A model generated the notes under the pieces. That model searched no databases, was not told the DNA's origin, and was given only the letters and a program-made list of their open reading frames with translations. This document shows, in pieces, positions 1 through 64,000 of a DNA stretch of 64,000 nucleotides. This DNA comes from Deltaproteobacteria bacterium. GTDB lineage: Bacteria; Myxococcota; Kuafuiibacteriia; Kuafuiibacteriales; Kuafuiibacteriaceae. How positions within the stretch are numbered: the stretch's first letter is position 1; each line of letters opens with the position of its first letter. Location: contig JAVJQW010000070.1 in NCBI GenBank assembly GCA_040218735.1, positions 64,001 to 128,000 on the forward strand. Direction: 5' to 3'. The translations under genes were made by a program, and so were the position numbers.

Positions 1-1804
<1,804 letters not shown>

Positions 1805-1860
1805 CGGGCGCCTCAGAGCATCGCCAACAGACGGGGCGGACGTCCAGAGCTTGGAACGTC

Positions 1861-3177
1861 CTAAGTGGCCGTTTCGACGTCGGCGCCAAGGGTCCTCAGC
1901 GCGTCGACGAACCCCGGATAGGAGACATCGGCGACCTCGAACCCTTCGATCTCGGTCGTACCGTCGGCTGTGAGCGCGAGGACGGCGGCCGTCATGGCGA
2001 TTCGGTGATCCTGCGAGGCGGGGATCTTCGCGCCCGAGAGGCGCGCAGGGCCGCGGACGACGAAGCCGTCCTCGGTCTCGTCGGCGTCCGCACCGAACGC
2101 GCGCAGGAGCGCCACGGTCTCGGTGAGGCGGTCCGACTCCTTGTGGCGCAGCTCCGCGGCGTCGGCGACCGTCGTCTCCCCCTGGGCCTGCGTGGCGAGC
2201 GCGCCGATGAGCGGGACTTCGTCGATCGCGCGCAGGAGTGTGTCGCCGTCCACGCGTGTCGCGGTGAGGCGGCCCCCGAAGAGGTCGGAGACGCCGACGC
2301 GGGCCGTGGGCTCGAAGCCAACGTCAGCGCTCGGGTCCAGCGCGAGGACCGCGCCCATCTGCACCAGCACGTCGAGGAGCCCGGTGCGGGACGGGTTCAC
2401 GCCGGTGTCGACGAGGAGCTCGGGGCGGTTCGTGAGCACGGCCGCGGTGATGAGGAACGCGGCCGCGGAGAAGTCGGGCGGCACGTCGTAGCGCTCGGCC
2501 GTCCAGGGCTCGCGGACCGGCTCGATGATCGTGGTGTACAGGTCCGGGCGCTCGAGCGTGACGCCGAGCCCTTCGAGGAGGCGTTCGGTGTGGTCGCGCG
2601 ACGGGCGAGGCTCGACGACGGTCGTGGGGCCGTCGGCGAAGGCACCCGCGAGGAGGAGCGCCGACTTGACCTGGGCGCTCGCGATCTCGAGGAGGTGGGT
2701 GTGGCCCGTCAGTCGGGCGCCCTCGATGGTCAGCGGTGCGCGGAGCGGGCCCTCGTTCGAGTGCAGGCGCGCGCCCATCGTTTCGAGGGGGCGGAGGCGT
2801 TCCATCGGGCGGCGTCGCAGGGAGGCGTCGCCGTCGAGGGTGAAACGGCCGTCGGCGCCGGCGAGGACACCGGCGAGGATGCGGAGCGTGGTGCCGCTGT
2901 TGGCGCAGTCGATCGCTGCGTTGGGTGGCTTCAGGCCGCGTGGGTGTGCGACGCCGTGGACACGAACGCCGTCCGGCGCCTCGTGCAGCTCGACACCGAG
3001 CGCCGCGAGCGCCCGGAGCGTCGCGAGGTTGTCGGCGCCGAGGATGGGGGCGGCGACGAAGGACTCCCCGCCGCCGAGGGCGGCGAAGATCAGGGCGCGG
3101 TGCAGGATCGATTTATCGGGCGGGAGCTGTGCAGTGCCCGAGAGGCGGGCGGGCCCGCGGACGATGAGGGTGGTCAC
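1861..3177 (-). CDS. aroA: 3-phosphoshikimate 1-carboxyvinyltransferase (EPSP synthase)
   Basis: Motifs PPDKSILHR, NSGTTLR, SAQVKSA, RDHTE, ELRHKESDR, DHRIAM. Confidence 0.96.
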   Translation of the reverse strand: MTTLIVRGPARLSGTAQLPPDKSILHRALIFAALGGGESFVAAPILGADNLATLRALAALGVELHEAPDGVRVHGVAHPRGLKPPNAAIDCANSGTTLRILAGVLAGADGRFTLDGDASLRRRPMERLRPLETMGARLHSNEGPLRAPLTIEGARLTGHTHLLEIASAQVKSALLLAGAFADGPTTVVEPRPSRDHTERLLEGLGVTLERPDLYTTIIEPVREPWTAERYDVPPDFSAAAFLITAAVLTNRPELLVDTGVNPSRTGLLDVLVQMGAVLALDPSADVGFEPTARVGVSDLFGGRLTATRVDGDTLLRAIDEVPLIGALATQAQGETTVADAAELRHKESDRLTETVALLRAFGADADETEDGFVVRGPARLSGAKIPASQDHRIAMTAAVLALTADGTTEIEGFEVADVSYPGFVDALRTLGADVETAT

Positions 3178-3668
3178 TGGAGCATGTGGTCGAAGTCGCC
3201 ACCGAACTCTTTTTTGTCCGGGATGGTGAACTTGAAGTCGCGGCGTTCACCGGCGTCGAGCAGGCCGCCGAGTCGGGCGACGTTCTCGATGTGGGAGCCG
3301 ATGACCTTGCCGTCGGCGTCCTTCGGGTAGACGTGGACGAAGACGCGATCGAGGGCTTGGTCGCCGTCGTTGACGATGCTGCCTCGGACCTCGAGGAGGC
3401 CGGGGACGGGCTCGTCGCGATCCGGCTTCATGTTGGGGCCGATCTCGAGGCTCTCCACGCGGACGTTCGCCTTGATATAGGCGCGGCGCTCTTCCTCGGT
3501 CATCTTGACGACGGCGGTGCCGGCGTCGACCTGCACGAACTGCTGCGGGACCTTCTTCTTGGCGTCGGTGACGTCGCGCCCGCGGAAGTAGGCGTACGCG
3601 AGGAGCATGCCGGCGACGACGAAGACGAGCACGATGACGGTCCCGGACCGTCCGCCCTTCTCTGCCAT
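3174..3668 (-). CDS. Membrane-anchored hypothetical protein with FxLYD/DUF3426-like beta-sandwich
   Basis: N-terminal TM helix and the pattern VRGSIVNDG...VYPKDADGKVIG...LDAGERRDF; its stop overlaps the aroA start (GTGA). Confidence 0.7.
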   Translation of the reverse strand: MAEKGGRSGTVIVLVFVVAGMLLAYAYFRGRDVTDAKKKVPQQFVQVDAGTAVVKMTEEERRAYIKANVRVESLEIGPNMKPDRDEPVPGLLEVRGSIVNDGDQALDRVFVHVYPKDADGKVIGSHIENVARLGGLLDAGERRDFKFTIPDKKEFGGDFDHMLQ

Positions 3669-3699
3669 GCGGGGAGCGTCTGGTGCGTGTCGACCCGAG

Positions 3700-4899
3700 T
3701 CAAGCGAGCAGCTCTTCGAGCAGCTCCGCGGCGACGAGGTTCTGCGCGCGCGAGCCGACCGTCATGCGGATCGTCTCGGGGAGGTCATAGCCGCGCATGT
3801 CGCGCACGAGGACCCCGCGCTTCTTCATCGCCTCCACGAGGGGAGCGGCGGCGCGACCGAGCTTCACGAGGAGGAAGTTGGCCTGGCTCGGGACGACCTC
3901 CAGGCCGAGCGCCGTGAAGCGCTCGGTGAGGAGGGTCATGCCCTCCCGAACGAGGCGTTGGCTGGTTCGCAGGTGCGCGTCGTCCTTCAGCGCCGCGAGC
4001 GCGGCTGCTTGCGCGACGGTGCTCGTGTTGTAGGGCTGGCGGACGCAGTCCATGAACCGAACGAGCGAGGGGTCCATCACGCCGTAGCCGATGCGGAGGC
4101 CAGCGAGACCGAACGCCTTCGAGAAGGTGCGGAGCACGACGAGGCGGGGGTGCGCGCGGAAGTCACGGACGCCGTCGGGGTAGTCTTCGGCGACGGCGTA
4201 CTCGTGGTAGGCCTCGTCGAGCACGACGATCACGGAGCGCGGGATGCGATCGAGGAACGCCGCGAGTTGGCGACGCGGGACGTAGGTCCCCGTGGGGTTG
4301 TTCGGGTTGGCAATGAAGACGATCTTCGTGCGCTGATCGACGAGGGCGGCGAGCGCGGAGAGGTCGTAGCGATCGTCGCGTAGCGGAGCGATGAGGATCT
4401 CGCGGCCCGCCGCCTGCGTCACGAGTCGATAAACGACGAAGGACGGCCACGCGGTGACGACCGTCTCTCCCCGGCCGACGAAGGTGCGTACGAGCAGCTC
4501 GATGATCTCGTTGCTGCCATTGCCGACGGCGATGTGGTCGGGGCTGACGCCGTGCCGCTCCGCGAGCGCTTCGCGCAGCGCGATGCTCCCGCCGTCCGGA
4601 TAGAGGTTCACCTCTTCGAGGGCCGCCTTCGCGCCCTCGATCCCGAGCTTGCTGGGGCCGATGACGTTTTCGTTGGCCGCGAGGAGGCAGAGGTCCTGCT
4701 CCGGCACCTGCAGCTCCTTCGCGAGGAGCCGCCACGGGCGACCGGGGGTGTACGGCGTCATCGACGCGATCTGCGGCGGCACGAGCGTCGACGCGGAGAG
4801 CCCGGCCAGCGAACGCGCCGCTTCGGCGATCGCGCGCGCGGCCTCGGCCTCCGTCACGGCGGGCGCGGAGCGCTCCGAGGGGCTCTTGGGATCCGTCAC
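3700..4899 (-). CDS. hisC: Histidinol-phosphate / aromatic aminotransferase (PLP-dependent)
   Basis: Motifs [40 protein letters not shown]. Confidence 0.92.
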
Positions 4900-6725
4900 G
4901 CGCGCTTCCCTCGCGCGCTGGTCGTGGAGCGCCGGGCGCGCGTGGATTTCTTTGCGGCCGCCTTCTTGGGCGCGGATTTCTTTGCGGCCGCCTTCTTGGG
5001 CGCGGATTTCTTTGCGGCCGCCTTCTTGGGCGCGGATTTCTTTGCGGCCGCCTTCTTGGGCGCGGAGTTCTTTGCGGCCGCCTTCTTCGTTGCGGATTTC
5101 TTTGCGCCCGCCTTCTTGGCTGCGGATTTCCTTGCGGTCGACTTCGTCACTGCGGATTTCTTTGCGCCCGCCTTCTTGGCTGCGGATTTCCTTGCGGTCG
5201 ACTTCGTCGCTGCGGATTTCTTTGCGCCCGGCTTCTTCACTGCGGATTCCCTCGCCGCCGGCTTCTTCGCTGCGGACTTCGTCGCTGCGACCTTCGTCGC
5301 TGCGACCTTCGTCGCTACGGACTTCTTTGCGGCTGCCTTCTTCGCTTCGGATTTCCTTGCGCCCGCCCTCTTCACTGCGGACTTCCTTGCGCCCGCCCTC
5401 TTCACTGCGGACTTCTTTGCGCCCGCCGCGCTCTCCGAGCTCACCGCGTCGCGCTCCCCCGCTGGCGCCGACGAAGAAGCGTCGGCCGGCGCGTTGCGGT
5501 CACTTTCGACGAGGTCCTCGACGCCGGTCGGGTGGGGCTCGGCCGGGGCGACCGGGAGCGTGCCCTCGGCGGCGAGGGCGCCCTCCTCCATGGCCTCCGG
5601 GGCGGGGCTGTCGGGATGCACCGGCTCCGCAGCCACACGCTCCGCACGTCGGGATCGCTCGGGGGCGGTCGACTTGCCCAAGGTGCTCGGCGGTGCGACC
5701 GGCACGCCCAGCGCGCCGAGGCGTCGGAACTTCTCGTAGCGGTCCTCGATCAACGCCGCGGGCTTCATGCGGCCGAGCTGTACGAGCTGCTTCGAGACCG
5801 CGGCGCCGAGGCGCTGCGCCGCCAGCGGCACGTCGCGATGGCCGCCGCCGACGGGCTCCGTGATCACGTCATCCACGACGCCCAACTCGACGAGATCCGG
5901 CGCCGTGAGTCGAAGCGCATCCGCGGCGCGCTCCGCGTAGGCCGCGTCCTTGAAGAGAATCGACGCGCACCCCTCGGGCGAGATCACCGAGTAGATGCCG
6001 TACTCCATCATCAGCACCCGATTTGCGACGCCGATGGCCAGCGCACCGCCGCTGCCGCCCTCGCCGATCACGACGGTGACCACCGGCACCGAGAGCGCCG
6101 CCATCCCCTCGAGCGCCTCGGCGATGGCTTGGGCCTGTCCGCGCTCTTCGGCGCCAATCCCAGGGTACGCGCCGGGGGTGTCGATCAACGTCACGATCGG
6201 CAGCCCGAACCGCTCCGCCACCCGCATCAGACGCAGCGCCTTGCGGTAGCCCTCCGGTCGCGGCATCCCGAAGTTACGCGTCAGGTTCTCCTTGGTGCTG
6301 CGCCCCTTTTGGTGGCCGATCACCATCACCGAACGCCCGTCGAGGCGCGCGAGGCCACCGACAATCGACCGGTCGTCCGCGAACCCGCGGTCGCCGTGCA
6401 GCTCGACGAAGTTCGAGAACGCGTGGCTCAGGTAGTCGAGCGTGTAAGGTCGCGACGGGTGCCGCGCGAGCTGTACGATCTGCCAGCGCGACAGCTTCGA
6501 GAAGATCTCCTGCCGCAGGGATCGCGCGCGATCTTCGAGCGCCGACAGCTGGCGTTCGAAATCCGGGCCCTTCTTCTTTCGCTTCGTCTTCTTCCGCGGC
6601 TTCTTGTCCAGCCCGGTGTCGACGATGTTGGCCAGGCTGTCCCGACCGGCCGCCTGCCGGCGAAGCTCGTCGATCTGTCGCTCGAGCTCGAGGACGGGTC
6701 GCTCGAAGTCCAGTTCCCGCGTCAC
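4896..6725 (-). CDS. accA: Acetyl-CoA carboxylase carboxyltransferase alpha subunit with a long Lys/Ala-rich C-terminal extension
   Basis: Motifs [59 protein letters not shown] in the first ~335 aa, followed by a ~270-aa tail. Confidence 0.95.
4942..5420. repeat. In-frame tandem repeats (30-bp, 60-bp and 15-bp units) encoding the H1-like AccA tail
   Basis: GCGGATTTCTTTGCGGCCGCCTTCTTGGGC occurs 4-5 times from 4942, a near-identical 60-bp duplication follows at 5092-5211, then degenerate copies; encodes ([10 protein letters not shown])n. Confidence 0.95.
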
Positions 6726-6781
6726 GGCCGGGGACTACACCACGCGTACCGGTGCCGGAGAAGAACGAAATTCGAAGCGCC

Positions 6782-7702
6782 TCAGCTCCGCCAGCGCTCC
6801 ACGAGCTGCGCCACCAACGCATCCGGGCCGGCTTCTGCGTCGACCCACCACACGTCCGGCTCCTTGTTGAACCAGTTCTTCTGACGCTTCGCGTACTGCC
6901 GGGTCTCGATCGTGGTCCGTTCGACCGCCTCCGCGTGCGTCATTCGGCCCGCCAGGACCGCGACGGCGTCCCGATACCCGATGATCGACAGCCCCGGCGC
7001 GTCCGGCGCGATCCCCGCATCCAGAGCCGTCTTTGTCTCCTCCAGGATCCCCTCCGCGAACATCCGCTCCGTGCGCTCGGCGATCCGGGACCACAACGTC
7101 TCTTTCGGCCACGCCGGCGCAACCCCGACCAGCCGGTGTCGCTCCTCCGCGAACCGGTGAGCCTCCTGAAACTGAGAGATGGGTCGCCCGGTCTGCCGAA
7201 ACACCTCGAGCGCCCGTCCGATCCGCTGCGGGTCCTTCGATTCGATCCGCGACGCCGCCAGCGGATCCACACGCCGCAGCTCCTCGTGCATGACCTCACT
7301 CCCGCGTTCGGCGAGCTCTTCGCGCACCTTCTCGCGAACCTCCGGATCGATCGCGGGCGCTTCGAAGATGCCTCGCGCCAACGCACGCATCCACAACCCC
7401 GTCCCGCCGCAGAGGATCGGCACCCGCCCCCGTCCGCGAATGTCTGCGATCGCCTCGTCCGCCGCCCGCGCGAAGTCGGCGGCCGTCCACTGCTGGTCGG
7501 GGGGCAGCACGTCGATCAGGTGATGCGGCGCGGCCGCCTGCTCCGCCGGCGTGGGCTTGGCGGTTCCGACGTCCAGCCCGATGAAGATCGCCGCCGAGTC
7601 GCAGCTCACGATCTCCCCGTCGAGCTGGGCGGCGACGCGGATCGCGAGCGCGGTCTTCCCGGAGCACGTCTGCCCCATCACGGCGATGAGCGGTTCGGTC
7701 AC
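6782..7702 (-). CDS. miaA: tRNA dimethylallyltransferase
   Basis: Motifs GQTCSGKT, DVGTAKP, PHHLID, GGTGLW, TRQYAKRQKNWF; start set at GTG 7702, overlapping the mutL TGA; classic mutL-miaA pairing. Confidence 0.95.
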   Translation of the reverse strand: MTEPLIAVMGQTCSGKTALAIRVAAQLDGEIVSCDSAAIFIGLDVGTAKPTPAEQAAAPHHLIDVLPPDQQWTAADFARAADEAIADIRGRGRVPILCGGTGLWMRALARGIFEAPAIDPEVREKVREELAERGSEVMHEELRRVDPLAASRIESKDPQRIGRALEVFRQTGRPISQFQEAHRFAEERHRLVGVAPAWPKETLWSRIAERTERMFAEGILEETKTALDAGIAPDAPGLSIIGYRDAVAVLAGRMTHAEAVERTTIETRQYAKRQKNWFNKEPDVWWVDAEAGPDALVAQLVERWRS

Positions 7703-9933
7703 GAGCGGTGGAACATCTTCGCGAGGGTCGAAGCCTCGAAGTCCACGAACACCGGACGTCCGTGCGGGCAGTGCGCCCCGAAGTCGATCGTATCCATCTG
7801 AACGAGCAACGCCTTGATCTCCGGGTTCGTGAGGCGGTCCCCTGCGCGCACCACGGTGTGACACGCGGCGCACGACAGCAGCGCCTCGACGCGCTCCTCG
7901 TAGGGCGTCGTCTGATCGACCTCCTTCAGCTCGTCGAGGAGGTCCAACACGAGCGACTCCAACTTCACCGTCCCGAGCGCCACCGGACACGACTTCACCA
8001 CCCAGGTCGCGCCCCCGAAGGGTTCGAGTTGGACGCCCAGCTCCGCGAGCCGCTCCCCCTCCGTCTCCGCGATCGCCGCGCGCGCGGGATCGAGCTCGAT
8101 CGACAGCGGCACGAGCAGCGGCTGCACCTGCAGCGCCTTCGCCTTGCGCTGCGTTCGCATCCGCTCGAACGCGATGCGCTCGTGCGCCGCGTGTTGATCG
8201 ATGATGACCATACGGTCGGGCCCCTGGCACACGAGGTACGTCGACAACACCTGCCCCACCGGCTCCAACGCCCCGAAGTGCACGCGCCGATCGGGCGTAC
8301 CGTCGAACGCAAACGCGTCGCTCATCGACGGGGGACGCAGCTCCGGCCGCGGTCCGCTCCGCTGCCCGAACGCTCGCGCGAGCCGCGCGCCGTGCGCGCC
8401 GCCGTAACCGGAGGCGCCGTCGCGGCCGAACGATGCCCCCCCGGCCGGCCCGCCCGTCGACCGTCCGTCCGCGCCGCCGCGCGACGGATCGTGGAAGCCG
8501 CGTGCGCCGGCACCGCGACCCGAGGGCGGCGCGCCGCGCCCCCACGCTCCGGCCGCGGCCGGATCCGCGTACGCCGAATCCGTCGGGCGCGCGCCGACAT
8601 CCGAACCGTAGGCTTGGTCTGCGCTGGCCCCGGCGGCGCCTCCGGCGCTCGACCCGTGCGCGAAATCTGAGGGGCTTCGCGAGCCCGAACCCGAACCCGA
8701 ACCCGAACCCGAGACCGAGACCGAACCCGAGACCGAGACCGAGGCCGAATCCGATCCCGAATCCGATCCCGAATCCGGTCCCGAATCCGATCCCGAATCC
8801 GATCCCGAGACCGAACCCGAGACCGAGGCCGAATCCGAACCCGAGACCGAACCCGAACCCGAGACCGACGCCGCATCCGATCCCACGCCCACCCGCGCAC
8901 CGCCACCGTAGCGCCCCGCCTCCAACCACGGCTGCGCCGTCAGCGTCCGCCTCAGCGTCCCGCTCACTGCGCGGTGGACGTCGCTCGTCCGCGCGAAGCG
9001 GACCTCGGTCTTCTGCGGGTGTACGTTCACGTCGAGGGCCTCGGGATCGAGGTCGATGTACAGCACCACCACCGGGTGGCGCCCGCGCTCCATGATCGTT
9101 CGGTAGGCGTCGGTGATTGCGTGCTGGATCGTCCGGTCGCGGACGAAGCGTCCGTTCACGAACGTGTAGATCCCGCGCGCCGTGCGCTCGGAGTGCTCCG
9201 GCGACGACACGAATCCCGTCACGCGGATCGCCCAGTCCATGCCGTCGTCGGGGATGGCGTAGAGGTGGTCACCCGCGCGCTTGCCGAGGATGCGTCGCAC
9301 GCGGCCGATCGGATCGCTCGGCGCCTCCGGGGGGATGTCGAGCACCACGCGTCCGCCGTGGGTCAGCGTGAACGCTCGGTCTCGGCGGGCCAGCGACAGG
9401 CGGACCAACGCGTCGGTGATGTGACTCATCTCCGTCGCCGGCCGCTTCAGGAACTTCCGCCGCGCGGGGACGTTGTAGAAGAGGTCACACACGTCGATCG
9501 ACGTGCCCTCCGCCGCCCCCGCCTCGACCACCGTCTGCAGGTGCCCGCCCTCGACGAACAGCTCCGTCCCCACGTCTTCGCCGCGTGCTCGCGTCACCAT
9601 CGTGAAGCGACTCACCGACGCGATCGACGGGATCGCCTCCCCCCGAAACCCGAGCGTCCGCACCGTGGTCAGGTCGTCGGCCGTCCGTATCTTCGAGGTC
9701 GCGTGCCGCTCCAGGCACAGCCGCGCGTCGGCCTCGTTCATCCCGTGACCGTCATCGACGACGCGGATCCGCTCCACCCCGCCCGCCTCGACCTCCACGC
9801 GCACCCGCTGTGCGTCGGCATCGAGCGCGTTCTCGACGAGCTCCTTCACCACCGACGCCGGCCGCTCCACGACCTCGCCGGCCGCGATCTGGTTCGCCAC
9901 CGCCTCCGGCAACCTGACGACACGACCGCTCAT
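7699..9933 (-). CDS. mutL: DNA mismatch repair protein MutL (endonuclease type)
   Basis: Motifs [39 protein letters not shown], and endonuclease motifs [12 protein letters not shown] and CPHGRP; ATG 9933 preferred as start. Confidence 0.97.
8685..8882. repeat. Degenerate hexamer repeat tract (CCGANN, ~33 units) in the MutL linker
   Basis: CCGAAC/CCGAGA/CCGAAT/CCGATC units encoding Ser-X dipeptides (SG, SV, SD) on the minus strand. Confidence 0.93.
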
Positions 9934-9990
9934 TCGGGCGCGGAGCATAACAGACGACCCCACCGGCGCCTCGTGCTACGCCCCTTCGTC

Positions 9991-10755
9991 ATGGGACCGA
10001 CCTGGGTGCTCGGCGATCCCCACGCCGGCCACGACGCCGAAGCCGACGCCGCGCTCCTCGAGCTTCTCCATCGCGCCGCCGAACACGCCGTGGACCTCGT
10101 CGTCATGGGCGATCTCTTCGTCGCCTGGATCGCGCGCCCGCGCTTCTTCACGCCCCTCCAGGCGAACGTCGTCGCCGCCCTCGAATCGGTCCGGAACCGC
10201 GGCGGCCGCGTGCGCTTCGTCGTCGGCAACCGCGACTACCTCGTCGACGGGCTCCTCGGCTCTGCCTTCGACGCCGTCTACGCCGACGAAGTGCTCGTCG
10301 ACGTCGGCGGCGCCAAGACGCTCCTGCTGCACGGTGACGGCCTCGACCCCGAAGACCGCCCGTACCGAGCCTGGCGCGCCTTCTCGCGCAGCGCCCCCGC
10401 CCGCGCGCTCCTCGAAGCCCTCCCCGGCGCCGTCGGCCGCCAGCTCGCGGAGCGCACCGAGCGCGGCCTCCGCGACGTCAATACGCAGTACAAGACCGGT
10501 CCGCTCCCCGTCCGCGCGCTCCAGGCCGTCAGCCGCCGCGCCGCCCGCGCCGGCGCCGCCCGCGCGATCGTCGGGCACTTCCACGACGACGCGACGATCA
10601 CGGCCGACGACGGCGTCCCCGTCCACGTCGCCCCGGGCTGGTTCGAGCGCCGCGTCGTCCTCGAAGCGACCCCCGACGCGCTCCGCGCGGTCGCTGGCGG
10701 TCCGAGCGCGTCGAGGTCCGAAGATGTACCGACCGGCACTCAGGGTTCCGATTGA
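9991..10755 (+). CDS. Metallophosphoesterase, UDP-2,3-diacylglucosamine hydrolase (LpxH-like)
   Basis: Motifs GDPH, GDLF, GNRD, HGD, GHFH; ATG 9991 (the longer ORF in the track overlaps mutL antisense). Confidence 0.8.
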   Translation: MGPTWVLGDPHAGHDAEADAALLELLHRAAEHAVDLVVMGDLFVAWIARPRFFTPLQANVVAALESVRNRGGRVRFVVGNRDYLVDGLLGSAFDAVYADEVLVDVGGAKTLLLHGDGLDPEDRPYRAWRAFSRSAPARALLEALPGAVGRQLAERTERGLRDVNTQYKTGPLPVRALQAVSRRAARAGAARAIVGHFHDDATITADDGVPVHVAPGWFERRVVLEATPDALRAVAGGPSASRSEDVPTGTQGSD

Positions 10756-10791
10756 CCGGACCGAAGGCGTTCGACTAACGCTCCAGGTCGC

Positions 10792-12018
10792 ATGAATCGG
10801 CACGTTCTCTCCCTCGCCTTCGGGAGCGCCCTCCTCACCGTCGCCTGCAGCGGCGGCAGCTCGGACGACGACGACACCACCAAACCTGGCCTCTGCCTCG
10901 ACGTCAGCGGATCCACCGACGTCGGCGGCCTCGCGATCCGCAACCCGGAGTCCGAGGTCGCGGGGTGCCGCGGCGTGGACGGCAGCAGCGCCGAGGTCCG
11001 CATCTGCGAGGAGAAGGCACCCGACCTCTCCTGCGTCGACATGAGCGAGCCCCTCGGCACGTCCGTCGACGTGACGTTCACGGGCTGCGTCAGCTCGTTC
11101 GGCCTCGACGCCCAGTCCGACGGCCTCGTGGTGACGATCCTCGAGGAGAGCGTCGCCGGCATCGCGACCGATCCCGGGTACAACTACGCCGGTACCCCGG
11201 CGATGGGACAAAACGCCGAGAAGACCTCCAGCGCGTTCCTCGGGCAGGTCATCTCCCAGAGCGTGCCCGCCTCGACGTGCATCGACGGCGGCAGCTTCTC
11301 CGTCGCGGACATCCCCACGGAGCGCCCGCTGATCGTCCGCGTGACGGATCAAAACCAAGACATCGCGGATCGGCAGTACGTCGACACGTATCAGTACAAC
11401 GTGATCCTCAGGAACTCCGCCGTGCGCGACGCGACGACGATGGAGCTGCTGACGGACACGTCGAGCTGCTCACCGACCACCTGCATCGTGCAGGACGACG
11501 TGAACACCGTCTTCGAGACGACGTTCACCACCATCGCCCTCACCGCGGGTGTGTCGAACATCGACGGCGACGACGACCTCTACGACGGCGTCGGCCAGGG
11601 GCACGTCGCCGGAGAGATCCAGGACTGCACGTCCGAAGACACCATGAAGAACGCGGTGGTGGCGCTCTCCTCGAACGTGAAGAAGCTCGCCTACTTCAAC
11701 GTCGACTTCCCGCCCGCCGTCGCGAACCTCGAGGACCCCAAGGTCGACCAGACCCGCAACCGCACCAACGCCGACGGTCTGTACGCAGCCATCGCGGTCG
11801 ACACGCAGGACGGCGGCGAAGCGATCACCATCGGCGCGGCGATCACCACGGACGTCTGCGGCGCCGACGGTGAGTGCCGGTGCAACGACGACGGGACGCT
11901 CAACGAAGCGAACACTATCGAGCCGACGATTCAACAGCTCGGCACCCGGGAGATCTACGTCTACCCGGACTCGATCACGATCCTGACGTTCGACCGGGCG
12001 CTCTACACCGCACCCTGA
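10792..12018 (+). CDS. Hypothetical acidic lipoprotein
   Basis: Signal with lipobox LTVAC, paired cysteines, GC-rich third codon positions. Confidence 0.8.
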   Translation: MNRHVLSLAFGSALLTVACSGGSSDDDDTTKPGLCLDVSGSTDVGGLAIRNPESEVAGCRGVDGSSAEVRICEEKAPDLSCVDMSEPLGTSVDVTFTGCVSSFGLDAQSDGLVVTILEESVAGIATDPGYNYAGTPAMGQNAEKTSSAFLGQVISQSVPASTCIDGGSFSVADIPTERPLIVRVTDQNQDIADRQYVDTYQYNVILRNSAVRDATTMELLTDTSSCSPTTCIVQDDVNTVFETTFTTIALTAGVSNIDGDDDLYDGVGQGHVAGEIQDCTSEDTMKNAVVALSSNVKKLAYFNVDFPPAVANLEDPKVDQTRNRTNADGLYAAIAVDTQDGGEAITIGAAITTDVCGADGECRCNDDGTLNEANTIEPTIQQLGTREIYVYPDSITILTFDRALYTAP

Positions 12019-12025
12019 GCGCGAA

Positions 12026-12655
12026 TCACGCCGAGCGCTTCTGCGCTTCGGGCGCCGTTCCGAAAACATAGTCCCAGATCGGCGAGGACACGCCGTAGCG
12101 CGTCGGCTCGTGTTTGAAGTGGTGCGCGAGGTGGTAGGCGCGAATCCACTTCAGCACGCGGTTCTTCGGCGCGAAGTGGTGCGTGTAGTAGTGAATCATG
12201 TCGTACGCGAGGTACCCGGTCACCAGGCCGGCGAACGCCGCGTAGCGGTTCACGTCGCCGAGGCCCTCGGTGTACAGCCACCAAAAGAGCGCCGCGAGCG
12301 GCAGCGAGATCGCCGGCGGGAAGACCAGGCGCATCTTGTCGTTCGGCCAGTCGTGGTGCACGCCGTGCGCAAGCCAGATGAAGCGCTTCCCGAGCTTCGA
12401 CTTCGCCTCGTAGTGAAAGAGGAGTCGGTGGAGCCAGTACTCCATCAGCGTCCAGTTCACGAGGCCCGCGAGGAACAGCGCGGCGAACAGCAGCACCGAG
12501 TTGCCGAGCGCGAACGCGCGGAAGCTCGTCCACGCGATCATCGGCAGGAAGATGACGGGGGGCTGCCAGGGCGGGATCCGCGAGAAGAACTCGAACAGAT
12601 CGCTCTCGAACATCCGCTTGGACTCGCTGTCCTTGGCCACCTTCACCGCTCGCAT
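12026..12655 (-). CDS. Fatty-acid hydroxylase / sterol desaturase family protein (FA2H/Scs7-like)
   Basis: His boxes EYWLHRLLFH, HGVHH, HYYTHH, HLAHH; C-terminal YGVSSPIWDYVFGT. Confidence 0.9.
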   Translation of the reverse strand: MRAVKVAKDSESKRMFESDLFEFFSRIPPWQPPVIFLPMIAWTSFRAFALGNSVLLFAALFLAGLVNWTLMEYWLHRLLFHYEAKSKLGKRFIWLAHGVHHDWPNDKMRLVFPPAISLPLAALFWWLYTEGLGDVNRYAAFAGLVTGYLAYDMIHYYTHHFAPKNRVLKWIRAYHLAHHFKHEPTRYGVSSPIWDYVFGTAPEAQKRSA

Positions 12656-12720
12656 GACGCGGGGCGCAAGCTAGGGGACGGGACGCCGAGAACGCAAGGG
12701 ATCTCAGCAGGTTATTGCGA

Positions 12721-13464
12721 TCACTTCCAACCGGAAAGTCGGATGGTGCGGGCCTTCGACAGCTTGGATTCGACGTCCGACTCGACCGCGTCCGCGGCTT
12801 CGAGCAGACGCAACGCCGCGGGCTCCGCACGCACGCACATCGACTCGAGCAGCTCGGCGCCGGCGCGGAGCGCACGCGAAGCCGCGTCGAGCACGTCCTC
12901 GTCGCTTCGAAGCCCGATCGCGCGACGCCCGCGGTGCAGGCCCTCTTCGATCTGCTCCGCCACGAAGGCCGCGTGGGTCCCGGCGACGAACTCCGCCACG
13001 ACCACCGCGCTGGTGATCTGACCGCAGCCGCTCTTGAGCTTGTCCTTGGGCCGCAGCGTCGCCAGCATCCGGTGCGCCACGCGCCCCGCGTCGATGTGGC
13101 CCTTCACGATGCCCTCGGAGACCCCGTCGTCGCCGAGCGCCATCAGCGCCCAGACCCAACGATTCACCGCCATCGACGCGATCAGGGACAGCCGCCCCGA
13201 CTGCTTCAGCACCTCACCGAGCGTCGCCCGCCGCGCGAGGTTCGCGGTGGCCTGCGCCTGCGCGTAACGAATCTGGACGAGGCCATCCCCCGCGAGCTCG
13301 ATCGCCGGCGCGTCCGTCGCCTCGGAGGACAACGTCTGCGCGCGCGCTTCGAGCTGCTTGCGGAGGGTGGTGAGCTGCTGCTCGACGGCGTCCAGTCGGT
13401 CCGCCGCGGTCCTCAGGCGTTCGACGTCGAACGCGAGGCGCCTTCGAATCTGAGTCGCATCCAT
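12721..13464 (-). CDS. Hypothetical helical / coiled-coil protein
   Basis: Fills the gap between two same-strand genes, GAAGGAAG upstream, no recognised motif. Confidence 0.65.
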   Translation of the reverse strand: MDATQIRRRLAFDVERLRTAADRLDAVEQQLTTLRKQLEARAQTLSSEATDAPAIELAGDGLVQIRYAQAQATANLARRATLGEVLKQSGRLSLIASMAVNRWVWALMALGDDGVSEGIVKGHIDAGRVAHRMLATLRPKDKLKSGCGQITSAVVVAEFVAGTHAAFVAEQIEEGLHRGRRAIGLRSDEDVLDAASRALRAGAELLESMCVRAEPAALRLLEAADAVESDVESKLSKARTIRLSGWK

Positions 13465-13528
13465 CGCTTCTTCCTTCGAAGGGAAAACCTCGCGCCCGCG
13501 CCGTCGATGCCCTTGGCTTCGACGGACG

Positions 13529-15520
13529 TCAGTTGCAGTCGGCGGAGACGTTGATCATCTCCGTCGCCTGGCTCTGACTCATCGCGCCGCAGCTGTTGAT
13601 GGCGTCCAGCCCCAAGAAGTACACGCCGTCGCGCTCCGGGATGAACGTCGTCGTCGACATCTGCTGCGAGAACTGCGGCTCCGGCGGCGGCGCGAACAGC
13701 CACGACCACGTGTAACCCACGATCGTCGTCGTCATCCCGTCGCCGCCCGGCATCGACATGTCCGCGTTGATCGTCACGGGCTCACCGACACACGGCCGCA
13801 TCGTCTCGACCTCGATGATCGGGATCGGGAAGAAACACGGATCGTCCATCGCCTCGAGGATCACGATCTGATCCGGGTTGCCCGGGTCGTTCGTGTAGAC
13901 GTGCAGGTTCACCGTGTCCGTCGTCGAGATGTCGTTGTTGTCGTAGGTGATCGGGATGTCGAAGCGCCCCGACATCGGCGGGAGCGTCTCGTTGATCGTG
14001 CACGGCACCTGACCGCCGCAGACCGGAAGATCGATCGTGAAGTCGTCCTTCGAGGAGTTGTCCTCCAGGATGTCGATGCGCTCGATGACGCAGTCGCCGA
14101 ACCCGGTGCTGAGAATCGTGAGGTTCTCGGTGCGCGGCGGGTACGGCGGCTCCTCGTTCGCCGGGAGCGCAAACACCAGTCGCGCCGGGACCTCGCATCG
14201 CGGCACGGCGCCGGCGCGGAAGTCGAGCTCGAGGCGCCCGTTGTTCCGGATGTCGTTGCTCGCGATGACGATCGTCTCGACGTCGATGCCGCCGTCCTGA
14301 GGCGTGTACGAGACGTTGATCGTGAAGCGGCCCTGCGGCTGGATCATGAACGGCGCCGCGCCGACGTCCGTGGTGATCGTGAGCTCGGGGTTGCCGCTCT
14401 CCACGCCGATTGAGCTCACGTCGAGGATCGCGTTACCGGAGTTCTGGCAGCTGAACGACGTGGTCGCGGTCGTCGCCTGCTCCACCGGCCCGAGGTCGCG
14501 CTGCGGCGGCGAGCACTGCAGGTTCGCGGCCGCGCCGTTACCGTTGATCAGCATCGACACCACGCGGTTGTCCGGCGCCGAGGTGAAGAACCGAAGGCCG
14601 TTGCCCTCGCTGGGGAGGCCGCCCCACGCGCCGGCGGCGCCGCCGTCGAAGCGCAGCTTGAACCGGCGCGTGCCGGAGGTGCCGCCCGCGTCGATCGGGA
14701 CCTCAAGGGGGTTGGCCGCCGAGATGTCCAGCGGGTTGCCGTCCAGGTCGCGGATGGAGAAGCCGACCTCCTCGCCCTCGATCGTCGGCGCGTTGGCCGG
14801 GTCCTCGTCGAGGTCTCGGACCTCGATCGTCACGCCGTCCACGGACAACGTTCCGACGGGTTTGTCGTTTCGCCACTCGTTCTCGATCTCGATGATCAGG
14901 TCACACGGGTCGCCGCCCGCGGTGACCGCGCCGAACAGGATGCCGTTGCAGACCTGCATGTTCGGCTCGTCGACGTTGCACTGCACCCCGCCCATCGTGA
15001 CCGGGCAGCGGATCGTGACGGTCGGCGCCTGCACCGGCTGCGCCGCGACCGTGATCTCTCGGTTCCCCTCAGTGGAGTTGTCCGTGATGCTGAGGACGCC
15101 GGAGTCCGGGTCGCCCGGGCAGTCCGGGAGCAGATCCGGGTTCACGTCGTTGCCCTGCCACGCGTCGGGGCACGGGCGATACGTGACGGTGATCGTCGCG
15201 GTCTGGCTCGGCGACAGGCCGGTCGTGAACGCGTCGTCGACGACGATCGTCCACTTTCCGGTGTCGTCCGCGTCGAATTGCTCGACGAGCTCGACGATGT
15301 TGTAGGCGGCGCTACCGTCGTTGCGCACCGTGATGCCCACGGTCTTCTCCGAGTCCACGGAGACGTCGCCGAGGTCGAGCACCGTCGCGGGGGTGTAGTT
15401 GGGGCTGGGGAGGAACACCGGGTCCTCACCGCAGTCGCAGTTGACGGTGGTCGCCGCCGCGAGGGTCGCGTACAGAAACGTCTGAGTGAGGCCAAGGGAG
15501 CGTCGTCGAGCAATGGTCAT
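13529..15520 (-). CDS. Secreted protein or lipoprotein with tandem Ig-like (choice-of-anchor D/ASH-like) domains and a C-terminal PKD-like domain
   Basis: Signal ending VNCDC; repeats such as LDLGDV...TVRNDGS and DLGPV...CQNSGNAIL; C-terminal VGYTWSW; start at 15520 or 15535. Confidence 0.75.
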   Translation of the reverse strand: MTIARRRSLGLTQTFLYATLAAATTVNCDCGEDPVFLPSPNYTPATVLDLGDVSVDSEKTVGITVRNDGSAAYNIVELVEQFDADDTGKWTIVVDDAFTTGLSPSQTATITVTYRPCPDAWQGNDVNPDLLPDCPGDPDSGVLSITDNSTEGNREITVAAQPVQAPTVTIRCPVTMGGVQCNVDEPNMQVCNGILFGAVTAGGDPCDLIIEIENEWRNDKPVGTLSVDGVTIEVRDLDEDPANAPTIEGEEVGFSIRDLDGNPLDISAANPLEVPIDAGGTSGTRRFKLRFDGGAAGAWGGLPSEGNGLRFFTSAPDNRVVSMLINGNGAAANLQCSPPQRDLGPVEQATTATTSFSCQNSGNAILDVSSIGVESGNPELTITTDVGAAPFMIQPQGRFTINVSYTPQDGGIDVETIVIASNDIRNNGRLELDFRAGAVPRCEVPARLVFALPANEEPPYPPRTENLTILSTGFGDCVIERIDILEDNSSKDDFTIDLPVCGGQVPCTINETLPPMSGRFDIPITYDNNDISTTDTVNLHVYTNDPGNPDQIVILEAMDDPCFFPIPIIEVETMRPCVGEPVTINADMSMPGGDGMTTTIVGYTWSWLFAPPPEPQFSQQMSTTTFIPERDGVYFLGLDAINSCGAMSQSQATEMINVSADCN

Positions 15521-15672
15521 GGCGTGGTCCTTCACTGTCGGGCGCTACCAAGGCGCCGCCGCGTGGTCAATCCGAACGGTCGCAGCGCGGTCTGCGCCGA
15601 CGCGAATTTGGATGGTACGATGACCGCCAGGCGTCAAAATGTCACGCGGCTCGCCCCCGCGGCCCAGCATTC

Positions 15673-16440
15673 GTGAAGTCCCGTCGCGTCATCGCCGCCA
15701 CCCTCGTCGCGCTCGCCGTGCCCCTCGCCGTCCACGCGGCCGGTCGCTCTGCGCGCATCCGCAGCTTCGCCAACCGGTGGCTGGGGACGCGGTACCAGTG
15801 GGGGGGCACCGGACGGAGCGGCATCGACTGCTCGGCGTACCTGCGTCAGATGTACCGGGACCTCTTCAACATCGAGCTGCCCCGGACGACGCGCCAGCAG
15901 ATTCGACTCGGGCTCGACCTCCCGATCGATCCCACGAACCTCGGGCGGACCCTCCTCCCCGGCGATCTGATCTTCTACGTGGATCGCGCGGGCGTCCCGA
16001 ACCACGTCGTCGTCTACCTCGGCGGCAACCTGATCACGCACAGCGTGAGCGGGCGCGGCGTCGTCGTGGATCCGATCCGCAAAGTGTACGGCCGACGCAT
16101 CGTCGCGCGCCGCTTCCTCGTCCCGCGCGGAGGCGGCAGCGGCGGTGACGACGGCGGAGGTTTCGCGCCGATCCCCGCGGCCGGTCCGATCGTCGCGAAG
16201 GACATCCCGTGCCCGCCTTCGTTCAAGCCGAAACGCAGTGAGGTCCGACGTTACGCGAACCGCCCGCTGCCCGCCGTCGGCAAACTCGGCGAACGAGCGA
16301 TCTGCGACTTCCGCGCGCTCGCGGACGCGCTCGAAAAACGCGGCGGCAAACACGCGAAGCGCAACGCCGTCACGCTCGACGAATATGCGAAGTGGCTCGA
16401 GAGCATCGAGGCGCTCAAGGGCGTGATCGACGGAGACTGA
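15673..16440 (+). CDS. NlpC/P60 family peptidoglycan endopeptidase
   Basis: Signal peptide; GTRYQWGG, GIDCS (Cys), LPRT, PGDLIFY, NHVVVY (His), ITHS. Confidence 0.92.
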   Translation: MKSRRVIAATLVALAVPLAVHAAGRSARIRSFANRWLGTRYQWGGTGRSGIDCSAYLRQMYRDLFNIELPRTTRQQIRLGLDLPIDPTNLGRTLLPGDLIFYVDRAGVPNHVVVYLGGNLITHSVSGRGVVVDPIRKVYGRRIVARRFLVPRGGGSGGDDGGGFAPIPAAGPIVAKDIPCPPSFKPKRSEVRRYANRPLPAVGKLGERAICDFRALADALEKRGGKHAKRNAVTLDEYAKWLESIEALKGVIDGD

Positions 16441-16446
16441 CCGACG

Positions 16447-16587
16447 ATGGCGACGAAACGTTTCGCGATCCTCGGTGAACGCGAGAGCACCGCGGTCAAG
16501 ATCGCACGCGTCCTGTTGCTCGGCGCCGCGACCACGTTTGTGTTCGTGACCGGCCTCGCGATCATCGTCGTCGCGGTCACCGAATGA
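16447..16587 (+). CDS. Small 46-aa single-pass membrane protein (not in ORF track)
   Basis: MATKRFAILGERESTAVKIARVLLLGAATTFVFVTGLAIIVVAVTE*; GGAG 11 nt upstream; its TGA overlaps the MFS ATG (ATGA). Confidence 0.65.
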   Translation: MATKRFAILGERESTAVKIARVLLLGAATTFVFVTGLAIIVVAVTE

Positions 16588-17822
16588 GCACCTCGGAAGA
16601 CGACGCCCCCACGCTGCGCTGGGCGGTGCTCGCGCTGCTCGGGCTGCTGATGTTCGGCAGCTACTACGGCTACGACGCGATCGCGCCGCTCGCCGAGATC
16701 CTCGGACGTGAGCTCGGGTTCACGGACACCCAAATCGGCGGGCTCAACGCGATCTACTCCGCGCCCAACGTGGTCATGGTGCTCGTCGGCGGCGTCCTCG
16801 TGGATCGCATTGGCCTGCGCCGCGTGATCCTCGGAACGTCGATCGTCCTGTGCGCCGGTGCGTTCCTCACCGCCGCGCGCCCCGACTACGCGATGATGGC
16901 CGCGGGGCGTCTGCTGTTCGGCCTCGGCGCGGAGACGATGATCATCGCGGCGACGACCGCCATCGGGCTGTGGTTCGCGAAGAAACACCTCGCGCTCGCG
17001 ATGGCGATCGCCGTGAGCCTCGCGCGCGCCGGTTCGTACGCCGCGGACGTCTCACCGGCGTGGGCACCCGAGCTCTACGCGGCGGGTTGGCGTCCGCCGC
17101 TCCTCGTCGCCGCCGGGTTCGCGACGCTCGGTCTGGTGGGGGCGGTCGGCTACCTGTTCGTCGCGCGACGCGCGGAGCTCGGCGCCAAGGAGCGCGCCGA
17201 GCGCTTCGAGTGGAGGACGCTCCTGAAGCTCGGTCCGCGTTACTACATCCTCGTCGCGACCTGCGTCCTGTTCTACGCGACCATCTTCCCGTTCCGCAGC
17301 ACGTTCGCCGTGAAGTACTATCAGCACGCGCACGGGCTCTCGCTCGAGGACGCGAGCACGACGAACGGCATCGTGTTTTTGACCGCCGTCGTCGCGACGC
17401 CAATCTTCGGGGCGCTGGTGGATCGGTTGGGGCGCCACCGCGCGTGGCTCGTCGGCGGTGCGCTCGTCCTGCTGCTCGCGTTCGTCCTGCTGCTCACCCG
17501 CGCCGACCCGCGGATCGCGACCGCCCTGCTCGGGATCAGCTTCGCGCTGGTCCCGGCCGTGTTGTGGCCCGCCGTCGCGCTGACGGTGGAGCCCCACCGC
17601 CTCGGCACCGCCTACGGCTTGATGGCAATGCTCCAGAACCTCGGCCTCACCGCGGCCAACGTCATCGCGGGCCGAATCAACGACGCGTCGGGCGCGGGCG
17701 CCGCCGACCCCGGCGCCTACCGTCCGATGCTGTTGTTCTTCACCGCGCTCGCGCTCGGGGCCGCAGTCACGGCGGGCGCCGGTTTGATTCGCGGACGTCG
17801 AGAGACGATCAGAGGTACTTAG
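16584..17822 (+). CDS. MFS transporter (resembles the MFSD1-like subfamily)
   Basis: About 12 TM segments; motif A GVLVDRIGLRR and GALVDRLGRHR; FGSYYGYD; GRLLFGLGAE. Confidence 0.92.
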   Translation: MSTSEDDAPTLRWAVLALLGLLMFGSYYGYDAIAPLAEILGRELGFTDTQIGGLNAIYSAPNVVMVLVGGVLVDRIGLRRVILGTSIVLCAGAFLTAARPDYAMMAAGRLLFGLGAETMIIAATTAIGLWFAKKHLALAMAIAVSLARAGSYAADVSPAWAPELYAAGWRPPLLVAAGFATLGLVGAVGYLFVARRAELGAKERAERFEWRTLLKLGPRYYILVATCVLFYATIFPFRSTFAVKYYQHAHGLSLEDASTTNGIVFLTAVVATPIFGALVDRLGRHRAWLVGGALVLLLAFVLLLTRADPRIATALLGISFALVPAVLWPAVALTVEPHRLGTAYGLMAMLQNLGLTAANVIAGRINDASGAGAADPGAYRPMLLFFTALALGAAVTAGAGLIRGRRETIRGT

Positions 17823-19072
17823 AAGTACTTGATCGTGTTCGTGACGAGGTCGCGAGCGACCTCCTCCGGGGCGACGCCCTTCTTCTGCGCCACGACCCGG
17901 ATCTTCTCGAACTCCGCGGGCGACAGGTTGAGCTCGAGGGTGTGCCGCGCGCCGTTCTCCTGACGGATCGACGAGTCCACGACGATGAGCGCGGCGGACT
18001 TGTCGCTGCCTTCCTTCGCCTTGCCCACGGCCTCGCCGACCATGACGTCGTGTTTGCCGGTCGCCGGCACCGGCGGCGGCGTCTTTCCGCGACGCGCCTT
18101 CGCAGCCTCCGCGGATCGTTCGCGCTCGCGTTCGATCTCGTCCGCGAAGATCTGCTTCATGAAGTTCGCGAGGTGCGTGTTCGTCGGCGTGAACGCAGCG
18201 ACGGTGTGCAGCCACTGCTGGATGTCGAACTGCATGTCGCGCGCGGTCTGGTAGCGCTCCTCGCGATCCTTCGCGAGCGCCTTCATGAGAATCGCCTCGA
18301 TGCCCTCCGGGATGTCCTCGCGGAAGTACGACGGCGGATAGATCCGGCCGTCGATGATCGACTTGAGGATCGCCATCTCGTTCTCGCCGGTGAAGAGCTT
18401 GTAGCCGGTGATCCACTCGTAGAGGACGACGCCGAGCGTGAAGATGTCGGACCGCTCGTCGAGCTTCTTCCCCATCCCCTGCTCCGGGGACATGTACGAG
18501 AGCTTGCCCTTGATCTCGCCGGCCTTGGTCTGGTCGGTCTGCGAGTTCGCCTTCGCGATCCCGAAGTCGAGGATCTTCACGTTCCCGTTCCAACCGACCA
18601 TCACGTTCTCGGGCGTGATGTCGCGGTGGACGATGTTGAGCGGCTCGCCGAAGTCGTCGGCCTTGGTGTGCGCGTACGCGAGGCCGTCCAGGACGCGCTC
18701 GCCGATCGCGAAGGCGTACTCGATCGGGAACGTGATCCCGAGCTTCTCGGCCTTCGGGATCACACGCGACATGTCCCGACCCGAGATGTACTCCATCGCG
18801 ATGTAGAAGCTGTCGTTGATCTTGCCGAGGTCGAAGATCTGGACGACATGCGGATGTTGCAAACCTGCGGCGAGTTTCGCCTCGAACAGGAACATCTTGA
18901 GAAAGGCGTCCTCGTTCGACAGGTGCGGACGAATGCGCTTGATCGCAAACGTCTTCTCGAAGCCCTCGAGCCCCGGGCGCACGGCGAGGAAGACCTCCGC
19001 CATACCGCCGACCGCGATCCGCTCGAGGAGCTTGTATTTCCCAAACCAGACGGGTGCGTTTCGGGAGACCAA
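17819..19072 (-). CDS. Cytoplasmic Ser/Thr protein kinase with putative C-terminal ribbon-helix-helix domain
   Basis: Motifs GGMAEV, AIKRI, HRDITPEN, DFG, YMSPEQ; no TM; start (TTG) uncertain. Confidence 0.9.
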   Translation of the reverse strand: MVSRNAPVWFGKYKLLERIAVGGMAEVFLAVRPGLEGFEKTFAIKRIRPHLSNEDAFLKMFLFEAKLAAGLQHPHVVQIFDLGKINDSFYIAMEYISGRDMSRVIPKAEKLGITFPIEYAFAIGERVLDGLAYAHTKADDFGEPLNIVHRDITPENVMVGWNGNVKILDFGIAKANSQTDQTKAGEIKGKLSYMSPEQGMGKKLDERSDIFTLGVVLYEWITGYKLFTGENEMAILKSIIDGRIYPPSYFREDIPEGIEAILMKALAKDREERYQTARDMQFDIQQWLHTVAAFTPTNTHLANFMKQIFADEIERERERSAEAAKARRGKTPPPVPATGKHDVMVGEAVGKAKEGSDKSAALIVVDSSIRQENGARHTLELNLSPAEFEKIRVVAQKKGVAPEEVARDLVTNTIKYF

Positions 19073-19494
19073 GTCCGGCGGGACGCTAGACGGGTGACCG
19101 CTCGGCTACAAGCCGACCGTTGCCCGACCGGCGGCCGGGTCTCGGGGCTTTCCACGCGGGGTCCGGAATTCGGCTGAAGGATTCTCCCCGCTCCTCACCC
19201 GATCGATCGGACTTCGGTTCAAGGATCGAATACCCTCGTTTTCACGCCAATTTCACCCGATTGCCCCGTGATCTTCCCCACTTGACGGAAAAGCCTGACA
19301 GGCGGACCCTACCGGCGGCCTGGGATGAGGACGCGTCGCGTGAGCGGTATCAACATGGGCGGTCTCGATTGCGAGACGCCGCTCCCGTGCGCACTGAATT
19401 CCCTGAGGCCATCGGCTGCTGAGCTCCTGTTCGCCGCGTCTTCGAGGCGCGGTCCGATGTTTGGTTCCACGACAGAGCCGAGGGAAGCAAAACC

Positions 19495-22400
19495 ATGTAC
19501 TCCACGCACGCAAGCACAACTGAAACAAAGGGGGTCGGCCTCGCCCGGCTCCTGACGACATCCGCCGCATTTGCGGCCGCGCTCACCTGGGCTCCCCAGG
19601 CGAACGCAGAGATCGCGGTGATCTCCACCGCACCGGTGGTCTATACACCGCTGGCCAACCCGACCGTCCTGACCACGTCGGACGACGACTCGGTCTTCCA
19701 GGTCACCTCGCCGTTCCCCATCCGGTTCTACGAGCAGCAGACGACGACGTTGGGCGTGAGCACCAACGGCACGATGACGATGGACGGCTCCGCGATTTCC
19801 TACACGAACATCGCGATGGGCACGACGAGCACGCCGAACAACGTGCTCGCCCCGTGGTGGGACGACCTCCGTCTCAACGCGGCCAACAACGGCCGCATCG
19901 CGCACGCGACGCTCGGCACGGCACCCAACCGGACGTTCGTCGTCGAGTGGCACCTCGTGAGCGAGTGGGGCAACGACCCGTCGACGTTCTCGATGCAGGT
20001 CCACTTCCACGAGGGTGACGCGATGAACTTCGACATCCACTACGGCCCGACCGGGAACAGCCCCGCGTTCTCGGCGACCGCGGGGATGGAGAACAGCCAG
20101 GGGATGATCCCGTTCATCTTCCCGGCCTCGCAGTGCACCACCCTCTGCAGCGCGACCGACTTCGCGGCCCTGTCGGGCAACATGGTCACCGTGCAGAGCG
20201 GACCGGCGCCGTCGCTGCTCGTCTCGCTCGGCAACGCACCCGCGAACCTCCCGACCGGCGGCACCGCGATGGGCGACCTCACGCTCACGAACCTGGGTAC
20301 GAACGACGCCGTGGGCACGCTGACGTCGGTCTACCTGTCGTCGGACACGACGCTGGACGCCATGGACACCCTCGTCGGCACCGCGACGACCACCATCCCG
20401 TATGGCAACACGACCACGCCGGTCACGCTGACGATCCCGGCCAACGCCACGCTCGGGAACAACTACCTCATCGCCGTGGTCGACTCGAACGACCAGTTCT
20501 CGGAGGACTTCGAGAACGACAACACCGCGACCACCGTCGTCTCCGTCGGTTCGGACGTCGCGGCCGCCGCGCTGCGCGTGACGAACGGCGCCGCGGGCAT
20601 CAACGGCGGCGCGCCGATCGACTTCGAGGTCGACATCGCGCAGGCCGGCTTCCCGTACGCGGGCGGCGTCGACATCACGTTCTACGCGTCGGTCGACACG
20701 CTGTTCGACGCGATGGACACGCCGATCGACACGGCGTCGTTCAACCTCACGGGTGACCCCACCGAGACGCTGAACCACACGGCGACCTTCCCGGTGCTGC
20801 CCCCGGGCCAGTACTACGCGATCGCGCACATCGACCCGATGGACGTGCTCCCGGAGACGAACAACAACAACAACTTCGGAACGACGACGTTCTCGTTCAA
20901 CAGCGGCCCGGACTTCACGGTCGACACCGTGACGATCCCGCGCGGCCTGTTGCCCGGTGACACCGGTACGATCGCGACCAAGGTCGACAACGTCGCCGTC
21001 CCGTTCACGGGGCCCGTGCCGTACACGCTCTACCTCTCCGAGGACGGCGTCATCGACATGATGGACACGGTGATCGGCAACTACGTCATCAACTTCGCCG
21101 GTCAATCGAACATCGTCGACAACCAGTCGTTCATGGTGCCGGCGTCGCCGCTCGGCTATTACAACGTCATCGCCGAGGTCGACCCGGCGGCCGCGATCGT
21201 CGAGGCCTCCGAGATGAACAACGTGCAGGTGTCGTCGAACCCGGTCGCGAACGCGGTCGACTTCGCCGCGGCCCTCGCGACCTCGAGCCCGAGCACGGTC
21301 GAGGTCGGTGATCCGGTCAACGTCACCGCGGAGATCTCCAGCGACGGCGTCTCCTTCGTCGGCAACGTGCCCTTCCAGGTGCACCTGTCGCCCGACCCGA
21401 TCTTCGACCCCGGTGATCCGGCCGTCTACCGCGGCTTCGTGTTCTTCCCCGGCGGCAACGGCTCCGGTCAGATCGACGTCACGTTCCCGCTGCAAGCCCT
21501 CCCCGGTCAGCCCGCGCTCATCGCCGGTGGCTTCACGGTGTTCGTGGTCGTCGACCCGGACAACACCACGATGGAAGCGGACGAGATGAACAACGCCGGC
21601 CCGGCCAACTCGATCACCATCGAGGGCGCCGACCTGGTCGTGAACTCGATCAGCGGCGCGGCCACCGCGTTCATCGGCCTCCCCTACGAGGTCACGATGA
21701 ACGTCTCGAACGTCGGCGTCGCCGACGCGCGTGCCTTCCGTTACGCGTTCTACATGTCCGACAACGACATCATCCGCGTCACCGACCGCCGGGTGTTCGT
21801 GTCGAGCACGGCGACCATCGCCTCGGGGGACAGCGAGCAGTTCACGGACTCGTTCACCATCCCGACCTTCACGTCCACGCGCACGCAGTACCTCGGCGTC
21901 ATCGTCGACATCTTCTCGGTCGTCCCGGAGACCTCCGAGACGAACAACGCGCGCCGCATCGTGAACCCGATTACCGTCGTGTTCCCGATTCCGGATCTGC
22001 GCGCGGAGATCGTCGGCACAGCGACCGCGGCCGCCGCGGGTGAGGATCTGTCGATCACGCGCATCCTCGAGAACGTCGGCGTCGCACCTTCGGGTGCGTT
22101 CGAGTACAGCTATTACCTGTCCACGAACGCGCAGATCGCGACGGACGACATCCTCCTCGGGACGTTCAACAGCGCATCCCTCGCCGAGGGGAACGACGAC
22201 TACGGCGTCGACACCGTGACCATCCCGCCGTCGGTGATGGAGTCGAACTACTACGTCGGCATGATCGTCGACCCGAACGATCAGGTCGACGAGGTCGACG
22301 ACACGATCGAAGGCAACACGGCGCTCGGCCCGCAGATCCCGGTCTACCGGTCCACGCTGCAGTTCCAGACGGACGCGCTCCCGGCCGGCACCATCGGCGT

Positions 22401-25400
22401 GCCGTACGAGACGGCGGTGTACGCCACCGGCGGTCCGCTGCCGATCACCTGGGCCATCCAGACCGGCAACCTCCCGCCGGGCCTCGAGCTCGACGCGGCG
22501 TCGGGGATCATCTCCGGCACGCCGACCGACGAGGGCAACTACGAGTTCGCGGTCCGGGCGCTCTCCGGCACGGCCTACGCGGAGCGGACCTTCCAGGTGC
22601 GCATCACGTCGCCGACGGTGCAGCTCGCCATCGCGACGCCGACGCTGCCCTCGGGCATCGCCGGTCGCCCCTATCGCGCGGACCTGATCGCGGTCGGCGG
22701 CACGGTGCCGTACACCTGGTCGGTCATCTCGCAGCTCCCGACGGGCCTCGAGCTCGCGCCGAACGGCACGCTCAGCGGCGAGCCGCGGACGCCGGGCAAC
22801 TTCGGCCTCACGGTCAGCGTGCGCGACGCGGTCGGCAACACCGCCACCCGCATGGTCGCGCTGAACATCACCAACGCGAACCAGACGATCCAGATCTCGC
22901 AGCTCCCGCTGCCGACCGCCGAGGTCGGTGAGGAGTACTGCGATCCGGAGCCCGTCCTGTTCGGGGCGGAGAACGGCGTGGGGCCGTACTCGTGGTCGAT
23001 CGTCGGCGACGCACCTCCCGGGATGCGCGTCGAATCGAACGGCGAGCTTTGTGGCGTGCCGACGCAGGTCGGTGAATTTGGTTTCGTGGTTCGCGCGCAG
23101 GATTCGACGGGTCTGTTCGACACGTCCCTGTTCGTGCTCGAGGTGACGGACGGCGACGACCTCGCCATCTCCACCTTCAACCTCGATCCAGGAGAGGTGG
23201 GTAAGATGTACACGCAAGACTTGACCGCCATCCGCGGGACGCAGCCCTACGCTTGGTCGGTGGTGACCGAGTGGGGCCCGATCGCGCCCGGCCTCGCGCT
23301 CAGCGAGGATGGCTTCCTCAGCGGCACGCCGACGTCGGACGGCACGTTTGCTTTCGTGGTCCGCGTCGTCGACGCCGCGGGTCGCCAGGACATCCAGACG
23401 CTCACGATCGTCATCGACCCCGCGCCGGTTCCGCCGGAGGACGACTCGGGTTGCTCGTGCGCGGCCACCGAGACGGAAGACACGTCGCCGTGGACGAACG
23501 CGATGATGCTGCTCGGCCTGGGCGGTCTCGTGGCGCTCCGTCGGAAGAAGAAGTCGATCGCGGCGCTGTTCGCGGCGGCGGTGACGATGGCGGCTCCGAG
23601 CTTCGCCGAGGCCCAGTGCCCCGCGCCGGAGTTCGCAGTGACCTCCGAGCCGCTGACCAACTACACGATGCTGCCGAGCCCGACGACGATCACCACGAAC
23701 TCCGACGACGGGGTCTTCGCGGTGACGTTGCCGTTCCCGTTCAGCTACTTCGGGACGAACCACACGTCGGTGCGCATCAGCGCCAACGGCGCCGTGCTGT
23801 TCCCGCCGCAGACGAGCATGACGTTCGTGAACGCCGCCCTCGGCGACGACTCGTACGACACCTCGATCTTCGCCTTCTGGGACGACCTCGACCTGAACTC
23901 CGGCACGGGTAACCTGATCGGCTACCAGGTGCAGGGGACGGCGCCGAACCGGACGATCACGTTCGAGTGGCGGAACATCAACCACCACTCGTACTCGGCG
24001 TGGACGGTGAACTTCCAGGTGCGCCTCTTCGAGGGGCCGCTCGGGAAGATCGAAGTCGACTACTCGACGCAGACCGGTAGCGGCTCGCCGACGGCGACGA
24101 TGGGGATCGAAAACGACAACGCGACGATCATCATCCCCTTCACCAACCCCGACTGCAGCCCGTCCTGCGGCAACGCGGACTGGCCGACGAACACGCGGCT
24201 GACCATTCAGCGTGGGCCCGAGGTCTACGCGGTCGGCGTCGATGCGCCCGGCGTGGCGTTCCTCGGCGCGCAGGCGCAGGTCCCGGTCACGGTGTGCACG
24301 CCGTACACCCAGCCGATCGGGTTGTTCACGGTCGACGTCATCGCGTCGATGACCCAGAACATGATGAACCCGGTGCTGATCGGTCAGGGCCAGACGTCCC
24401 TCGGCGCGAACGGTCAGGCGACGTTCAACGTGACCACGACCATCCCCACCATGTTCGGCGAGAACCCGATCTACATGGGGATGATCGCGGACTCGGGCAA
24501 CGTGATCGCGGAGATCGACGAGACGAACAACACGGCGGTCGCTCCGGCGCCGACGCGGTTGATCGTCGGCCTGCCGGACCTCGCGGTGCAGCGGGTTCGC
24601 ATCTCGAACCGCAACATCAACGCGGGCGACACGTTCGACGTCTACACCACGGTGCAGAACGTCGGCGGTGAGCCGGCCGCGAACGCCGACGTCGCGATCC
24701 TGCTGTCGACCAACCCGGTCATCAGCCGGCAGGACGTGCTGCTCGACCAGTACACGGTGTCGCTGGAGGCGGGTGAGTCCGTGACCACGACGACGAGCGT
24801 GACGATCGACGCGATGACGAACTCCGGCACGTACTACATCGGTGCGTACGCGGACTACAACTCGTCCGTCGAGGAGCTCGCGGAGTCGAACAACGGCCGC
24901 TCCGACATCGGCACGCTCACCGTCACGGGCGGCGCGCTCGCCGTCGCGACGACGCGGTTGCCCGGCGGGTACGTCGGCATCTCCTACAGCGCGTCGTTCG
25001 TCGCGGCGGGCGGGGACGATTCGGATCGCACCTGGGAGATCACGCAGGGCTCGCTCCCGGACGGCCTCGACATCGTCCCGAGCACCGGGGAGATCTATGG
25101 TCGCCCGACCACGCCCGAGACGCAGACGTTCACCGTGCAGGTGACGTCCGGCGGCGAGACCGCGACGCGGCAGCTGATGATGACGGTGGCGGATCCCAGC
25201 GAGCCGCTCACGATCGTGACACGCTCCCTCGCGGCGGGTGTCGTCGGACAGGAGTACAGCTTCCCGATCGTCGCGACCGGCGGCGGGACGGAGACGAGCT
25301 CGCTGACGTGGAGCAGCTCCGGCCTCCCGGACGGCTTCGAGGTCACGCCGATGGGCGTCCTCATCGGCACGCCGATGACGGCCGGCAGCAGCACCGTGAC

Positions 25401-26157
25401 GATCACGGTGAGCGACGGCACGGACACGACGTCGCGCGACATGACGCTGAGCATTCGCGACAACGCGAACCTGCTCATCGTTCCGCGGGTCCTCTCGACC
25501 GCGCGCTTCGGCGAGGCGTACTCGGAGCAGCTCGAGACGACGGGCGGCAACGCGCCGATCACGTTCCTCATGGGCGAGATCGGGCAGATTCCGCCGGGCC
25601 TCACGCTCGCGCCGGACGGCTCGATCACCGGTGAGCCGACGCTGGTCGGTCGCTATCGCTTCGAAGTCGTGGCGCGCGACTCGGGCATCGGCCCGGCCGC
25701 GGCGACGGACACGAACACGTTCGTCATCGACGTCGTGAACACCGACGGCTTCTCGATCATCACGAGCGAGCTGCCGGAGGGCATCGTCGGCCAGGGTTAC
25801 GAGGGAACCATCGAGGCCAGCGGCGGCCTGCCGCCGTACACGTGGACGATCCGCGAGGGTCGCCTCCCGGACGGCCTGCTCGCCGACACGAACAGCGAGG
25901 GCAAGTACCAAATCGCCGGTCAGCCGATGGAGTCGGGCCTGACGAGCCTCCTGGTCGAGGTTCGGGACAGCCAGGCGCGCACCGCGGTCCGTGCGTTGGC
26001 GCTCTCGGTCCTGGAGACGGCGCCCGTGGTCGTGGACCCGAAGATGGGCACCGACGATGGGTGCGGATGCACGGCGTCCGAGTCGCGCACCGGCTACGGC
26101 TGGGCGGTCCTCGGCCTGCTGGGCGTCGCGCTCCTCGCTCGGCGTCGCCGGTCCTGA
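19495..26157 (+). CDS. Giant surface protein with two complete modules, each with a NIDO-like head, CARDB-like repeats, putative Ig (He_PIG-like) repeats and a MYXO-CTERM; candidate polyprotein
   Basis: N-terminal signal (ANA|E); module 1 has 6 CARDB-like (E..E.NN) and 4 Ig repeats; internal GCSC...LLGLGGLVALRRKKK followed by a signal ending AEA|Q; module 2 has 2 CARDB-like and 4 Ig repeats; terminal GCGC...VLGLLGVALLARRRRS. Confidence 0.9.
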   Translation: MYSTHASTTETKGVGLARLLTTSAAFAAALTWAPQANAEIAVISTAPVVYTPLANPTVLTTSDDDSVFQVTSPFPIRFYEQQTTTLGVSTNGTMTMDGSAISYTNIAMGTTSTPNNVLAPWWDDLRLNAANNGRIAHATLGTAPNRTFVVEWHLVSEWGNDPSTFSMQVHFHEGDAMNFDIHYGPTGNSPAFSATAGMENSQGMIPFIFPASQCTTLCSATDFAALSGNMVTVQSGPAPSLLVSLGNAPANLPTGGTAMGDLTLTNLGTNDAVGTLTSVYLSSDTTLDAMDTLVGTATTTIPYGNTTTPVTLTIPANATLGNNYLIAVVDSNDQFSEDFENDNTATTVVSVGSDVAAAALRVTNGAAGINGGAPIDFEVDIAQAGFPYAGGVDITFYASVDTLFDAMDTPIDTASFNLTGDPTETLNHTATFPVLPPGQYYAIAHIDPMDVLPETNNNNNFGTTTFSFNSGPDFTVDTVTIPRGLLPGDTGTIATKVDNVAVPFTGPVPYTLYLSEDGVIDMMDTVIGNYVINFAGQSNIVDNQSFMVPASPLGYYNVIAEVDPAAAIVEASEMNNVQVSSNPVANAVDFAAALATSSPSTVEVGDPVNVTAEISSDGVSFVGNVPFQVHLSPDPIFDPGDPAVYRGFVFFPGGNGSGQIDVTFPLQALPGQPALIAGGFTVFVVVDPDNTTMEADEMNNAGPANSITIEGADLVVNSISGAATAFIGLPYEVTMNVSNVGVADARAFRYAFYMSDNDIIRVTDRRVFVSSTATIASGDSEQFTDSFTIPTFTSTRTQYLGVIVDIFSVVPETSETNNARRIVNPITVVFPIPDLRAEIVGTATAAAAGEDLSITRILENVGVAPSGAFEYSYYLSTNAQIATDDILLGTFNSASLAEGNDDYGVDTVTIPPSVMESNYYVGMIVDPNDQVDEVDDTIEGNTALGPQIPVYRSTLQFQTDALPAGTIGVPYETAVYATGGPLPITWAIQTGNLPPGLELDAASGIISGTPTDEGNYEFAVRALSGTAYAERTFQVRITSPTVQLAIATPTLPSGIAGRPYRADLIAVGGTVPYTWSVISQLPTGLELAPNGTLSGEPRTPGNFGLTVSVRDAVGNTATRMVALNITNANQTIQISQLPLPTAEVGEEYCDPEPVLFGAENGVGPYSWSIVGDAPPGMRVESNGELCGVPTQVGEFGFVVRAQDSTGLFDTSLFVLEVTDGDDLAISTFNLDPGEVGKMYTQDLTAIRGTQPYAWSVVTEWGPIAPGLALSEDGFLSGTPTSDGTFAFVVRVVDAAGRQDIQTLTIVIDPAPVPPEDDSGCSCAATETEDTSPWTNAMMLLGLGGLVALRRKKKSIAALFAAAVTMAAPSFAEAQCPAPEFAVTSEPLTNYTMLPSPTTITTNSDDGVFAVTLPFPFSYFGTNHTSVRISANGAVLFPPQTSMTFVNAALGDDSYDTSIFAFWDDLDLNSGTGNLIGYQVQGTAPNRTITFEWRNINHHSYSAWTVNFQVRLFEGPLGKIEVDYSTQTGSGSPTATMGIENDNATIIIPFTNPDCSPSCGNADWPTNTRLTIQRGPEVYAVGVDAPGVAFLGAQAQVPVTVCTPYTQPIGLFTVDVIASMTQNMMNPVLIGQGQTSLGANGQATFNVTTTIPTMFGENPIYMGMIADSGNVIAEIDETNNTAVAPAPTRLIVGLPDLAVQRVRISNRNINAGDTFDVYTTVQNVGGEPAANADVAILLSTNPVISRQDVLLDQYTVSLEAGESVTTTTSVTIDAMTNSGTYYIGAYADYNSSVEELAESNNGRSDIGTLTVTGGALAVATTRLPGGYVGISYSASFVAAGGDDSDRTWEITQGSLPDGLDIVPSTGEIYGRPTTPETQTFTVQVTSGGETATRQLMMTVADPSEPLTIVTRSLAAGVVGQEYSFPIVATGGGTETSSLTWSSSGLPDGFEVTPMGVLIGTPMTAGSSTVTITVSDGTDTTSRDMTLSIRDNANLLIVPRVLSTARFGEAYSEQLETTGGNAPITFLMGEIGQIPPGLTLAPDGSITGEPTLVGRYRFEVVARDSGIGPAAATDTNTFVIDVVNTDGFSIITSELPEGIVGQGYEGTIEASGGLPPYTWTIREGRLPDGLLADTNSEGKYQIAGQPMESGLTSLLVEVRDSQARTAVRALALSVLETAPVVVDPKMGTDDGCGCTASESRTGYGWAVLGLLGVALLARRRRS

Positions 26158-26174
26158 CGTCCCCGCGGGCTCGG

Positions 26175-26198
26175 GTGGTCCGGCTTCGGCCGGGCCAC
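26175..26198 (+). terminator. Stable hairpin after the giant ORF (terminator or mRNA stabiliser)
   Basis: GTGGTCCGGC-TTCG-GCCGGGCCAC, a 10-bp stem with a cUUCGg loop; no immediate U-tract. Confidence 0.5.
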
Positions 26199-26283
26199 AC
26201 GCCGCCCCACCCCGCCTTTTAGGCGCGCTCCGCGCGAATTCTCGTTCCCGACCCCGATCCTTCCTGCTAGCCTGCCGCGGTCC

Positions 26284-28896
26284 ATGACACGCCGCGCACT
26301 ACGCACGCTCGCACTCTCGGTCTCGGTTCTTGGCGGTCTCACGCTCGCGCGCCCCGCGTTCGCGCAGCTCGTCCCCGGGACGCCCTACCAACTATCCCGC
26401 ACGCCGATCACGTATCAGCCGCTGTCGAGCCCGACGGTGATCTGGACCGACGTCGACGACAGCGGCGCCACGGTCACGCTGCCGTTCCCGGTGACGTACT
26501 ACAACACGACGCTCACGAGCCTGGCCGTCGACTCGAACGGCGCGATCGGCTTCCCGGGCGGGACCTCCGTCACGCGCTTCAACCGCGCGCCCGGAACGCC
26601 CGGGACCCCCGCCGGGGTGATCGGCGTCTTCTGGACGGACCTCGAGCTGAACCCCGCGACGGGGAACTACGTCGGCTGGCAGGTCGAGGGGACCGCGCCG
26701 AACCGCACGATCACGATCGAGTATCGCAACATCAGCTTCTACTTCGATGCGGCGAGCAACATGAGCATGCAGGTGCGCTTCTACGAGGGCGCGTCGGGCC
26801 GCATCGACATCGACTACGGCACGCTCGTCGGCACGCGCTCGAACGTCGTGATGGGCATGGACAACCCGATGAACATGCAGCCGATCCTGTTCCCGGTCAG
26901 CCAGTGCACCAACAACTGCACGAACACGGACTGGCCGACGAACACGCGCATCAGCGTCACGCAGGACCCGGGCGTGGAGCTCGTCGCCGCCTCGGTCGAG
27001 GCGCCGGAGTTCGGCTTCCTCGGCGCGCAGACGCAGGTGCCGGTGACGGTGCAGAGCCTCCACGGGAACGCGATTGGCCCGTTCACGGTCGAGGTCGTCG
27101 CCTCGCAGACGCAGAACCTCGCCAACCCGATCTCGATTGGGACCGCGACGATGAACCTCGGTCCGTTCGAGCGCGAGACGCTCAACGTCACGACGGTCCC
27201 TCCGCAGTCGCTCGGCGTGGGCGCGGTGTACCTGGGCCTCAACGTGGACTCGAACGACGACATCACGGAGGTCGACGAGACGAACAACACGATCGCTTCG
27301 CTGACGCCCATCCGCCTCATTCAGGGTGCGGCGGACCTCGCGGTGCAGCGCGTGCGGACGTCGCAGTCGATGATCGCCTCCGGCGACACGATCGACGTGA
27401 CGACGACGGTCCAGAACGTCGGCGGTGAGCCGGCGCCGGCGACGGACGTCGCGATCATGCTGTCGACCAACCCGGTCATCAGCGCGCAAGACGTCTTGCT
27501 CGACACCTACTCGGTGACGCTCTCGGACGGCGAGATCGACATGACGACGCGCCCGGTGACGATCCCGGCGCAGACGAACTCCGGCACGTACTACATCGGC
27601 GCGCTCGCGGATCCGATGCGCACGCTGACGGAGCTGTCGGAGTCGAACAACGGCCTCGCGGACGACAACGTGCTCGTCGTCGCGGGTGGCGCGCTCGCGA
27701 TCACCACGTCGCGCCTCCCGGCCGCGGCGATCCAGATCCCGTACAACGTGCTGATGCAGGCCGTGGGCGGCGACGCCAACGACCGCACCTGGTCGATCTC
27801 GGCGGGGAGCCTTCCGAACGGCCTCGATATCAGCATGAACACCGGGGAGATCTTCGGCCGGCCCACGATGGCGCAGATGAGCCAGTTCACCGTCCAGCTC
27901 GTTTCGGGCGGCGAGACGGCGACGCGCCAGCTGACGCTCACGGTGAACGACCCGACCGAGCCGCTCACGATCGTTACGCGCACCATCGCGGACGCCGTCG
28001 TCGGGCAGGAGTACACGTTCCCGCTCGTCGCTACGGGCGGCGCAGGGACCAGCTCCGTCGCATGGACCGCGACCGGCCTCCCGGACGGGTTCGCGATCGC
28101 GAGCAACGGAGTCATCGCGGGGACGCCGATGATGGCAGGTTCGAGCACGATCACCGTGATGGCGTCGAAGGGTGCCGAGACCGCGTCGCGCAACCTGAAC
28201 CTCCGTGTCCGGAACAACGCCGGCCTCCTCATCGTGCCGGAGGTGCTCCCGACGGCGCAGTTCGAGGTCGCCTACTCCGCGCAGCTGTCCTCGACGGGCG
28301 GGGTGCAGCCCATCCTCTGGACGGTCGACCAGGGCCAGCTCCCGGCGGGGCTCGCGCTGACGACGGACGGCGAGATCTCCGGCACCCCGCTGCAGGCGGG
28401 CCGCTTCTCCTTCGTGGTGGCGGCGCGTGACTCCACGCCGGGCAACCCGGCGACGGACGCGAACACGTTCGAGATCACCGTCGATGACGATGGCGGCCTC
28501 ACGATCCCGACGGCGATGCTCCCCGAGGGCGTCATCAACACCGGCTACGACGCTTCGATCGAAGCGATGGGCGGCACGCCGCCGTACAGCTGGCGCGTCG
28601 TCGAGGGCCGCATCCCGACGGACTTCGTCGCGACGCCCAACGCGGAGGCGACGGCGTTCCAGATCCGCGGTCAGACGACCGAGGCGGGCACGAGCAACTT
28701 CATCGTCGAGGTGATGGACAGCGCGAACCGCACCGCCGTGAAGGCGTTCTCGATTCGCATCCTGGAGACCGCGCCGGTCGTCGAGATGCCTCCGGTGGAC
28801 GAGGGCTGCAGCTGCACCGAGACCGAGGGTCGCGGCAGCGCGAGCGCCCTGCTCCTCCTCGTCGGCCTCTTCGTGGTCGCCCGTCGGCGTCGCTGA
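26284..28896 (+). CDS. MYXO-CTERM surface protein (NIDO-like head, 2 CARDB-like, 4 putative Ig), paralog of module 2 of the upstream ORF
   Basis: Signal ending AFA|Q; collinear with aa 1374-2220 of the upstream ORF; ends EGCSC...LLLLVGLFVVARRRR. Confidence 0.92.
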   Translation: MTRRALRTLALSVSVLGGLTLARPAFAQLVPGTPYQLSRTPITYQPLSSPTVIWTDVDDSGATVTLPFPVTYYNTTLTSLAVDSNGAIGFPGGTSVTRFNRAPGTPGTPAGVIGVFWTDLELNPATGNYVGWQVEGTAPNRTITIEYRNISFYFDAASNMSMQVRFYEGASGRIDIDYGTLVGTRSNVVMGMDNPMNMQPILFPVSQCTNNCTNTDWPTNTRISVTQDPGVELVAASVEAPEFGFLGAQTQVPVTVQSLHGNAIGPFTVEVVASQTQNLANPISIGTATMNLGPFERETLNVTTVPPQSLGVGAVYLGLNVDSNDDITEVDETNNTIASLTPIRLIQGAADLAVQRVRTSQSMIASGDTIDVTTTVQNVGGEPAPATDVAIMLSTNPVISAQDVLLDTYSVTLSDGEIDMTTRPVTIPAQTNSGTYYIGALADPMRTLTELSESNNGLADDNVLVVAGGALAITTSRLPAAAIQIPYNVLMQAVGGDANDRTWSISAGSLPNGLDISMNTGEIFGRPTMAQMSQFTVQLVSGGETATRQLTLTVNDPTEPLTIVTRTIADAVVGQEYTFPLVATGGAGTSSVAWTATGLPDGFAIASNGVIAGTPMMAGSSTITVMASKGAETASRNLNLRVRNNAGLLIVPEVLPTAQFEVAYSAQLSSTGGVQPILWTVDQGQLPAGLALTTDGEISGTPLQAGRFSFVVAARDSTPGNPATDANTFEITVDDDGGLTIPTAMLPEGVINTGYDASIEAMGGTPPYSWRVVEGRIPTDFVATPNAEATAFQIRGQTTEAGTSNFIVEVMDSANRTAVKAFSIRILETAPVVEMPPVDEGCSCTETEGRGSASALLLLVGLFVVARRRR

Positions 28897-28932
28897 CCCC
28901 GAGCCGCCGGCGGCGCCCGCCGCCGGCCCCCC

Positions 28933-31900
28933 TCACCGCGTCGAGAAGACGTCGCTCGCTTCGAGCTCGTGACGAACGAGCTTTTTCAAACGCACGTTCT
29001 GTGAGGCCTGCACCAGGTCCTCGGCGCGCTCCAGCGAGATCTTCGCGCGGTTTTCGTCGCCCTGCGCGCGGTAGACCCGGCCCGACTGGACGAGGCCCTC
29101 GATCTGGAGCGTCTCGTTCTCCAGCGCTTCCGCGATCTCCAGGCCCGCCTCGATGTGTTCGATCGCTTCGGTGAAGCTGTCGTAGTTCTTCTCGATGGCG
29201 ACGGCGCCCAAGTAGATCTGCGCCCAGCCCTCGTAGAGCGAGAAGCCGATCTCGCGAGAGATCGCGAGGCAGCGCATGAGCTCCGCCGCGGCGCGCTCCG
29301 GTCGATCCGAGCGGGCGTGGTGAATCCCGAGCTCACCGTGCCAGGTGGCCTGACCCTGACGGCTCCCGGTCTCCTTCGCAATCGACAGGGCCTGCTGCAG
29401 CTTCTCCGTCGCGCCCTCGTCGTCGCCGAGGTTCGACATGAGGCTCCCGAGGGCACCCGACCAGCGCTCGAGATCTCGGCGGACCCCCCGAGCCTCCGCA
29501 AGCTCGATCGCCTCGGAGAAACACGCGAGCGCCTCGGACTCGTTGCCGCGCGCGGCGTGCACCTCGCCGATGTGGCCGAGCAGATCCGACAACGCGCGGG
29601 TGTCGCCGCGTCGCCGCGCGGTGGACAGACCGCCCTCGAGCTTCTCGAGCGCGCCCACGAAGTCCCCCTGGAAGAGCAAGACGACCCCGACGCGCCCGTC
29701 GAGCTCGTCCGCGAGCTCGTCGAGGCCGGCGTCCTGGGCGATCTGGTGCGCGGACTCCAGCACCGCCCTCGCCTGCCCGTACTCCGCCCGCGACATCCGC
29801 GTGGCGCCCTCCAGCGCGAGGAAGCGCGCGCCGAGGGAACGCGTCGGCGCGGGGCGCGGGACGGAGAGGAGCGTTGCGAGGGTCTCGTCGAGGCGCCCCA
29901 AGGCAAACTGGCTCGCGGCGCGGCGCAGGACGAGCTCGGCGCTCATGACCTCGGGCGCGCGGGCGTTGAGCGCCGCCTGCGGGTCGGCGCGTTCGAGCGC
30001 TTCCTTCGGACGGCCGAAGTCCAAGAGCAGATCGATCTGGAGCAGGAGCAGCCGGAGGCGTCGGGTCCCGCTCGCCGGCGTGCGCGGCGCGTCGTCGATC
30101 ACCGCGGTGGCGTCCTGGATGCGTCGCATCGCGGCGTCGATGTCCCCGCGCGTCGACGCCGCACGCGCCATCATCTCGAGGTACCGCACCGCGCGTAGCG
30201 GGCTCCCGCCGGCTCGGAAGTGCCGCGCAAGGACGTGCGCGAGCTCCGCCCGGCGCGTCGAGAAGCGGCGCTCCAACCGGTGCGCGATGCGCAGGTGCAG
30301 GTGCGCGCGCGGCTCGGCCGGCAACGCGCGGGTGACGGCCTCCCTGAACCCCTCGTGATAGAACCGGTAGCGCACACCGTCGTGGGAGACGTCCTCCATC
30401 AGGAGGTTCGCCCGCACCAGCTCGTCCATCGCGTCGAGGAACGCGTCCTCCTCGAGCTCGGCCACCGCGGACACGAGGTCCGCCGGCAACAGGCGCCCCA
30501 GAAGCGCGAGGCGTTCGAGGAGCTCCCGCGACCGCGGCTGTAGGCGCTCGAGCTTCGCCAACGCGGCGTCGTCCCCGCGGGTCGGTCGCGGCCGCCGCGC
30601 GCGGGTCGGCGGTCGTTCGGACACGGCGACCGGCACCGCGTCACGCGGCGTGACGTCGTCGACCGCCGGTGTGCCGTGCGCGGGTGTGACGTCCTCGACC
30701 TCCTCGGACTCGAGCGCTTCGTCCTTGTAGAACCACGTGCCTCGACGACGCTCGAGGACGCGCTCGCTGACCCAGGACTCCATGACCTCCTGCACCATCA
30801 ACGGGCGGCCGTGAGTCACGCGCACGAGCTCGTCCACGAACTTGCGCAGCGGGCGGTGCACGCCGGTCATCGTGCGCACCATGTCGAGGACGCCGGTCGC
30901 GGGGATCGGGCGCATCGTGAGGCGGTGCAGCCCGCTCCGTTCGTCGAGGCGACGTACGAGCTGCTCCGACTGGTCGGGCCCCTCCGCCAGCGAGCGGCGC
31001 GTCAGGATGATCGCGACCGGGCACACCGTCTCGTCCGACTTCCCGCGCGGCCGAGGCGCGAGCAGCGTCCGTGCGGCGTCCCACAGCAGCTCGAGCGTCG
31101 ATGAGTCGGCCCAGTGCAGATCTTCGATCGCGAGGATCGTCGGCCGCGTGAGCGCGAGCCGGCCCATCACCCCGACGATCGCCTTGTGCAGGCGGACCTT
31201 TCGCTCGGAGGCGTCGAGGTGCTCCGTCGTCGCGGGCCCGCCGAGGCGCGCGAGGCGCGGCGACACCGCATGCACCAACGCCGCGTCGCGCCCCACGATC
31301 TTGCGCACCACGTCGTTGGGCGCCTTCGACGCGATCGACTCGATCTCGTCGAGCACCGTCTCGATCGGCGCGTAGGCCTGCGACGGCTCGGGCTGGCACG
31401 GCCCGATGACCATGTTCATCTTGCGCCGAACGCGGCCCTTCAGCTCCTGCAGCAGGCGGCTCTTGCCGATCCCGCTGGGGCCCTCGATCAACATCAGCTG
31501 GCCGCGGCCCGCGGCGGTGGACTCTGCGAGCTCGATGAGCGCGTCCAGCTCGTCACCGCGCGCGACGAAGCGCGGCGCGAACAGCTGCCCCGGGAGCGAC
31601 GACTCGACCTGCGAGCTCGTTTGTTCGTCGTCGGTCAGATACGAGAACGCCTCCTCGGCGGTCTGCAGGCGATCGAGCGGGTCCTTTTCGAGGAGCTTCT
31701 GCGTCAGCGCCGCGAGCGTCGGGTCGGCCTTGTCGTTGACCTCGAGGACGTGGGTCGGCTTCGTGTTGACGTGGTGGTGCAGCGCCGCCGCCGGAGGCTC
31801 GACGGGGAACGGGTAGTCGCCCGCGAGCACCTCGTACATCAGCACGCCGACGGCGTAGAGATCCGAACGACCGTCGATCTCCCCGCTCGTGACCTGCTCG

Positions 31901-32433
31901 GGCGCCATGTACGCGAAGGTCCCGAGGAGCCCGCTGCTGCTCGTCGGCGCGCGAAGCAGCCGCGCGACGCCGAAGTCCATCAGCTTCACGCGCCCGTCGC
32001 TGCACACCAGGATGTTCTCGGGTTTGAGATCGCGGTGGACGATCCTGCGCACGTGGATGTGCGCGAGCGCGCCGAAGATCTGCCGCAGGCAGCGCCGCAT
32101 CTCGCGATCGCGCACCGGCCCCTCCGGGAGCGCGCGCAGGTGACGGCGCACGTCCTTCCCATCGAGGAACTCCATCGCGATGAACGGGACGTCGTCCTCG
32201 ATGCCCGCGTCGAGGACGCGGACGATGTTCGGGTGCCTCAGGCGGGCGAGCGCGCGGAACTCACGTTTGAATCGAAGGACACCCTCGGCCTCCTCCGCAG
32301 CGTGCGGAAGGAGGACCTTCAGCGCGATGCGGCTGCCGTCACGGGTGTCGTTCGCCTCGTAGACGACACCCATCCCGCCCGCGCCGACGCGTTTGACGAG
32401 ACGATAACGTCCGATGGTGGTCGGTGCGGCCAT
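28933..32433 (-). CDS. Ser/Thr kinase - AAA/STAND ATPase - TPR multidomain protein
   Basis: Kinase GAGGMG, HRDLKPEN, DFG, APE; Walker A GPSGIGKS; Walker B AIEDLHWAD; YRFYHE; C-terminal TPR-like helices. Confidence 0.92.
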   Translation of the reverse strand: MAAPTTIGRYRLVKRVGAGGMGVVYEANDTRDGSRIALKVLLPHAAEEAEGVLRFKREFRALARLRHPNIVRVLDAGIEDDVPFIAMEFLDGKDVRRHLRALPEGPVRDREMRRCLRQIFGALAHIHVRRIVHRDLKPENILVCSDGRVKLMDFGVARLLRAPTSSSGLLGTFAYMAPEQVTSGEIDGRSDLYAVGVLMYEVLAGDYPFPVEPPAAALHHHVNTKPTHVLEVNDKADPTLAALTQKLLEKDPLDRLQTAEEAFSYLTDDEQTSSQVESSLPGQLFAPRFVARGDELDALIELAESTAAGRGQLMLIEGPSGIGKSRLLQELKGRVRRKMNMVIGPCQPEPSQAYAPIETVLDEIESIASKAPNDVVRKIVGRDAALVHAVSPRLARLGGPATTEHLDASERKVRLHKAIVGVMGRLALTRPTILAIEDLHWADSSTLELLWDAARTLLAPRPRGKSDETVCPVAIILTRRSLAEGPDQSEQLVRRLDERSGLHRLTMRPIPATGVLDMVRTMTGVHRPLRKFVDELVRVTHGRPLMVQEVMESWVSERVLERRRGTWFYKDEALESEEVEDVTPAHGTPAVDDVTPRDAVPVAVSERPPTRARRPRPTRGDDAALAKLERLQPRSRELLERLALLGRLLPADLVSAVAELEEDAFLDAMDELVRANLLMEDVSHDGVRYRFYHEGFREAVTRALPAEPRAHLHLRIAHRLERRFSTRRAELAHVLARHFRAGGSPLRAVRYLEMMARAASTRGDIDAAMRRIQDATAVIDDAPRTPASGTRRLRLLLLQIDLLLDFGRPKEALERADPQAALNARAPEVMSAELVLRRAASQFALGRLDETLATLLSVPRPAPTRSLGARFLALEGATRMSRAEYGQARAVLESAHQIAQDAGLDELADELDGRVGVVLLFQGDFVGALEKLEGGLSTARRRGDTRALSDLLGHIGEVHAARGNESEALACFSEAIELAEARGVRRDLERWSGALGSLMSNLGDDEGATEKLQQALSIAKETGSRQGQATWHGELGIHHARSDRPERAAAELMRCLAISREIGFSLYEGWAQIYLGAVAIEKNYDSFTEAIEHIEAGLEIAEALENETLQIEGLVQSGRVYRAQGDENRAKISLERAEDLVQASQNVRLKKLVRHELEASDVFSTR

Positions 32434-32468
32434 GCCCCGCTCCGACGGATCCTACACGTCCGCCGGCA

Positions 32469-32795
32469 CTACTTGGACATCTTGTCGCCGAGGCGGTCGA
32501 TGATCTTTTGCTTGGTGTCGGGGTCGGTTTCGACGTCGTCGCCGATCCCGGCCTCTTGACGCATCTCGTCGAGGCGCCCGCTCTTCTCGAAGGCGCGCAT
32601 CTCGATGGCGAGGAGTTGCTGCCGCAGCGCCTCGTTGTCCTGTCCGACCTGCTCGAGCTCGAGCTCGTCGGGCACGGGGAATCCGTGGCGCATGCGTACG
32701 ACTTTCTCCTCGGCCGGGGTGATCCCGGCGACCGTTTCGGTGGTGACCTGGGTGGAGCGCGTGGCTTTCGACCCGGAGGCGGTCCGATCCGACAT
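32469..32795 (-). CDS. Small protein resembling a stand-alone sigma70 region 4
   Basis: aa 22-71 align without gaps to RpoD region 4 ([16 protein letters not shown]...LEEVG...RERIRQIE, recalled from memory). Confidence 0.7.
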   Translation of the reverse strand: MSDRTASGSKATRSTQVTTETVAGITPAEEKVVRMRHGFPVPDELELEQVGQDNEALRQQLLAIEMRAFEKSGRLDEMRQEAGIGDDVETDPDTKQKIIDRLGDKMSK

Positions 32796-32878
32796 GTTGA
32801 AGAAACGGTAGTGGAGCGCCCTGGGGCCGTCAAATTAATGACATGCGATCTTCTACGACATCAGGAGGACGCCGCGGA

Positions 32879-33649
32879 TCACTCGGCCGCGCATCGAAAC
32901 CCGATGGTGTTGTCGACCTCCGTGGGGGCCTTCGCCCGCCGCGCCGCGACCCGCACGGTGTGGCTCGTGTCGCGGTAGCTCCCGCCCCGAACGACCCGCT
33001 CGCGGCCGGATTTCGGGCCCGCGGGGTCGGTCGTGTCCTTGTTCTTTCGGTAGTGCGTGGGATCGAAGTAGTCCGCCGTCCACTCCGCGACGTTCCCCGC
33101 CATCTGCAGCACGCCAAAGGGGCTCTCCCCGCCCTCGTAGGCGTTCACCGGCGCCGTCTTCCCGTGGAAGTCGCCCTCCTGGACGCTGTTGGCGTTCTTC
33201 GGGTCGAACGCGCCGGTCCAGGGCCACTTGCGGAAGTCGGCGCCCTTCGCCGCGTACTCCCACTCGGCCTCGGTCGGGAGGCGTTTGCCGAGCCACCGGC
33301 AGAAACGCTCCGCGTCCTCCCAGGTGACGCCGACGACCGGGTGGTCCTCCTGCCCGAGGTCCGGGTCGTCGAGGTACGCGGCGGGATCGCACGCCTTGGC
33401 CGCGATACACGCGCGGTACGCGGCGTTCGTGACCTCCATGCGGTCGATCCGGAAGCCCTGCATCTGGAGCTTCCGCTCGGGGTACTCGTCCGGCTCCCCG
33501 GAGTTGTCGCCCATCGTGAACGATCCCGTCGGAATCGAGACCATCGGCGCGACGACGTCCTTCGGCGCCGCAGCCGGCGCATCGCGGCGCGCGTGCGAGT
33601 AACAGGACGTCGACAGTCCTGCGGCCAAGAGGAAGGCAGCCCAACGCAT
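32879..33649 (-). CDS. FGE-sulfatase fold (SUMF1/EgtB/PvdO family) lipoprotein
   Basis: Lipobox-like LSTSC; GSFTMG, EVTNAAY, RLPTEAEWEYAAKG, MAGNVAEW, RGGS, GFRC. Confidence 0.9.
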   Translation of the reverse strand: MRWAAFLLAAGLSTSCYSHARRDAPAAAPKDVVAPMVSIPTGSFTMGDNSGEPDEYPERKLQMQGFRIDRMEVTNAAYRACIAAKACDPAAYLDDPDLGQEDHPVVGVTWEDAERFCRWLGKRLPTEAEWEYAAKGADFRKWPWTGAFDPKNANSVQEGDFHGKTAPVNAYEGGESPFGVLQMAGNVAEWTADYFDPTHYRKNKDTTDPAGPKSGRERVVRGGSYRDTSHTVRVAARRAKAPTEVDNTIGFRCAAE

Positions 33650-33727
33650 GGTCCGACAGATACCACACGCGTCGCCGATGCATCGTGTCCGTCATCGGCC
33701 CGATGACGCCGGCCCCGCTGAGCCGCG

Positions 33728-36457
33728 TTGCATGCCACCGTGCGCCGGTTCTCGCTCGCCTGTTCGCTCCTGATCCTCGCCGCTTGCAGCGCAGACACCG
33801 GGGACCTCGTGCCCGGCGCCTGCAACACCAACGACGACTGCCTCGCGACCGAGTGGTGCCGCATGGGCGCCTGCCAACCCGGCACCGGCAACGCCTGCGA
33901 GGAGGACGGCGACTGCGGCGCCGGCGAGGTCTGCGACGTCGTCACCGACTGCGGCGCGACCCGGTGCAGCGGCAACACATGCGTGCCCGCGACCTGCGAG
34001 GACCACGAAGACTGCGACGAAGGCTTTCTGTGCGACGACGGCACGTGCGTCGCGGGCCCCGACTGCGAAGACGACGAGGACTGCGACGCGGGCCTCGTCT
34101 GCGACGAAGGCACCTGCACCGCGCCGGGCCCCTGCGAGTCGGACGACGAGTGCGCCGACGGTGACCTGTGCGTCGATGGCGAGTGCGGTCCCCCGGTCCC
34201 CTGCGAAGACCGAAGTGACTGCGAAGACGGCCAGATGTGCTTCGACGGCGCGTGTCGCGACGCGTGCACCGAGGACGCCGACTGCGCCCCGCCGCTGTCC
34301 CGCTGCGACACCGATGCGATGGAGTGCCGGCCGGGCTGCTTCAACGACGGCCAGTGCCCCGAAGGCACGATCTGCGAGGGCTTTCTGTGCGTCGACGCCG
34401 AGTGCTCCAGCGACGAGGAGTGCGACGGAGAGAACGTCTTCTGCGACGGCGGTCGCTGCGCGGACTTCGAGCCGTGCGGGATGAACGGCGAGTGCCCGAC
34501 CGGCTTCGTCTGCGACGAGGCGACGATGCGTTGCACCGCCCTGCCCCCGTGCCGCACCGACCGCGACTGCGGCCCGGAGGCGTACTGCGAGGACGGCTAC
34601 TGCCAGCCCGCCGCGTCCTGCGCGAACATGACCTGCGCCGAGGGCTTCGAGTGCATCGGCGACGTCTGCGTGCCCTCCCCCTGCCGCGGCGACGCGGATT
34701 GCACGGCGCCCGAGGTGTGCATCGGCGGCGTGTGCGGCGAGGCCCCGAGCACGGAGTTCGTCACCGAGGTGCGGATCGTGTCGCCGGCCGGCACGGTGCG
34801 CCCGGGGACGACGTACCGGCACGTCGCGCTCGCGCTCGACCAGGCGGGCCGCGCGGTGCCGGGGGTGACGTTCGACTGGAGCTCGACGTCCACCGCGGTC
34901 GCGACGATCGCCGCGAGTGGCGTCGCCACGGGCGGCGCAACGGCGGGGACGACGCAGATCCGCGCGAGCGTCGACTCGGGCATCGGCCCCGTGACCTCGA
35001 ACCCCGTGGTGCTGACGAACCTCGGCGCGTTGGCCGCGACCGATCTGCGAGTTTCGGTATCGCGGCTGGTCGGCGGGTTGCCGGTCCAGGGTGCGCAGAT
35101 CGAGGTGCTCACGGCCGGCGGTACGGACTCGGCGGTGACGGACGCGACCGGCACGGCGGTGTTCACGCGACCGACCGGCGCGTTCACCGTGACGGCGGCG
35201 CACACGGACTTCGACTGGGTCTCCGTCGTCGCGCCGACGACGTACGACCTCGCGCTTGCGCTCCCGCCTAAGTCCGCGCTCGGGACGACGGCCGGCGTGA
35301 AGGGCGACGTCGACCTCGCGCGCGTCGGGCAGCAGGGGGCGGTCGAGCTGTCGCTGTCAGGGGCGTCGCTGCCGTCGCCGCTGTTCTCGTTCGACCCCGG
35401 CCAGCTCTTCGGCACCGGCAACTTCAACGTCGAAATCCCGATGGTGGGGTCGGTGCCGATCCCCGCGGCGAACACGATCGGGATCGAGCTGATGGGCTTC
35501 CCGCTGTCGTTGAAGGACACCTACTACGCCGAGGCGCAGCCGGGCGTGCGCGCGGTGTGGAGCTTCGGCGGGCGCATCCAGCTCGGCGCGGGGGGCCTCG
35601 GTCCCGAGGCGTTCACGAACTTCCTCGCCGCGATCCTGCCGTTCTACCAGCGCTTCGAGCACGCGGTGCTCCCGGCGGTCACGTTGGTCGCGCGCCCCGA
35701 CATCGTCGACGCCAACGACGTGGACGGTGACGGCGACACGTCCGAGATGGTGCCGGACTGGAGCGGCTTCCCCACGCGCCGCGTGGAGCCGGACACGGAG
35801 CAGAACCTCCGCTATCAGCTGTCGGTGGCGCCGCTGCCGTTCGTGACCGGCGGCAACGCCAACACCCTCATCGTGCTTTCGGGGACGATCGTCCCGGGGC
35901 TCGGCTTCGTTCCGCTCGGCCTCGACGGCCAGAGCGACATGGGCGGCACCGGCATCGTCGACTCGTTCGTCACGAAGATGGCGCCGCGCCACGGCGGGCT
36001 CGAAGCCGGCACCTACGCGGTCCTCGCGATCGCCGTGCGCCTCGACGGCGCGGGCATCGCGGGCCCGGGCTCGGTGCGGCTGTACACGTCGTCCCGCCTA
36101 CCGACGGCGGTCGCGCTCGCCGACGGCTGGCTCGACGTCCCGGCCAGCACGCAGTGGAACCCGATGGCGCGCACCCTCACCGCCGGCCAGCCCCTCGGCG
36201 CGGACCTCTTCCACGCCACGTTCGTCTCGGCGAACGGCGGCTGGCACGTCTACGCCGCGCCGGATCTCGACGGCGTGGTCGACGTCCCGCCGACCCCGAT
36301 GGGCGCAATGGACCGCACCTTCTCCGCGGAGGTCACGTTCGACGTGATCGACCTGCAGGCGGGCACCGACGCGGGGGCGATCTTCGACGCCGCGGCCGGC
36401 GGCGCGCTCGCGGTGGACGAGGCGACCCGAGGCTTCGCGCGCGCGGTGGTGGAGTAG
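33728..36457 (+). CDS. Lipoprotein with Cys-rich repeats, an Ig-like domain and an uncharacterised C-terminal region
   Basis: Lipobox LAAC; about 14 repeats of the form C..D.DC..G..C..G.C; FDWSSTSTAVATI Ig-like motif; DANDVDGDGD Ca-binding-like loop; start may be GTG 33740. Confidence 0.85.
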   Translation: MHATVRRFSLACSLLILAACSADTGDLVPGACNTNDDCLATEWCRMGACQPGTGNACEEDGDCGAGEVCDVVTDCGATRCSGNTCVPATCEDHEDCDEGFLCDDGTCVAGPDCEDDEDCDAGLVCDEGTCTAPGPCESDDECADGDLCVDGECGPPVPCEDRSDCEDGQMCFDGACRDACTEDADCAPPLSRCDTDAMECRPGCFNDGQCPEGTICEGFLCVDAECSSDEECDGENVFCDGGRCADFEPCGMNGECPTGFVCDEATMRCTALPPCRTDRDCGPEAYCEDGYCQPAASCANMTCAEGFECIGDVCVPSPCRGDADCTAPEVCIGGVCGEAPSTEFVTEVRIVSPAGTVRPGTTYRHVALALDQAGRAVPGVTFDWSSTSTAVATIAASGVATGGATAGTTQIRASVDSGIGPVTSNPVVLTNLGALAATDLRVSVSRLVGGLPVQGAQIEVLTAGGTDSAVTDATGTAVFTRPTGAFTVTAAHTDFDWVSVVAPTTYDLALALPPKSALGTTAGVKGDVDLARVGQQGAVELSLSGASLPSPLFSFDPGQLFGTGNFNVEIPMVGSVPIPAANTIGIELMGFPLSLKDTYYAEAQPGVRAVWSFGGRIQLGAGGLGPEAFTNFLAAILPFYQRFEHAVLPAVTLVARPDIVDANDVDGDGDTSEMVPDWSGFPTRRVEPDTEQNLRYQLSVAPLPFVTGGNANTLIVLSGTIVPGLGFVPLGLDGQSDMGGTGIVDSFVTKMAPRHGGLEAGTYAVLAIAVRLDGAGIAGPGSVRLYTSSRLPTAVALADGWLDVPASTQWNPMARTLTAGQPLGADLFHATFVSANGGWHVYAAPDLDGVVDVPPTPMGAMDRTFSAEVTFDVIDLQAGTDAGAIFDAAAGGALAVDEATRGFARAVVE

Positions 36458-36465
36458 GCGCGCGC

Positions 36466-36548
36466 CTAGACCATAACGGTTCCTCGCTTCGCGAGGGACC
36501 TTGGCACAGGCCTCAGACCCGCCGCATTCGCGGCGGGCTTCGACCTAG
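36466..36548 (+). repeat. Dispersed 83-bp two-hairpin element bounded by CTAG (copy 1)
   Basis: Shares an identical 39-nt core with the reverse complement of 46578-46659. Confidence 0.9.
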
Positions 36549-37936
36549 AACTCACACCAGTTCGGCGTGCGCGGGAACGGGATCACGTCGCGGATGTTCT
36601 GCATCCCCGTCGCGTACATGATGAAGCGCTCGAACCCGAGCCCGAAGCCCGCGTGGGGGATCGTGCCGTACCGGCGCAGGTCGCGGTACCAGCCGTACTC
36701 CTCGACCGGGAGGCCCATCGCCTGGATGCGGGCGTCCAGCACCTCCAAGCGCTCTTCGCGCTGCGAGCCGCCGATAATCTCGCCGACGCCCGGGACCAGC
36801 ACGTCCATCGCGGCGACGGTCTTACCGTCGTCGTTCATGCGCATGTAGAACGCTTTGATCTCGGCCGGGTAGTCCGTGACGATCACCGGCTGCCCGAACT
36901 TCTTCTCGGTGAGGTAGCGCTCGTGCTCGGTCTGCAGATCGCTCCCCCACTTCACCGGGTACTCGAACTTCTCACCGCTCTTTTCGAGGACCTCGATGGC
37001 CTCGGTGTACGGCAGCCGCAAGAACTCCGACTCGGCGACCTTCTCGAGCCGCCCGATGATGCCCTTCTCGATGCGGTCGTCGAAGAACTGCATGTCGTCG
37101 GGGCGCTCCGTGAGCACCGCGCGGATCAGGTACTGCAGGAACTCCGCGGCCAACGCGGCGTCACCCGCGAGATCGCAGAACGCGAGCTCCGGCTCGATCA
37201 TCCAGAACTCCGCGAGGTGACGCGCGGTGTGGGAGTTCTCGGCGCGGAACGTCGGCCCGAAGGTGTAGACGTTCCCGAGCGACTCGCAGCACGTCTCGAC
37301 CGAGAGCTGCCCCGACACCGTGAGGAACGTCTTCTTCCCGAAGAAGTCCTCCGCCGGATCGTGAGCGACAGGCTCGCCGGGATCCTGCGTCGTCACCCGG
37401 AACATCTGCCCGGCGCCCTCGGCATCCGACGCCGTGATGATCGGCGTGTGAATCCACAGAAAGCCGCGCTCGTGGAAGAAGCGATGCACCGCCTGCGCGA
37501 CGCAGTTGCGCACCCGCATCACCGACCCGAACGTGTTCGTCCGCGTCCTGAGGTGCGCGACCTCGCGCAGGTACTCGAACGTGTGGCGCTTCTGCGCGAC
37601 GGGGTACGTCTCCGGGTCGTCGACCCAGCCGATCACCCGCACCGCCTCCACGGCGAGCTCGAGGGACTGGCCCTTGCCCTTCGACTCCACGAGGGTCCCG
37701 TCGACCGAGACGCTGCAGCCCGTGGTGAGCTTCTTGATCTCGGACTCGTAGTTTTCGAGGTCGCTCTTCGCGACGAGCTGGAGCGTCGCGAAGCACGACC
37801 CGTCCGACAGCGCGATGAAGGAGAGCCCGGCCTTGGAGTCGCGGCGCGAACGCACCCAACCCTCGACCGTCACCTTCGAGCCTACCGTGAAGTCCCCGCC
37901 TTCCTTGAAGATGGCGTCGATTCGTACCCGCGTCAT
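36545..37936 (-). CDS. asnS: Asparagine--tRNA ligase
   Basis: OB fold GWVRSRR; [54 protein letters not shown]. Confidence 0.97.
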
Positions 37937-37997
37937 GAGGGCCGGGACGCTAGCTCATCCGACCGCCGTGGGCCACCGTGACCGGCCCCTCGTGACG

Positions 37998-39338
37998 TCA
38001 GCGTCCGGCACCGAAGATGTTGTCGCAGACCAGCTCGTCCGCCGCGGCGCACTTGCCGCCGAGGCACAGCCCGAACGGGCAACCCGTATCGAGACCTTCG
38101 TTCGCGCAGACTTCGCCGACCACCTTCCGCGACGGGCACGTCTCGGTCGCGAAGTCACACAAACCCTCGGCGCACGCGTGCGCGTCGATCGACGAAGAAC
38201 ACGTCGTCCCCGCCACCGCGAGCGCGCGCTCGCACGTGCCCGTCGCGAAGAAGTCCGAGAGCAGGTCACCGTTGGCGTCGACGCACGTCAGACCGATCGC
38301 GCAGACGCTGCTCGCGTCACAGGCATCGCCCGCGTCCAGCAGCTCGGCGCGCTCCGGCGCGGCGAAGTCCGGCTTGCTGCAGAGCCCACCCTCGATCGTG
38401 TCGGCACAGACCAGGCCGAGCTGGCAGCCGCCGCTCGAACCGTTGCACGCGCCGCCCTCACCCGCCGGGGTCGCGCAGGTGTTCGTGTCGAAGTCGCAGA
38501 AGAGCCCTTCGTTGCACATGGCGGCGAAGAAACACCCCTCGCCCCGCGCGGCGCGGTCGACACAGACCGGGGCGGCGGAGCCGTCACCGTACTCGCAGTA
38601 GGAGCCGCGCTCGCAGCAGGACGGATCCGAGCACGCCTCGCAGGACGACCCCTTGGCGATGGTCTCGGCGCACAGGGAGTCACCGGTCTCTTGGTAGGCG
38701 CAGAAGCTCCCGACGGCGCAGCTCACCCGGTGGTCGTCGCCGGGGAAGTTCTGTTCGCACGCCTCGCCGATCGCACCGAGCGGTACACATCGTTCTTGGG
38801 CGTAGCTGCAGTACTGGCCTGCGCCGCAGCTGCCCTGGGTGCAGCTCTCCGCGCGCGGCCGACACGTGCCGGGGCACGCGAGATCGTAGGTGCACTCGAG
38901 GTCTTCGCCGCAGTCGTCGAAGACCAGCCCGCTGCACTCGGCGCCCTCCTCAGCGGTGCCCTTCGCGAGGTGGTCACACATCGCCAGGGTGTCGTTGAAC
39001 CCGAAGCGGAGCGCGGCGACCTGGTCGCACTCGAGGCCTTCGAACACGTCGATGCAGGCGTCGAGGCGCCGCACGTCCAGCGCGACGCCGAGGTCGGTCA
39101 ACAGGGGCTTGGTGAAGGCGGCGCAGCCGGTCTGTTCGACGCAGGCTTCGACCGTGGTGGCGTGGTTGTAGACGACGGCGCCGCAGGAGATCTGGACTTT
39201 GCAGCCGGCCGTCATCGCCTCGCAGAACGTTCGTTCGACGGGTTCGACGGGCGTCGGGTCGGGGGAGTCAGCGCCGCTACAAGCCGCGGCGACGAAGAGC
39301 GTTACGGTGAAGAGTCGGTTGAATTGGAAGTCATTCAT
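37998..39338 (-). CDS. Cys-rich repeat lipoprotein
   Basis: Lipobox AAAC; many GE.C.....C..GL.C repeats. Confidence 0.85.
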   Translation of the reverse strand: MNDFQFNRLFTVTLFVAAACSGADSPDPTPVEPVERTFCEAMTAGCKVQISCGAVVYNHATTVEACVEQTGCAAFTKPLLTDLGVALDVRRLDACIDVFEGLECDQVAALRFGFNDTLAMCDHLAKGTAEEGAECSGLVFDDCGEDLECTYDLACPGTCRPRAESCTQGSCGAGQYCSYAQERCVPLGAIGEACEQNFPGDDHRVSCAVGSFCAYQETGDSLCAETIAKGSSCEACSDPSCCERGSYCEYGDGSAAPVCVDRAARGEGCFFAAMCNEGLFCDFDTNTCATPAGEGGACNGSSGGCQLGLVCADTIEGGLCSKPDFAAPERAELLDAGDACDASSVCAIGLTCVDANGDLLSDFFATGTCERALAVAGTTCSSSIDAHACAEGLCDFATETCPSRKVVGEVCANEGLDTGCPFGLCLGGKCAAADELVCDNIFGAGR

Positions 39339-39460
39339 GCCGCCGCCCTAGAGCATCCGGCGTGCCGATCGATCGGCCTGCGCTCGCGGGCGCGACGCGT
39401 CGTCGCGGCGCATCGCTTTCGCGTCGCCGGCGCCACAGCCCCATCGAAATTTCGTGAGCG

Positions 39461-40864
39461 TCACTCTTCGACGTGCCACAGCCGTCGGTGCGCCGCCGCC
39501 GCCGCCGCACGGACGTCGTCCGACTTCGCGTTCTTCGACGCCTGGGCGAGCGGCTCGATCGCTCGGATGTCGCCGAGCTGACCGAGCGCTTCGGCCGCGG
39601 CCGCCGCGACGTTCGGGTCGCCGCCCTGCAACGCATCGATCAACGGGAGCGTCGCGCGTTGGTCGTTTCGTTTGGCGAGCACACGGGCCGCCGCGACGCC
39701 GCGGGGCCCCCCGCGCTTCAACTCGCGCAGGTATTCGGGCACCGAGCGCGGTCGACGCGCGACGGTCGGTCGCGCAGGCTGGCCTGCGGCGACCGTCGGC
39801 GTGAATGGATCACGATCGTCCGCGTCCTCCGCGAGCGGGCGTACGGGGATTTCGACCGCCGGCGCCGCGATGGGCGTCGCGTTGGACCGCTCCAGCCGGG
39901 CGTCGGGTTTTGTGGCGGCGGCGATGACCCCCACCGCGACGATCGCCGTCGCCGCGAGCGCGAACCGCTCCAGCCGCGCGACGTTCGGACGCGGCTTCGC
40001 CGAGGCCGGCTCCTCCTCGGCGGCGTCGGCGACCAGCCCGAACAGGTCCGACTCGGCCTCCCCCTCGATGCTTTCGAGGGCGTCGACCAGCGCCTCGAAC
40101 GAGGCGAACCGGTCCGCGGGATCCTTCGCGAGCATCTGCTCCACCGCCGCCGCGAGCGCCGCCGGCACCTCGGGCGCGAGCGGGGGGAGCGGCTCGTTGG
40201 CGTGCAAGAAGATCGTCGCGACCGCGGTGTCGGCGTCGAACGGGGGCGCCCCGGTGAGGAGGTGATAGAGCGACGCGCCGAGCGCGTACTGATCGGAACG
40301 TGGATCGACGACCTTCCCCTGCCCCTGCTCCGGTGACATGTAGTGCGGCGTCCCGAGCGTCGTGCCGTCCGCGGTGTACGAGGACGGCGCGTCGAGGATC
40401 TTCGCGAGCCCGAAGTCGGCGATCTTCACGAGCCCGTCCTTCGTGACGAGGAGGTTGTGGGGTTTGATGTCGCGGTGGAGGACGCCGACCGCCTCCGCGG
40501 CGGCGAGGCCCTCGGCGACCTGGATCGCGACGTCGATCGCGGCGGCCGCGCCGAGCGTTCGGTCGGCGTCCAAGATGGTGCTGAGGGGGTGCCCGTCGAC
40601 GAGCTCCTGTGCGATGAACGCGTCGCCGTCGTGCTCGCCCACCGCGTGCACCTGCACGACGTTCGGGTGGACGATCCGGGCCGCGGCCTTCGCTTCGATC
40701 GTGAAGCGGCCGCGGCCTTCGGGATCGAGATCGGTCAGCACCTTGAGCGCGACGGGGCGCTCCAACGCTTCGTCCCACGCGCGGTACACGACGCCCGACG
40801 CGCCGCGGCCGAGGAGGCCATCGACCCGGTAGGCGCCGATGCGTTGGGGGGTGGCCTGCACCAC
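39461..40864 (-). CDS. Membrane Ser/Thr kinase with C-terminal HEAT repeats
   Basis: GRGASG, VALK, HRDIKPHN, DFG, GTPHYMSPEQ; TM FALAATAIVAVGVIAAA; HEAT-like AAAEALGQLGDIRAIEPL. Confidence 0.9.
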   Translation of the reverse strand: MVQATPQRIGAYRVDGLLGRGASGVVYRAWDEALERPVALKVLTDLDPEGRGRFTIEAKAAARIVHPNVVQVHAVGEHDGDAFIAQELVDGHPLSTILDADRTLGAAAAIDVAIQVAEGLAAAEAVGVLHRDIKPHNLLVTKDGLVKIADFGLAKILDAPSSYTADGTTLGTPHYMSPEQGQGKVVDPRSDQYALGASLYHLLTGAPPFDADTAVATIFLHANEPLPPLAPEVPAALAAAVEQMLAKDPADRFASFEALVDALESIEGEAESDLFGLVADAAEEEPASAKPRPNVARLERFALAATAIVAVGVIAAATKPDARLERSNATPIAAPAVEIPVRPLAEDADDRDPFTPTVAAGQPARPTVARRPRSVPEYLRELKRGGPRGVAAARVLAKRNDQRATLPLIDALQGGDPNVAAAAAEALGQLGDIRAIEPLAQASKNAKSDDVRAAAAAAHRRLWHVEE

Positions 40865-40877
40865 CTGCGATTTTACG

Positions 40878-42524
40878 TCATCCGAGTCGACGCAGCACCA
40901 CGCCCACGAACCGCGGATCGATCGTCGCCCCCACCAGCGGCCACAGCGCGTCCGCGAGGCGCACGAGCCCGCCCTCGACCGCGTCCCGCATGACGGCGCG
41001 CACGTCGTCCTCCAGCGGCGCCAGCGCCTCCTGCGCCCGGGCGACGTCGGCCTCGGCGAAGCGCGGGCCGCCTTCGACGCCCAGTTTGTCCGCGAGGTCC
41101 GCGAGGGCCTCCGCGTCCAGGGGCGTCAGGGCGAAGCCGTCGCCGCGGACGGCGCGCGCCGCGGCGGTGGCGATCAGCACGTCGATCGTGCGCTCCGCGG
41201 GGGGCGGCTCGATGGCACCTTCGAGCGCGACGTCGAACAGCTCGAGCGCCGACGCACCGGCGAGGAGCCCCTCCAGCCGGGCGACGCGCCCTTCGACCCA
41301 GGCGACATCGTCCGGGCCGTCGAACCCCCGCTCGATGCCGAGGTGCGACAGCCGCGGGCGCTTGCGGCCGAGCGCTTCGAAGAGCGCGCGGTCGTCGTCT
41401 TCGAGGCGTTCGACGCCGAACTTCGTGCTCAGCGCGCGGGCGCGCTCTTTGAGCCGCAGCGTGATGGTGTACCCCACGCGCGCGAGGTCGGCGATCGGGA
41501 CCCGCTCGAGGCGATCCGCCCCGACCTCGATCCGCCGCGCGGGCTCGACCTGGTGCGCCAGCGCGATCTCCAAGTAGCCGCGCAACCGCAAGAGCGACGC
41601 GGTCAGGGCTTCGAGCTCTCCGGGCTCCGCGCCGTCGGCGACGAGCGTCCGGTTCGCGACGGCCACGAGGTCGCCCTCGATGCGCTGGATCTGTTTGGCG
41701 TCGCGTACCGCGGACAGCGCGGCGGAGAACAGTCCGTCGTCGAGCGCCGCCGTGTACCGCGCGGGGAGTGTGGTGGTCGGGAGCGGCTCGGGTGCGGGGG
41801 CCGGCCGTTCGAGGACGTCGGGATCGAGCGGGCCGTAGATCTCGATCGCGCGGTGCAGCGGTGGGAACCCGAAGTCCTCCAGCCGCGCGTTGCGGAATCG
41901 GAGCGCGTCCTCCTCCATCGACGACGACAGATCCGTCAGCGCGAGGCGCAGCGTCGCCGCGACCTCCTCCCAGTCCTCCTGTTTGTAGAGGTCGTCGACG
42001 ATCTGCAGGACGCCCTTTCGGTCCTCCTCGTCCACGGTGACCTCGTCGACCTCGTCGTCGATCCGCGCGGCCACGACGAAGCGACCGTCGGGGGTCTTCA
42101 CCAGCGGGAGGATCTCGTCGGGTGGATCCCGTAGCCAGTCAGGGATCGGATCGGGATCGGTGTCGTTCTCGCGCGGCGTCATCGCGATCCACAGGCGACG
42201 GCGCAAGAGCAGCGCGAGCACCTCGCGGTCCATCGCGCGCCCGGCGTTGGCGAGCGCTTCGAGGCCGCCCTCCCGGAACGCGTACAGCCACAGCAGCAGA
42301 TCCTGCGGATCGAAGCGCTGGTGGTGCCACGCCTCGACGTCGACGAGCGCGCCGATCTGCTCGGGCGCCAGCAGCGCGAGGATCGGCGCGGCGTCCTCGA
42401 GCCCGACCTCCTTCACGGCGTAGTACGTCTCGAGCGGATCGAGCGCGCGGATCTTGTTGGGTGCGTCCTTGTCGTCGAGGAGATCGAAGACCCGACGGCG
42501 CGAGACCGCCCGGCGCACCGACAT
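40878..42524 (-). CDS. Conserved hypothetical protein (DUF6178-like)
   Basis: YYAVKEVGLEDA, VDVEAW, RFRNARLEDFGFP, VANRTLVAD, RVGY resemble the deltaproteobacterial DUF6178 family (from memory); ATG 42524 chosen as start. Confidence 0.7.
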   Translation of the reverse strand: MSVRRAVSRRRVFDLLDDKDAPNKIRALDPLETYYAVKEVGLEDAAPILALLAPEQIGALVDVEAWHHQRFDPQDLLLWLYAFREGGLEALANAGRAMDREVLALLLRRRLWIAMTPRENDTDPDPIPDWLRDPPDEILPLVKTPDGRFVVAARIDDEVDEVTVDEEDRKGVLQIVDDLYKQEDWEEVAATLRLALTDLSSSMEEDALRFRNARLEDFGFPPLHRAIEIYGPLDPDVLERPAPAPEPLPTTTLPARYTAALDDGLFSAALSAVRDAKQIQRIEGDLVAVANRTLVADGAEPGELEALTASLLRLRGYLEIALAHQVEPARRIEVGADRLERVPIADLARVGYTITLRLKERARALSTKFGVERLEDDDRALFEALGRKRPRLSHLGIERGFDGPDDVAWVEGRVARLEGLLAGASALELFDVALEGAIEPPPAERTIDVLIATAAARAVRGDGFALTPLDAEALADLADKLGVEGGPRFAEADVARAQEALAPLEDDVRAVMRDAVEGGLVRLADALWPLVGATIDPRFVGVVLRRLG

Positions 42525-42676
42525 CGACCAGGGCACGAGGGCTACCACGTTGCTGTCCGAGCTCATGGCGAAAGCCGATCCGAAGCATGAAGCGTAGGTA
42601 TTGGAAACCAAAACCTTCTTTCGCTTGACTCGGACCTCGGACGACGCCAATCGGGACCACGAAAGACCCCCAGACG

Positions 42677-43309
42677 ATGAAACCCTCCTCCATCTTCATG
42701 AAGGTGATCATGGCGATCACGGGCCTGCTCTGGCTCGGTTTCGTCATCTCGCACCTCTCCGCCAACCTCGTGATGTACGCCGGTCCGACGACGTTCAATG
42801 CGTACCCGGAGATGCTCCGTAAGTTCGGGGTCCTCCTCTGGGTCGCGGAGGCCGGGCTGGTCGTCCTGCTCGCGTCCCACGTCTTCTCGGCGATTCGCCT
42901 GACGAGCCTCAACAAGGGCGCCCGTCCGCGCGAGTACGAGGCCAAGGCCACGCAGGGGAAGGCGACGTTCGCTTCGCGCTCGATGATCGTCGGGGGCCTC
43001 ATCCTCCTGATCTTCCTCGTGACGCACATCTGGATGTTCAAGTTCGGGGACTGGTCCGGCGAGCACGGCCTGTGGGGCCTCGTGATGCGGACGTTCGAGA
43101 ACCCGCTGATGGTCGCGTGGTACGTCCTCGCGATGCTCGCGCTGGGGCTGCACCTGTCGCACGGGTTCGGCAGCGCGTTTCAGACGCTCGGCATCTTCAA
43201 GCCCGCGTGGCGGAAGCTGTTGTGGCGGGTCGGGGCCGGCGTCGGCTGGCTGATCGCGGTGGGCTTCGCGACGATTCCGATCTGGGCCTTCATGAGCAAA
43301 GGGAGCTGA
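42677..43309 (+). CDS. sdhC: Succinate dehydrogenase/fumarate reductase cytochrome b subunit
   Basis: KVIMAITG; five TM helices with His in heme-ligand positions (SHL, SHV, THI, HLSHG); first gene of the sdh cluster. Confidence 0.93.
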
Positions 43310-43317
43310 CGAAAGCG

Positions 43318-45233
<1,916 letters not shown>

Positions 45234-45234
<1 letters not shown>

Positions 45235-45980
45235 TGGACTACACGCTCAAGATCTGGCGACAGGACGGCCCGAACGATCCGGGCCACTTCGACACCTACG
45301 AGGCGAAGGGCATCGGCCCGGACTGCTCGTTCCTGGAGATGCTCGACATCGTCGTCAACCAGGTCGAGGCCTCCGGCAAGGAGCCCTTCGCGTTCGACTC
45401 GGACTGCCGCGAAGGCATCTGCGGGACGTGCGGCATCGTGATCAACGGGCGCCCGCACGGGCCCGGCTCGGGCGTGGCGACCTGCCAGCTGTACATGCGG
45501 CAGTTCCCCGACGGTTCGACGCTGGTCCTCGAGCCGTGGCGCGCGCAGGCGTTCCCGGTGCTGAAGGATCTGATCGTCGACCGCTCGTCGTTCGACCGCA
45601 TCATCGAGGCCGGCGGCTACATCTCGATCAACACGGGCAACGCGCCCGACGCCCACGCGATGCCGGTGGCGAAGGAAGACGCCGATCTCGCGATGGACGC
45701 GGCGGCGTGCATCGGCTGCGGCGCGTGTGTGGCTTCGTGCAAGAACGCTTCGGCGATGCTGTTCGTCTCCGCGAAGGTCGCGCACCTCGGCCTGCTCCCG
45801 CAGGGGCAGCCGGAGCGCACCATCCGCGTGAAGCGCATGGTCGAGACGATGGACAAGGAGGGCTTCGGCGGCTGCACGAACGAAGGTGAGTGCGAGGCGG
45901 CGTGCCCGAAGAACATCTCCGTCGACAACATCGCGCGCCTGAACCAGGACTACTGGAAGGCCAAGCTCTTCGGCCGCTAG
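45234..45980 (+). CDS. sdhB: Succinate dehydrogenase/fumarate reductase iron-sulfur subunit
   Basis: [32 protein letters not shown]; ATG overlaps the sdhA TAA. Confidence 0.97.
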
Positions 45981-45993
45981 CAGCCCTCGGCAC

Positions 45994-46015
45994 GCGGGCG
46001 CTTGCAAGCGCCCGC
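45994..46015. terminator. Perfect 22-bp palindrome after sdhB (terminator-like hairpin or operator)
   Basis: GCGGGCGCTTG|CAAGCGCCCGC; no U-tract. Confidence 0.5.
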
Positions 46016-46045
46016 AAGTGACCCCGTCTGCGCCTCGAGGCTACG

Positions 46046-46573
46046 GTGGCCTCGATGAAGACGACGCCCCTTCCCGACCGGCCGCGTTTCTCCCGTCAGA
46101 GCCACCTCGACGACGCCAACAAGCTCCGCCCGGGGCTGCGCGCCGCGCTGGCCAGCCATCACGGCGTCCTCGCGACGATGGCGCCGGCTCCGGGGCTCGC
46201 TCCCGTGTTCGAGAGCGGGCGCAACGCCCTCTTCGACCTGAGGCGGGCCTTCTCGCAGCTCGGCGACGACGCGCCGCCCGACGCGAACGCCCACCTGCAG
46301 AAGCTCGAGCAGGAGCTCATCGGCCTCGACATGGGCACGCAGAACGGCCGGATGAACCTCCTCGACTTCCAGGTTCAGCGGATCACACGTCGCCTCGGAG
46401 CGCCGCACGTCGGCGCGAAGAAGGACCCCGTCGCCGGTGCGATGGACGCGATCTCGAAGGTGCAGGAGCAAGTGGGCCTCGTCGAGGACCCCGCCGTCCG
46501 CCACACCCTCGACAAGAAGCTCGACTTCATCCGGACCTCGGTGCGGGCACGATTCGGCCTGGTCGGAGGCTGA
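46046..46573 (+). CDS. Hypothetical helical protein
   Basis: Coding-like codon usage and fills the gap; start at 46046 or 46055. Confidence 0.7.
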   Translation: MASMKTTPLPDRPRFSRQSHLDDANKLRPGLRAALASHHGVLATMAPAPGLAPVFESGRNALFDLRRAFSQLGDDAPPDANAHLQKLEQELIGLDMGTQNGRMNLLDFQVQRITRRLGAPHVGAKKDPVAGAMDAISKVQEQVGLVEDPAVRHTLDKKLDFIRTSVRARFGLVGG

Positions 46574-46577
46574 CGAG

Positions 46578-46659
46578 CTAGGCTGAGGCCCGGCGCTAAG
46601 CGGCGGGTCCGAAGACTGTGCCAAGGTCCCTCGCGAAGCGAGGAACCGTTATGGCCTAG
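46578..46659 (-). repeat. Dispersed 82-bp two-hairpin element bounded by CTAG (copy 2, inverted)
   Basis: Reverse complement matches 36466-36548. Confidence 0.9.
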
Positions 46660-48119
46660 TCGGCCGTCCCGACGATCGTCGCCGCCACGGCCGTGAACGA
46701 GAACCCGGCCGAGTAGCCGTCCGCCAGCTCCGAGGCCATGACGCAGCTTCCGGGATCGCCGGCGACGACCGGCGGGATCGTGTCCCCGAGGCACCCGACC
46801 GCGTCGCACGCGGGGCCGTCCAACACACCATCGCAGCACGTGTCGATGCGGCCGTCCCCGCTGCGGTCGAGGAGGCACTCGAGCCCGTCGAAGTCGAGAT
46901 CACCGTCGGGCTGGCGGCCGAGCGCGACGAAGCGATCGAGCGTCGGCGTTTGATCCGACGGGAAGGTGGCGAGGTCCCGCACCGGGACGTAGCCGCCGAG
47001 GAGCCCGGCGTCGAGCGTCGCGAGGTCGTCCGGGAACCGCGCCGACAGGAACACACGCTCCATGCGGAGCGTCGCGTCGATGTCGGTGCGCTGGACGTGG
47101 AGGACGACGGGGGCTTGGGACCGGAACTGGCCGCGCTGGATCAAACCCGGAAGCCGGGCGCGCGCCTGTGGCGGAATCCCGGAGATGCTCGTGGGCGCGA
47201 TGTTGAACGCGCAGCAGCTCGCCTCGCCGGGGGGCACCATGAAGTCGTTGGACGGATCATCGTCGGCGTCGAGCGCCTGATAGAGCTTCACGACGGGGTA
47301 CGCGTCCCCCCGGTAGAACTGGGGGAGCCCCGCGGCCTCGACGAGGAGCAGCGAGGCCTCCGACACCGGGAGGAACGGCTCGGGCGCGTCGGCGAACAGG
47401 CCGAGCACGTTGTCCACGCAACTGGCCTGGCCGCACTGCCCGTCGAGGTCGAAGCCCGTGCCTTCACGTGCGAGCTCGAGCCGGTCCACGATGAAGGCAA
47501 GGCCCGAACCGACGGGCGCTTGCCAGGCCCCGAGGATTCGATCGTCGACGCAGCACTGTGCAGGGTCCGCTAGGCAGATCCCGCCGGTGCTCTCGTAGCC
47601 CGTCGCCGTGCAGACCCCCTGCTCGTCGCAGAGCGTGCAGGGCGCGCCGCACGTGAAGTCGGCGCACGTGAGGCGCTGCCTGCGGTTCACGGCGAACGTG
47701 CTCGGGAGGACGTCGAAGGTGGCCGTCACCGAGGTCCCGCTAGCGCGGGAGTCGGCGAGCACCGAGAGCGTCGCGGCGTCGACGTCGTCGAAGCGTACGA
47801 ACCTCAGGTCGGTCGTGTCGTTACCGACGGGGCGATACGAGAGACGCCCCGGCTCGACCGGCTGTTGCGCGGGCTCCACCGTCACCTCGTACACGAGGGA
47901 GGCGAGCCTCTGAGCCGTCATCAGGTCGCGGCGCGTTGTGATGTAGAGCGTCGAACCGCTTCGGAGCGCGCCCGCGGAGAACTCGACGACGAAACGACCG
48001 TCGGCGCTCGTCGCGGCGACGGTGCGGTCGCCGATCTCGGTCGCGGTCTGCTCGAGGAGCTCCGTCTGTTTTCTCTCGCAGGCCACCAGGACCAGCGCGA
48101 TCGTCAGCCATCGTTTCAT
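46656..48119 (-). CDS. Hypothetical lipoprotein, last gene of the ECF cluster
   Basis: MKRWLTIALVLVAC lipobox; GFDLDG and DLDFDG acidic loops; ATGA coupling with the FecR-like gene. Confidence 0.8.
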   Translation of the reverse strand: MKRWLTIALVLVACERKQTELLEQTATEIGDRTVAATSADGRFVVEFSAGALRSGSTLYITTRRDLMTAQRLASLVYEVTVEPAQQPVEPGRLSYRPVGNDTTDLRFVRFDDVDAATLSVLADSRASGTSVTATFDVLPSTFAVNRRQRLTCADFTCGAPCTLCDEQGVCTATGYESTGGICLADPAQCCVDDRILGAWQAPVGSGLAFIVDRLELAREGTGFDLDGQCGQASCVDNVLGLFADAPEPFLPVSEASLLLVEAAGLPQFYRGDAYPVVKLYQALDADDDPSNDFMVPPGEASCCAFNIAPTSISGIPPQARARLPGLIQRGQFRSQAPVVLHVQRTDIDATLRMERVFLSARFPDDLATLDAGLLGGYVPVRDLATFPSDQTPTLDRFVALGRQPDGDLDFDGLECLLDRSGDGRIDTCCDGVLDGPACDAVGCLGDTIPPVVAGDPGSCVMASELADGYSAGFSFTAVAATIVGTAD

Positions 48120-49678
48120 CGTTCCAACCTCCCCTGGAGCGCCTCCGCCCGCCGCGCGAGCCCGTCCGGCCAGGAAGACCGGTCGACCGCCAGGAGGCGC
48201 CGCGCGAGCTCGGCGTCGCCCTCGACGACGACCTCCGCGACGTCGAGTCGCGTGCGAATCAGCTCGAGCGACAGGCCGTCGTTGGGCGCCGCGAGGAGGA
48301 TCGCCGCCGCCCGACCCGGGGCGCCGTCTGCGAGCGCGAGGCGCGCGCCGAGCGCAGCGCGCTCGAGCGCGAGCGGCCCGTGCGGATACCGTGCGTTCGC
48401 CGTTTCGAGCGCAGCGCGCGCGGTGTCGAGGCGCCCGACGTTCCGCGACACCAGCGCGAGCTGCAGCAGCGCCTCTTCACCGTAGGCCGACGCCGCGGGG
48501 TGATCCGCGAGCGCGCGATAGAGCTCGGCCGCCTCGGCGTCGTCCCCGGCGCGGCGTCGCGCGTCCGCCAAGACCGCGAGCGCCTCGGCTTCCAGCGCCG
48601 GCGCGGGCGCCTCGTCGAGCACGGAGGACGCGAGCTCCGCGGCCCGCGAGGCGTCCGACGCCACCACCTTCCGCGCGATCCGCAGCCGCTCCTTGGGCGA
48701 GACGACCTGCGCCCGCAGCGCCGAGTCACTCGGCGCGGTCGCGCCCGGGCCGCGTTCTGCCGAGGGGGCCGAGGCCTCCTGATCCGCCACCTGAAGCGCA
48801 GCGGGCGCGTGTGACCCGGCCGCCCGATTCACGTCGGTCGAACCCTCGGCGCGGGCCGCACCGCCCGGGCTCTCACCCTCGCCTCGTTCGGCCGCGGAGG
48901 CGGCGTCACCGCGTTCGACGACACGCGCGCGCGGCGCGGCCCTCCGCTCGCGGGACTTCGATACGGCGGGGCCTCCGCTCGAAGCCGGGGCTTTCGTGGA
49001 CTCGGCCTCCTTCGTGTCACGCGCCGCCGGAACCTCCGCGTCGACCGCTCGCGCGATCGCCTCGCCGCGGTTCGCCTGCGCAACGCGCTCGTCGGCCCGC
49101 GCGATCGACGCGGCGCTCGCGATTCGGATCTGCTCCCCCGCGAGCAGCCGCCGGGCGGTCCCGGAACGCGGCGCCACCTCGACGGTCCCCTCCTCCACCT
49201 CGACGACCGTGCCGTCGTCGTCGGCGCGGACGGCGAACCGGGTCCCCACCACCGTCACGATGGCGTGGCGCGTCTGCACGACGAACGACTCGCCGATCGC
49301 GCGCGGCGCGACGTCGAAGTCGAGGTGGCCGTCGACGACCTGCACGACGGTTCGCCCGTCCTTCACCACCGGTGTCCGCACCGTCGACGCGCCCAGCGTG
49401 CGGACCGTCGCGCCGTGTGTCGACACCGCCTCGCCCGCAGCGACCGTCCGCCACTCGACCTCGGGCGTCGGTGTGCGCTGCACGAAGAACACGACGGCGA
49501 GCGCCGCGGCGAAGACCACGGCTTCCGGCCAACCGAAGCGCATCCGCCAGGGCCGCCGGTGACGATCGACGCCGCGCCACACCCGCTCCTTCGCACCGGG
49601 CGCCGGCTTCGGGACGTGATTCGTGAGGATCGCGTTCGCACGATCCAGTCGTTCGTTCTGGGTTCGAGCCTCGCTCAT
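48116..49678 (-). CDS. FecR-domain anti-sigma factor with C-terminal TPR
   Basis: TM segment; FVVQTRHAIVTVVGTRFAV...VEVEEGTVEV (FecR-like); low-complexity linker; TPR-like helices ending RYPHGPL; ATG 49678 overlaps the sigma TGA. Confidence 0.85.
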   Translation of the reverse strand: MSEARTQNERLDRANAILTNHVPKPAPGAKERVWRGVDRHRRPWRMRFGWPEAVVFAAALAVVFFVQRTPTPEVEWRTVAAGEAVSTHGATVRTLGASTVRTPVVKDGRTVVQVVDGHLDFDVAPRAIGESFVVQTRHAIVTVVGTRFAVRADDDGTVVEVEEGTVEVAPRSGTARRLLAGEQIRIASAASIARADERVAQANRGEAIARAVDAEVPAARDTKEAESTKAPASSGGPAVSKSRERRAAPRARVVERGDAASAAERGEGESPGGAARAEGSTDVNRAAGSHAPAALQVADQEASAPSAERGPGATAPSDSALRAQVVSPKERLRIARKVVASDASRAAELASSVLDEAPAPALEAEALAVLADARRRAGDDAEAAELYRALADHPAASAYGEEALLQLALVSRNVGRLDTARAALETANARYPHGPLALERAALGARLALADGAPGRAAAILLAAPNDGLSLELIRTRLDVAEVVVEGDAELARRLLAVDRSSWPDGLARRAEALQGRLER

Positions 49679-50304
49679 CGCAGGCCCTCCTGTTTCGCGA
49701 GCCATCGGTTCAGCTCGCGGCGCGCGTGGTGAAGGCGCGTCCACACGGTGGAGATCGGGATGCCGAGCTGCTCGGCGATCGCCTCACCGCTGTGCCCCTC
49801 GACCTCGAAGAGCACGTACACCACGCGCTTCTTCGGCTTGATCTTCATGAGCGCTCGCCAGACTCGGGCGAGCGCCTGACGCTCGGCCGCGGACTTCTCC
49901 GGCGACTGCAGCTCCAGCGTCTCGAGCTCCGCCTCCACGGCGCGCTCCAGGCGACGCTGACGCCCCCAGGACCGCAGCTGCGTGAGCACGACCCGGGAGG
50001 CGATCCCGTACAGCCAGGTCGACACCTTCGCGTCGCCCCGGAAACGCGGGAGCGACCGGTGGGCCTGGAGGAAGACGAGCTGGACGACGTCCTCGATGTC
50101 CGCGTCCGAGGCCCCCGGCCCGAGGAGCCGTGCGACGATCCGGAAGACGTCGTCGAAGTGCCGCCGAAACAGCACCTCCGTCGTCAGATCGCTCGCTGTC
50201 GTCCCCCGCTCCTGCACCGCCGGGGGCACGGCTGCCCGCATGCCCACCTCCATCGCGTCCATCAGTCGCCGGACGCGGCGTCCACCTTCAATCGAATGCA
50301 GCAT
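49675..50304 (-). CDS. ECF RNA polymerase sigma factor
   Basis: DIEDVVQLVF, FRGDAKVSTWLYGIA, EAIAEQLGIPISTVWTRLHHAR; true start probably between 50241 and 50262. Confidence 0.93.
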   Translation of the reverse strand: MLHSIEGGRRVRRLMDAMEVGMRAAVPPAVQERGTTASDLTTEVLFRRHFDDVFRIVARLLGPGASDADIEDVVQLVFLQAHRSLPRFRGDAKVSTWLYGIASRVVLTQLRSWGRQRRLERAVEAELETLELQSPEKSAAERQALARVWRALMKIKPKKRVVYVLFEVEGHSGEAIAEQLGIPISTVWTRLHHARRELNRWLAKQEGLR

Positions 50305-51196
50305 CCCACGCGACCCCGGCCGACAGCCAGGGCGCGACGCGGCCCGTCGTCACGGATTCGGTGCCGCCGATCGGCGCGGGGGCGAGCACCTCCCGGTCGA
50401 TGGGGGCCCAGCGCGCCGTGAGCCGCACGACCCACGAGAGGCGCTCCGAGAGGCGATAGCTGAGCTCGGCGCCCCCCAGGAGGATCAGCTGCGCGTCGTT
50501 GATGCGCGTCGGGGTACCCGGGCTCGCGCTGTCCGGGAACACGGGCGCGGCCGACACGAAGTACCCGGACACCCCCGTCCCGATCGTCAGCGCACCGCCC
50601 CACGCGCCGGCCGTGAACACCTGAGCCCGCCCCTCCAACGCGGCGTGCAGCTCCAGCGCGTCGGCCTCGACGTCCCCCGTGCTCCGGGAGCAGCACAGGC
50701 GCCCCGCGACGGCACCGGTCAGCTGCACGCCGAGCCACCCCTCCCCGTAGCCCACGCTGATCAGGAGCCCGAGCTGCGGGGCGACGGACGGTCGCGACCA
50801 CCACGCGGCAAACGCTTGGGGCACGACGCGGAGCTCACGCGTCGACGCGGGGGGTGGAGGCGGGCGCGGCGCACGCGGCGGGCCGAGCCGTACCGTGCGA
50901 GCGATGAGGAGCACGGCGACGCGGAGCGAGGCCGGCAGCACGTCGACCGCGAGCGTCCGCGCCAACACGAGCTGCTCCGACGCGCGCACGGACAGCAGCA
51001 ACGCGTCCTCCACCCGCTCGACGCGGGCGACGTGGGTCGCAGCGGTCGCCGTGTCGGTGAGCGCGCCGGCGCCGAGCTCGTTGGCGAGCATCGTCGCGAC
51101 GGTGGCGCTCACCGTCGTCGGCTCGACGTACACCTGAGGTGCGGTCGGCGCGGCGGGCGCGGCCAGCACGAGGTGAGCGACGACGAACGCGAGCAC
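50288..51196 (-). CDS. Hypothetical exported protein, possible small outer-membrane beta-barrel
   Basis: Signal-like N-terminus, Pro-rich linker, alternating amphipathic strands, aromatic residues near the C-terminus (LSAGVAW). Confidence 0.65.
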   Translation of the reverse strand: MLAFVVAHLVLAAPAAPTAPQVYVEPTTVSATVATMLANELGAGALTDTATAATHVARVERVEDALLLSVRASEQLVLARTLAVDVLPASLRVAVLLIARTVRLGPPRAPRPPPPPASTRELRVVPQAFAAWWSRPSVAPQLGLLISVGYGEGWLGVQLTGAVAGRLCCSRSTGDVEADALELHAALEGRAQVFTAGAWGGALTIGTGVSGYFVSAAPVFPDSASPGTPTRINDAQLILLGGAELSYRLSERLSWVVRLTARWAPIDREVLAPAPIGGTESVTTGRVAPWLSAGVAWDAAFD

Positions 51197-51248
51197 GGCG
51201 CGGCCTTCTTAGCCAAACGCGGACTGGATTCGAAGGGGGGGTAGGAGC

Positions 51249-51276
51249 GGCCGCGCGTCGACAGCGACGCGCGGCC
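51249..51276 (-). terminator. Perfect 12-bp stem hairpin downstream of the Ig/propeller lipoprotein gene
   Basis: GGCCGCGCGTCG-ACAG-CGACGCGCGGCC. Confidence 0.55.
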
Positions 51277-51293
51277 CTCGAAACGGGCAGGTT

Positions 51294-54200
51294 CTACCGA
51301 CGCTGGAACTGGTACGGCAGCGCGTACTCGCCCTGCGCCCAGGCCCACCACACGTCGAGCGACGTGTTGCTGTTCGGCACCGAGAGCCGCTGCTCCGTGT
51401 ACGGCGGAGCGCCGCTCACGTCGGAGATCCACAGCTCGTTCGCACCGGACGTCGCGAGCGCGCCGTTGAAGACCAACGACTGGCTGTCCGGCGTCCAGAA
51501 GAAGTCCCAACCGCCGTCCCAGCCGGTGCCTTGCGTACCGACGAGGTCGGCGCTCGACGACGCTGGCGTCGAGTGCGCGCGCGCCCAGTTCGTCGGCACC
51601 GGGCCGGAGATGTCCGCGACGAACAGGCTGTACGCCGAGTTCTCGTAGACCGTCACGGCGATCTTGTTGCCGTCCGGCGAGATGCGGAAGTTGTAGACGT
51701 CCTGCGACGACTGCGTGAACGGCGGGTGCACCTTGACGCGCTGGAACGGCGGGCCGTTGCCGACCGTGACCTGATACAGCTCGTAGTACGCCGCCGTGTC
51801 GAAGTCGCCGATGTAGAACACCTTCTGCATGTCCGGCGAGAACGCCGCCGCGAAGTACGGCGAGGTGTACATCTCGAGGGACGTGCTGTTCGTCGGCGCG
51901 ATCGTGTGCGCGGCCGCCGGCAGCGTCCCGCTCACGTCGGCCATGTACAGCTCGTCCGCGTTGTCCGTCGGGCCCAAGTCACCCATCGCGAGGATGTGCG
52001 TCGAGTCCGGCGACCACCACGCCTTGGTGATGTAGCGGTTCGACGTGGGCGCGATGTCCATCGCCTTCACCGCCGGCCCCGGCACCGTGCCGGAGATGTC
52101 GGAGATGAACACGTGGCGCGCGTTGTCGAGCTCACCTTCGCAGAGCATCATCACCTTCGTGCCGTCCGGAGAGATCGACAGCGTGTAGGACAGATCGTTG
52201 ATCGTGTAGACGTAGCAGTCCGCGTTCAGCGGCAACTCGGGGTTGAGCTGAATCGGCGTGCTCGGCGTCGGCCCCGACAGGTCGACCCAGTACACGTTGT
52301 CCTCGGACGTCGTGCCCGAGAAGTCACCGCTGTACACGACGCCACGCGAGTCCGGCGTCCAGTGCACCTGGTAGTTGGTGTCAGCCGAAGCGTACGCGAC
52401 ATCGTGGATGCTCACGGGCGGCGTCGGCGGGCCCGCCGGCAGCGCCGACAGGTCGACGTACCAGAAGCGCTGATCGCTGGAGACCGGGTCGGCCTCGTAG
52501 ACGATCTTCGTGCCGTCCGGCGAGAACCACCAGTCGTACTGCGTGACCTCGGTCGACGAGGAGTTGAACACCTGGCTGACGCGCACCGCCTGCGAGGGGT
52601 TCGACGGATCGCTGACGTCGACGACGAACAGCTCCTCGGCCGCGCTGACCGTCGCGTCCGCGGTGAACGCCAGCTTGCTGCCGTCCGGGCTGTACTTCAG
52701 ATAGAGCGCGCTGAGCGAGCCCGACAGGCCAATGCCGCCGCTGACCACGACCGGCGCGCTCGGCGTGCCGCTCCGCAGGTCGACGAGGTAGACGTCGTAC
52801 GTGTTGTCGGTCGTCAGGTCGCCGATGTACGCGAGCGTCTCGCCGTTGGGGGAGAAGCCGGCGTAGAAGTGGCCACTCGACGTGCTGCCGAGGACGTCGC
52901 CACCCGACGGCGCGTTGGCCGGGGTGATGTTCATCGGCGTGGTGCTCGGCGTGCCGCAGACCTCGTTGAGGTAGATCTCCTGCACCGCGCTCGCCTCGAC
53001 GTCACCCATGTGCATCACGAAGCGGAACCCACCCGGGACGTCCGCGACGTCCAGCGTGTAGGCCTGCGTGTCGGTCAGCCCGAAGGTGTCCGTGAGCGTG
53101 ACGGTGAAGTTGTACGTGCCGACGGTGGTGTCCGTCGTTCCGCGCAGCGTCGTCCCCGGGGTGCCCGTGGGGTCCAGCGAGAAGCCCGGCGGCAAGTTAC
53201 CTTGCACCGACCAGCTGTAGTTCGCGTTCGAGCCGCCCGTGCCCGTGATCCGGCGCGCGTACGCACCGCAGATCGGCGCCGCGGGGAGCGCGCTCGTGGT
53301 GATCGTCGGGAGCGTGTTCGGCGGGTCGACCGTGATCTGCACCTGCACCGAGTCCGTGTCGTTGTTCAGGTCGTAGACGGTCACCGTCGCGGTGAACGTC
53401 CCGAGCGCCTGCGGCAACCCGGAGAACACCGAGCCGGGCGTGCCAGGGACCTGGAGGCGAACGCCAGGCGGGAGGCCCTGCGCGACCCAGTTGTAGTTGC
53501 CGAACCCGTCCTGCGCTTCGATCGTCGCGCTGTACTGCTCGCCGCCGACGGCGTTGGGCAGCACGATGACGCCGTTCGTGTCGCCGATGATCTGGATCGG
53601 GATGACCTCCTCCTGAATCGACAACGTGAGCTGCTGGTCGTCCTGGTTGCCGCGCGAGTCGGTCACGACGACCGTGAAGTCGAAGGTCCCGAACTGGGTC
53701 GGCGTCCCGGAGATCGTCGTCTCCGTCGAGCCCATCGGGCTGGCCGCACCGATCGTGAGGCCGGCCGGGAGCTGACCTTCGTCGATCGACCACATGTACC
53801 CTTCGCCGCTGCCGTTGATCGCGCGGATGGTCGCCTCGTACGGCGTGTTCTCTTCGCCCGGGTCGATCTCCGTGGTCACGATGCGGACCGGCGGCGGCTC
53901 GGGCGCGATCTCCATGAAGATCGTCTTGCGCGCGTTCTCGCCGTCCTCGTCCCGAACCTCGATCTGGAACGTGAAGTTGCCGGACATGTTCGGCGTGCCT
54001 TCGATCGTCGTCGTCGTGCCGGAGCCCGCGTTGTCGAGCGTCAGCCCGGGGGGCAGCTCGCCGCCCTGGACGCGCCAGCTGTACTCACCCTTGCCACCCT
54101 CGGCCTCGAGCGTCGCCGAGTACGCGAGGTTCTCTTCGCCGTCCGGAATGTCCTGCGTGACGAAGTTGAGCGGCACGACGTTGTTCTGGACGTTCATCGT

Positions 54201-54839
54201 GAAGTCCATCGTCGCGCGGTTGTTCGCGCTGTCGGTGACGGTGACGGTGAACTCGTAGTCGCCGTCCGCGCCGGCCGGCGGGGTGCCCGCGAGCATCGTC
54301 GACGGCGTGCCTTCCTGCGCGAGCGTCAGCCCGGCCGGGAGCGTCCCGTTCGACACGCGCCAACGGTAGCCGTCGCCCGAGCCACCCGTCGCGATGATCT
54401 CCGCCGAGTACGCGACGTCCGTGCCGCCGTTCGGGACGTCGGCTGTGGTGATCGCGAGATCAGGCGGCGGCTCGGCGACCTCGACGGTGAACGCCTGCTC
54501 ACCGGTGTTGTCGCGGGAGTCGCTCACCTCGACGGTGAACGTGAACGAGCCGGCCGCGTTCAGCGTGCCGGAGAGTCGTGTGCTGGGGGTGCCGTTACCG
54601 CGCAGCTCGAGGCCGTCCGGCAGGGACCCACTCTTCACGGACCACGTGTAGCCCTCTTCGGTTCCACCCATAGCCTCGATGGTCGCGCTGTACCCCTCGC
54701 CCTGCACGCCCGCAGGGAGAGAGGTGGTTTCGAATTTCAAGTCGTCGACAGGCGGGAGCGTGGTGCCCCCGTCCCCGGAGCAGCCCGCAAAGGCTGCCGC
54801 GCCCATCAGGAACAGGAGCGATGTTGTTTGACGTCGCAT
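51294..54839 (-). CDS. Large lipoprotein with 6 putative Ig (He_PIG-like) repeats and a TolB/WD40-like beta-propeller
   Basis: Lipobox FAGC; repeats YTWSV..G.LP.GL.L; blades FSPNG, YSPDG, FSPDG, WTPDS, ISPDG. Confidence 0.88.
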   Translation of the reverse strand: MRRQTTSLLFLMGAAAFAGCSGDGGTTLPPVDDLKFETTSLPAGVQGEGYSATIEAMGGTEEGYTWSVKSGSLPDGLELRGNGTPSTRLSGTLNAAGSFTFTVEVSDSRDNTGEQAFTVEVAEPPPDLAITTADVPNGGTDVAYSAEIIATGGSGDGYRWRVSNGTLPAGLTLAQEGTPSTMLAGTPPAGADGDYEFTVTVTDSANNRATMDFTMNVQNNVVPLNFVTQDIPDGEENLAYSATLEAEGGKGEYSWRVQGGELPPGLTLDNAGSGTTTTIEGTPNMSGNFTFQIEVRDEDGENARKTIFMEIAPEPPPVRIVTTEIDPGEENTPYEATIRAINGSGEGYMWSIDEGQLPAGLTIGAASPMGSTETTISGTPTQFGTFDFTVVVTDSRGNQDDQQLTLSIQEEVIPIQIIGDTNGVIVLPNAVGGEQYSATIEAQDGFGNYNWVAQGLPPGVRLQVPGTPGSVFSGLPQALGTFTATVTVYDLNNDTDSVQVQITVDPPNTLPTITTSALPAAPICGAYARRITGTGGSNANYSWSVQGNLPPGFSLDPTGTPGTTLRGTTDTTVGTYNFTVTLTDTFGLTDTQAYTLDVADVPGGFRFVMHMGDVEASAVQEIYLNEVCGTPSTTPMNITPANAPSGGDVLGSTSSGHFYAGFSPNGETLAYIGDLTTDNTYDVYLVDLRSGTPSAPVVVSGGIGLSGSLSALYLKYSPDGSKLAFTADATVSAAEELFVVDVSDPSNPSQAVRVSQVFNSSSTEVTQYDWWFSPDGTKIVYEADPVSSDQRFWYVDLSALPAGPPTPPVSIHDVAYASADTNYQVHWTPDSRGVVYSGDFSGTTSEDNVYWVDLSGPTPSTPIQLNPELPLNADCYVYTINDLSYTLSISPDGTKVMMLCEGELDNARHVFISDISGTVPGPAVKAMDIAPTSNRYITKAWWSPDSTHILAMGDLGPTDNADELYMADVSGTLPAAAHTIAPTNSTSLEMYTSPYFAAAFSPDMQKVFYIGDFDTAAYYELYQVTVGNGPPFQRVKVHPPFTQSSQDVYNFRISPDGNKIAVTVYENSAYSLFVADISGPVPTNWARAHSTPASSSADLVGTQGTGWDGGWDFFWTPDSQSLVFNGALATSGANELWISDVSGAPPYTEQRLSVPNSNTSLDVWWAWAQGEYALPYQFQRR

Positions 54840-55147
54840 AGCTATCAGTCACCTCGGTTTTTGTTTTCGGATCGTCTGTGCGTTGTCCCCTAGCGTGCGA
54901 AGACCAGGAGAGGCGTACTGCGAGCGGAACCTTACCCGAACCGAGTGGTTTGGATCACGGCTGCGAGGCGAGCCGCCGTGAAAATTTTTGTGCAGAACGG
55001 CGCGAGGATACGCACGCACATCGTGGACGAAGCGCGATTTCTGAAGAAACCTCGGGCACCTGCGTCGGATGCGACCCCCTGGTCCATCCGTCATCCGGCG
55101 CCCGAAGAAAAATGCACGCCAACGTGTTGAAACCCTGAACTTTTCTA

Positions 55148-57529
55148 TCAAAAGGCGCCGGGCGGACCCGCGATGCGCCCTTCGTCTCCCGCCGGGACGA
55201 AGGTGGGACCGACCACGGTTTCGACGCGACCCGACCTCGGGATCGGTTCCGGCGGCGCCGGGAGGTGCTCGGGCTCGGCGTAGGCCGCGACCGCCGCCTC
55301 GACCGTCGGGTCCTCGGCCGGCGTCTCCTCGTTCGGGTACAGGCGCGCGTAACCACGCGCGCGCGCGAGGACGACTTTGACGAACGCCCGCGTCTCCGCG
55401 ACCGGGATCTCTTCGGCGAGCTCGTCGGGCGAAGGCATCTCGCCGACGCCGCGACCCGACACCCCCTCCAACGCGCGCAACCGGCGCTGCGTCCAGGCGT
55501 CCACGGCGTTCGGACCGGCGTTGTAGGCCGCGAGCGCGAGCACCTCGCTGCCCTCGTACCGATCCAACAGCTCGCGGAGGTAGGCCGCGCCGAGGCGTGC
55601 GTTGAACGCCGGGTCGTAGAGCAGCCGGTTCTTCGTCGCGCGCCCGGCTTTGAGTCGCCAGGCGACCGTGCGCGCCGTGGGCAAGATGAGTTGCGCCAGA
55701 CCGTACGCGTTCATCGCGCTCACCGCGTCGGGCCTGAACCCGCTCTCGGTGCGGATCAAACCGAACAGCAGCGACACCGGGATCTCGAACTCCGCCGCCG
55801 CGGCGCGGATCGGCTCCTCGAACTTGAGCGGATGTGCACGCTTTGCAGCCCGAACGAACGCCGCGCTCCCCAACGCCGTCGGGTACGCGCGCGCGCCCTC
55901 CTCCCGCACGCGTCGGGCGTCGAGCGTCTTGCCGAGCTCTTCGTACATCCGGGCCATCGCGTGGTACGTCGGCTCTGCGATGCGGCGCCCGCTCGCGCGC
56001 GTCTGCTTCTCGAACGACGCCAGCTGCGCGAGCGCGCGACTGCGCAGCCCGAGGCGCGCGTACTCCCGCACCTGCACCAACGCCTGCGGAACCTTCGCGA
56101 CCTCGATCTCCCCTTCGCCGTCCGCCTCGAACGTCGGCTCTTCGAGGCGCTCGGCGATCTGCCCTTCCGCGAGCGCCGCGTAGTACGAGAGCGGGTAGCG
56201 CTCGACGATCGACCGGAACGCATCACGCGCGGCCTCGACGTCCCCTAGCGAGGCCTGGCTCCGCGCGAGCCAGTACCGCGACGCGCCGTCGAGGTCGGCC
56301 GGGAGCTGCATCTTCGTCACCGACGTGAAGAACTCCTTCGCGCGTGCGTACTGGCCGAGGCGGAAGTAGCCCCACCCCACGTTCCACACGCAGCGCCGGC
56401 GGTAGGTCGAGACGGGATTCACGAGGAGCAGCGACTCACAACGCTCGCGCGCGTTCTTGTACTTGCGCGTCCGCAGATGGATCTCGGCGGCGCGGAACAT
56501 CGCAGCCTCCGCCTCGGGGCGATCCGCGAAGCGCGCCGCGATCGTCTCGTACGCCCGCAACGCATCGCGCTGTCGACCGAGCAGCTCCATCATCTGCGCG
56601 CTCGCGAGCTCGACCTTGGCGCGGAGGTCCGTCACCGCCGTCGGCGCGAGCTGCGCGGCGCGCGCGAAGTGCGACTGCGCCGTGCGGTACCGACGCCGAC
56701 GCTTCGCCACGCGGCCACGCGCGTAGACGACCTCCGCGATGAGGCGTCCCGCGCCGCGCCCCGCGAGGCGGCGCTCGAGCTTCTGCATGACGTCGTCGAA
56801 CTTGTCCTCGTCCTCCAGCGAACGCGCGTAGGCGAGGATCGCGCGGCGGTCGGACTCGTCGAGCATCGGCTTGTCGCCGATCTTCAGACGCGCGAGCGCG
56901 GCGAGCGCGGGGCCGGCGAGCTTCGGCTCGTCCGCCTTCTGCCAGACCTCGCGCAGCCCGCGGAACGCGCCGAGCACGTCGCCCGTCCGGTGCCGCGCGA
57001 GCGCGAGCACGTACGTGAGCTCGACGTCGAGCCCACCGTCGCGCCGCTCCTGTTCGAGCCAGCGCGCGAGACGCGAGAAGTCCGTCGCCTCCAGGAGCGC
57101 CCACGCACGGAGGCGCCGGGCCTCGTCGGCGCGCGGGCTCTGCGCCGACACCTGCGCGAGCACTTGCGCGGCGTCGAGGTAGCTCTTCCACAGGTAGAGC
57201 GCCTGCCCGCGGAGGAAGCGGTGGTCGTCGACGAGCACCGGGTACGAGGACGCGAGCTCGTCGAACAGGCGCGCGGCTTCTTCGTACGCGCCGAGGCGGA
57301 TGAGCGAGACGCCGAGGAGGTAACGCGCTTGGGGGCGCTCCTTCGCGGTGGGGTGCTCGCGGAGCAGGCGCTTGAGGTACTGCACGCCGCGGGCGGTGTC
57401 GCCGCGGACGATCATGCGCTGCGCGGACTCGAAGGGGCCGCCTTCGAAGTAGGCCTCGGCTTCGAACGGTTCGATCGCGGGTGGCGCGGCGAGCCCGGCG
57501 AGCAGCAAGACGGCGAACACAAACGCCAT
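55148..57529 (-). CDS. Soluble lytic transglycosylase with TPR repeats (Slt70-like)
   Basis: IRTESGF (catalytic Glu), GLAQL, AYNAG, ETRAFV, YPLSYY; signal peptide; start at 57529 or 57544. Confidence 0.92.
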   Translation of the reverse strand: MAFVFAVLLLAGLAAPPAIEPFEAEAYFEGGPFESAQRMIVRGDTARGVQYLKRLLREHPTAKERPQARYLLGVSLIRLGAYEEAARLFDELASSYPVLVDDHRFLRGQALYLWKSYLDAAQVLAQVSAQSPRADEARRLRAWALLEATDFSRLARWLEQERRDGGLDVELTYVLALARHRTGDVLGAFRGLREVWQKADEPKLAGPALAALARLKIGDKPMLDESDRRAILAYARSLEDEDKFDDVMQKLERRLAGRGAGRLIAEVVYARGRVAKRRRRYRTAQSHFARAAQLAPTAVTDLRAKVELASAQMMELLGRQRDALRAYETIAARFADRPEAEAAMFRAAEIHLRTRKYKNARERCESLLLVNPVSTYRRRCVWNVGWGYFRLGQYARAKEFFTSVTKMQLPADLDGASRYWLARSQASLGDVEAARDAFRSIVERYPLSYYAALAEGQIAERLEEPTFEADGEGEIEVAKVPQALVQVREYARLGLRSRALAQLASFEKQTRASGRRIAEPTYHAMARMYEELGKTLDARRVREEGARAYPTALGSAAFVRAAKRAHPLKFEEPIRAAAAEFEIPVSLLFGLIRTESGFRPDAVSAMNAYGLAQLILPTARTVAWRLKAGRATKNRLLYDPAFNARLGAAYLRELLDRYEGSEVLALAAYNAGPNAVDAWTQRRLRALEGVSGRGVGEMPSPDELAEEIPVAETRAFVKVVLARARGYARLYPNEETPAEDPTVEAAVAAYAEPEHLPAPPEPIPRSGRVETVVGPTFVPAGDEGRIAGPPGAF

Positions 57530-57613
57530 GATGCCACCCCGCACCGAGCGGCGCGAAGAAGCGGCGGCGACGCCGCAAATTTGGGGGGCTCGAGGCTTCG
57601 CCTCTCGTCCCCC

Positions 57614-59569
57614 TTAGCGCGAAGCAGCCTCTTCCGCGGCCAGCCCCTGCAGCGCCTCGAGCACCTGCCGCTCGGTCTCTTCCTGCTGCTGCAACAAGCT
57701 CTCGATCGCCTGCGTGCGGTGCTGCTTCTTCAGCCAGTACGTGTCGAGGACGCCGAACTCGGCGCGCATCGCGGCGTCGTCGAGCGAGGACTTCACGTCC
57801 GACAGCGCGCCGCGCGCGACGGCGACGGTCGTCGGCTTCGCGTCCGACTCCAGCGTGGAGAGCGACTTCATGATGTCGACGACCTCGGCGCGGATCGACG
57901 ACAGCATCCCCTGCGCCTGCTTGCGACGGGACTCCTCTTCGTACTCGACCAGGAGGATCTCACCTTCGACCGCGCGGGCCATGTTGCGCAGCTGCTCGAT
58001 CATCTGACCGACCTCGCGCGCCTGGGCCGCGTGGGTGTGGTCGACCTGGACCTCGCCGTCCGCGCTCGCGTGACGCTGGTGACGACGCAGCGCCTCCTCG
58101 GTCCCGCCCGCGTGGCTCTCGAGGTGGCGGACGTCCCGCAAAAGCGTCTCGAGGTTCTGGCGACGCAGCTCCAACCCGACGAACGCCTTGTCCGCGGTGA
58201 GCGAGCGCGTCAGCGCGTCGATGTCGTCGACCATCTTCCAGACCTCGTCCTTCGCGAAACGAACGCCGCGGTCGATGCGGTAGGCCTGGTCGACGTTCGG
58301 CGTCCACGCGTCGGCGAAGAGCGTCGCGGGGCCCGGCGAGGGCTCGTCCGACAGACCGACGTTGCGCTCCATCGACGTGAACAGGAACTCGGCCGGGTCC
58401 TCGATCTCGACGACGGCCTGCGCGTAGAGGTCACGCTCCTGCACGACCTGACCGTGCAGGTGCGTGTAGCTCGCGATCGAGTCGGCGTACCGATTCATGT
58501 GCGCGAGCAGCGACGCCTTGAACAACCGCGCGTCCACCTGCCGCGTACCGCGGGCGCCGAGATCTTCCACGCACTGCGCGCGCATCAACGCCCCGCGGCG
58601 CGTGCCGCGCTCGACGTCCAGGTGCGCCCGCTCCCAACACGCCTCGCGCAGGTGCGGCGAGCCGTCGGGGATGCGGCGGTAGGCCTCGTCGGCGGCCGCG
58701 AGGTCGCCGCGCTCCCAGCGCAGGCGCGCCGCGGACAGCGCCGCGAGCTGGCGCACGTCGGTCTCGATCGTCGTCTGTTTCTCGGGGAGGTCCGCGGGGA
58801 GCGCCCAGTCCATGACCGCGGCGAACCAGCGCTCGGCGTTTTCGAGGTCGCCCTCTTCCACGAACACGACGCCTGCCAGGTAAGCGGCGCGCGAGCCGAA
58901 GGCGCTATCGGAGGGGACCGTCGCGAGCAGCGCGCGGGCCTCGGTGAGCTTGCGGTCCGCGCGCAGCGCGAAGCCGACCTCGTACATCACCTTGGCGGCG
59001 GTCTCGCTGCCCGCCGCGTTTTCGCCGCCGCGGTGCCGCCACAGGTCGTACAGCTCGAGGCGGCGGTCGAGGCGCTCGTTGCGCCGCGCGAGGTTGAACC
59101 AGCGGCCACCCGCCTCGGCCATCTGCTCCGGCGTGCCGCCGGCCTTCAGGGCGAGCTCGGCGTAGTGCATCGCGCCGATGTCCTCGGCGTTGCTCGCGAG
59201 GATCTCGGAGGTGAGGAGCAGCGTGTCGACGTACTCGGGGAGCTTCGTGAAGTTCGGATCCGCGAGGCGCCCCATCAGCATCTCGAGCGCGCGATCCTCG
59301 TTGCCCAGCGCACGCTCGATCTCCGCGGCGCCGAGGATGCGGCGCTGGTCCGCCTCACTCTCGGGGAGCGGCGGGATCGCGGGGCGGGTGCGGTAGAAGT
59401 CGAGCGTGTCCTTGAGCCGCTGCACTTCGCGGCGGATCTGGTCGTTCGGCATCGCGACGTCGTGCGCGAGCGCCGACGTCGAGCACAATCCCATGAGGAG
59501 CGGCAGCGTGTAGCGGACCAACGAGTTCGACAGCCGGTTCGGGTGAGGGGGCGACGACAGTTTCCGCAC
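57614..59569 (-). CDS. Exported TPR / coiled-coil protein
   Basis: Signal ending ALA|H; TPR-like AAYLAGVVF...AERWF; C-terminal coiled coil; start uncertain. Confidence 0.75.
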   Translation of the reverse strand: MRKLSSPPHPNRLSNSLVRYTLPLLMGLCSTSALAHDVAMPNDQIRREVQRLKDTLDFYRTRPAIPPLPESEADQRRILGAAEIERALGNEDRALEMLMGRLADPNFTKLPEYVDTLLLTSEILASNAEDIGAMHYAELALKAGGTPEQMAEAGGRWFNLARRNERLDRRLELYDLWRHRGGENAAGSETAAKVMYEVGFALRADRKLTEARALLATVPSDSAFGSRAAYLAGVVFVEEGDLENAERWFAAVMDWALPADLPEKQTTIETDVRQLAALSAARLRWERGDLAAADEAYRRIPDGSPHLREACWERAHLDVERGTRRGALMRAQCVEDLGARGTRQVDARLFKASLLAHMNRYADSIASYTHLHGQVVQERDLYAQAVVEIEDPAEFLFTSMERNVGLSDEPSPGPATLFADAWTPNVDQAYRIDRGVRFAKDEVWKMVDDIDALTRSLTADKAFVGLELRRQNLETLLRDVRHLESHAGGTEEALRRHQRHASADGEVQVDHTHAAQAREVGQMIEQLRNMARAVEGEILLVEYEEESRRKQAQGMLSSIRAEVVDIMKSLSTLESDAKPTTVAVARGALSDVKSSLDDAAMRAEFGVLDTYWLKKQHRTQAIESLLQQQEETERQVLEALQGLAAEEAASR

Positions 59570-59743
59570 GCGCGACTCTCTTGTAGCAAACACCGGGCAC
59601 AAAACGCACGTTCGTGATCTCACGTACGCCTCCCCCATGGGTGGCCGGAACCCGACAAAAATGTCCCGAAAAATCGGGGGTCTGGTGGTTTTTGCACGCT
59701 ATTGACCCCGATCCGGTTCCCGACTAACACCGGCGCTGAACAA

Positions 59744-62065
59744 ATGGACCCAAGTCAAATCTCGGATGTCGCGCTCTCCGAGGAGGCGCGCCGCCTGTAC
59801 ATGAACTACGCGCTCAGCGTCATCACGGCGCGGGCGCTGCCCGACGTCCGGGACGGTCTGAAGCCGGTGCAACGCCGGATCCTGTACGCGATGTACAACG
59901 ATCTGCGCGTCCTCCCCGACGGCAAGCCCATCAAGAGCGCCAAGATCGTCGGTGCCGTGCTGGGTTCCTACCATCCGCACGGAGACAGTGCCGCCTACGA
60001 CGCCATGGTTCGCCTCGCCCAGGATTGGGTGATGCGGGCGCCGCTGGTGCGTGGGCAGGGTAACTTCGGATCCGCCGACGGCGACCGCCCCGCGGCCCAG
60101 CGGTACACCGAGGCGAAGCTGACGCCGATCGCGCTGGAGCTGCTCGCGGAGCTCAAGAAGAAGACGGTCCAATACCGCCCGACCTACGACGCCACGAGCG
60201 TCGAGCCGATCGTCCTCCCCGCGCGGTTCTGCAACCTCCTGGTGAACGGCGCGCAGGGCATCGCGGTCGGTATGGCCACGAGCATCCCGCCGCACAACCT
60301 CGGCGAGGTCTGCGACGCGCTCACGATGATGATCGACGATCCGGACGTCTCGCTCGCGCGGGTCCTCCAGAAGATCAAGGGCCCGGACTTCCCGACCGGC
60401 GGCGAGATCGTCACGTCGAAGCAGGAGCTGAAGCAGGTCTACGGCACCGGTCAGGGGAGCCTGAAGATCCGCGGCGAGTGGAAGTCGGAGATGAAGCGCG
60501 GGACGGAGCGCATCGTCATCCACGCCATTCCGTACGCGCTGGATCGGAGCGCGCTCGTCACGAAGATCGCGGAGGTCATCACCGGCAAGAAGCTGCCGGC
60601 GCTGGTCGACGTGCGCGACGAGTCGACCGACACCACGCGCATCGTGCTCGAGACGAAGAAGGGCACGAACCCGGACCTCGTCATGGCGTATCTGATGAAG
60701 CACACGCCGCTTCAGGGGAACCAGGGCGTCAACCTGACTTGCCTCGTGCCCGGCGACGGAGAGCTCCCCACGCCGGAGCGCCTCGACCTGCTCGCGATCC
60801 TTCGACACTTCCTCGATTTCAGATTCGAGATGGTCAAGAACCGGCTCACCCACGAGCTGGATTTGTTGAACAAACGCCTCCACATCCTGGAGGGGCTCGA
60901 GAAGGTCTTCGACGCGCTCGACGAGATCATCAAGATCATCCGTCGAAGCGAGGGGAAGAAGGACGCGGCCGGCAAGATCATGAAGCGGTTCGGTCTGGAC
61001 GAAGAGCAGACCGACGCCATCCTCGAGCTGAAGCTCTATCGCCTCGCGAAGCTGGAGATCCTGATCATCCGCCAGGAGGCCGACGAGAAGCGCAAGGAGG
61101 CGAAGCGCATCGCCGCGCTCCTCAAGAGCCCCAAGCGGATGTGGGGTGTGGTGAAGGACGAGATCACCGAGATTCGCGACAAGTACGCCGACAAGCGGCG
61201 CACGCGGATCATCACCGCCGAGGAGGAGGCCGAGTTCTCGGAGGAGGACTTCATCATCGAGGAGGACGCCGTGGTGATCCTCACGGCGAACGGCTGGGTG
61301 AAGCGCCAGGGTTCGGTGAAGGACCTGTCGACGACGCGTGTGAAGGACAAGGACCGCGTGCTCGCGTGTGTGGCCGGGTCGACGCGATCGACGGTCGGCT
61401 TCTTCTCGAGCAAGGGCCACTGCTACGTCACGCGCATCGCGGACATCCCGGCGTCGACCGGCTACGGCGACCCGATGCAGAAGATCTTCAAGCTCGGCGA
61501 CGGCGAGACGATCGTCGGCGCGGTCTCGTTCGACCCGCGCATGATGCCGCTCCCGGAGGAGGAGGAGATCTACGAGGACGGCTCGCCCTGCCCGCCCTAC
61601 GGCGTCGCGGTGACGAAGCTCGGCCTCGCGCTGCGCTTCCCGCTGTTCGGGCACAAGGAGCCGTCGACGCGCGCGGGTCGCAAGTTCGCGCGCCTCAAGT
61701 CGGGCGACGCGGTGCTGACGACCTTCACCGTCAAGGACGGCGACGAAGGCTTCGTCGTCGCGGCGGCGCGGGACGGTCACGCGATCGCGGTGGACCTCGA
61801 CGACGTCGCGCTGCTGTCCGGCCCCGGGCGCGGGACGATGCTCATCAAGCTCGGGTCGGGCGTGGAGCTGCTCGCGGCGAAGTACGCGCCCTCCCCGCGC
61901 ACGGAGCCGCTGGTGGTGCGCACGGACAAGGGCAAGAAGTACGAGCTGTTCGCGGAGGGCTTGCTCACCACGCGCGGCGGGCGCGGCAAGGCGGTCGTGA
62001 AGCGTTCGGACTTCGCGACGGTCGACCACGAGCTGCCGCCGGTTCCGGAGCTGGGCGAGAGCTGA
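59744..62065 (+). CDS. parC: Type IIA DNA topoisomerase subunit A (topoisomerase IV ParC-like)
   Basis: [29 protein letters not shown] (catalytic Tyr), [10 protein letters not shown]; short CTD without a canonical GyrA box; parC versus gyrA is an inference. Confidence 0.85.
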
Positions 62066-62075
62066 GGAGGACGCC

Positions 62076-64000
62076 GTGGCGACCAAGAAGAAGAAGAAGA
62101 CGGGGCGCTACGGCGCCGACGAGATTCGGGTCCTCGAAGGGCTGGAGCCGGTGCGGCTGCGGCCCGGCATGTACATCGGCGGCACCGACACCCACGGGTA
62201 CCATCACCTGCTGCGCGAGATCCTCGACAACTCGATCGACGAGGTGATCAACGGGCACGCGAAGACGATCTCGGTGGTGCTCGACGAGGACTATCGGGGC
62301 GTGTCGATCGAGGACGACGGCCGCGGCATCCCGGTGGGGATGATGCGCAAGTTCAAGAAACCCGCGGTCGAGATCATCCTCACGACGCTGCACGCGGGCG
62401 CGAAGTTCGACGATAACTCCTACGACGTCTCCGGCGGTCTGCACGGCGTCGGTTCGTCGGTGGTGAACGCGCTGTCGGAGGAGATGACGGTCTGGGTCCA
62501 GCGGGACGGCTACGAGTACAACCAGCAGTACAAACGCGGGAAGGCGACGACGAAGCTGAAGAAGCTCTCGAAGACCCGCCGCCACGGGACGCGCATCCAC
62601 TTCCGGCCGGACCCGTCCGTGTTCAACATGGCGGCGCGGTTCGATCCGAAGCGCGTGCAGGAGCTGCTCGACAGCAAGGCGTACCTGCACCCGAGCGTTT
62701 CGATTCACTACCAGGACGCGCGCGCGAACGAGGAGACGACGTTCCATCACCCGGGTGGGTTGCGTGAGTTCCTGCCGATGGTGGTGGAGAGCTCGAAGAA
62801 GACGCCCTCACACCCGGAGCCGTTCAGCCTCGAGACGGAAGACTACCCGCGGACGCAGATGATCCTCGCGTGGACGGACGGCACGAACGAGACGATCCTC
62901 TCCTACGCGAACGGCGTGCGCACGTCGGACGGCGGGTCGCACGAAAACGGGCTCAAGCAGGCCGTCGTGAAGGCGGTCCGCGCGTACATGAGCGCGAAGA
63001 AGCGCGCGCCGAAGGGCATCACGATCTCCGCGGAGGACATCCGCGAGGGGTTGGTCGCGATCCTGTCGGTGTACATCAAGGAGCCGCAGTTCCAGGGGCA
63101 GACGAAGGGGCGTTTGAACAACCCGGAGGCGCAGGGGCTCATCGAGAACCTCGTGCGTCCGCGGCTCGAGCAGTGGTTGCTCGAGAACGGCTCGGTGGCG
63201 GACGCGATCTGCGATCGCGTGGAGCTGTCGGCGCGTGCGCGTCAGGCGTCGCGTGTGGCGGCCCAGCAGGTGCAGCGCAAGTCGGCGGTGTCGCACCGGC
63301 TGAACCTGCCCGGGAAGCTCGCGGACTGTTCGAGCACGAACCCGCGCGACTCGGAGCTGTTCATCGTCGAGGGTGACTCGGCCGGTGGCTCCGCGAAGAT
63401 GGGGCGCGACCGCAAGACGCAGGCGATCCTCGCGCTGCGCGGCAAGGTGCTCAACACGATGCAGGCGTCGCTGACGAAGGTGCTCGACAACAAGGAGATC
63501 GGAAACATCGTCTCCGCGTTGGGGTGTGGCATCGGTCCGAAGCTCGACCTGTCGAAGCTGCGCTACGACAAGGTGTTCCTGCTGACGGACGCGGACTCCG
63601 ACGGCAACCACATCGCGACGTTGCTGTTGACGTTCTTCATGAAACACATGACGGCGCTCGTGGAGGGCGGTCACGTGTACCTCGCGCAGCCGCCGCTGTA
63701 CCGCATCGACGCCGCGAAGGAGACGTACTGGGCGGTGGACGACGCGGAGCGCAAGCGCATCGAGAAGTCGCTGCCGAAGAACGTGAAGATCGAGATCAGC
63801 CGCTTCAAGGGCCTCGGCGAGATGGACGCGGACCAACTCAAGGAGACGACCCTCGACCCGAAGCGCCGCCGCGCGCTGCGCGTCATGCTCGACGAAGAGG
63901 GCCGCACGGTGATGCAGGCGTTGATGGGCAAGGATCCCGCGCCGCGATACCAGTTCATCATGGAGAACGCGGCGCTCACCGACGTCGAGGCGCTCGACGT
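62076..64000 (+). CDS. parE: Type IIA DNA topoisomerase subunit B (ParE-like), running to the window end
   Basis: GTG 62076 after GAGGAGG; LEGLEPVRLRPGMYIG, DNSIDE, DDGRGIP, GGLHGVG, EGDSAGG, LRGK, DADSDG, RFKGLGEM; no stop inside the window. Confidence 0.88.
   Translation, partial: MATKKKKKTGRYGADEIRVLEGLEPVRLRPGMYIGGTDTHGYHHLLREILDNSIDEVINGHAKTISVVLDEDYRGVSIEDDGRGIPVGMMRKFKKPAVEIILTTLHAGAKFDDNSYDVSGGLHGVGSSVVNALSEEMTVWVQRDGYEYNQQYKRGKATTKLKKLSKTRRHGTRIHFRPDPSVFNMAARFDPKRVQELLDSKAYLHPSVSIHYQDARANEETTFHHPGGLREFLPMVVESSKKTPSHPEPFSLETEDYPRTQMILAWTDGTNETILSYANGVRTSDGGSHENGLKQAVVKAVRAYMSAKKRAPKGITISAEDIREGLVAILSVYIKEPQFQGQTKGRLNNPEAQGLIENLVRPRLEQWLLENGSVADAICDRVELSARARQASRVAAQQVQRKSAVSHRLNLPGKLADCSSTNPRDSELFIVEGDSAGGSAKMGRDRKTQAILALRGKVLNTMQASLTKVLDNKEIGNIVSALGCGIGPKLDLSKLRYDKVFLLTDADSDGNHIATLLLTFFMKHMTALVEGGHVYLAQPPLYRIDAAKETYWAVDDAERKRIEKSLPKNVKIEISRFKGLGEMDADQLKETTLDPKRRRALRVMLDEEGRTVMQALMGKDPAPRYQFIMENAALTDVEALD

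What the first reader, a model, noticed from the sequence alone, without database searches (positions are those of the whole stretch)
23440..23620. Candidate bacterial surface polyprotein: an internal MYXO-CTERM anchor runs directly into a second signal peptide
Seen: within one stop-free 2220-aa ORF, aa 1319-1374 read GCSC-AATETEDTSPWTNA-MMLLGLGGLVAL-RRKKK-SIAALFAAAVTMAAPSF-AEA|Q. The first part has the same layout as the true C-termini of this ORF and of the next gene (GCxC-linker-TM-RRRR). The second part is a typical Sec signal that uses the same RRKKK as its n-region. What follows (847 aa) is collinear with the whole mature product of the independent gene 26284-28896 (843 aa after AFA|Q). 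Known: MYXO-CTERM is a C-terminal sorting signal processed by myxosortase for surface display (as in TraA), and signal peptidase I cuts after AxA. Inference: the junction forms an out-in-out helical hairpin, and cleavage releases two separately anchored surface proteins at 1:1 from one translation, like viral glycoprotein polyproteins. I know of no description of this for MYXO-CTERM. Alternatives are a recent deletion-fusion, an assembly artefact, or an internal start at ATGATG 23503-23508.
Basis: partly seen in the sequence, partly recalled or inferred. Interest (0 to 1): 0.9.

Follow-up and report, generated by a model that had tools for sequence, protein, structure and literature searches.

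The report
Conserved multi-module myxobacterial surface polyprotein
One long gene of a myxobacterium-like organism strings two complete surface proteins together through a short membrane hairpin made of an end-of-protein sorting tag followed directly by a start-of-protein export signal; relatives keep this layout, so the cell probably cuts one precursor into separately anchored proteins.

Summary
ORF 19495-26157 (2220 aa) reads through GCSC, a linker, a hydrophobic helix, RRKKK, a signal-peptide h-region and AEA|Q at 23449-23616. The next 847 aa are 52% identical to the neighbouring free-standing gene.

It is not an artefact. Contigs from three other DNA studies and one RNA library cross the junction without indels, and 8 of 9 variable sites there are synonymous.

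It is not a recent fusion. I read 16 stop-free junctions of this protein family in 8 of the 20 genomes of the window's family, some in syntenic loci, and up to four modules share one ORF. In 13 aligned junctions only the two Cys, the -1 Ala and the +1 Gln are invariant within the junction. The internal signal aligns with real N-terminal signal peptides of free paralogs.

The same junction, with SPase I or lipoprotein signals, joins unrelated proteins in about 10 ORFs of this genome. Myxosortase, signal peptidase I and GspD are encoded.

No tool here could test cleavage. One paper (PMC11980579) mentions one internal MYXO-CTERM (MXAN_5598). This scan's earlier notes list the same junction type on other DNA.

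The parts
19495..26157 (+). Polyprotein ORF of 2220 aa: two complete surface-protein modules in one frame
   Evidence: Pfam finds CARDB x7 and He_PIG x7. An 88%-identical 2214-aa protein is on record in a public source (P0003).
19495..19608 (+). N-terminal Sec signal peptide of module 1 (aa 1-38, predicted cut A-N-A|E)
   Evidence: Read. It aligns with the other signal peptides. The cleavage is inferred.
19609..23448 (+). Module 1 mature part (aa 39-1318): tip domain, CARDB repeats, He_PIG Ig-like repeats
23449..23460 (+). Internal MYXO-CTERM signature G-C-S-C (aa 1319-1322), the presumed myxosortase and lipidation site
   Evidence: Both Cys are invariant and the Gly is at least 90% conserved in 13 aligned junctions.
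23491..23538 (+). TM1 (aa 1333-1348), the hydrophobic helix of the internal sorting tag and predicted stop-transfer (out to in)
   Evidence: AF2 predicts a helix at aa 1332-1348 with moderate confidence. One variant here, L1339M.
23539..23553 (+). Basic turn RRKKK (aa 1349-1353), predicted cytoplasmic. It serves both as the tail of the sorting tag and as the n-region of the next signal peptide.
   Evidence: It aligns with the R/K n-regions of true N-terminal signal peptides. The loop is 4-6 aa in 12 junctions.
23554..23613 (+). Internal signal peptide h/c-region (aa 1354-1373) ending A-E-A. The predicted signal peptidase I cut lies between 23613 and 23614.
   Evidence: The -1 Ala and +1 Gln are invariant and the -3 Ala is at least 90% conserved. 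The h+c length is 15-22 aa in 12 junctions.
23614..26055 (+). Module 2 mature part (aa 1374-2187): tip domain, CARDB, He_PIG
   Evidence: 52% identical and collinear with gene 3. The AF2 model of the tip domain has pLDDT 83.2 and is all-beta.
26056..26157 (+). Terminal MYXO-CTERM of module 2 (aa 2188-2220) plus the stop codon
   Evidence: TIGR03901 best stretch 2188-2219, 42.8 bits for the protein, cut-off 20.
26284..28896 (+). Free-standing paralog (870 aa) with its own signal peptide (cut A-F-A|Q after aa 27) and terminal MYXO-CTERM. It lies in the same frame as the polyprotein, after a 126-nt spacer.
   Evidence: It is the sister of module 2 in the tree (96/98 support).
17819..19072 (-). 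Divergent Ser/Thr protein kinase gene, a conserved neighbour that marks the orthologous locus
   Evidence: Pkinase 130 bits. 77% and 73% identical copies lie upstream of the polyprotein in G006 and G011.
28933..32433 (-). Convergent kinase / AAA_16 / TPR gene (1166 aa), a conserved downstream neighbour
   Evidence: A 66%-identical copy lies directly downstream of the G011 polyprotein.

Best explanation
The ORF is a real, conserved precursor of two surface proteins.

Shown:
- One stop-free frame joins two complete modules, each built as signal peptide, tip domain, CARDB/Ig stalk and MYXO-CTERM.
- The junction is kept in frame across genera and across independent assemblies.
- The residues that define the two processing sites are the only invariant ones in the junction.
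- The genome encodes a myxosortase-core protein, two signal peptidases I and a type II secretin.

Inferred:
- Module 1 crosses the inner membrane by Sec through the N-terminal signal.
- The helix of the internal sorting tag stops transfer, and RRKKK stays in the cytoplasm.
- The following h-region re-opens the translocon, so module 2 is also exported (an out-in-out hairpin).
- Signal peptidase I cuts after A-E-A and frees module 2 with an N-terminal Gln.
- Module 1 is lipidated at the Cys motif and cut by myxosortase, as proposed for TraA.
- The roughly 50-aa hairpin is discarded.
- Each module is then carried to the cell surface on its own anchor, module 2 through its terminal MYXO-CTERM.

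Fused and split forms give the same mature products. Fusion adds obligatory co-expression and co-insertion.
For: 1. Reality of the sequence. Contigs of X2 (5405 nt) and X4 (8981 nt) span 23200-23900, X3 reaches 23636, and an RNA-library contig covers 23387-23717. None has an indel in 23440-23620. Nine sites vary there: 8 are synonymous and 1 is L1339M.

2. Conservation. With aa 1150-1600 as query, 24 listed rows in 9 of 41 genomes cross the junction without a stop. I read 16 junctions in 8 genomes, G000, G004 and G006-G011. Flanking kinase genes are syntenic in G006 and G011. All 14 public proteins that cover at least 86% of aa 1260-1460 carry the junction, and P0011 has three modules.

3. Selection on the processing sites. 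In 13 junctions at 27-42% identity to the window's, the invariant junction columns are the two Cys, the -1 Ala and the +1 Gln. In the wider alignment, 19 of 19 junctions have small-x-Ala|Gln at the column where 10 of 10 true N-terminal signal peptides are cut.

4. Internal tags of relatives are the best-scoring TIGR03901 stretch of their protein (P0011 1302-1333; G011 ORF 3143-3174).

5. Recurrence in unrelated families of the same genome: Amidase_3 to a PD40-like part, Trypsin to a Lectin_C lipoprotein, Esterase_PHB to a lipoprotein, and others. Two of these fusions are kept in other genera.

6. Fused and free states change at least 4 times on a 22-module tree.

7. Machinery: NF040914 120.6 bits (cut-off 100), TIGR02227 144.7 and 134.9 bits (cut-off 47), GspD 488 bits (cut-off 351).

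8. Published: MrtX removes a FLAG tag placed behind TraA's MYXO-CTERM, so extra residues after the tag are tolerated (PMC11980579, passages).
Against: - No cleavage, topology or surface localisation was or could be tested here.
- The window's internal tag alone scores 15.2 bits on TIGR03901, below the cut-off of 20.
- The sorting tag is defined as C-terminal, and whether myxosortase accepts an 870-aa extension is unknown.
- The DNA support comes from assembled contigs, not raw reads, and the RNA-library contig may be DNA.
- This adhesin family's junction was found only in the window's own family: 0 of 281 genomes of other families in the phylum sample matched at E <= 1e-18, with only 10 candidates scored per genome.
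- One genus has the two modules as separate adjacent genes (L010, L012), so fusion is not required.
- The AF2 model of the junction has modest confidence (pLDDT 72.3, pTM 0.38).
Confidence: 0.7

Rival explanations
1. The hairpin is a permanent two-helix membrane anchor. The protein stays whole, or is cut at only one of the two sites, as an inner-membrane protein with two large periplasmic domains.
For: Two hydrophobic helices joined by a short basic turn are an ordinary membrane hairpin. No cleavage data exist. The internal tag is below the TIGR03901 cut-off in the window.
Against: A purely structural hairpin would not need the Cys-x-Cys motif or the small-x-Ala|Gln site. Yet these are the invariant residues of the junction, while both helices vary freely. 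The h/c-region is 15-22 aa, the length of a signal peptide, and aligns with cleaved N-terminal signals of free paralogs. Fused and split forms interchange repeatedly, which is hard to reconcile with different final products.
Confidence: 0.15
2. Module 2 is mainly made on its own from an internal start codon (ATG 23503/23506 or GTG 23530). The read-through fusion is a tolerated by-product of a lost stop codon.
For: In-frame ATG, ATG and GTG codons lie in TM1 of the window. Gene 3 also lacks an obvious Shine-Dalgarno sequence, so the absence of one at the junction says little.
Against: With no stop codon, every ribosome that translates module 1 runs on into module 2. Candidate starts are not conserved. 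Two of 12 junctions have no in-frame ATG/GTG/TTG from TM1 to the h-region, and three have only one, 12-16 codons upstream inside TM1. GTG 23530 is GTT in the contigs of X2 and X3. A start at ATG 23503 would give an N-terminus with two hydrophobic segments, not a signal peptide.
Confidence: 0.06
3. The fusion is an assembly or sequencing error, or a recent inactivating deletion between two genes (a pseudogene).
For: The genome is a 70-contig draft with 4.65% estimated contamination. Elsewhere in it, one junction of this kind is followed by a frameshift after 56 aa (G000:C46).
Against: Assemblies from other studies show the same in-frame junction. The variation there is almost all synonymous. 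Orthologs in syntenic loci of other genera are fused. An 88%-identical 2214-aa protein is on record.
Confidence: 0.02

Closest known systems
MXAN_5598 of Myxococcus xanthus, an internal MYXO-CTERM (Guo, Haft and Wall, mBio 2025, PMC11980579; passages read)
   Same: It has a MYXO-CTERM motif in the middle of an ORF, is attributed to fusion of two genes, and its N-terminal part is proposed to be processed and surface-anchored.
   Different: The downstream part there is an OM beta-barrel/OmpA protein, not a second MYXO-CTERM protein. The passages I read mention no signal peptide after the tag, no hairpin, no conservation survey and no multi-module chains. Table S1 of that paper could not be opened.
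TraA and the canonical MYXO-CTERM / myxosortase (MrtX) pathway (PMC11980579; bioRxiv 10.1101/2023.06.07.544157)
   Same: A Cys-containing signature, a TM helix and an Arg-rich tail. The genome has a myxosortase-core gene above cut-off. The terminal tags of module 2 and gene 3 are ordinary members.
   Different: The tag at 23449-23553 is not C-terminal. It is followed without a spacer by a signal peptide and 847 more residues.
HVO_0405 of Haloferax volcanii: ArtA-dependent processing of a tripartite structure that is not at the C terminus (Abdul Halim et al. 2017; only the title was seen, in a reference list; the paper is not held)
   Same: A sorting-enzyme signal that works from an internal position.
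   Different: It is an archaeal PGF-CTERM/archaeosortase system and a Tat substrate. What follows the signal there is not known to me from any call.
Viral envelope glycoprotein polyproteins cut by host signal peptidase at internal signal sequences (flavi-, pesti- and bunyaviruses; recalled, with only titles and abstracts listed)
   Same: One translation product, alternating stop-transfer and signal sequences, host signal peptidase as the releasing enzyme, and fixed stoichiometry.
   Different: This case is a cellular bacterial gene. The stop-transfer element is itself a sorting tag for a second protease (myxosortase), and the modules are paralogs.
FbcH cytochrome b/c1 precursor of Bradyrhizobium japonicum, cut at an internal signal peptide (recalled; the library search found nothing relevant)
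   Same: A bacterial polyprotein separated at an internal Sec-type signal.
   Different: It is a respiratory membrane complex, with no C-terminal sorting tag and no surface display. I could not check it in any paper.

Membership tests
MYXO-CTERM sorting signal (TIGR03901 / TIGR03382) | Short signature with an invariant Cys (generic GCGC) | tested here: met
   G-C-S-C at aa 1319-1322. Both Cys are invariant in 13 junctions.
MYXO-CTERM sorting signal (TIGR03901 / TIGR03382) | Transmembrane helix followed by a short Arg-rich cytoplasmic cluster | tested here: met
   A 16-aa hydrophobic stretch followed by RRKKK. AF2 predicts a helix.
MYXO-CTERM sorting signal (TIGR03901 / TIGR03382) | Position at the extreme C-terminus of the protein | tested here: not met
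   867 residues follow the basic cluster (aa 1354-2220). The tag is internal.
MYXO-CTERM sorting signal (TIGR03901 / TIGR03382) | HMM score above the curated cut-off | tested here: inconclusive
   The window's internal tag alone scores TIGR03901 15.2 bits (cut-off 20) and TIGR03382 11.5 bits. In the whole protein, TIGR03382 gives 16.3 against 15.85. In relatives the internal tag is the best TIGR03901 stretch.
MYXO-CTERM sorting signal (TIGR03901 / TIGR03382) | Genome encodes myxosortase, and many other MYXO-CTERM proteins are present | tested here: met
   NF040914 scores 120.6 bits, above 100. There are 52 TIGR03901 matches at E <= 0.001.
MYXO-CTERM sorting signal (TIGR03901 / TIGR03382) | Cleavage by MrtX and surface anchoring | not testable with these tools
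   This needs experiments.
Sec / signal peptidase I signal peptide | Basic n-region, uncharged h-region, small-x-small at -3/-1 | tested here: met
   RRKKK, then a 20-aa h/c-region ending A-E-A. It aligns with 10 true N-terminal signals. No SignalP-type predictor was available.
Sec / signal peptidase I signal peptide | Position at the N-terminus of the translated protein | tested here: not met
   It starts at aa 1349 of the ORF. There is no conserved internal start codon.
Sec / signal peptidase I signal peptide | Actual cleavage by LepB | not testable with these tools
   Two signal peptidase I genes are present. Cleavage is inferred only.
Membrane polyprotein processed at internal signal sequences | One ORF with alternating stop-transfer and signal sequences between complete protein modules | tested here: met
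   Two modules here. Relatives have three (P0011, P0205, G006) and four (G011 4051-aa ORF, P0149, P0169).
Membrane polyprotein processed at internal signal sequences | Release of separate mature proteins | not testable with these tools
   Inferred from the conserved processing-site residues and from the interchange of fused and split forms.

The most novel reading that the evidence does not exclude
The pair 'MYXO-CTERM tag followed directly by a signal peptide' is a general, portable cut-here connector of Myxococcota. It shares one basic turn between a stop-transfer helix and a re-start helix. It accepts either SPase I or lipoprotein signals. It lets two to four envelope proteins be encoded, co-translated and co-inserted at one translocon, then separated by housekeeping proteases alone. 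Fused and split gene states interconvert freely. This would be a cellular counterpart of viral glycoprotein polyproteins.
Probability: 0.55. Interest if true: 0.85.

Novelty: new variant of a known kind. Interest (0 to 1): 0.72.

Why it matters
C-terminal sorting tags and N-terminal signal peptides are treated as markers of where a protein ends and begins. Here they sit back to back in the middle of genes.

- If the precursor is cut as predicted, bacteria use membrane polyproteins for surface proteins. The housekeeping enzymes signal peptidase and myxosortase would then act as the processing proteases.
- Annotation is affected. These genes are currently named as single 'putative Ig domain-containing' proteins, and counts of MYXO-CTERM substrates that look only at C-termini miss the internal ones.
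- The junction is a natural test of whether myxosortase needs its tag at the C-terminus.
- It could serve as a compact module for making two anchored proteins in fixed ratio.

The published MrtX co-expression assay in E. coli (PMC11980579) makes the prediction directly testable.

Tried and rejected
- Profile search of 1.84 billion representatives with the 13-junction alignment. The He_PIG repeat at the start of the profile dominated. Only 3 of the 150 listed proteins (P0149, P0169, P0205) had a best stretch across the junction, so it gives no estimate of breadth. Those three were read and have 3-4 modules.
- The search for related loci in genome contigs. The single protein gave 95 pattern matches, none confirmed. 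No named organisms were obtained.
- Pfam on the module-2 tip domain: 0 families at E <= 0.01. Foldseek of its AF2 model against PDB: 0 matches at E <= 0.001. The tip's function stays unknown. NIDO (PF06119) is listed only in the precomputed Pfam column of two relatives.
- Shine-Dalgarno argument against internal initiation. ORF1 has GAGGGA upstream, but gene 3 has nothing obvious, so I dropped it.
- AF2 of the junction segment. It shows two helices with a 6-residue turn, but at pLDDT 44-76 and without a membrane. This is descriptive only.
- RNA-library contig X19 across the junction. It cannot show transcription and may be DNA.
- Literature. 'fbcH' and 'polyprotein' returned nothing relevant. 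'internal signal peptide / polyprotein / signal peptidase / bacteria' listed viral papers and unrelated bacterial signal-peptidase or T9SS papers, none describing a bacterial polyprotein cut at an internal signal peptide. 'MXAN_5598' occurs in 2 papers. 'MYXO-CTERM' occurs in 24 papers, 20 of them listed, and I read passages of two. PMC5350275 is not held. Supplementary Table S1 of PMC11980579 could not be seen and may list more internal motifs.
- No complex prediction was run, because I make no binding claim.
- Rejected readings: assembly artefact, recent deletion-fusion and internal start. The reasons are given under the rival explanations.
Full report
**The observation.** One search lists a single + strand ORF, 19495..26157 (2220 aa).
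- G-C-S-C (23449-23460);
- a 10-residue acidic/Thr linker;
- a 16-residue hydrophobic stretch (23491-23538);
- RRKKK (23539-23553);
- a 20-residue uncharged stretch ending A-E-A (23554-23613);
- Gln-1374.

The real C-terminus of the ORF and that of the next gene (26284..28896) have the same Cys motif, linker, helix and Arg-cluster layout. TIGR03901 recognises them: 42.8 bits with best stretch 2188-2219, and 18.7 bits for gene 3 with TIGR03382 at 17.1. Residues 1374-2220 align with the whole mature product of gene 3: 442/849 identical, 12 gaps. Pfam finds CARDB and He_PIG repeats in both. The internal tag scanned alone gives only 15.2 bits on TIGR03901, below the cut-off of 20.

**Is the sequence real?** Only assembled contigs of public runs were available.
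- One contig of X2 (5405 nt) and one of X4 (8981 nt), from different studies, cover all of 23200-23900.
- A contig of X3 ends at 23636.
- A 331-nt contig of an RNA library (X19) covers 23387-23717.

None has an inserted or deleted base within 23440-23620. The four indels of X4 lie at 23833-23844 and sum to zero. Of the nine sites that vary within the junction, eight are third-position synonymous changes and one is L1339M. One synonymous change, G23532T in X2 and X3, turns the candidate internal start GTG 23530 into GTT. An 88%-identical 2214-aa protein with the same junction is on record (P0003).

**Conservation.** I searched 41 genomes (G000 plus 40 relatives) with aa 1150-1600. Twenty-four listed rows cross the junction without a stop, in 9 genomes, all of the window's taxonomic family. 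A further 386 matches were not listed. I translated and read 16 junctions in 8 genomes (G000, G004, G006, G007, G008, G009, G010, G011). Each has a Cys motif, a helix, a basic turn, an h-region and small-x-Ala followed by Gln.

The loci of G006 and G011 are orthologous by synteny. The upstream kinase is 77% and 73% identical, and the downstream 1166-aa kinase/TPR gene is 66% identical in G011. The number of fused modules varies:
- two in the window and in G011;
- three plus a free fourth gene in G006;
- four modules (three internal junctions) in a second, 4051-aa ORF of G011;
- three internal junctions in the corresponding 3905-aa open frame of G006.

In one genus (G005, G014) the two modules are adjacent separate genes in different frames. 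In a sample of 301 genomes of the phylum, junction-spanning matches at E <= 1e-18 occurred only in the window's family: 20 of the 25 listed rows span the junction, and there were 0 matches in 281 genomes of other families, with 10 candidates scored per genome. Among public proteins, 14 of the 120 listed hits cover at least 86% of aa 1260-1460. All 14 carry the junction, two of them followed further on by a second junction with a lipobox. The other 106 listed hits match only the Ig repeat and were not fetched.

**What is conserved in the junction.** In an alignment of 13 junctions (27-42% identical to the window's) the invariant columns inside the junction are the two Cys, the -1 Ala and the +1 Gln. 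The Gly before the first Cys and the -3 Ala are at least 90% conserved. Both hydrophobic helices vary freely.

A second alignment held 19 junctions and 10 genuine N-termini: gene 3, the second genes of the split pairs, and module-1 N-termini. It puts the internal h-region and cut site in the same columns as the real signal peptides, and the Arg cluster in the column of their basic n-regions. All 19 junctions have small-x-Ala|Gln. The N-termini have A-x-A|Gln in 9 of 10 and A-N-A|Glu in one.

Twelve junctions were measured. TM1 is 13-20 residues, the basic turn 4-6, and h+c 15-22. The last figure is signal-peptide length, not membrane-anchor length.

**Internal initiation.** In the same 12 junctions, two have no in-frame ATG, GTG or TTG anywhere from TM1 to the start of the h-region. 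Three have only one such codon, 12-16 codons upstream inside TM1. With no stop codon after module 1, the fused chain is made in any case.

**Generality within the genome.** A regex scan of all 48,339 six-frame ORFs of at least 120 aa flagged 17. Reversed sequences gave 5 and three shuffles gave 1, 1 and 0. By inspection 10 are junctions of this kind and 7 look like ordinary polytopic membrane proteins. With a strict C-x-C motif there are 73 terminal tags and 7 internal junctions.

The partners are unrelated families: Amidase_3 followed by a PD40-like part, Trypsin followed by a Lectin_C protein, Esterase_PHB with Ig domains followed by a small protein, and a DUF7948/SBBP/DUF11 protein followed by about 1000 unassigned residues. 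In four cases the second signal ends in a lipobox Cys rather than A-x-A.
- The protease-lectin fusion is kept, with a lipobox, in G004, G009 and G016.
- The amidase fusion is kept in G001 and G006.
- The esterase fusion is split into abutting genes in G006 and G011, so that one is young.

**Evolution.** I built a maximum-likelihood tree of 22 module N-terminal regions. Twenty-three were extracted and one duplicate locus was dropped. The G004 module, truncated in my locus, and L002, the same locus as L039, are not in it. The tree needs at least 4 changes between fused and free states. Modules at the same position of the G006 and G011 four-module proteins pair with each other (100/100, 100/99, 83/72), so that chain predates the two genera. 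Gene 3 of the window is the sister of module 2 (96/98), which indicates a local duplication that ended up free.

**Machinery.** The genome has a myxosortase-core match above cut-off (120.6 bits against 100). It also has two signal peptidases I (144.7 and 134.9 bits against 47), a GspD secretin (488 bits against 351) and 52 TIGR03901 matches.

**Mechanism.** From the positive-inside rule and the established Sec, signal peptidase I and MYXO-CTERM/MrtX pathways, the most likely course is as follows.
1. The N-terminal signal opens the translocon.
2. Module 1 is exported.
3. The tag helix stops transfer with the basic turn in the cytoplasm.
4. The h-region re-inserts and module 2 is exported.
5. 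Signal peptidase I cuts before Gln-1374.
6. Myxosortase removes the hairpin from lipidated module 1.
7. Module 2 is processed at its own terminal tag.
8. Both modules go to the surface by the type II system.

All steps after translation are inferred. The conserved processing residues and the free interchange of fused and split forms are the main support. The published finding that MrtX still removes a tag placed behind TraA's MYXO-CTERM shows that the enzyme tolerates C-terminal extension (PMC11980579, passages).

**Comparison with what is known.** PMC11980579 states that ORFs rarely contain internal MYXO-CTERM motifs. It discusses MXAN_5598 as a probable gene fusion whose N-terminal part is processed (passages). 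I saw no mention there of a following signal peptide, a hairpin, second MYXO-CTERM modules or conservation. The Haft preprint has no occurrence of 'internal', 'polyprotein' or 'fusion'. Library searches for bacterial polyproteins with internal signal peptides listed viral papers and unrelated bacterial ones, none on such a polyprotein. The FbcH precedent and the viral analogy are recalled, not checked.

Earlier notes of this scan list 47 findings of the same junction type in at least 43 other genomes. They are unchecked AI notes and I did not score on them. My own genome-wide scan agrees that the junction joins unrelated families.

**Verdict.** It is a new variant of a known kind: the sorting tag, the signal peptide and one internal example are known. 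The conserved tag-plus-signal hairpin that chains two to four surface proteins is not described in what I could search.

Noticed in passing
G000:C46:56019-62362 (minus strand; outside the window): A further junction of the same kind is followed after 56 aa by a stop. The module continues in another frame (962-aa frame ending in a terminal MYXO-CTERM). This is either a frameshifted polyprotein or a sequencing error.
   Followed up: partly
window 23614-23616 and 26365-26367; also loci L002-L009 and L039-L042: The residue after the predicted signal-peptidase site is Gln in 19 of 19 junctions and 9 of 10 true N-termini of this family. This recalls the 'Q-rule' (N-terminal pyroglutamate) described for Bacteroidetes in a paper that only appeared in a search listing (PMC5837995).
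   Followed up: no
window 23614-24300: The roughly 200-aa tip domain of each module folds confidently as an all-beta domain (pLDDT 83.2). It has no Pfam match and no Foldseek PDB match at E <= 0.001. Two invariant Cys and an N-G and W-x-D pattern are conserved.
   Followed up: partly
window 17819-19072 (-) and 28933-32433 (-): Two Ser/Thr kinase genes, one of them with AAA_16 and TPR parts, bracket the adhesin locus. They keep that position in G006 and G011, which suggests a regulatory link.
   Followed up: partly
window 26158-26283: Gene 3 lies in the same reading frame as the polyprotein, 126 nt after its stop. In G006 and in public protein P0011 the corresponding third module is fused in frame instead.
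   Followed up: partly
window 23833-23844: The contig of run X4 differs by four single-base indels within 12 nt that sum to zero, so the reading frame is restored.
   Followed up: no
L017 (G000:C42:461000-462591): A protein without a Pfam match carries a single-Cys tag, then a signal peptide and about 170 aa that look like a small outer-membrane barrel by eye. This would be the same partner type as published for MXAN_5598.
   Followed up: no
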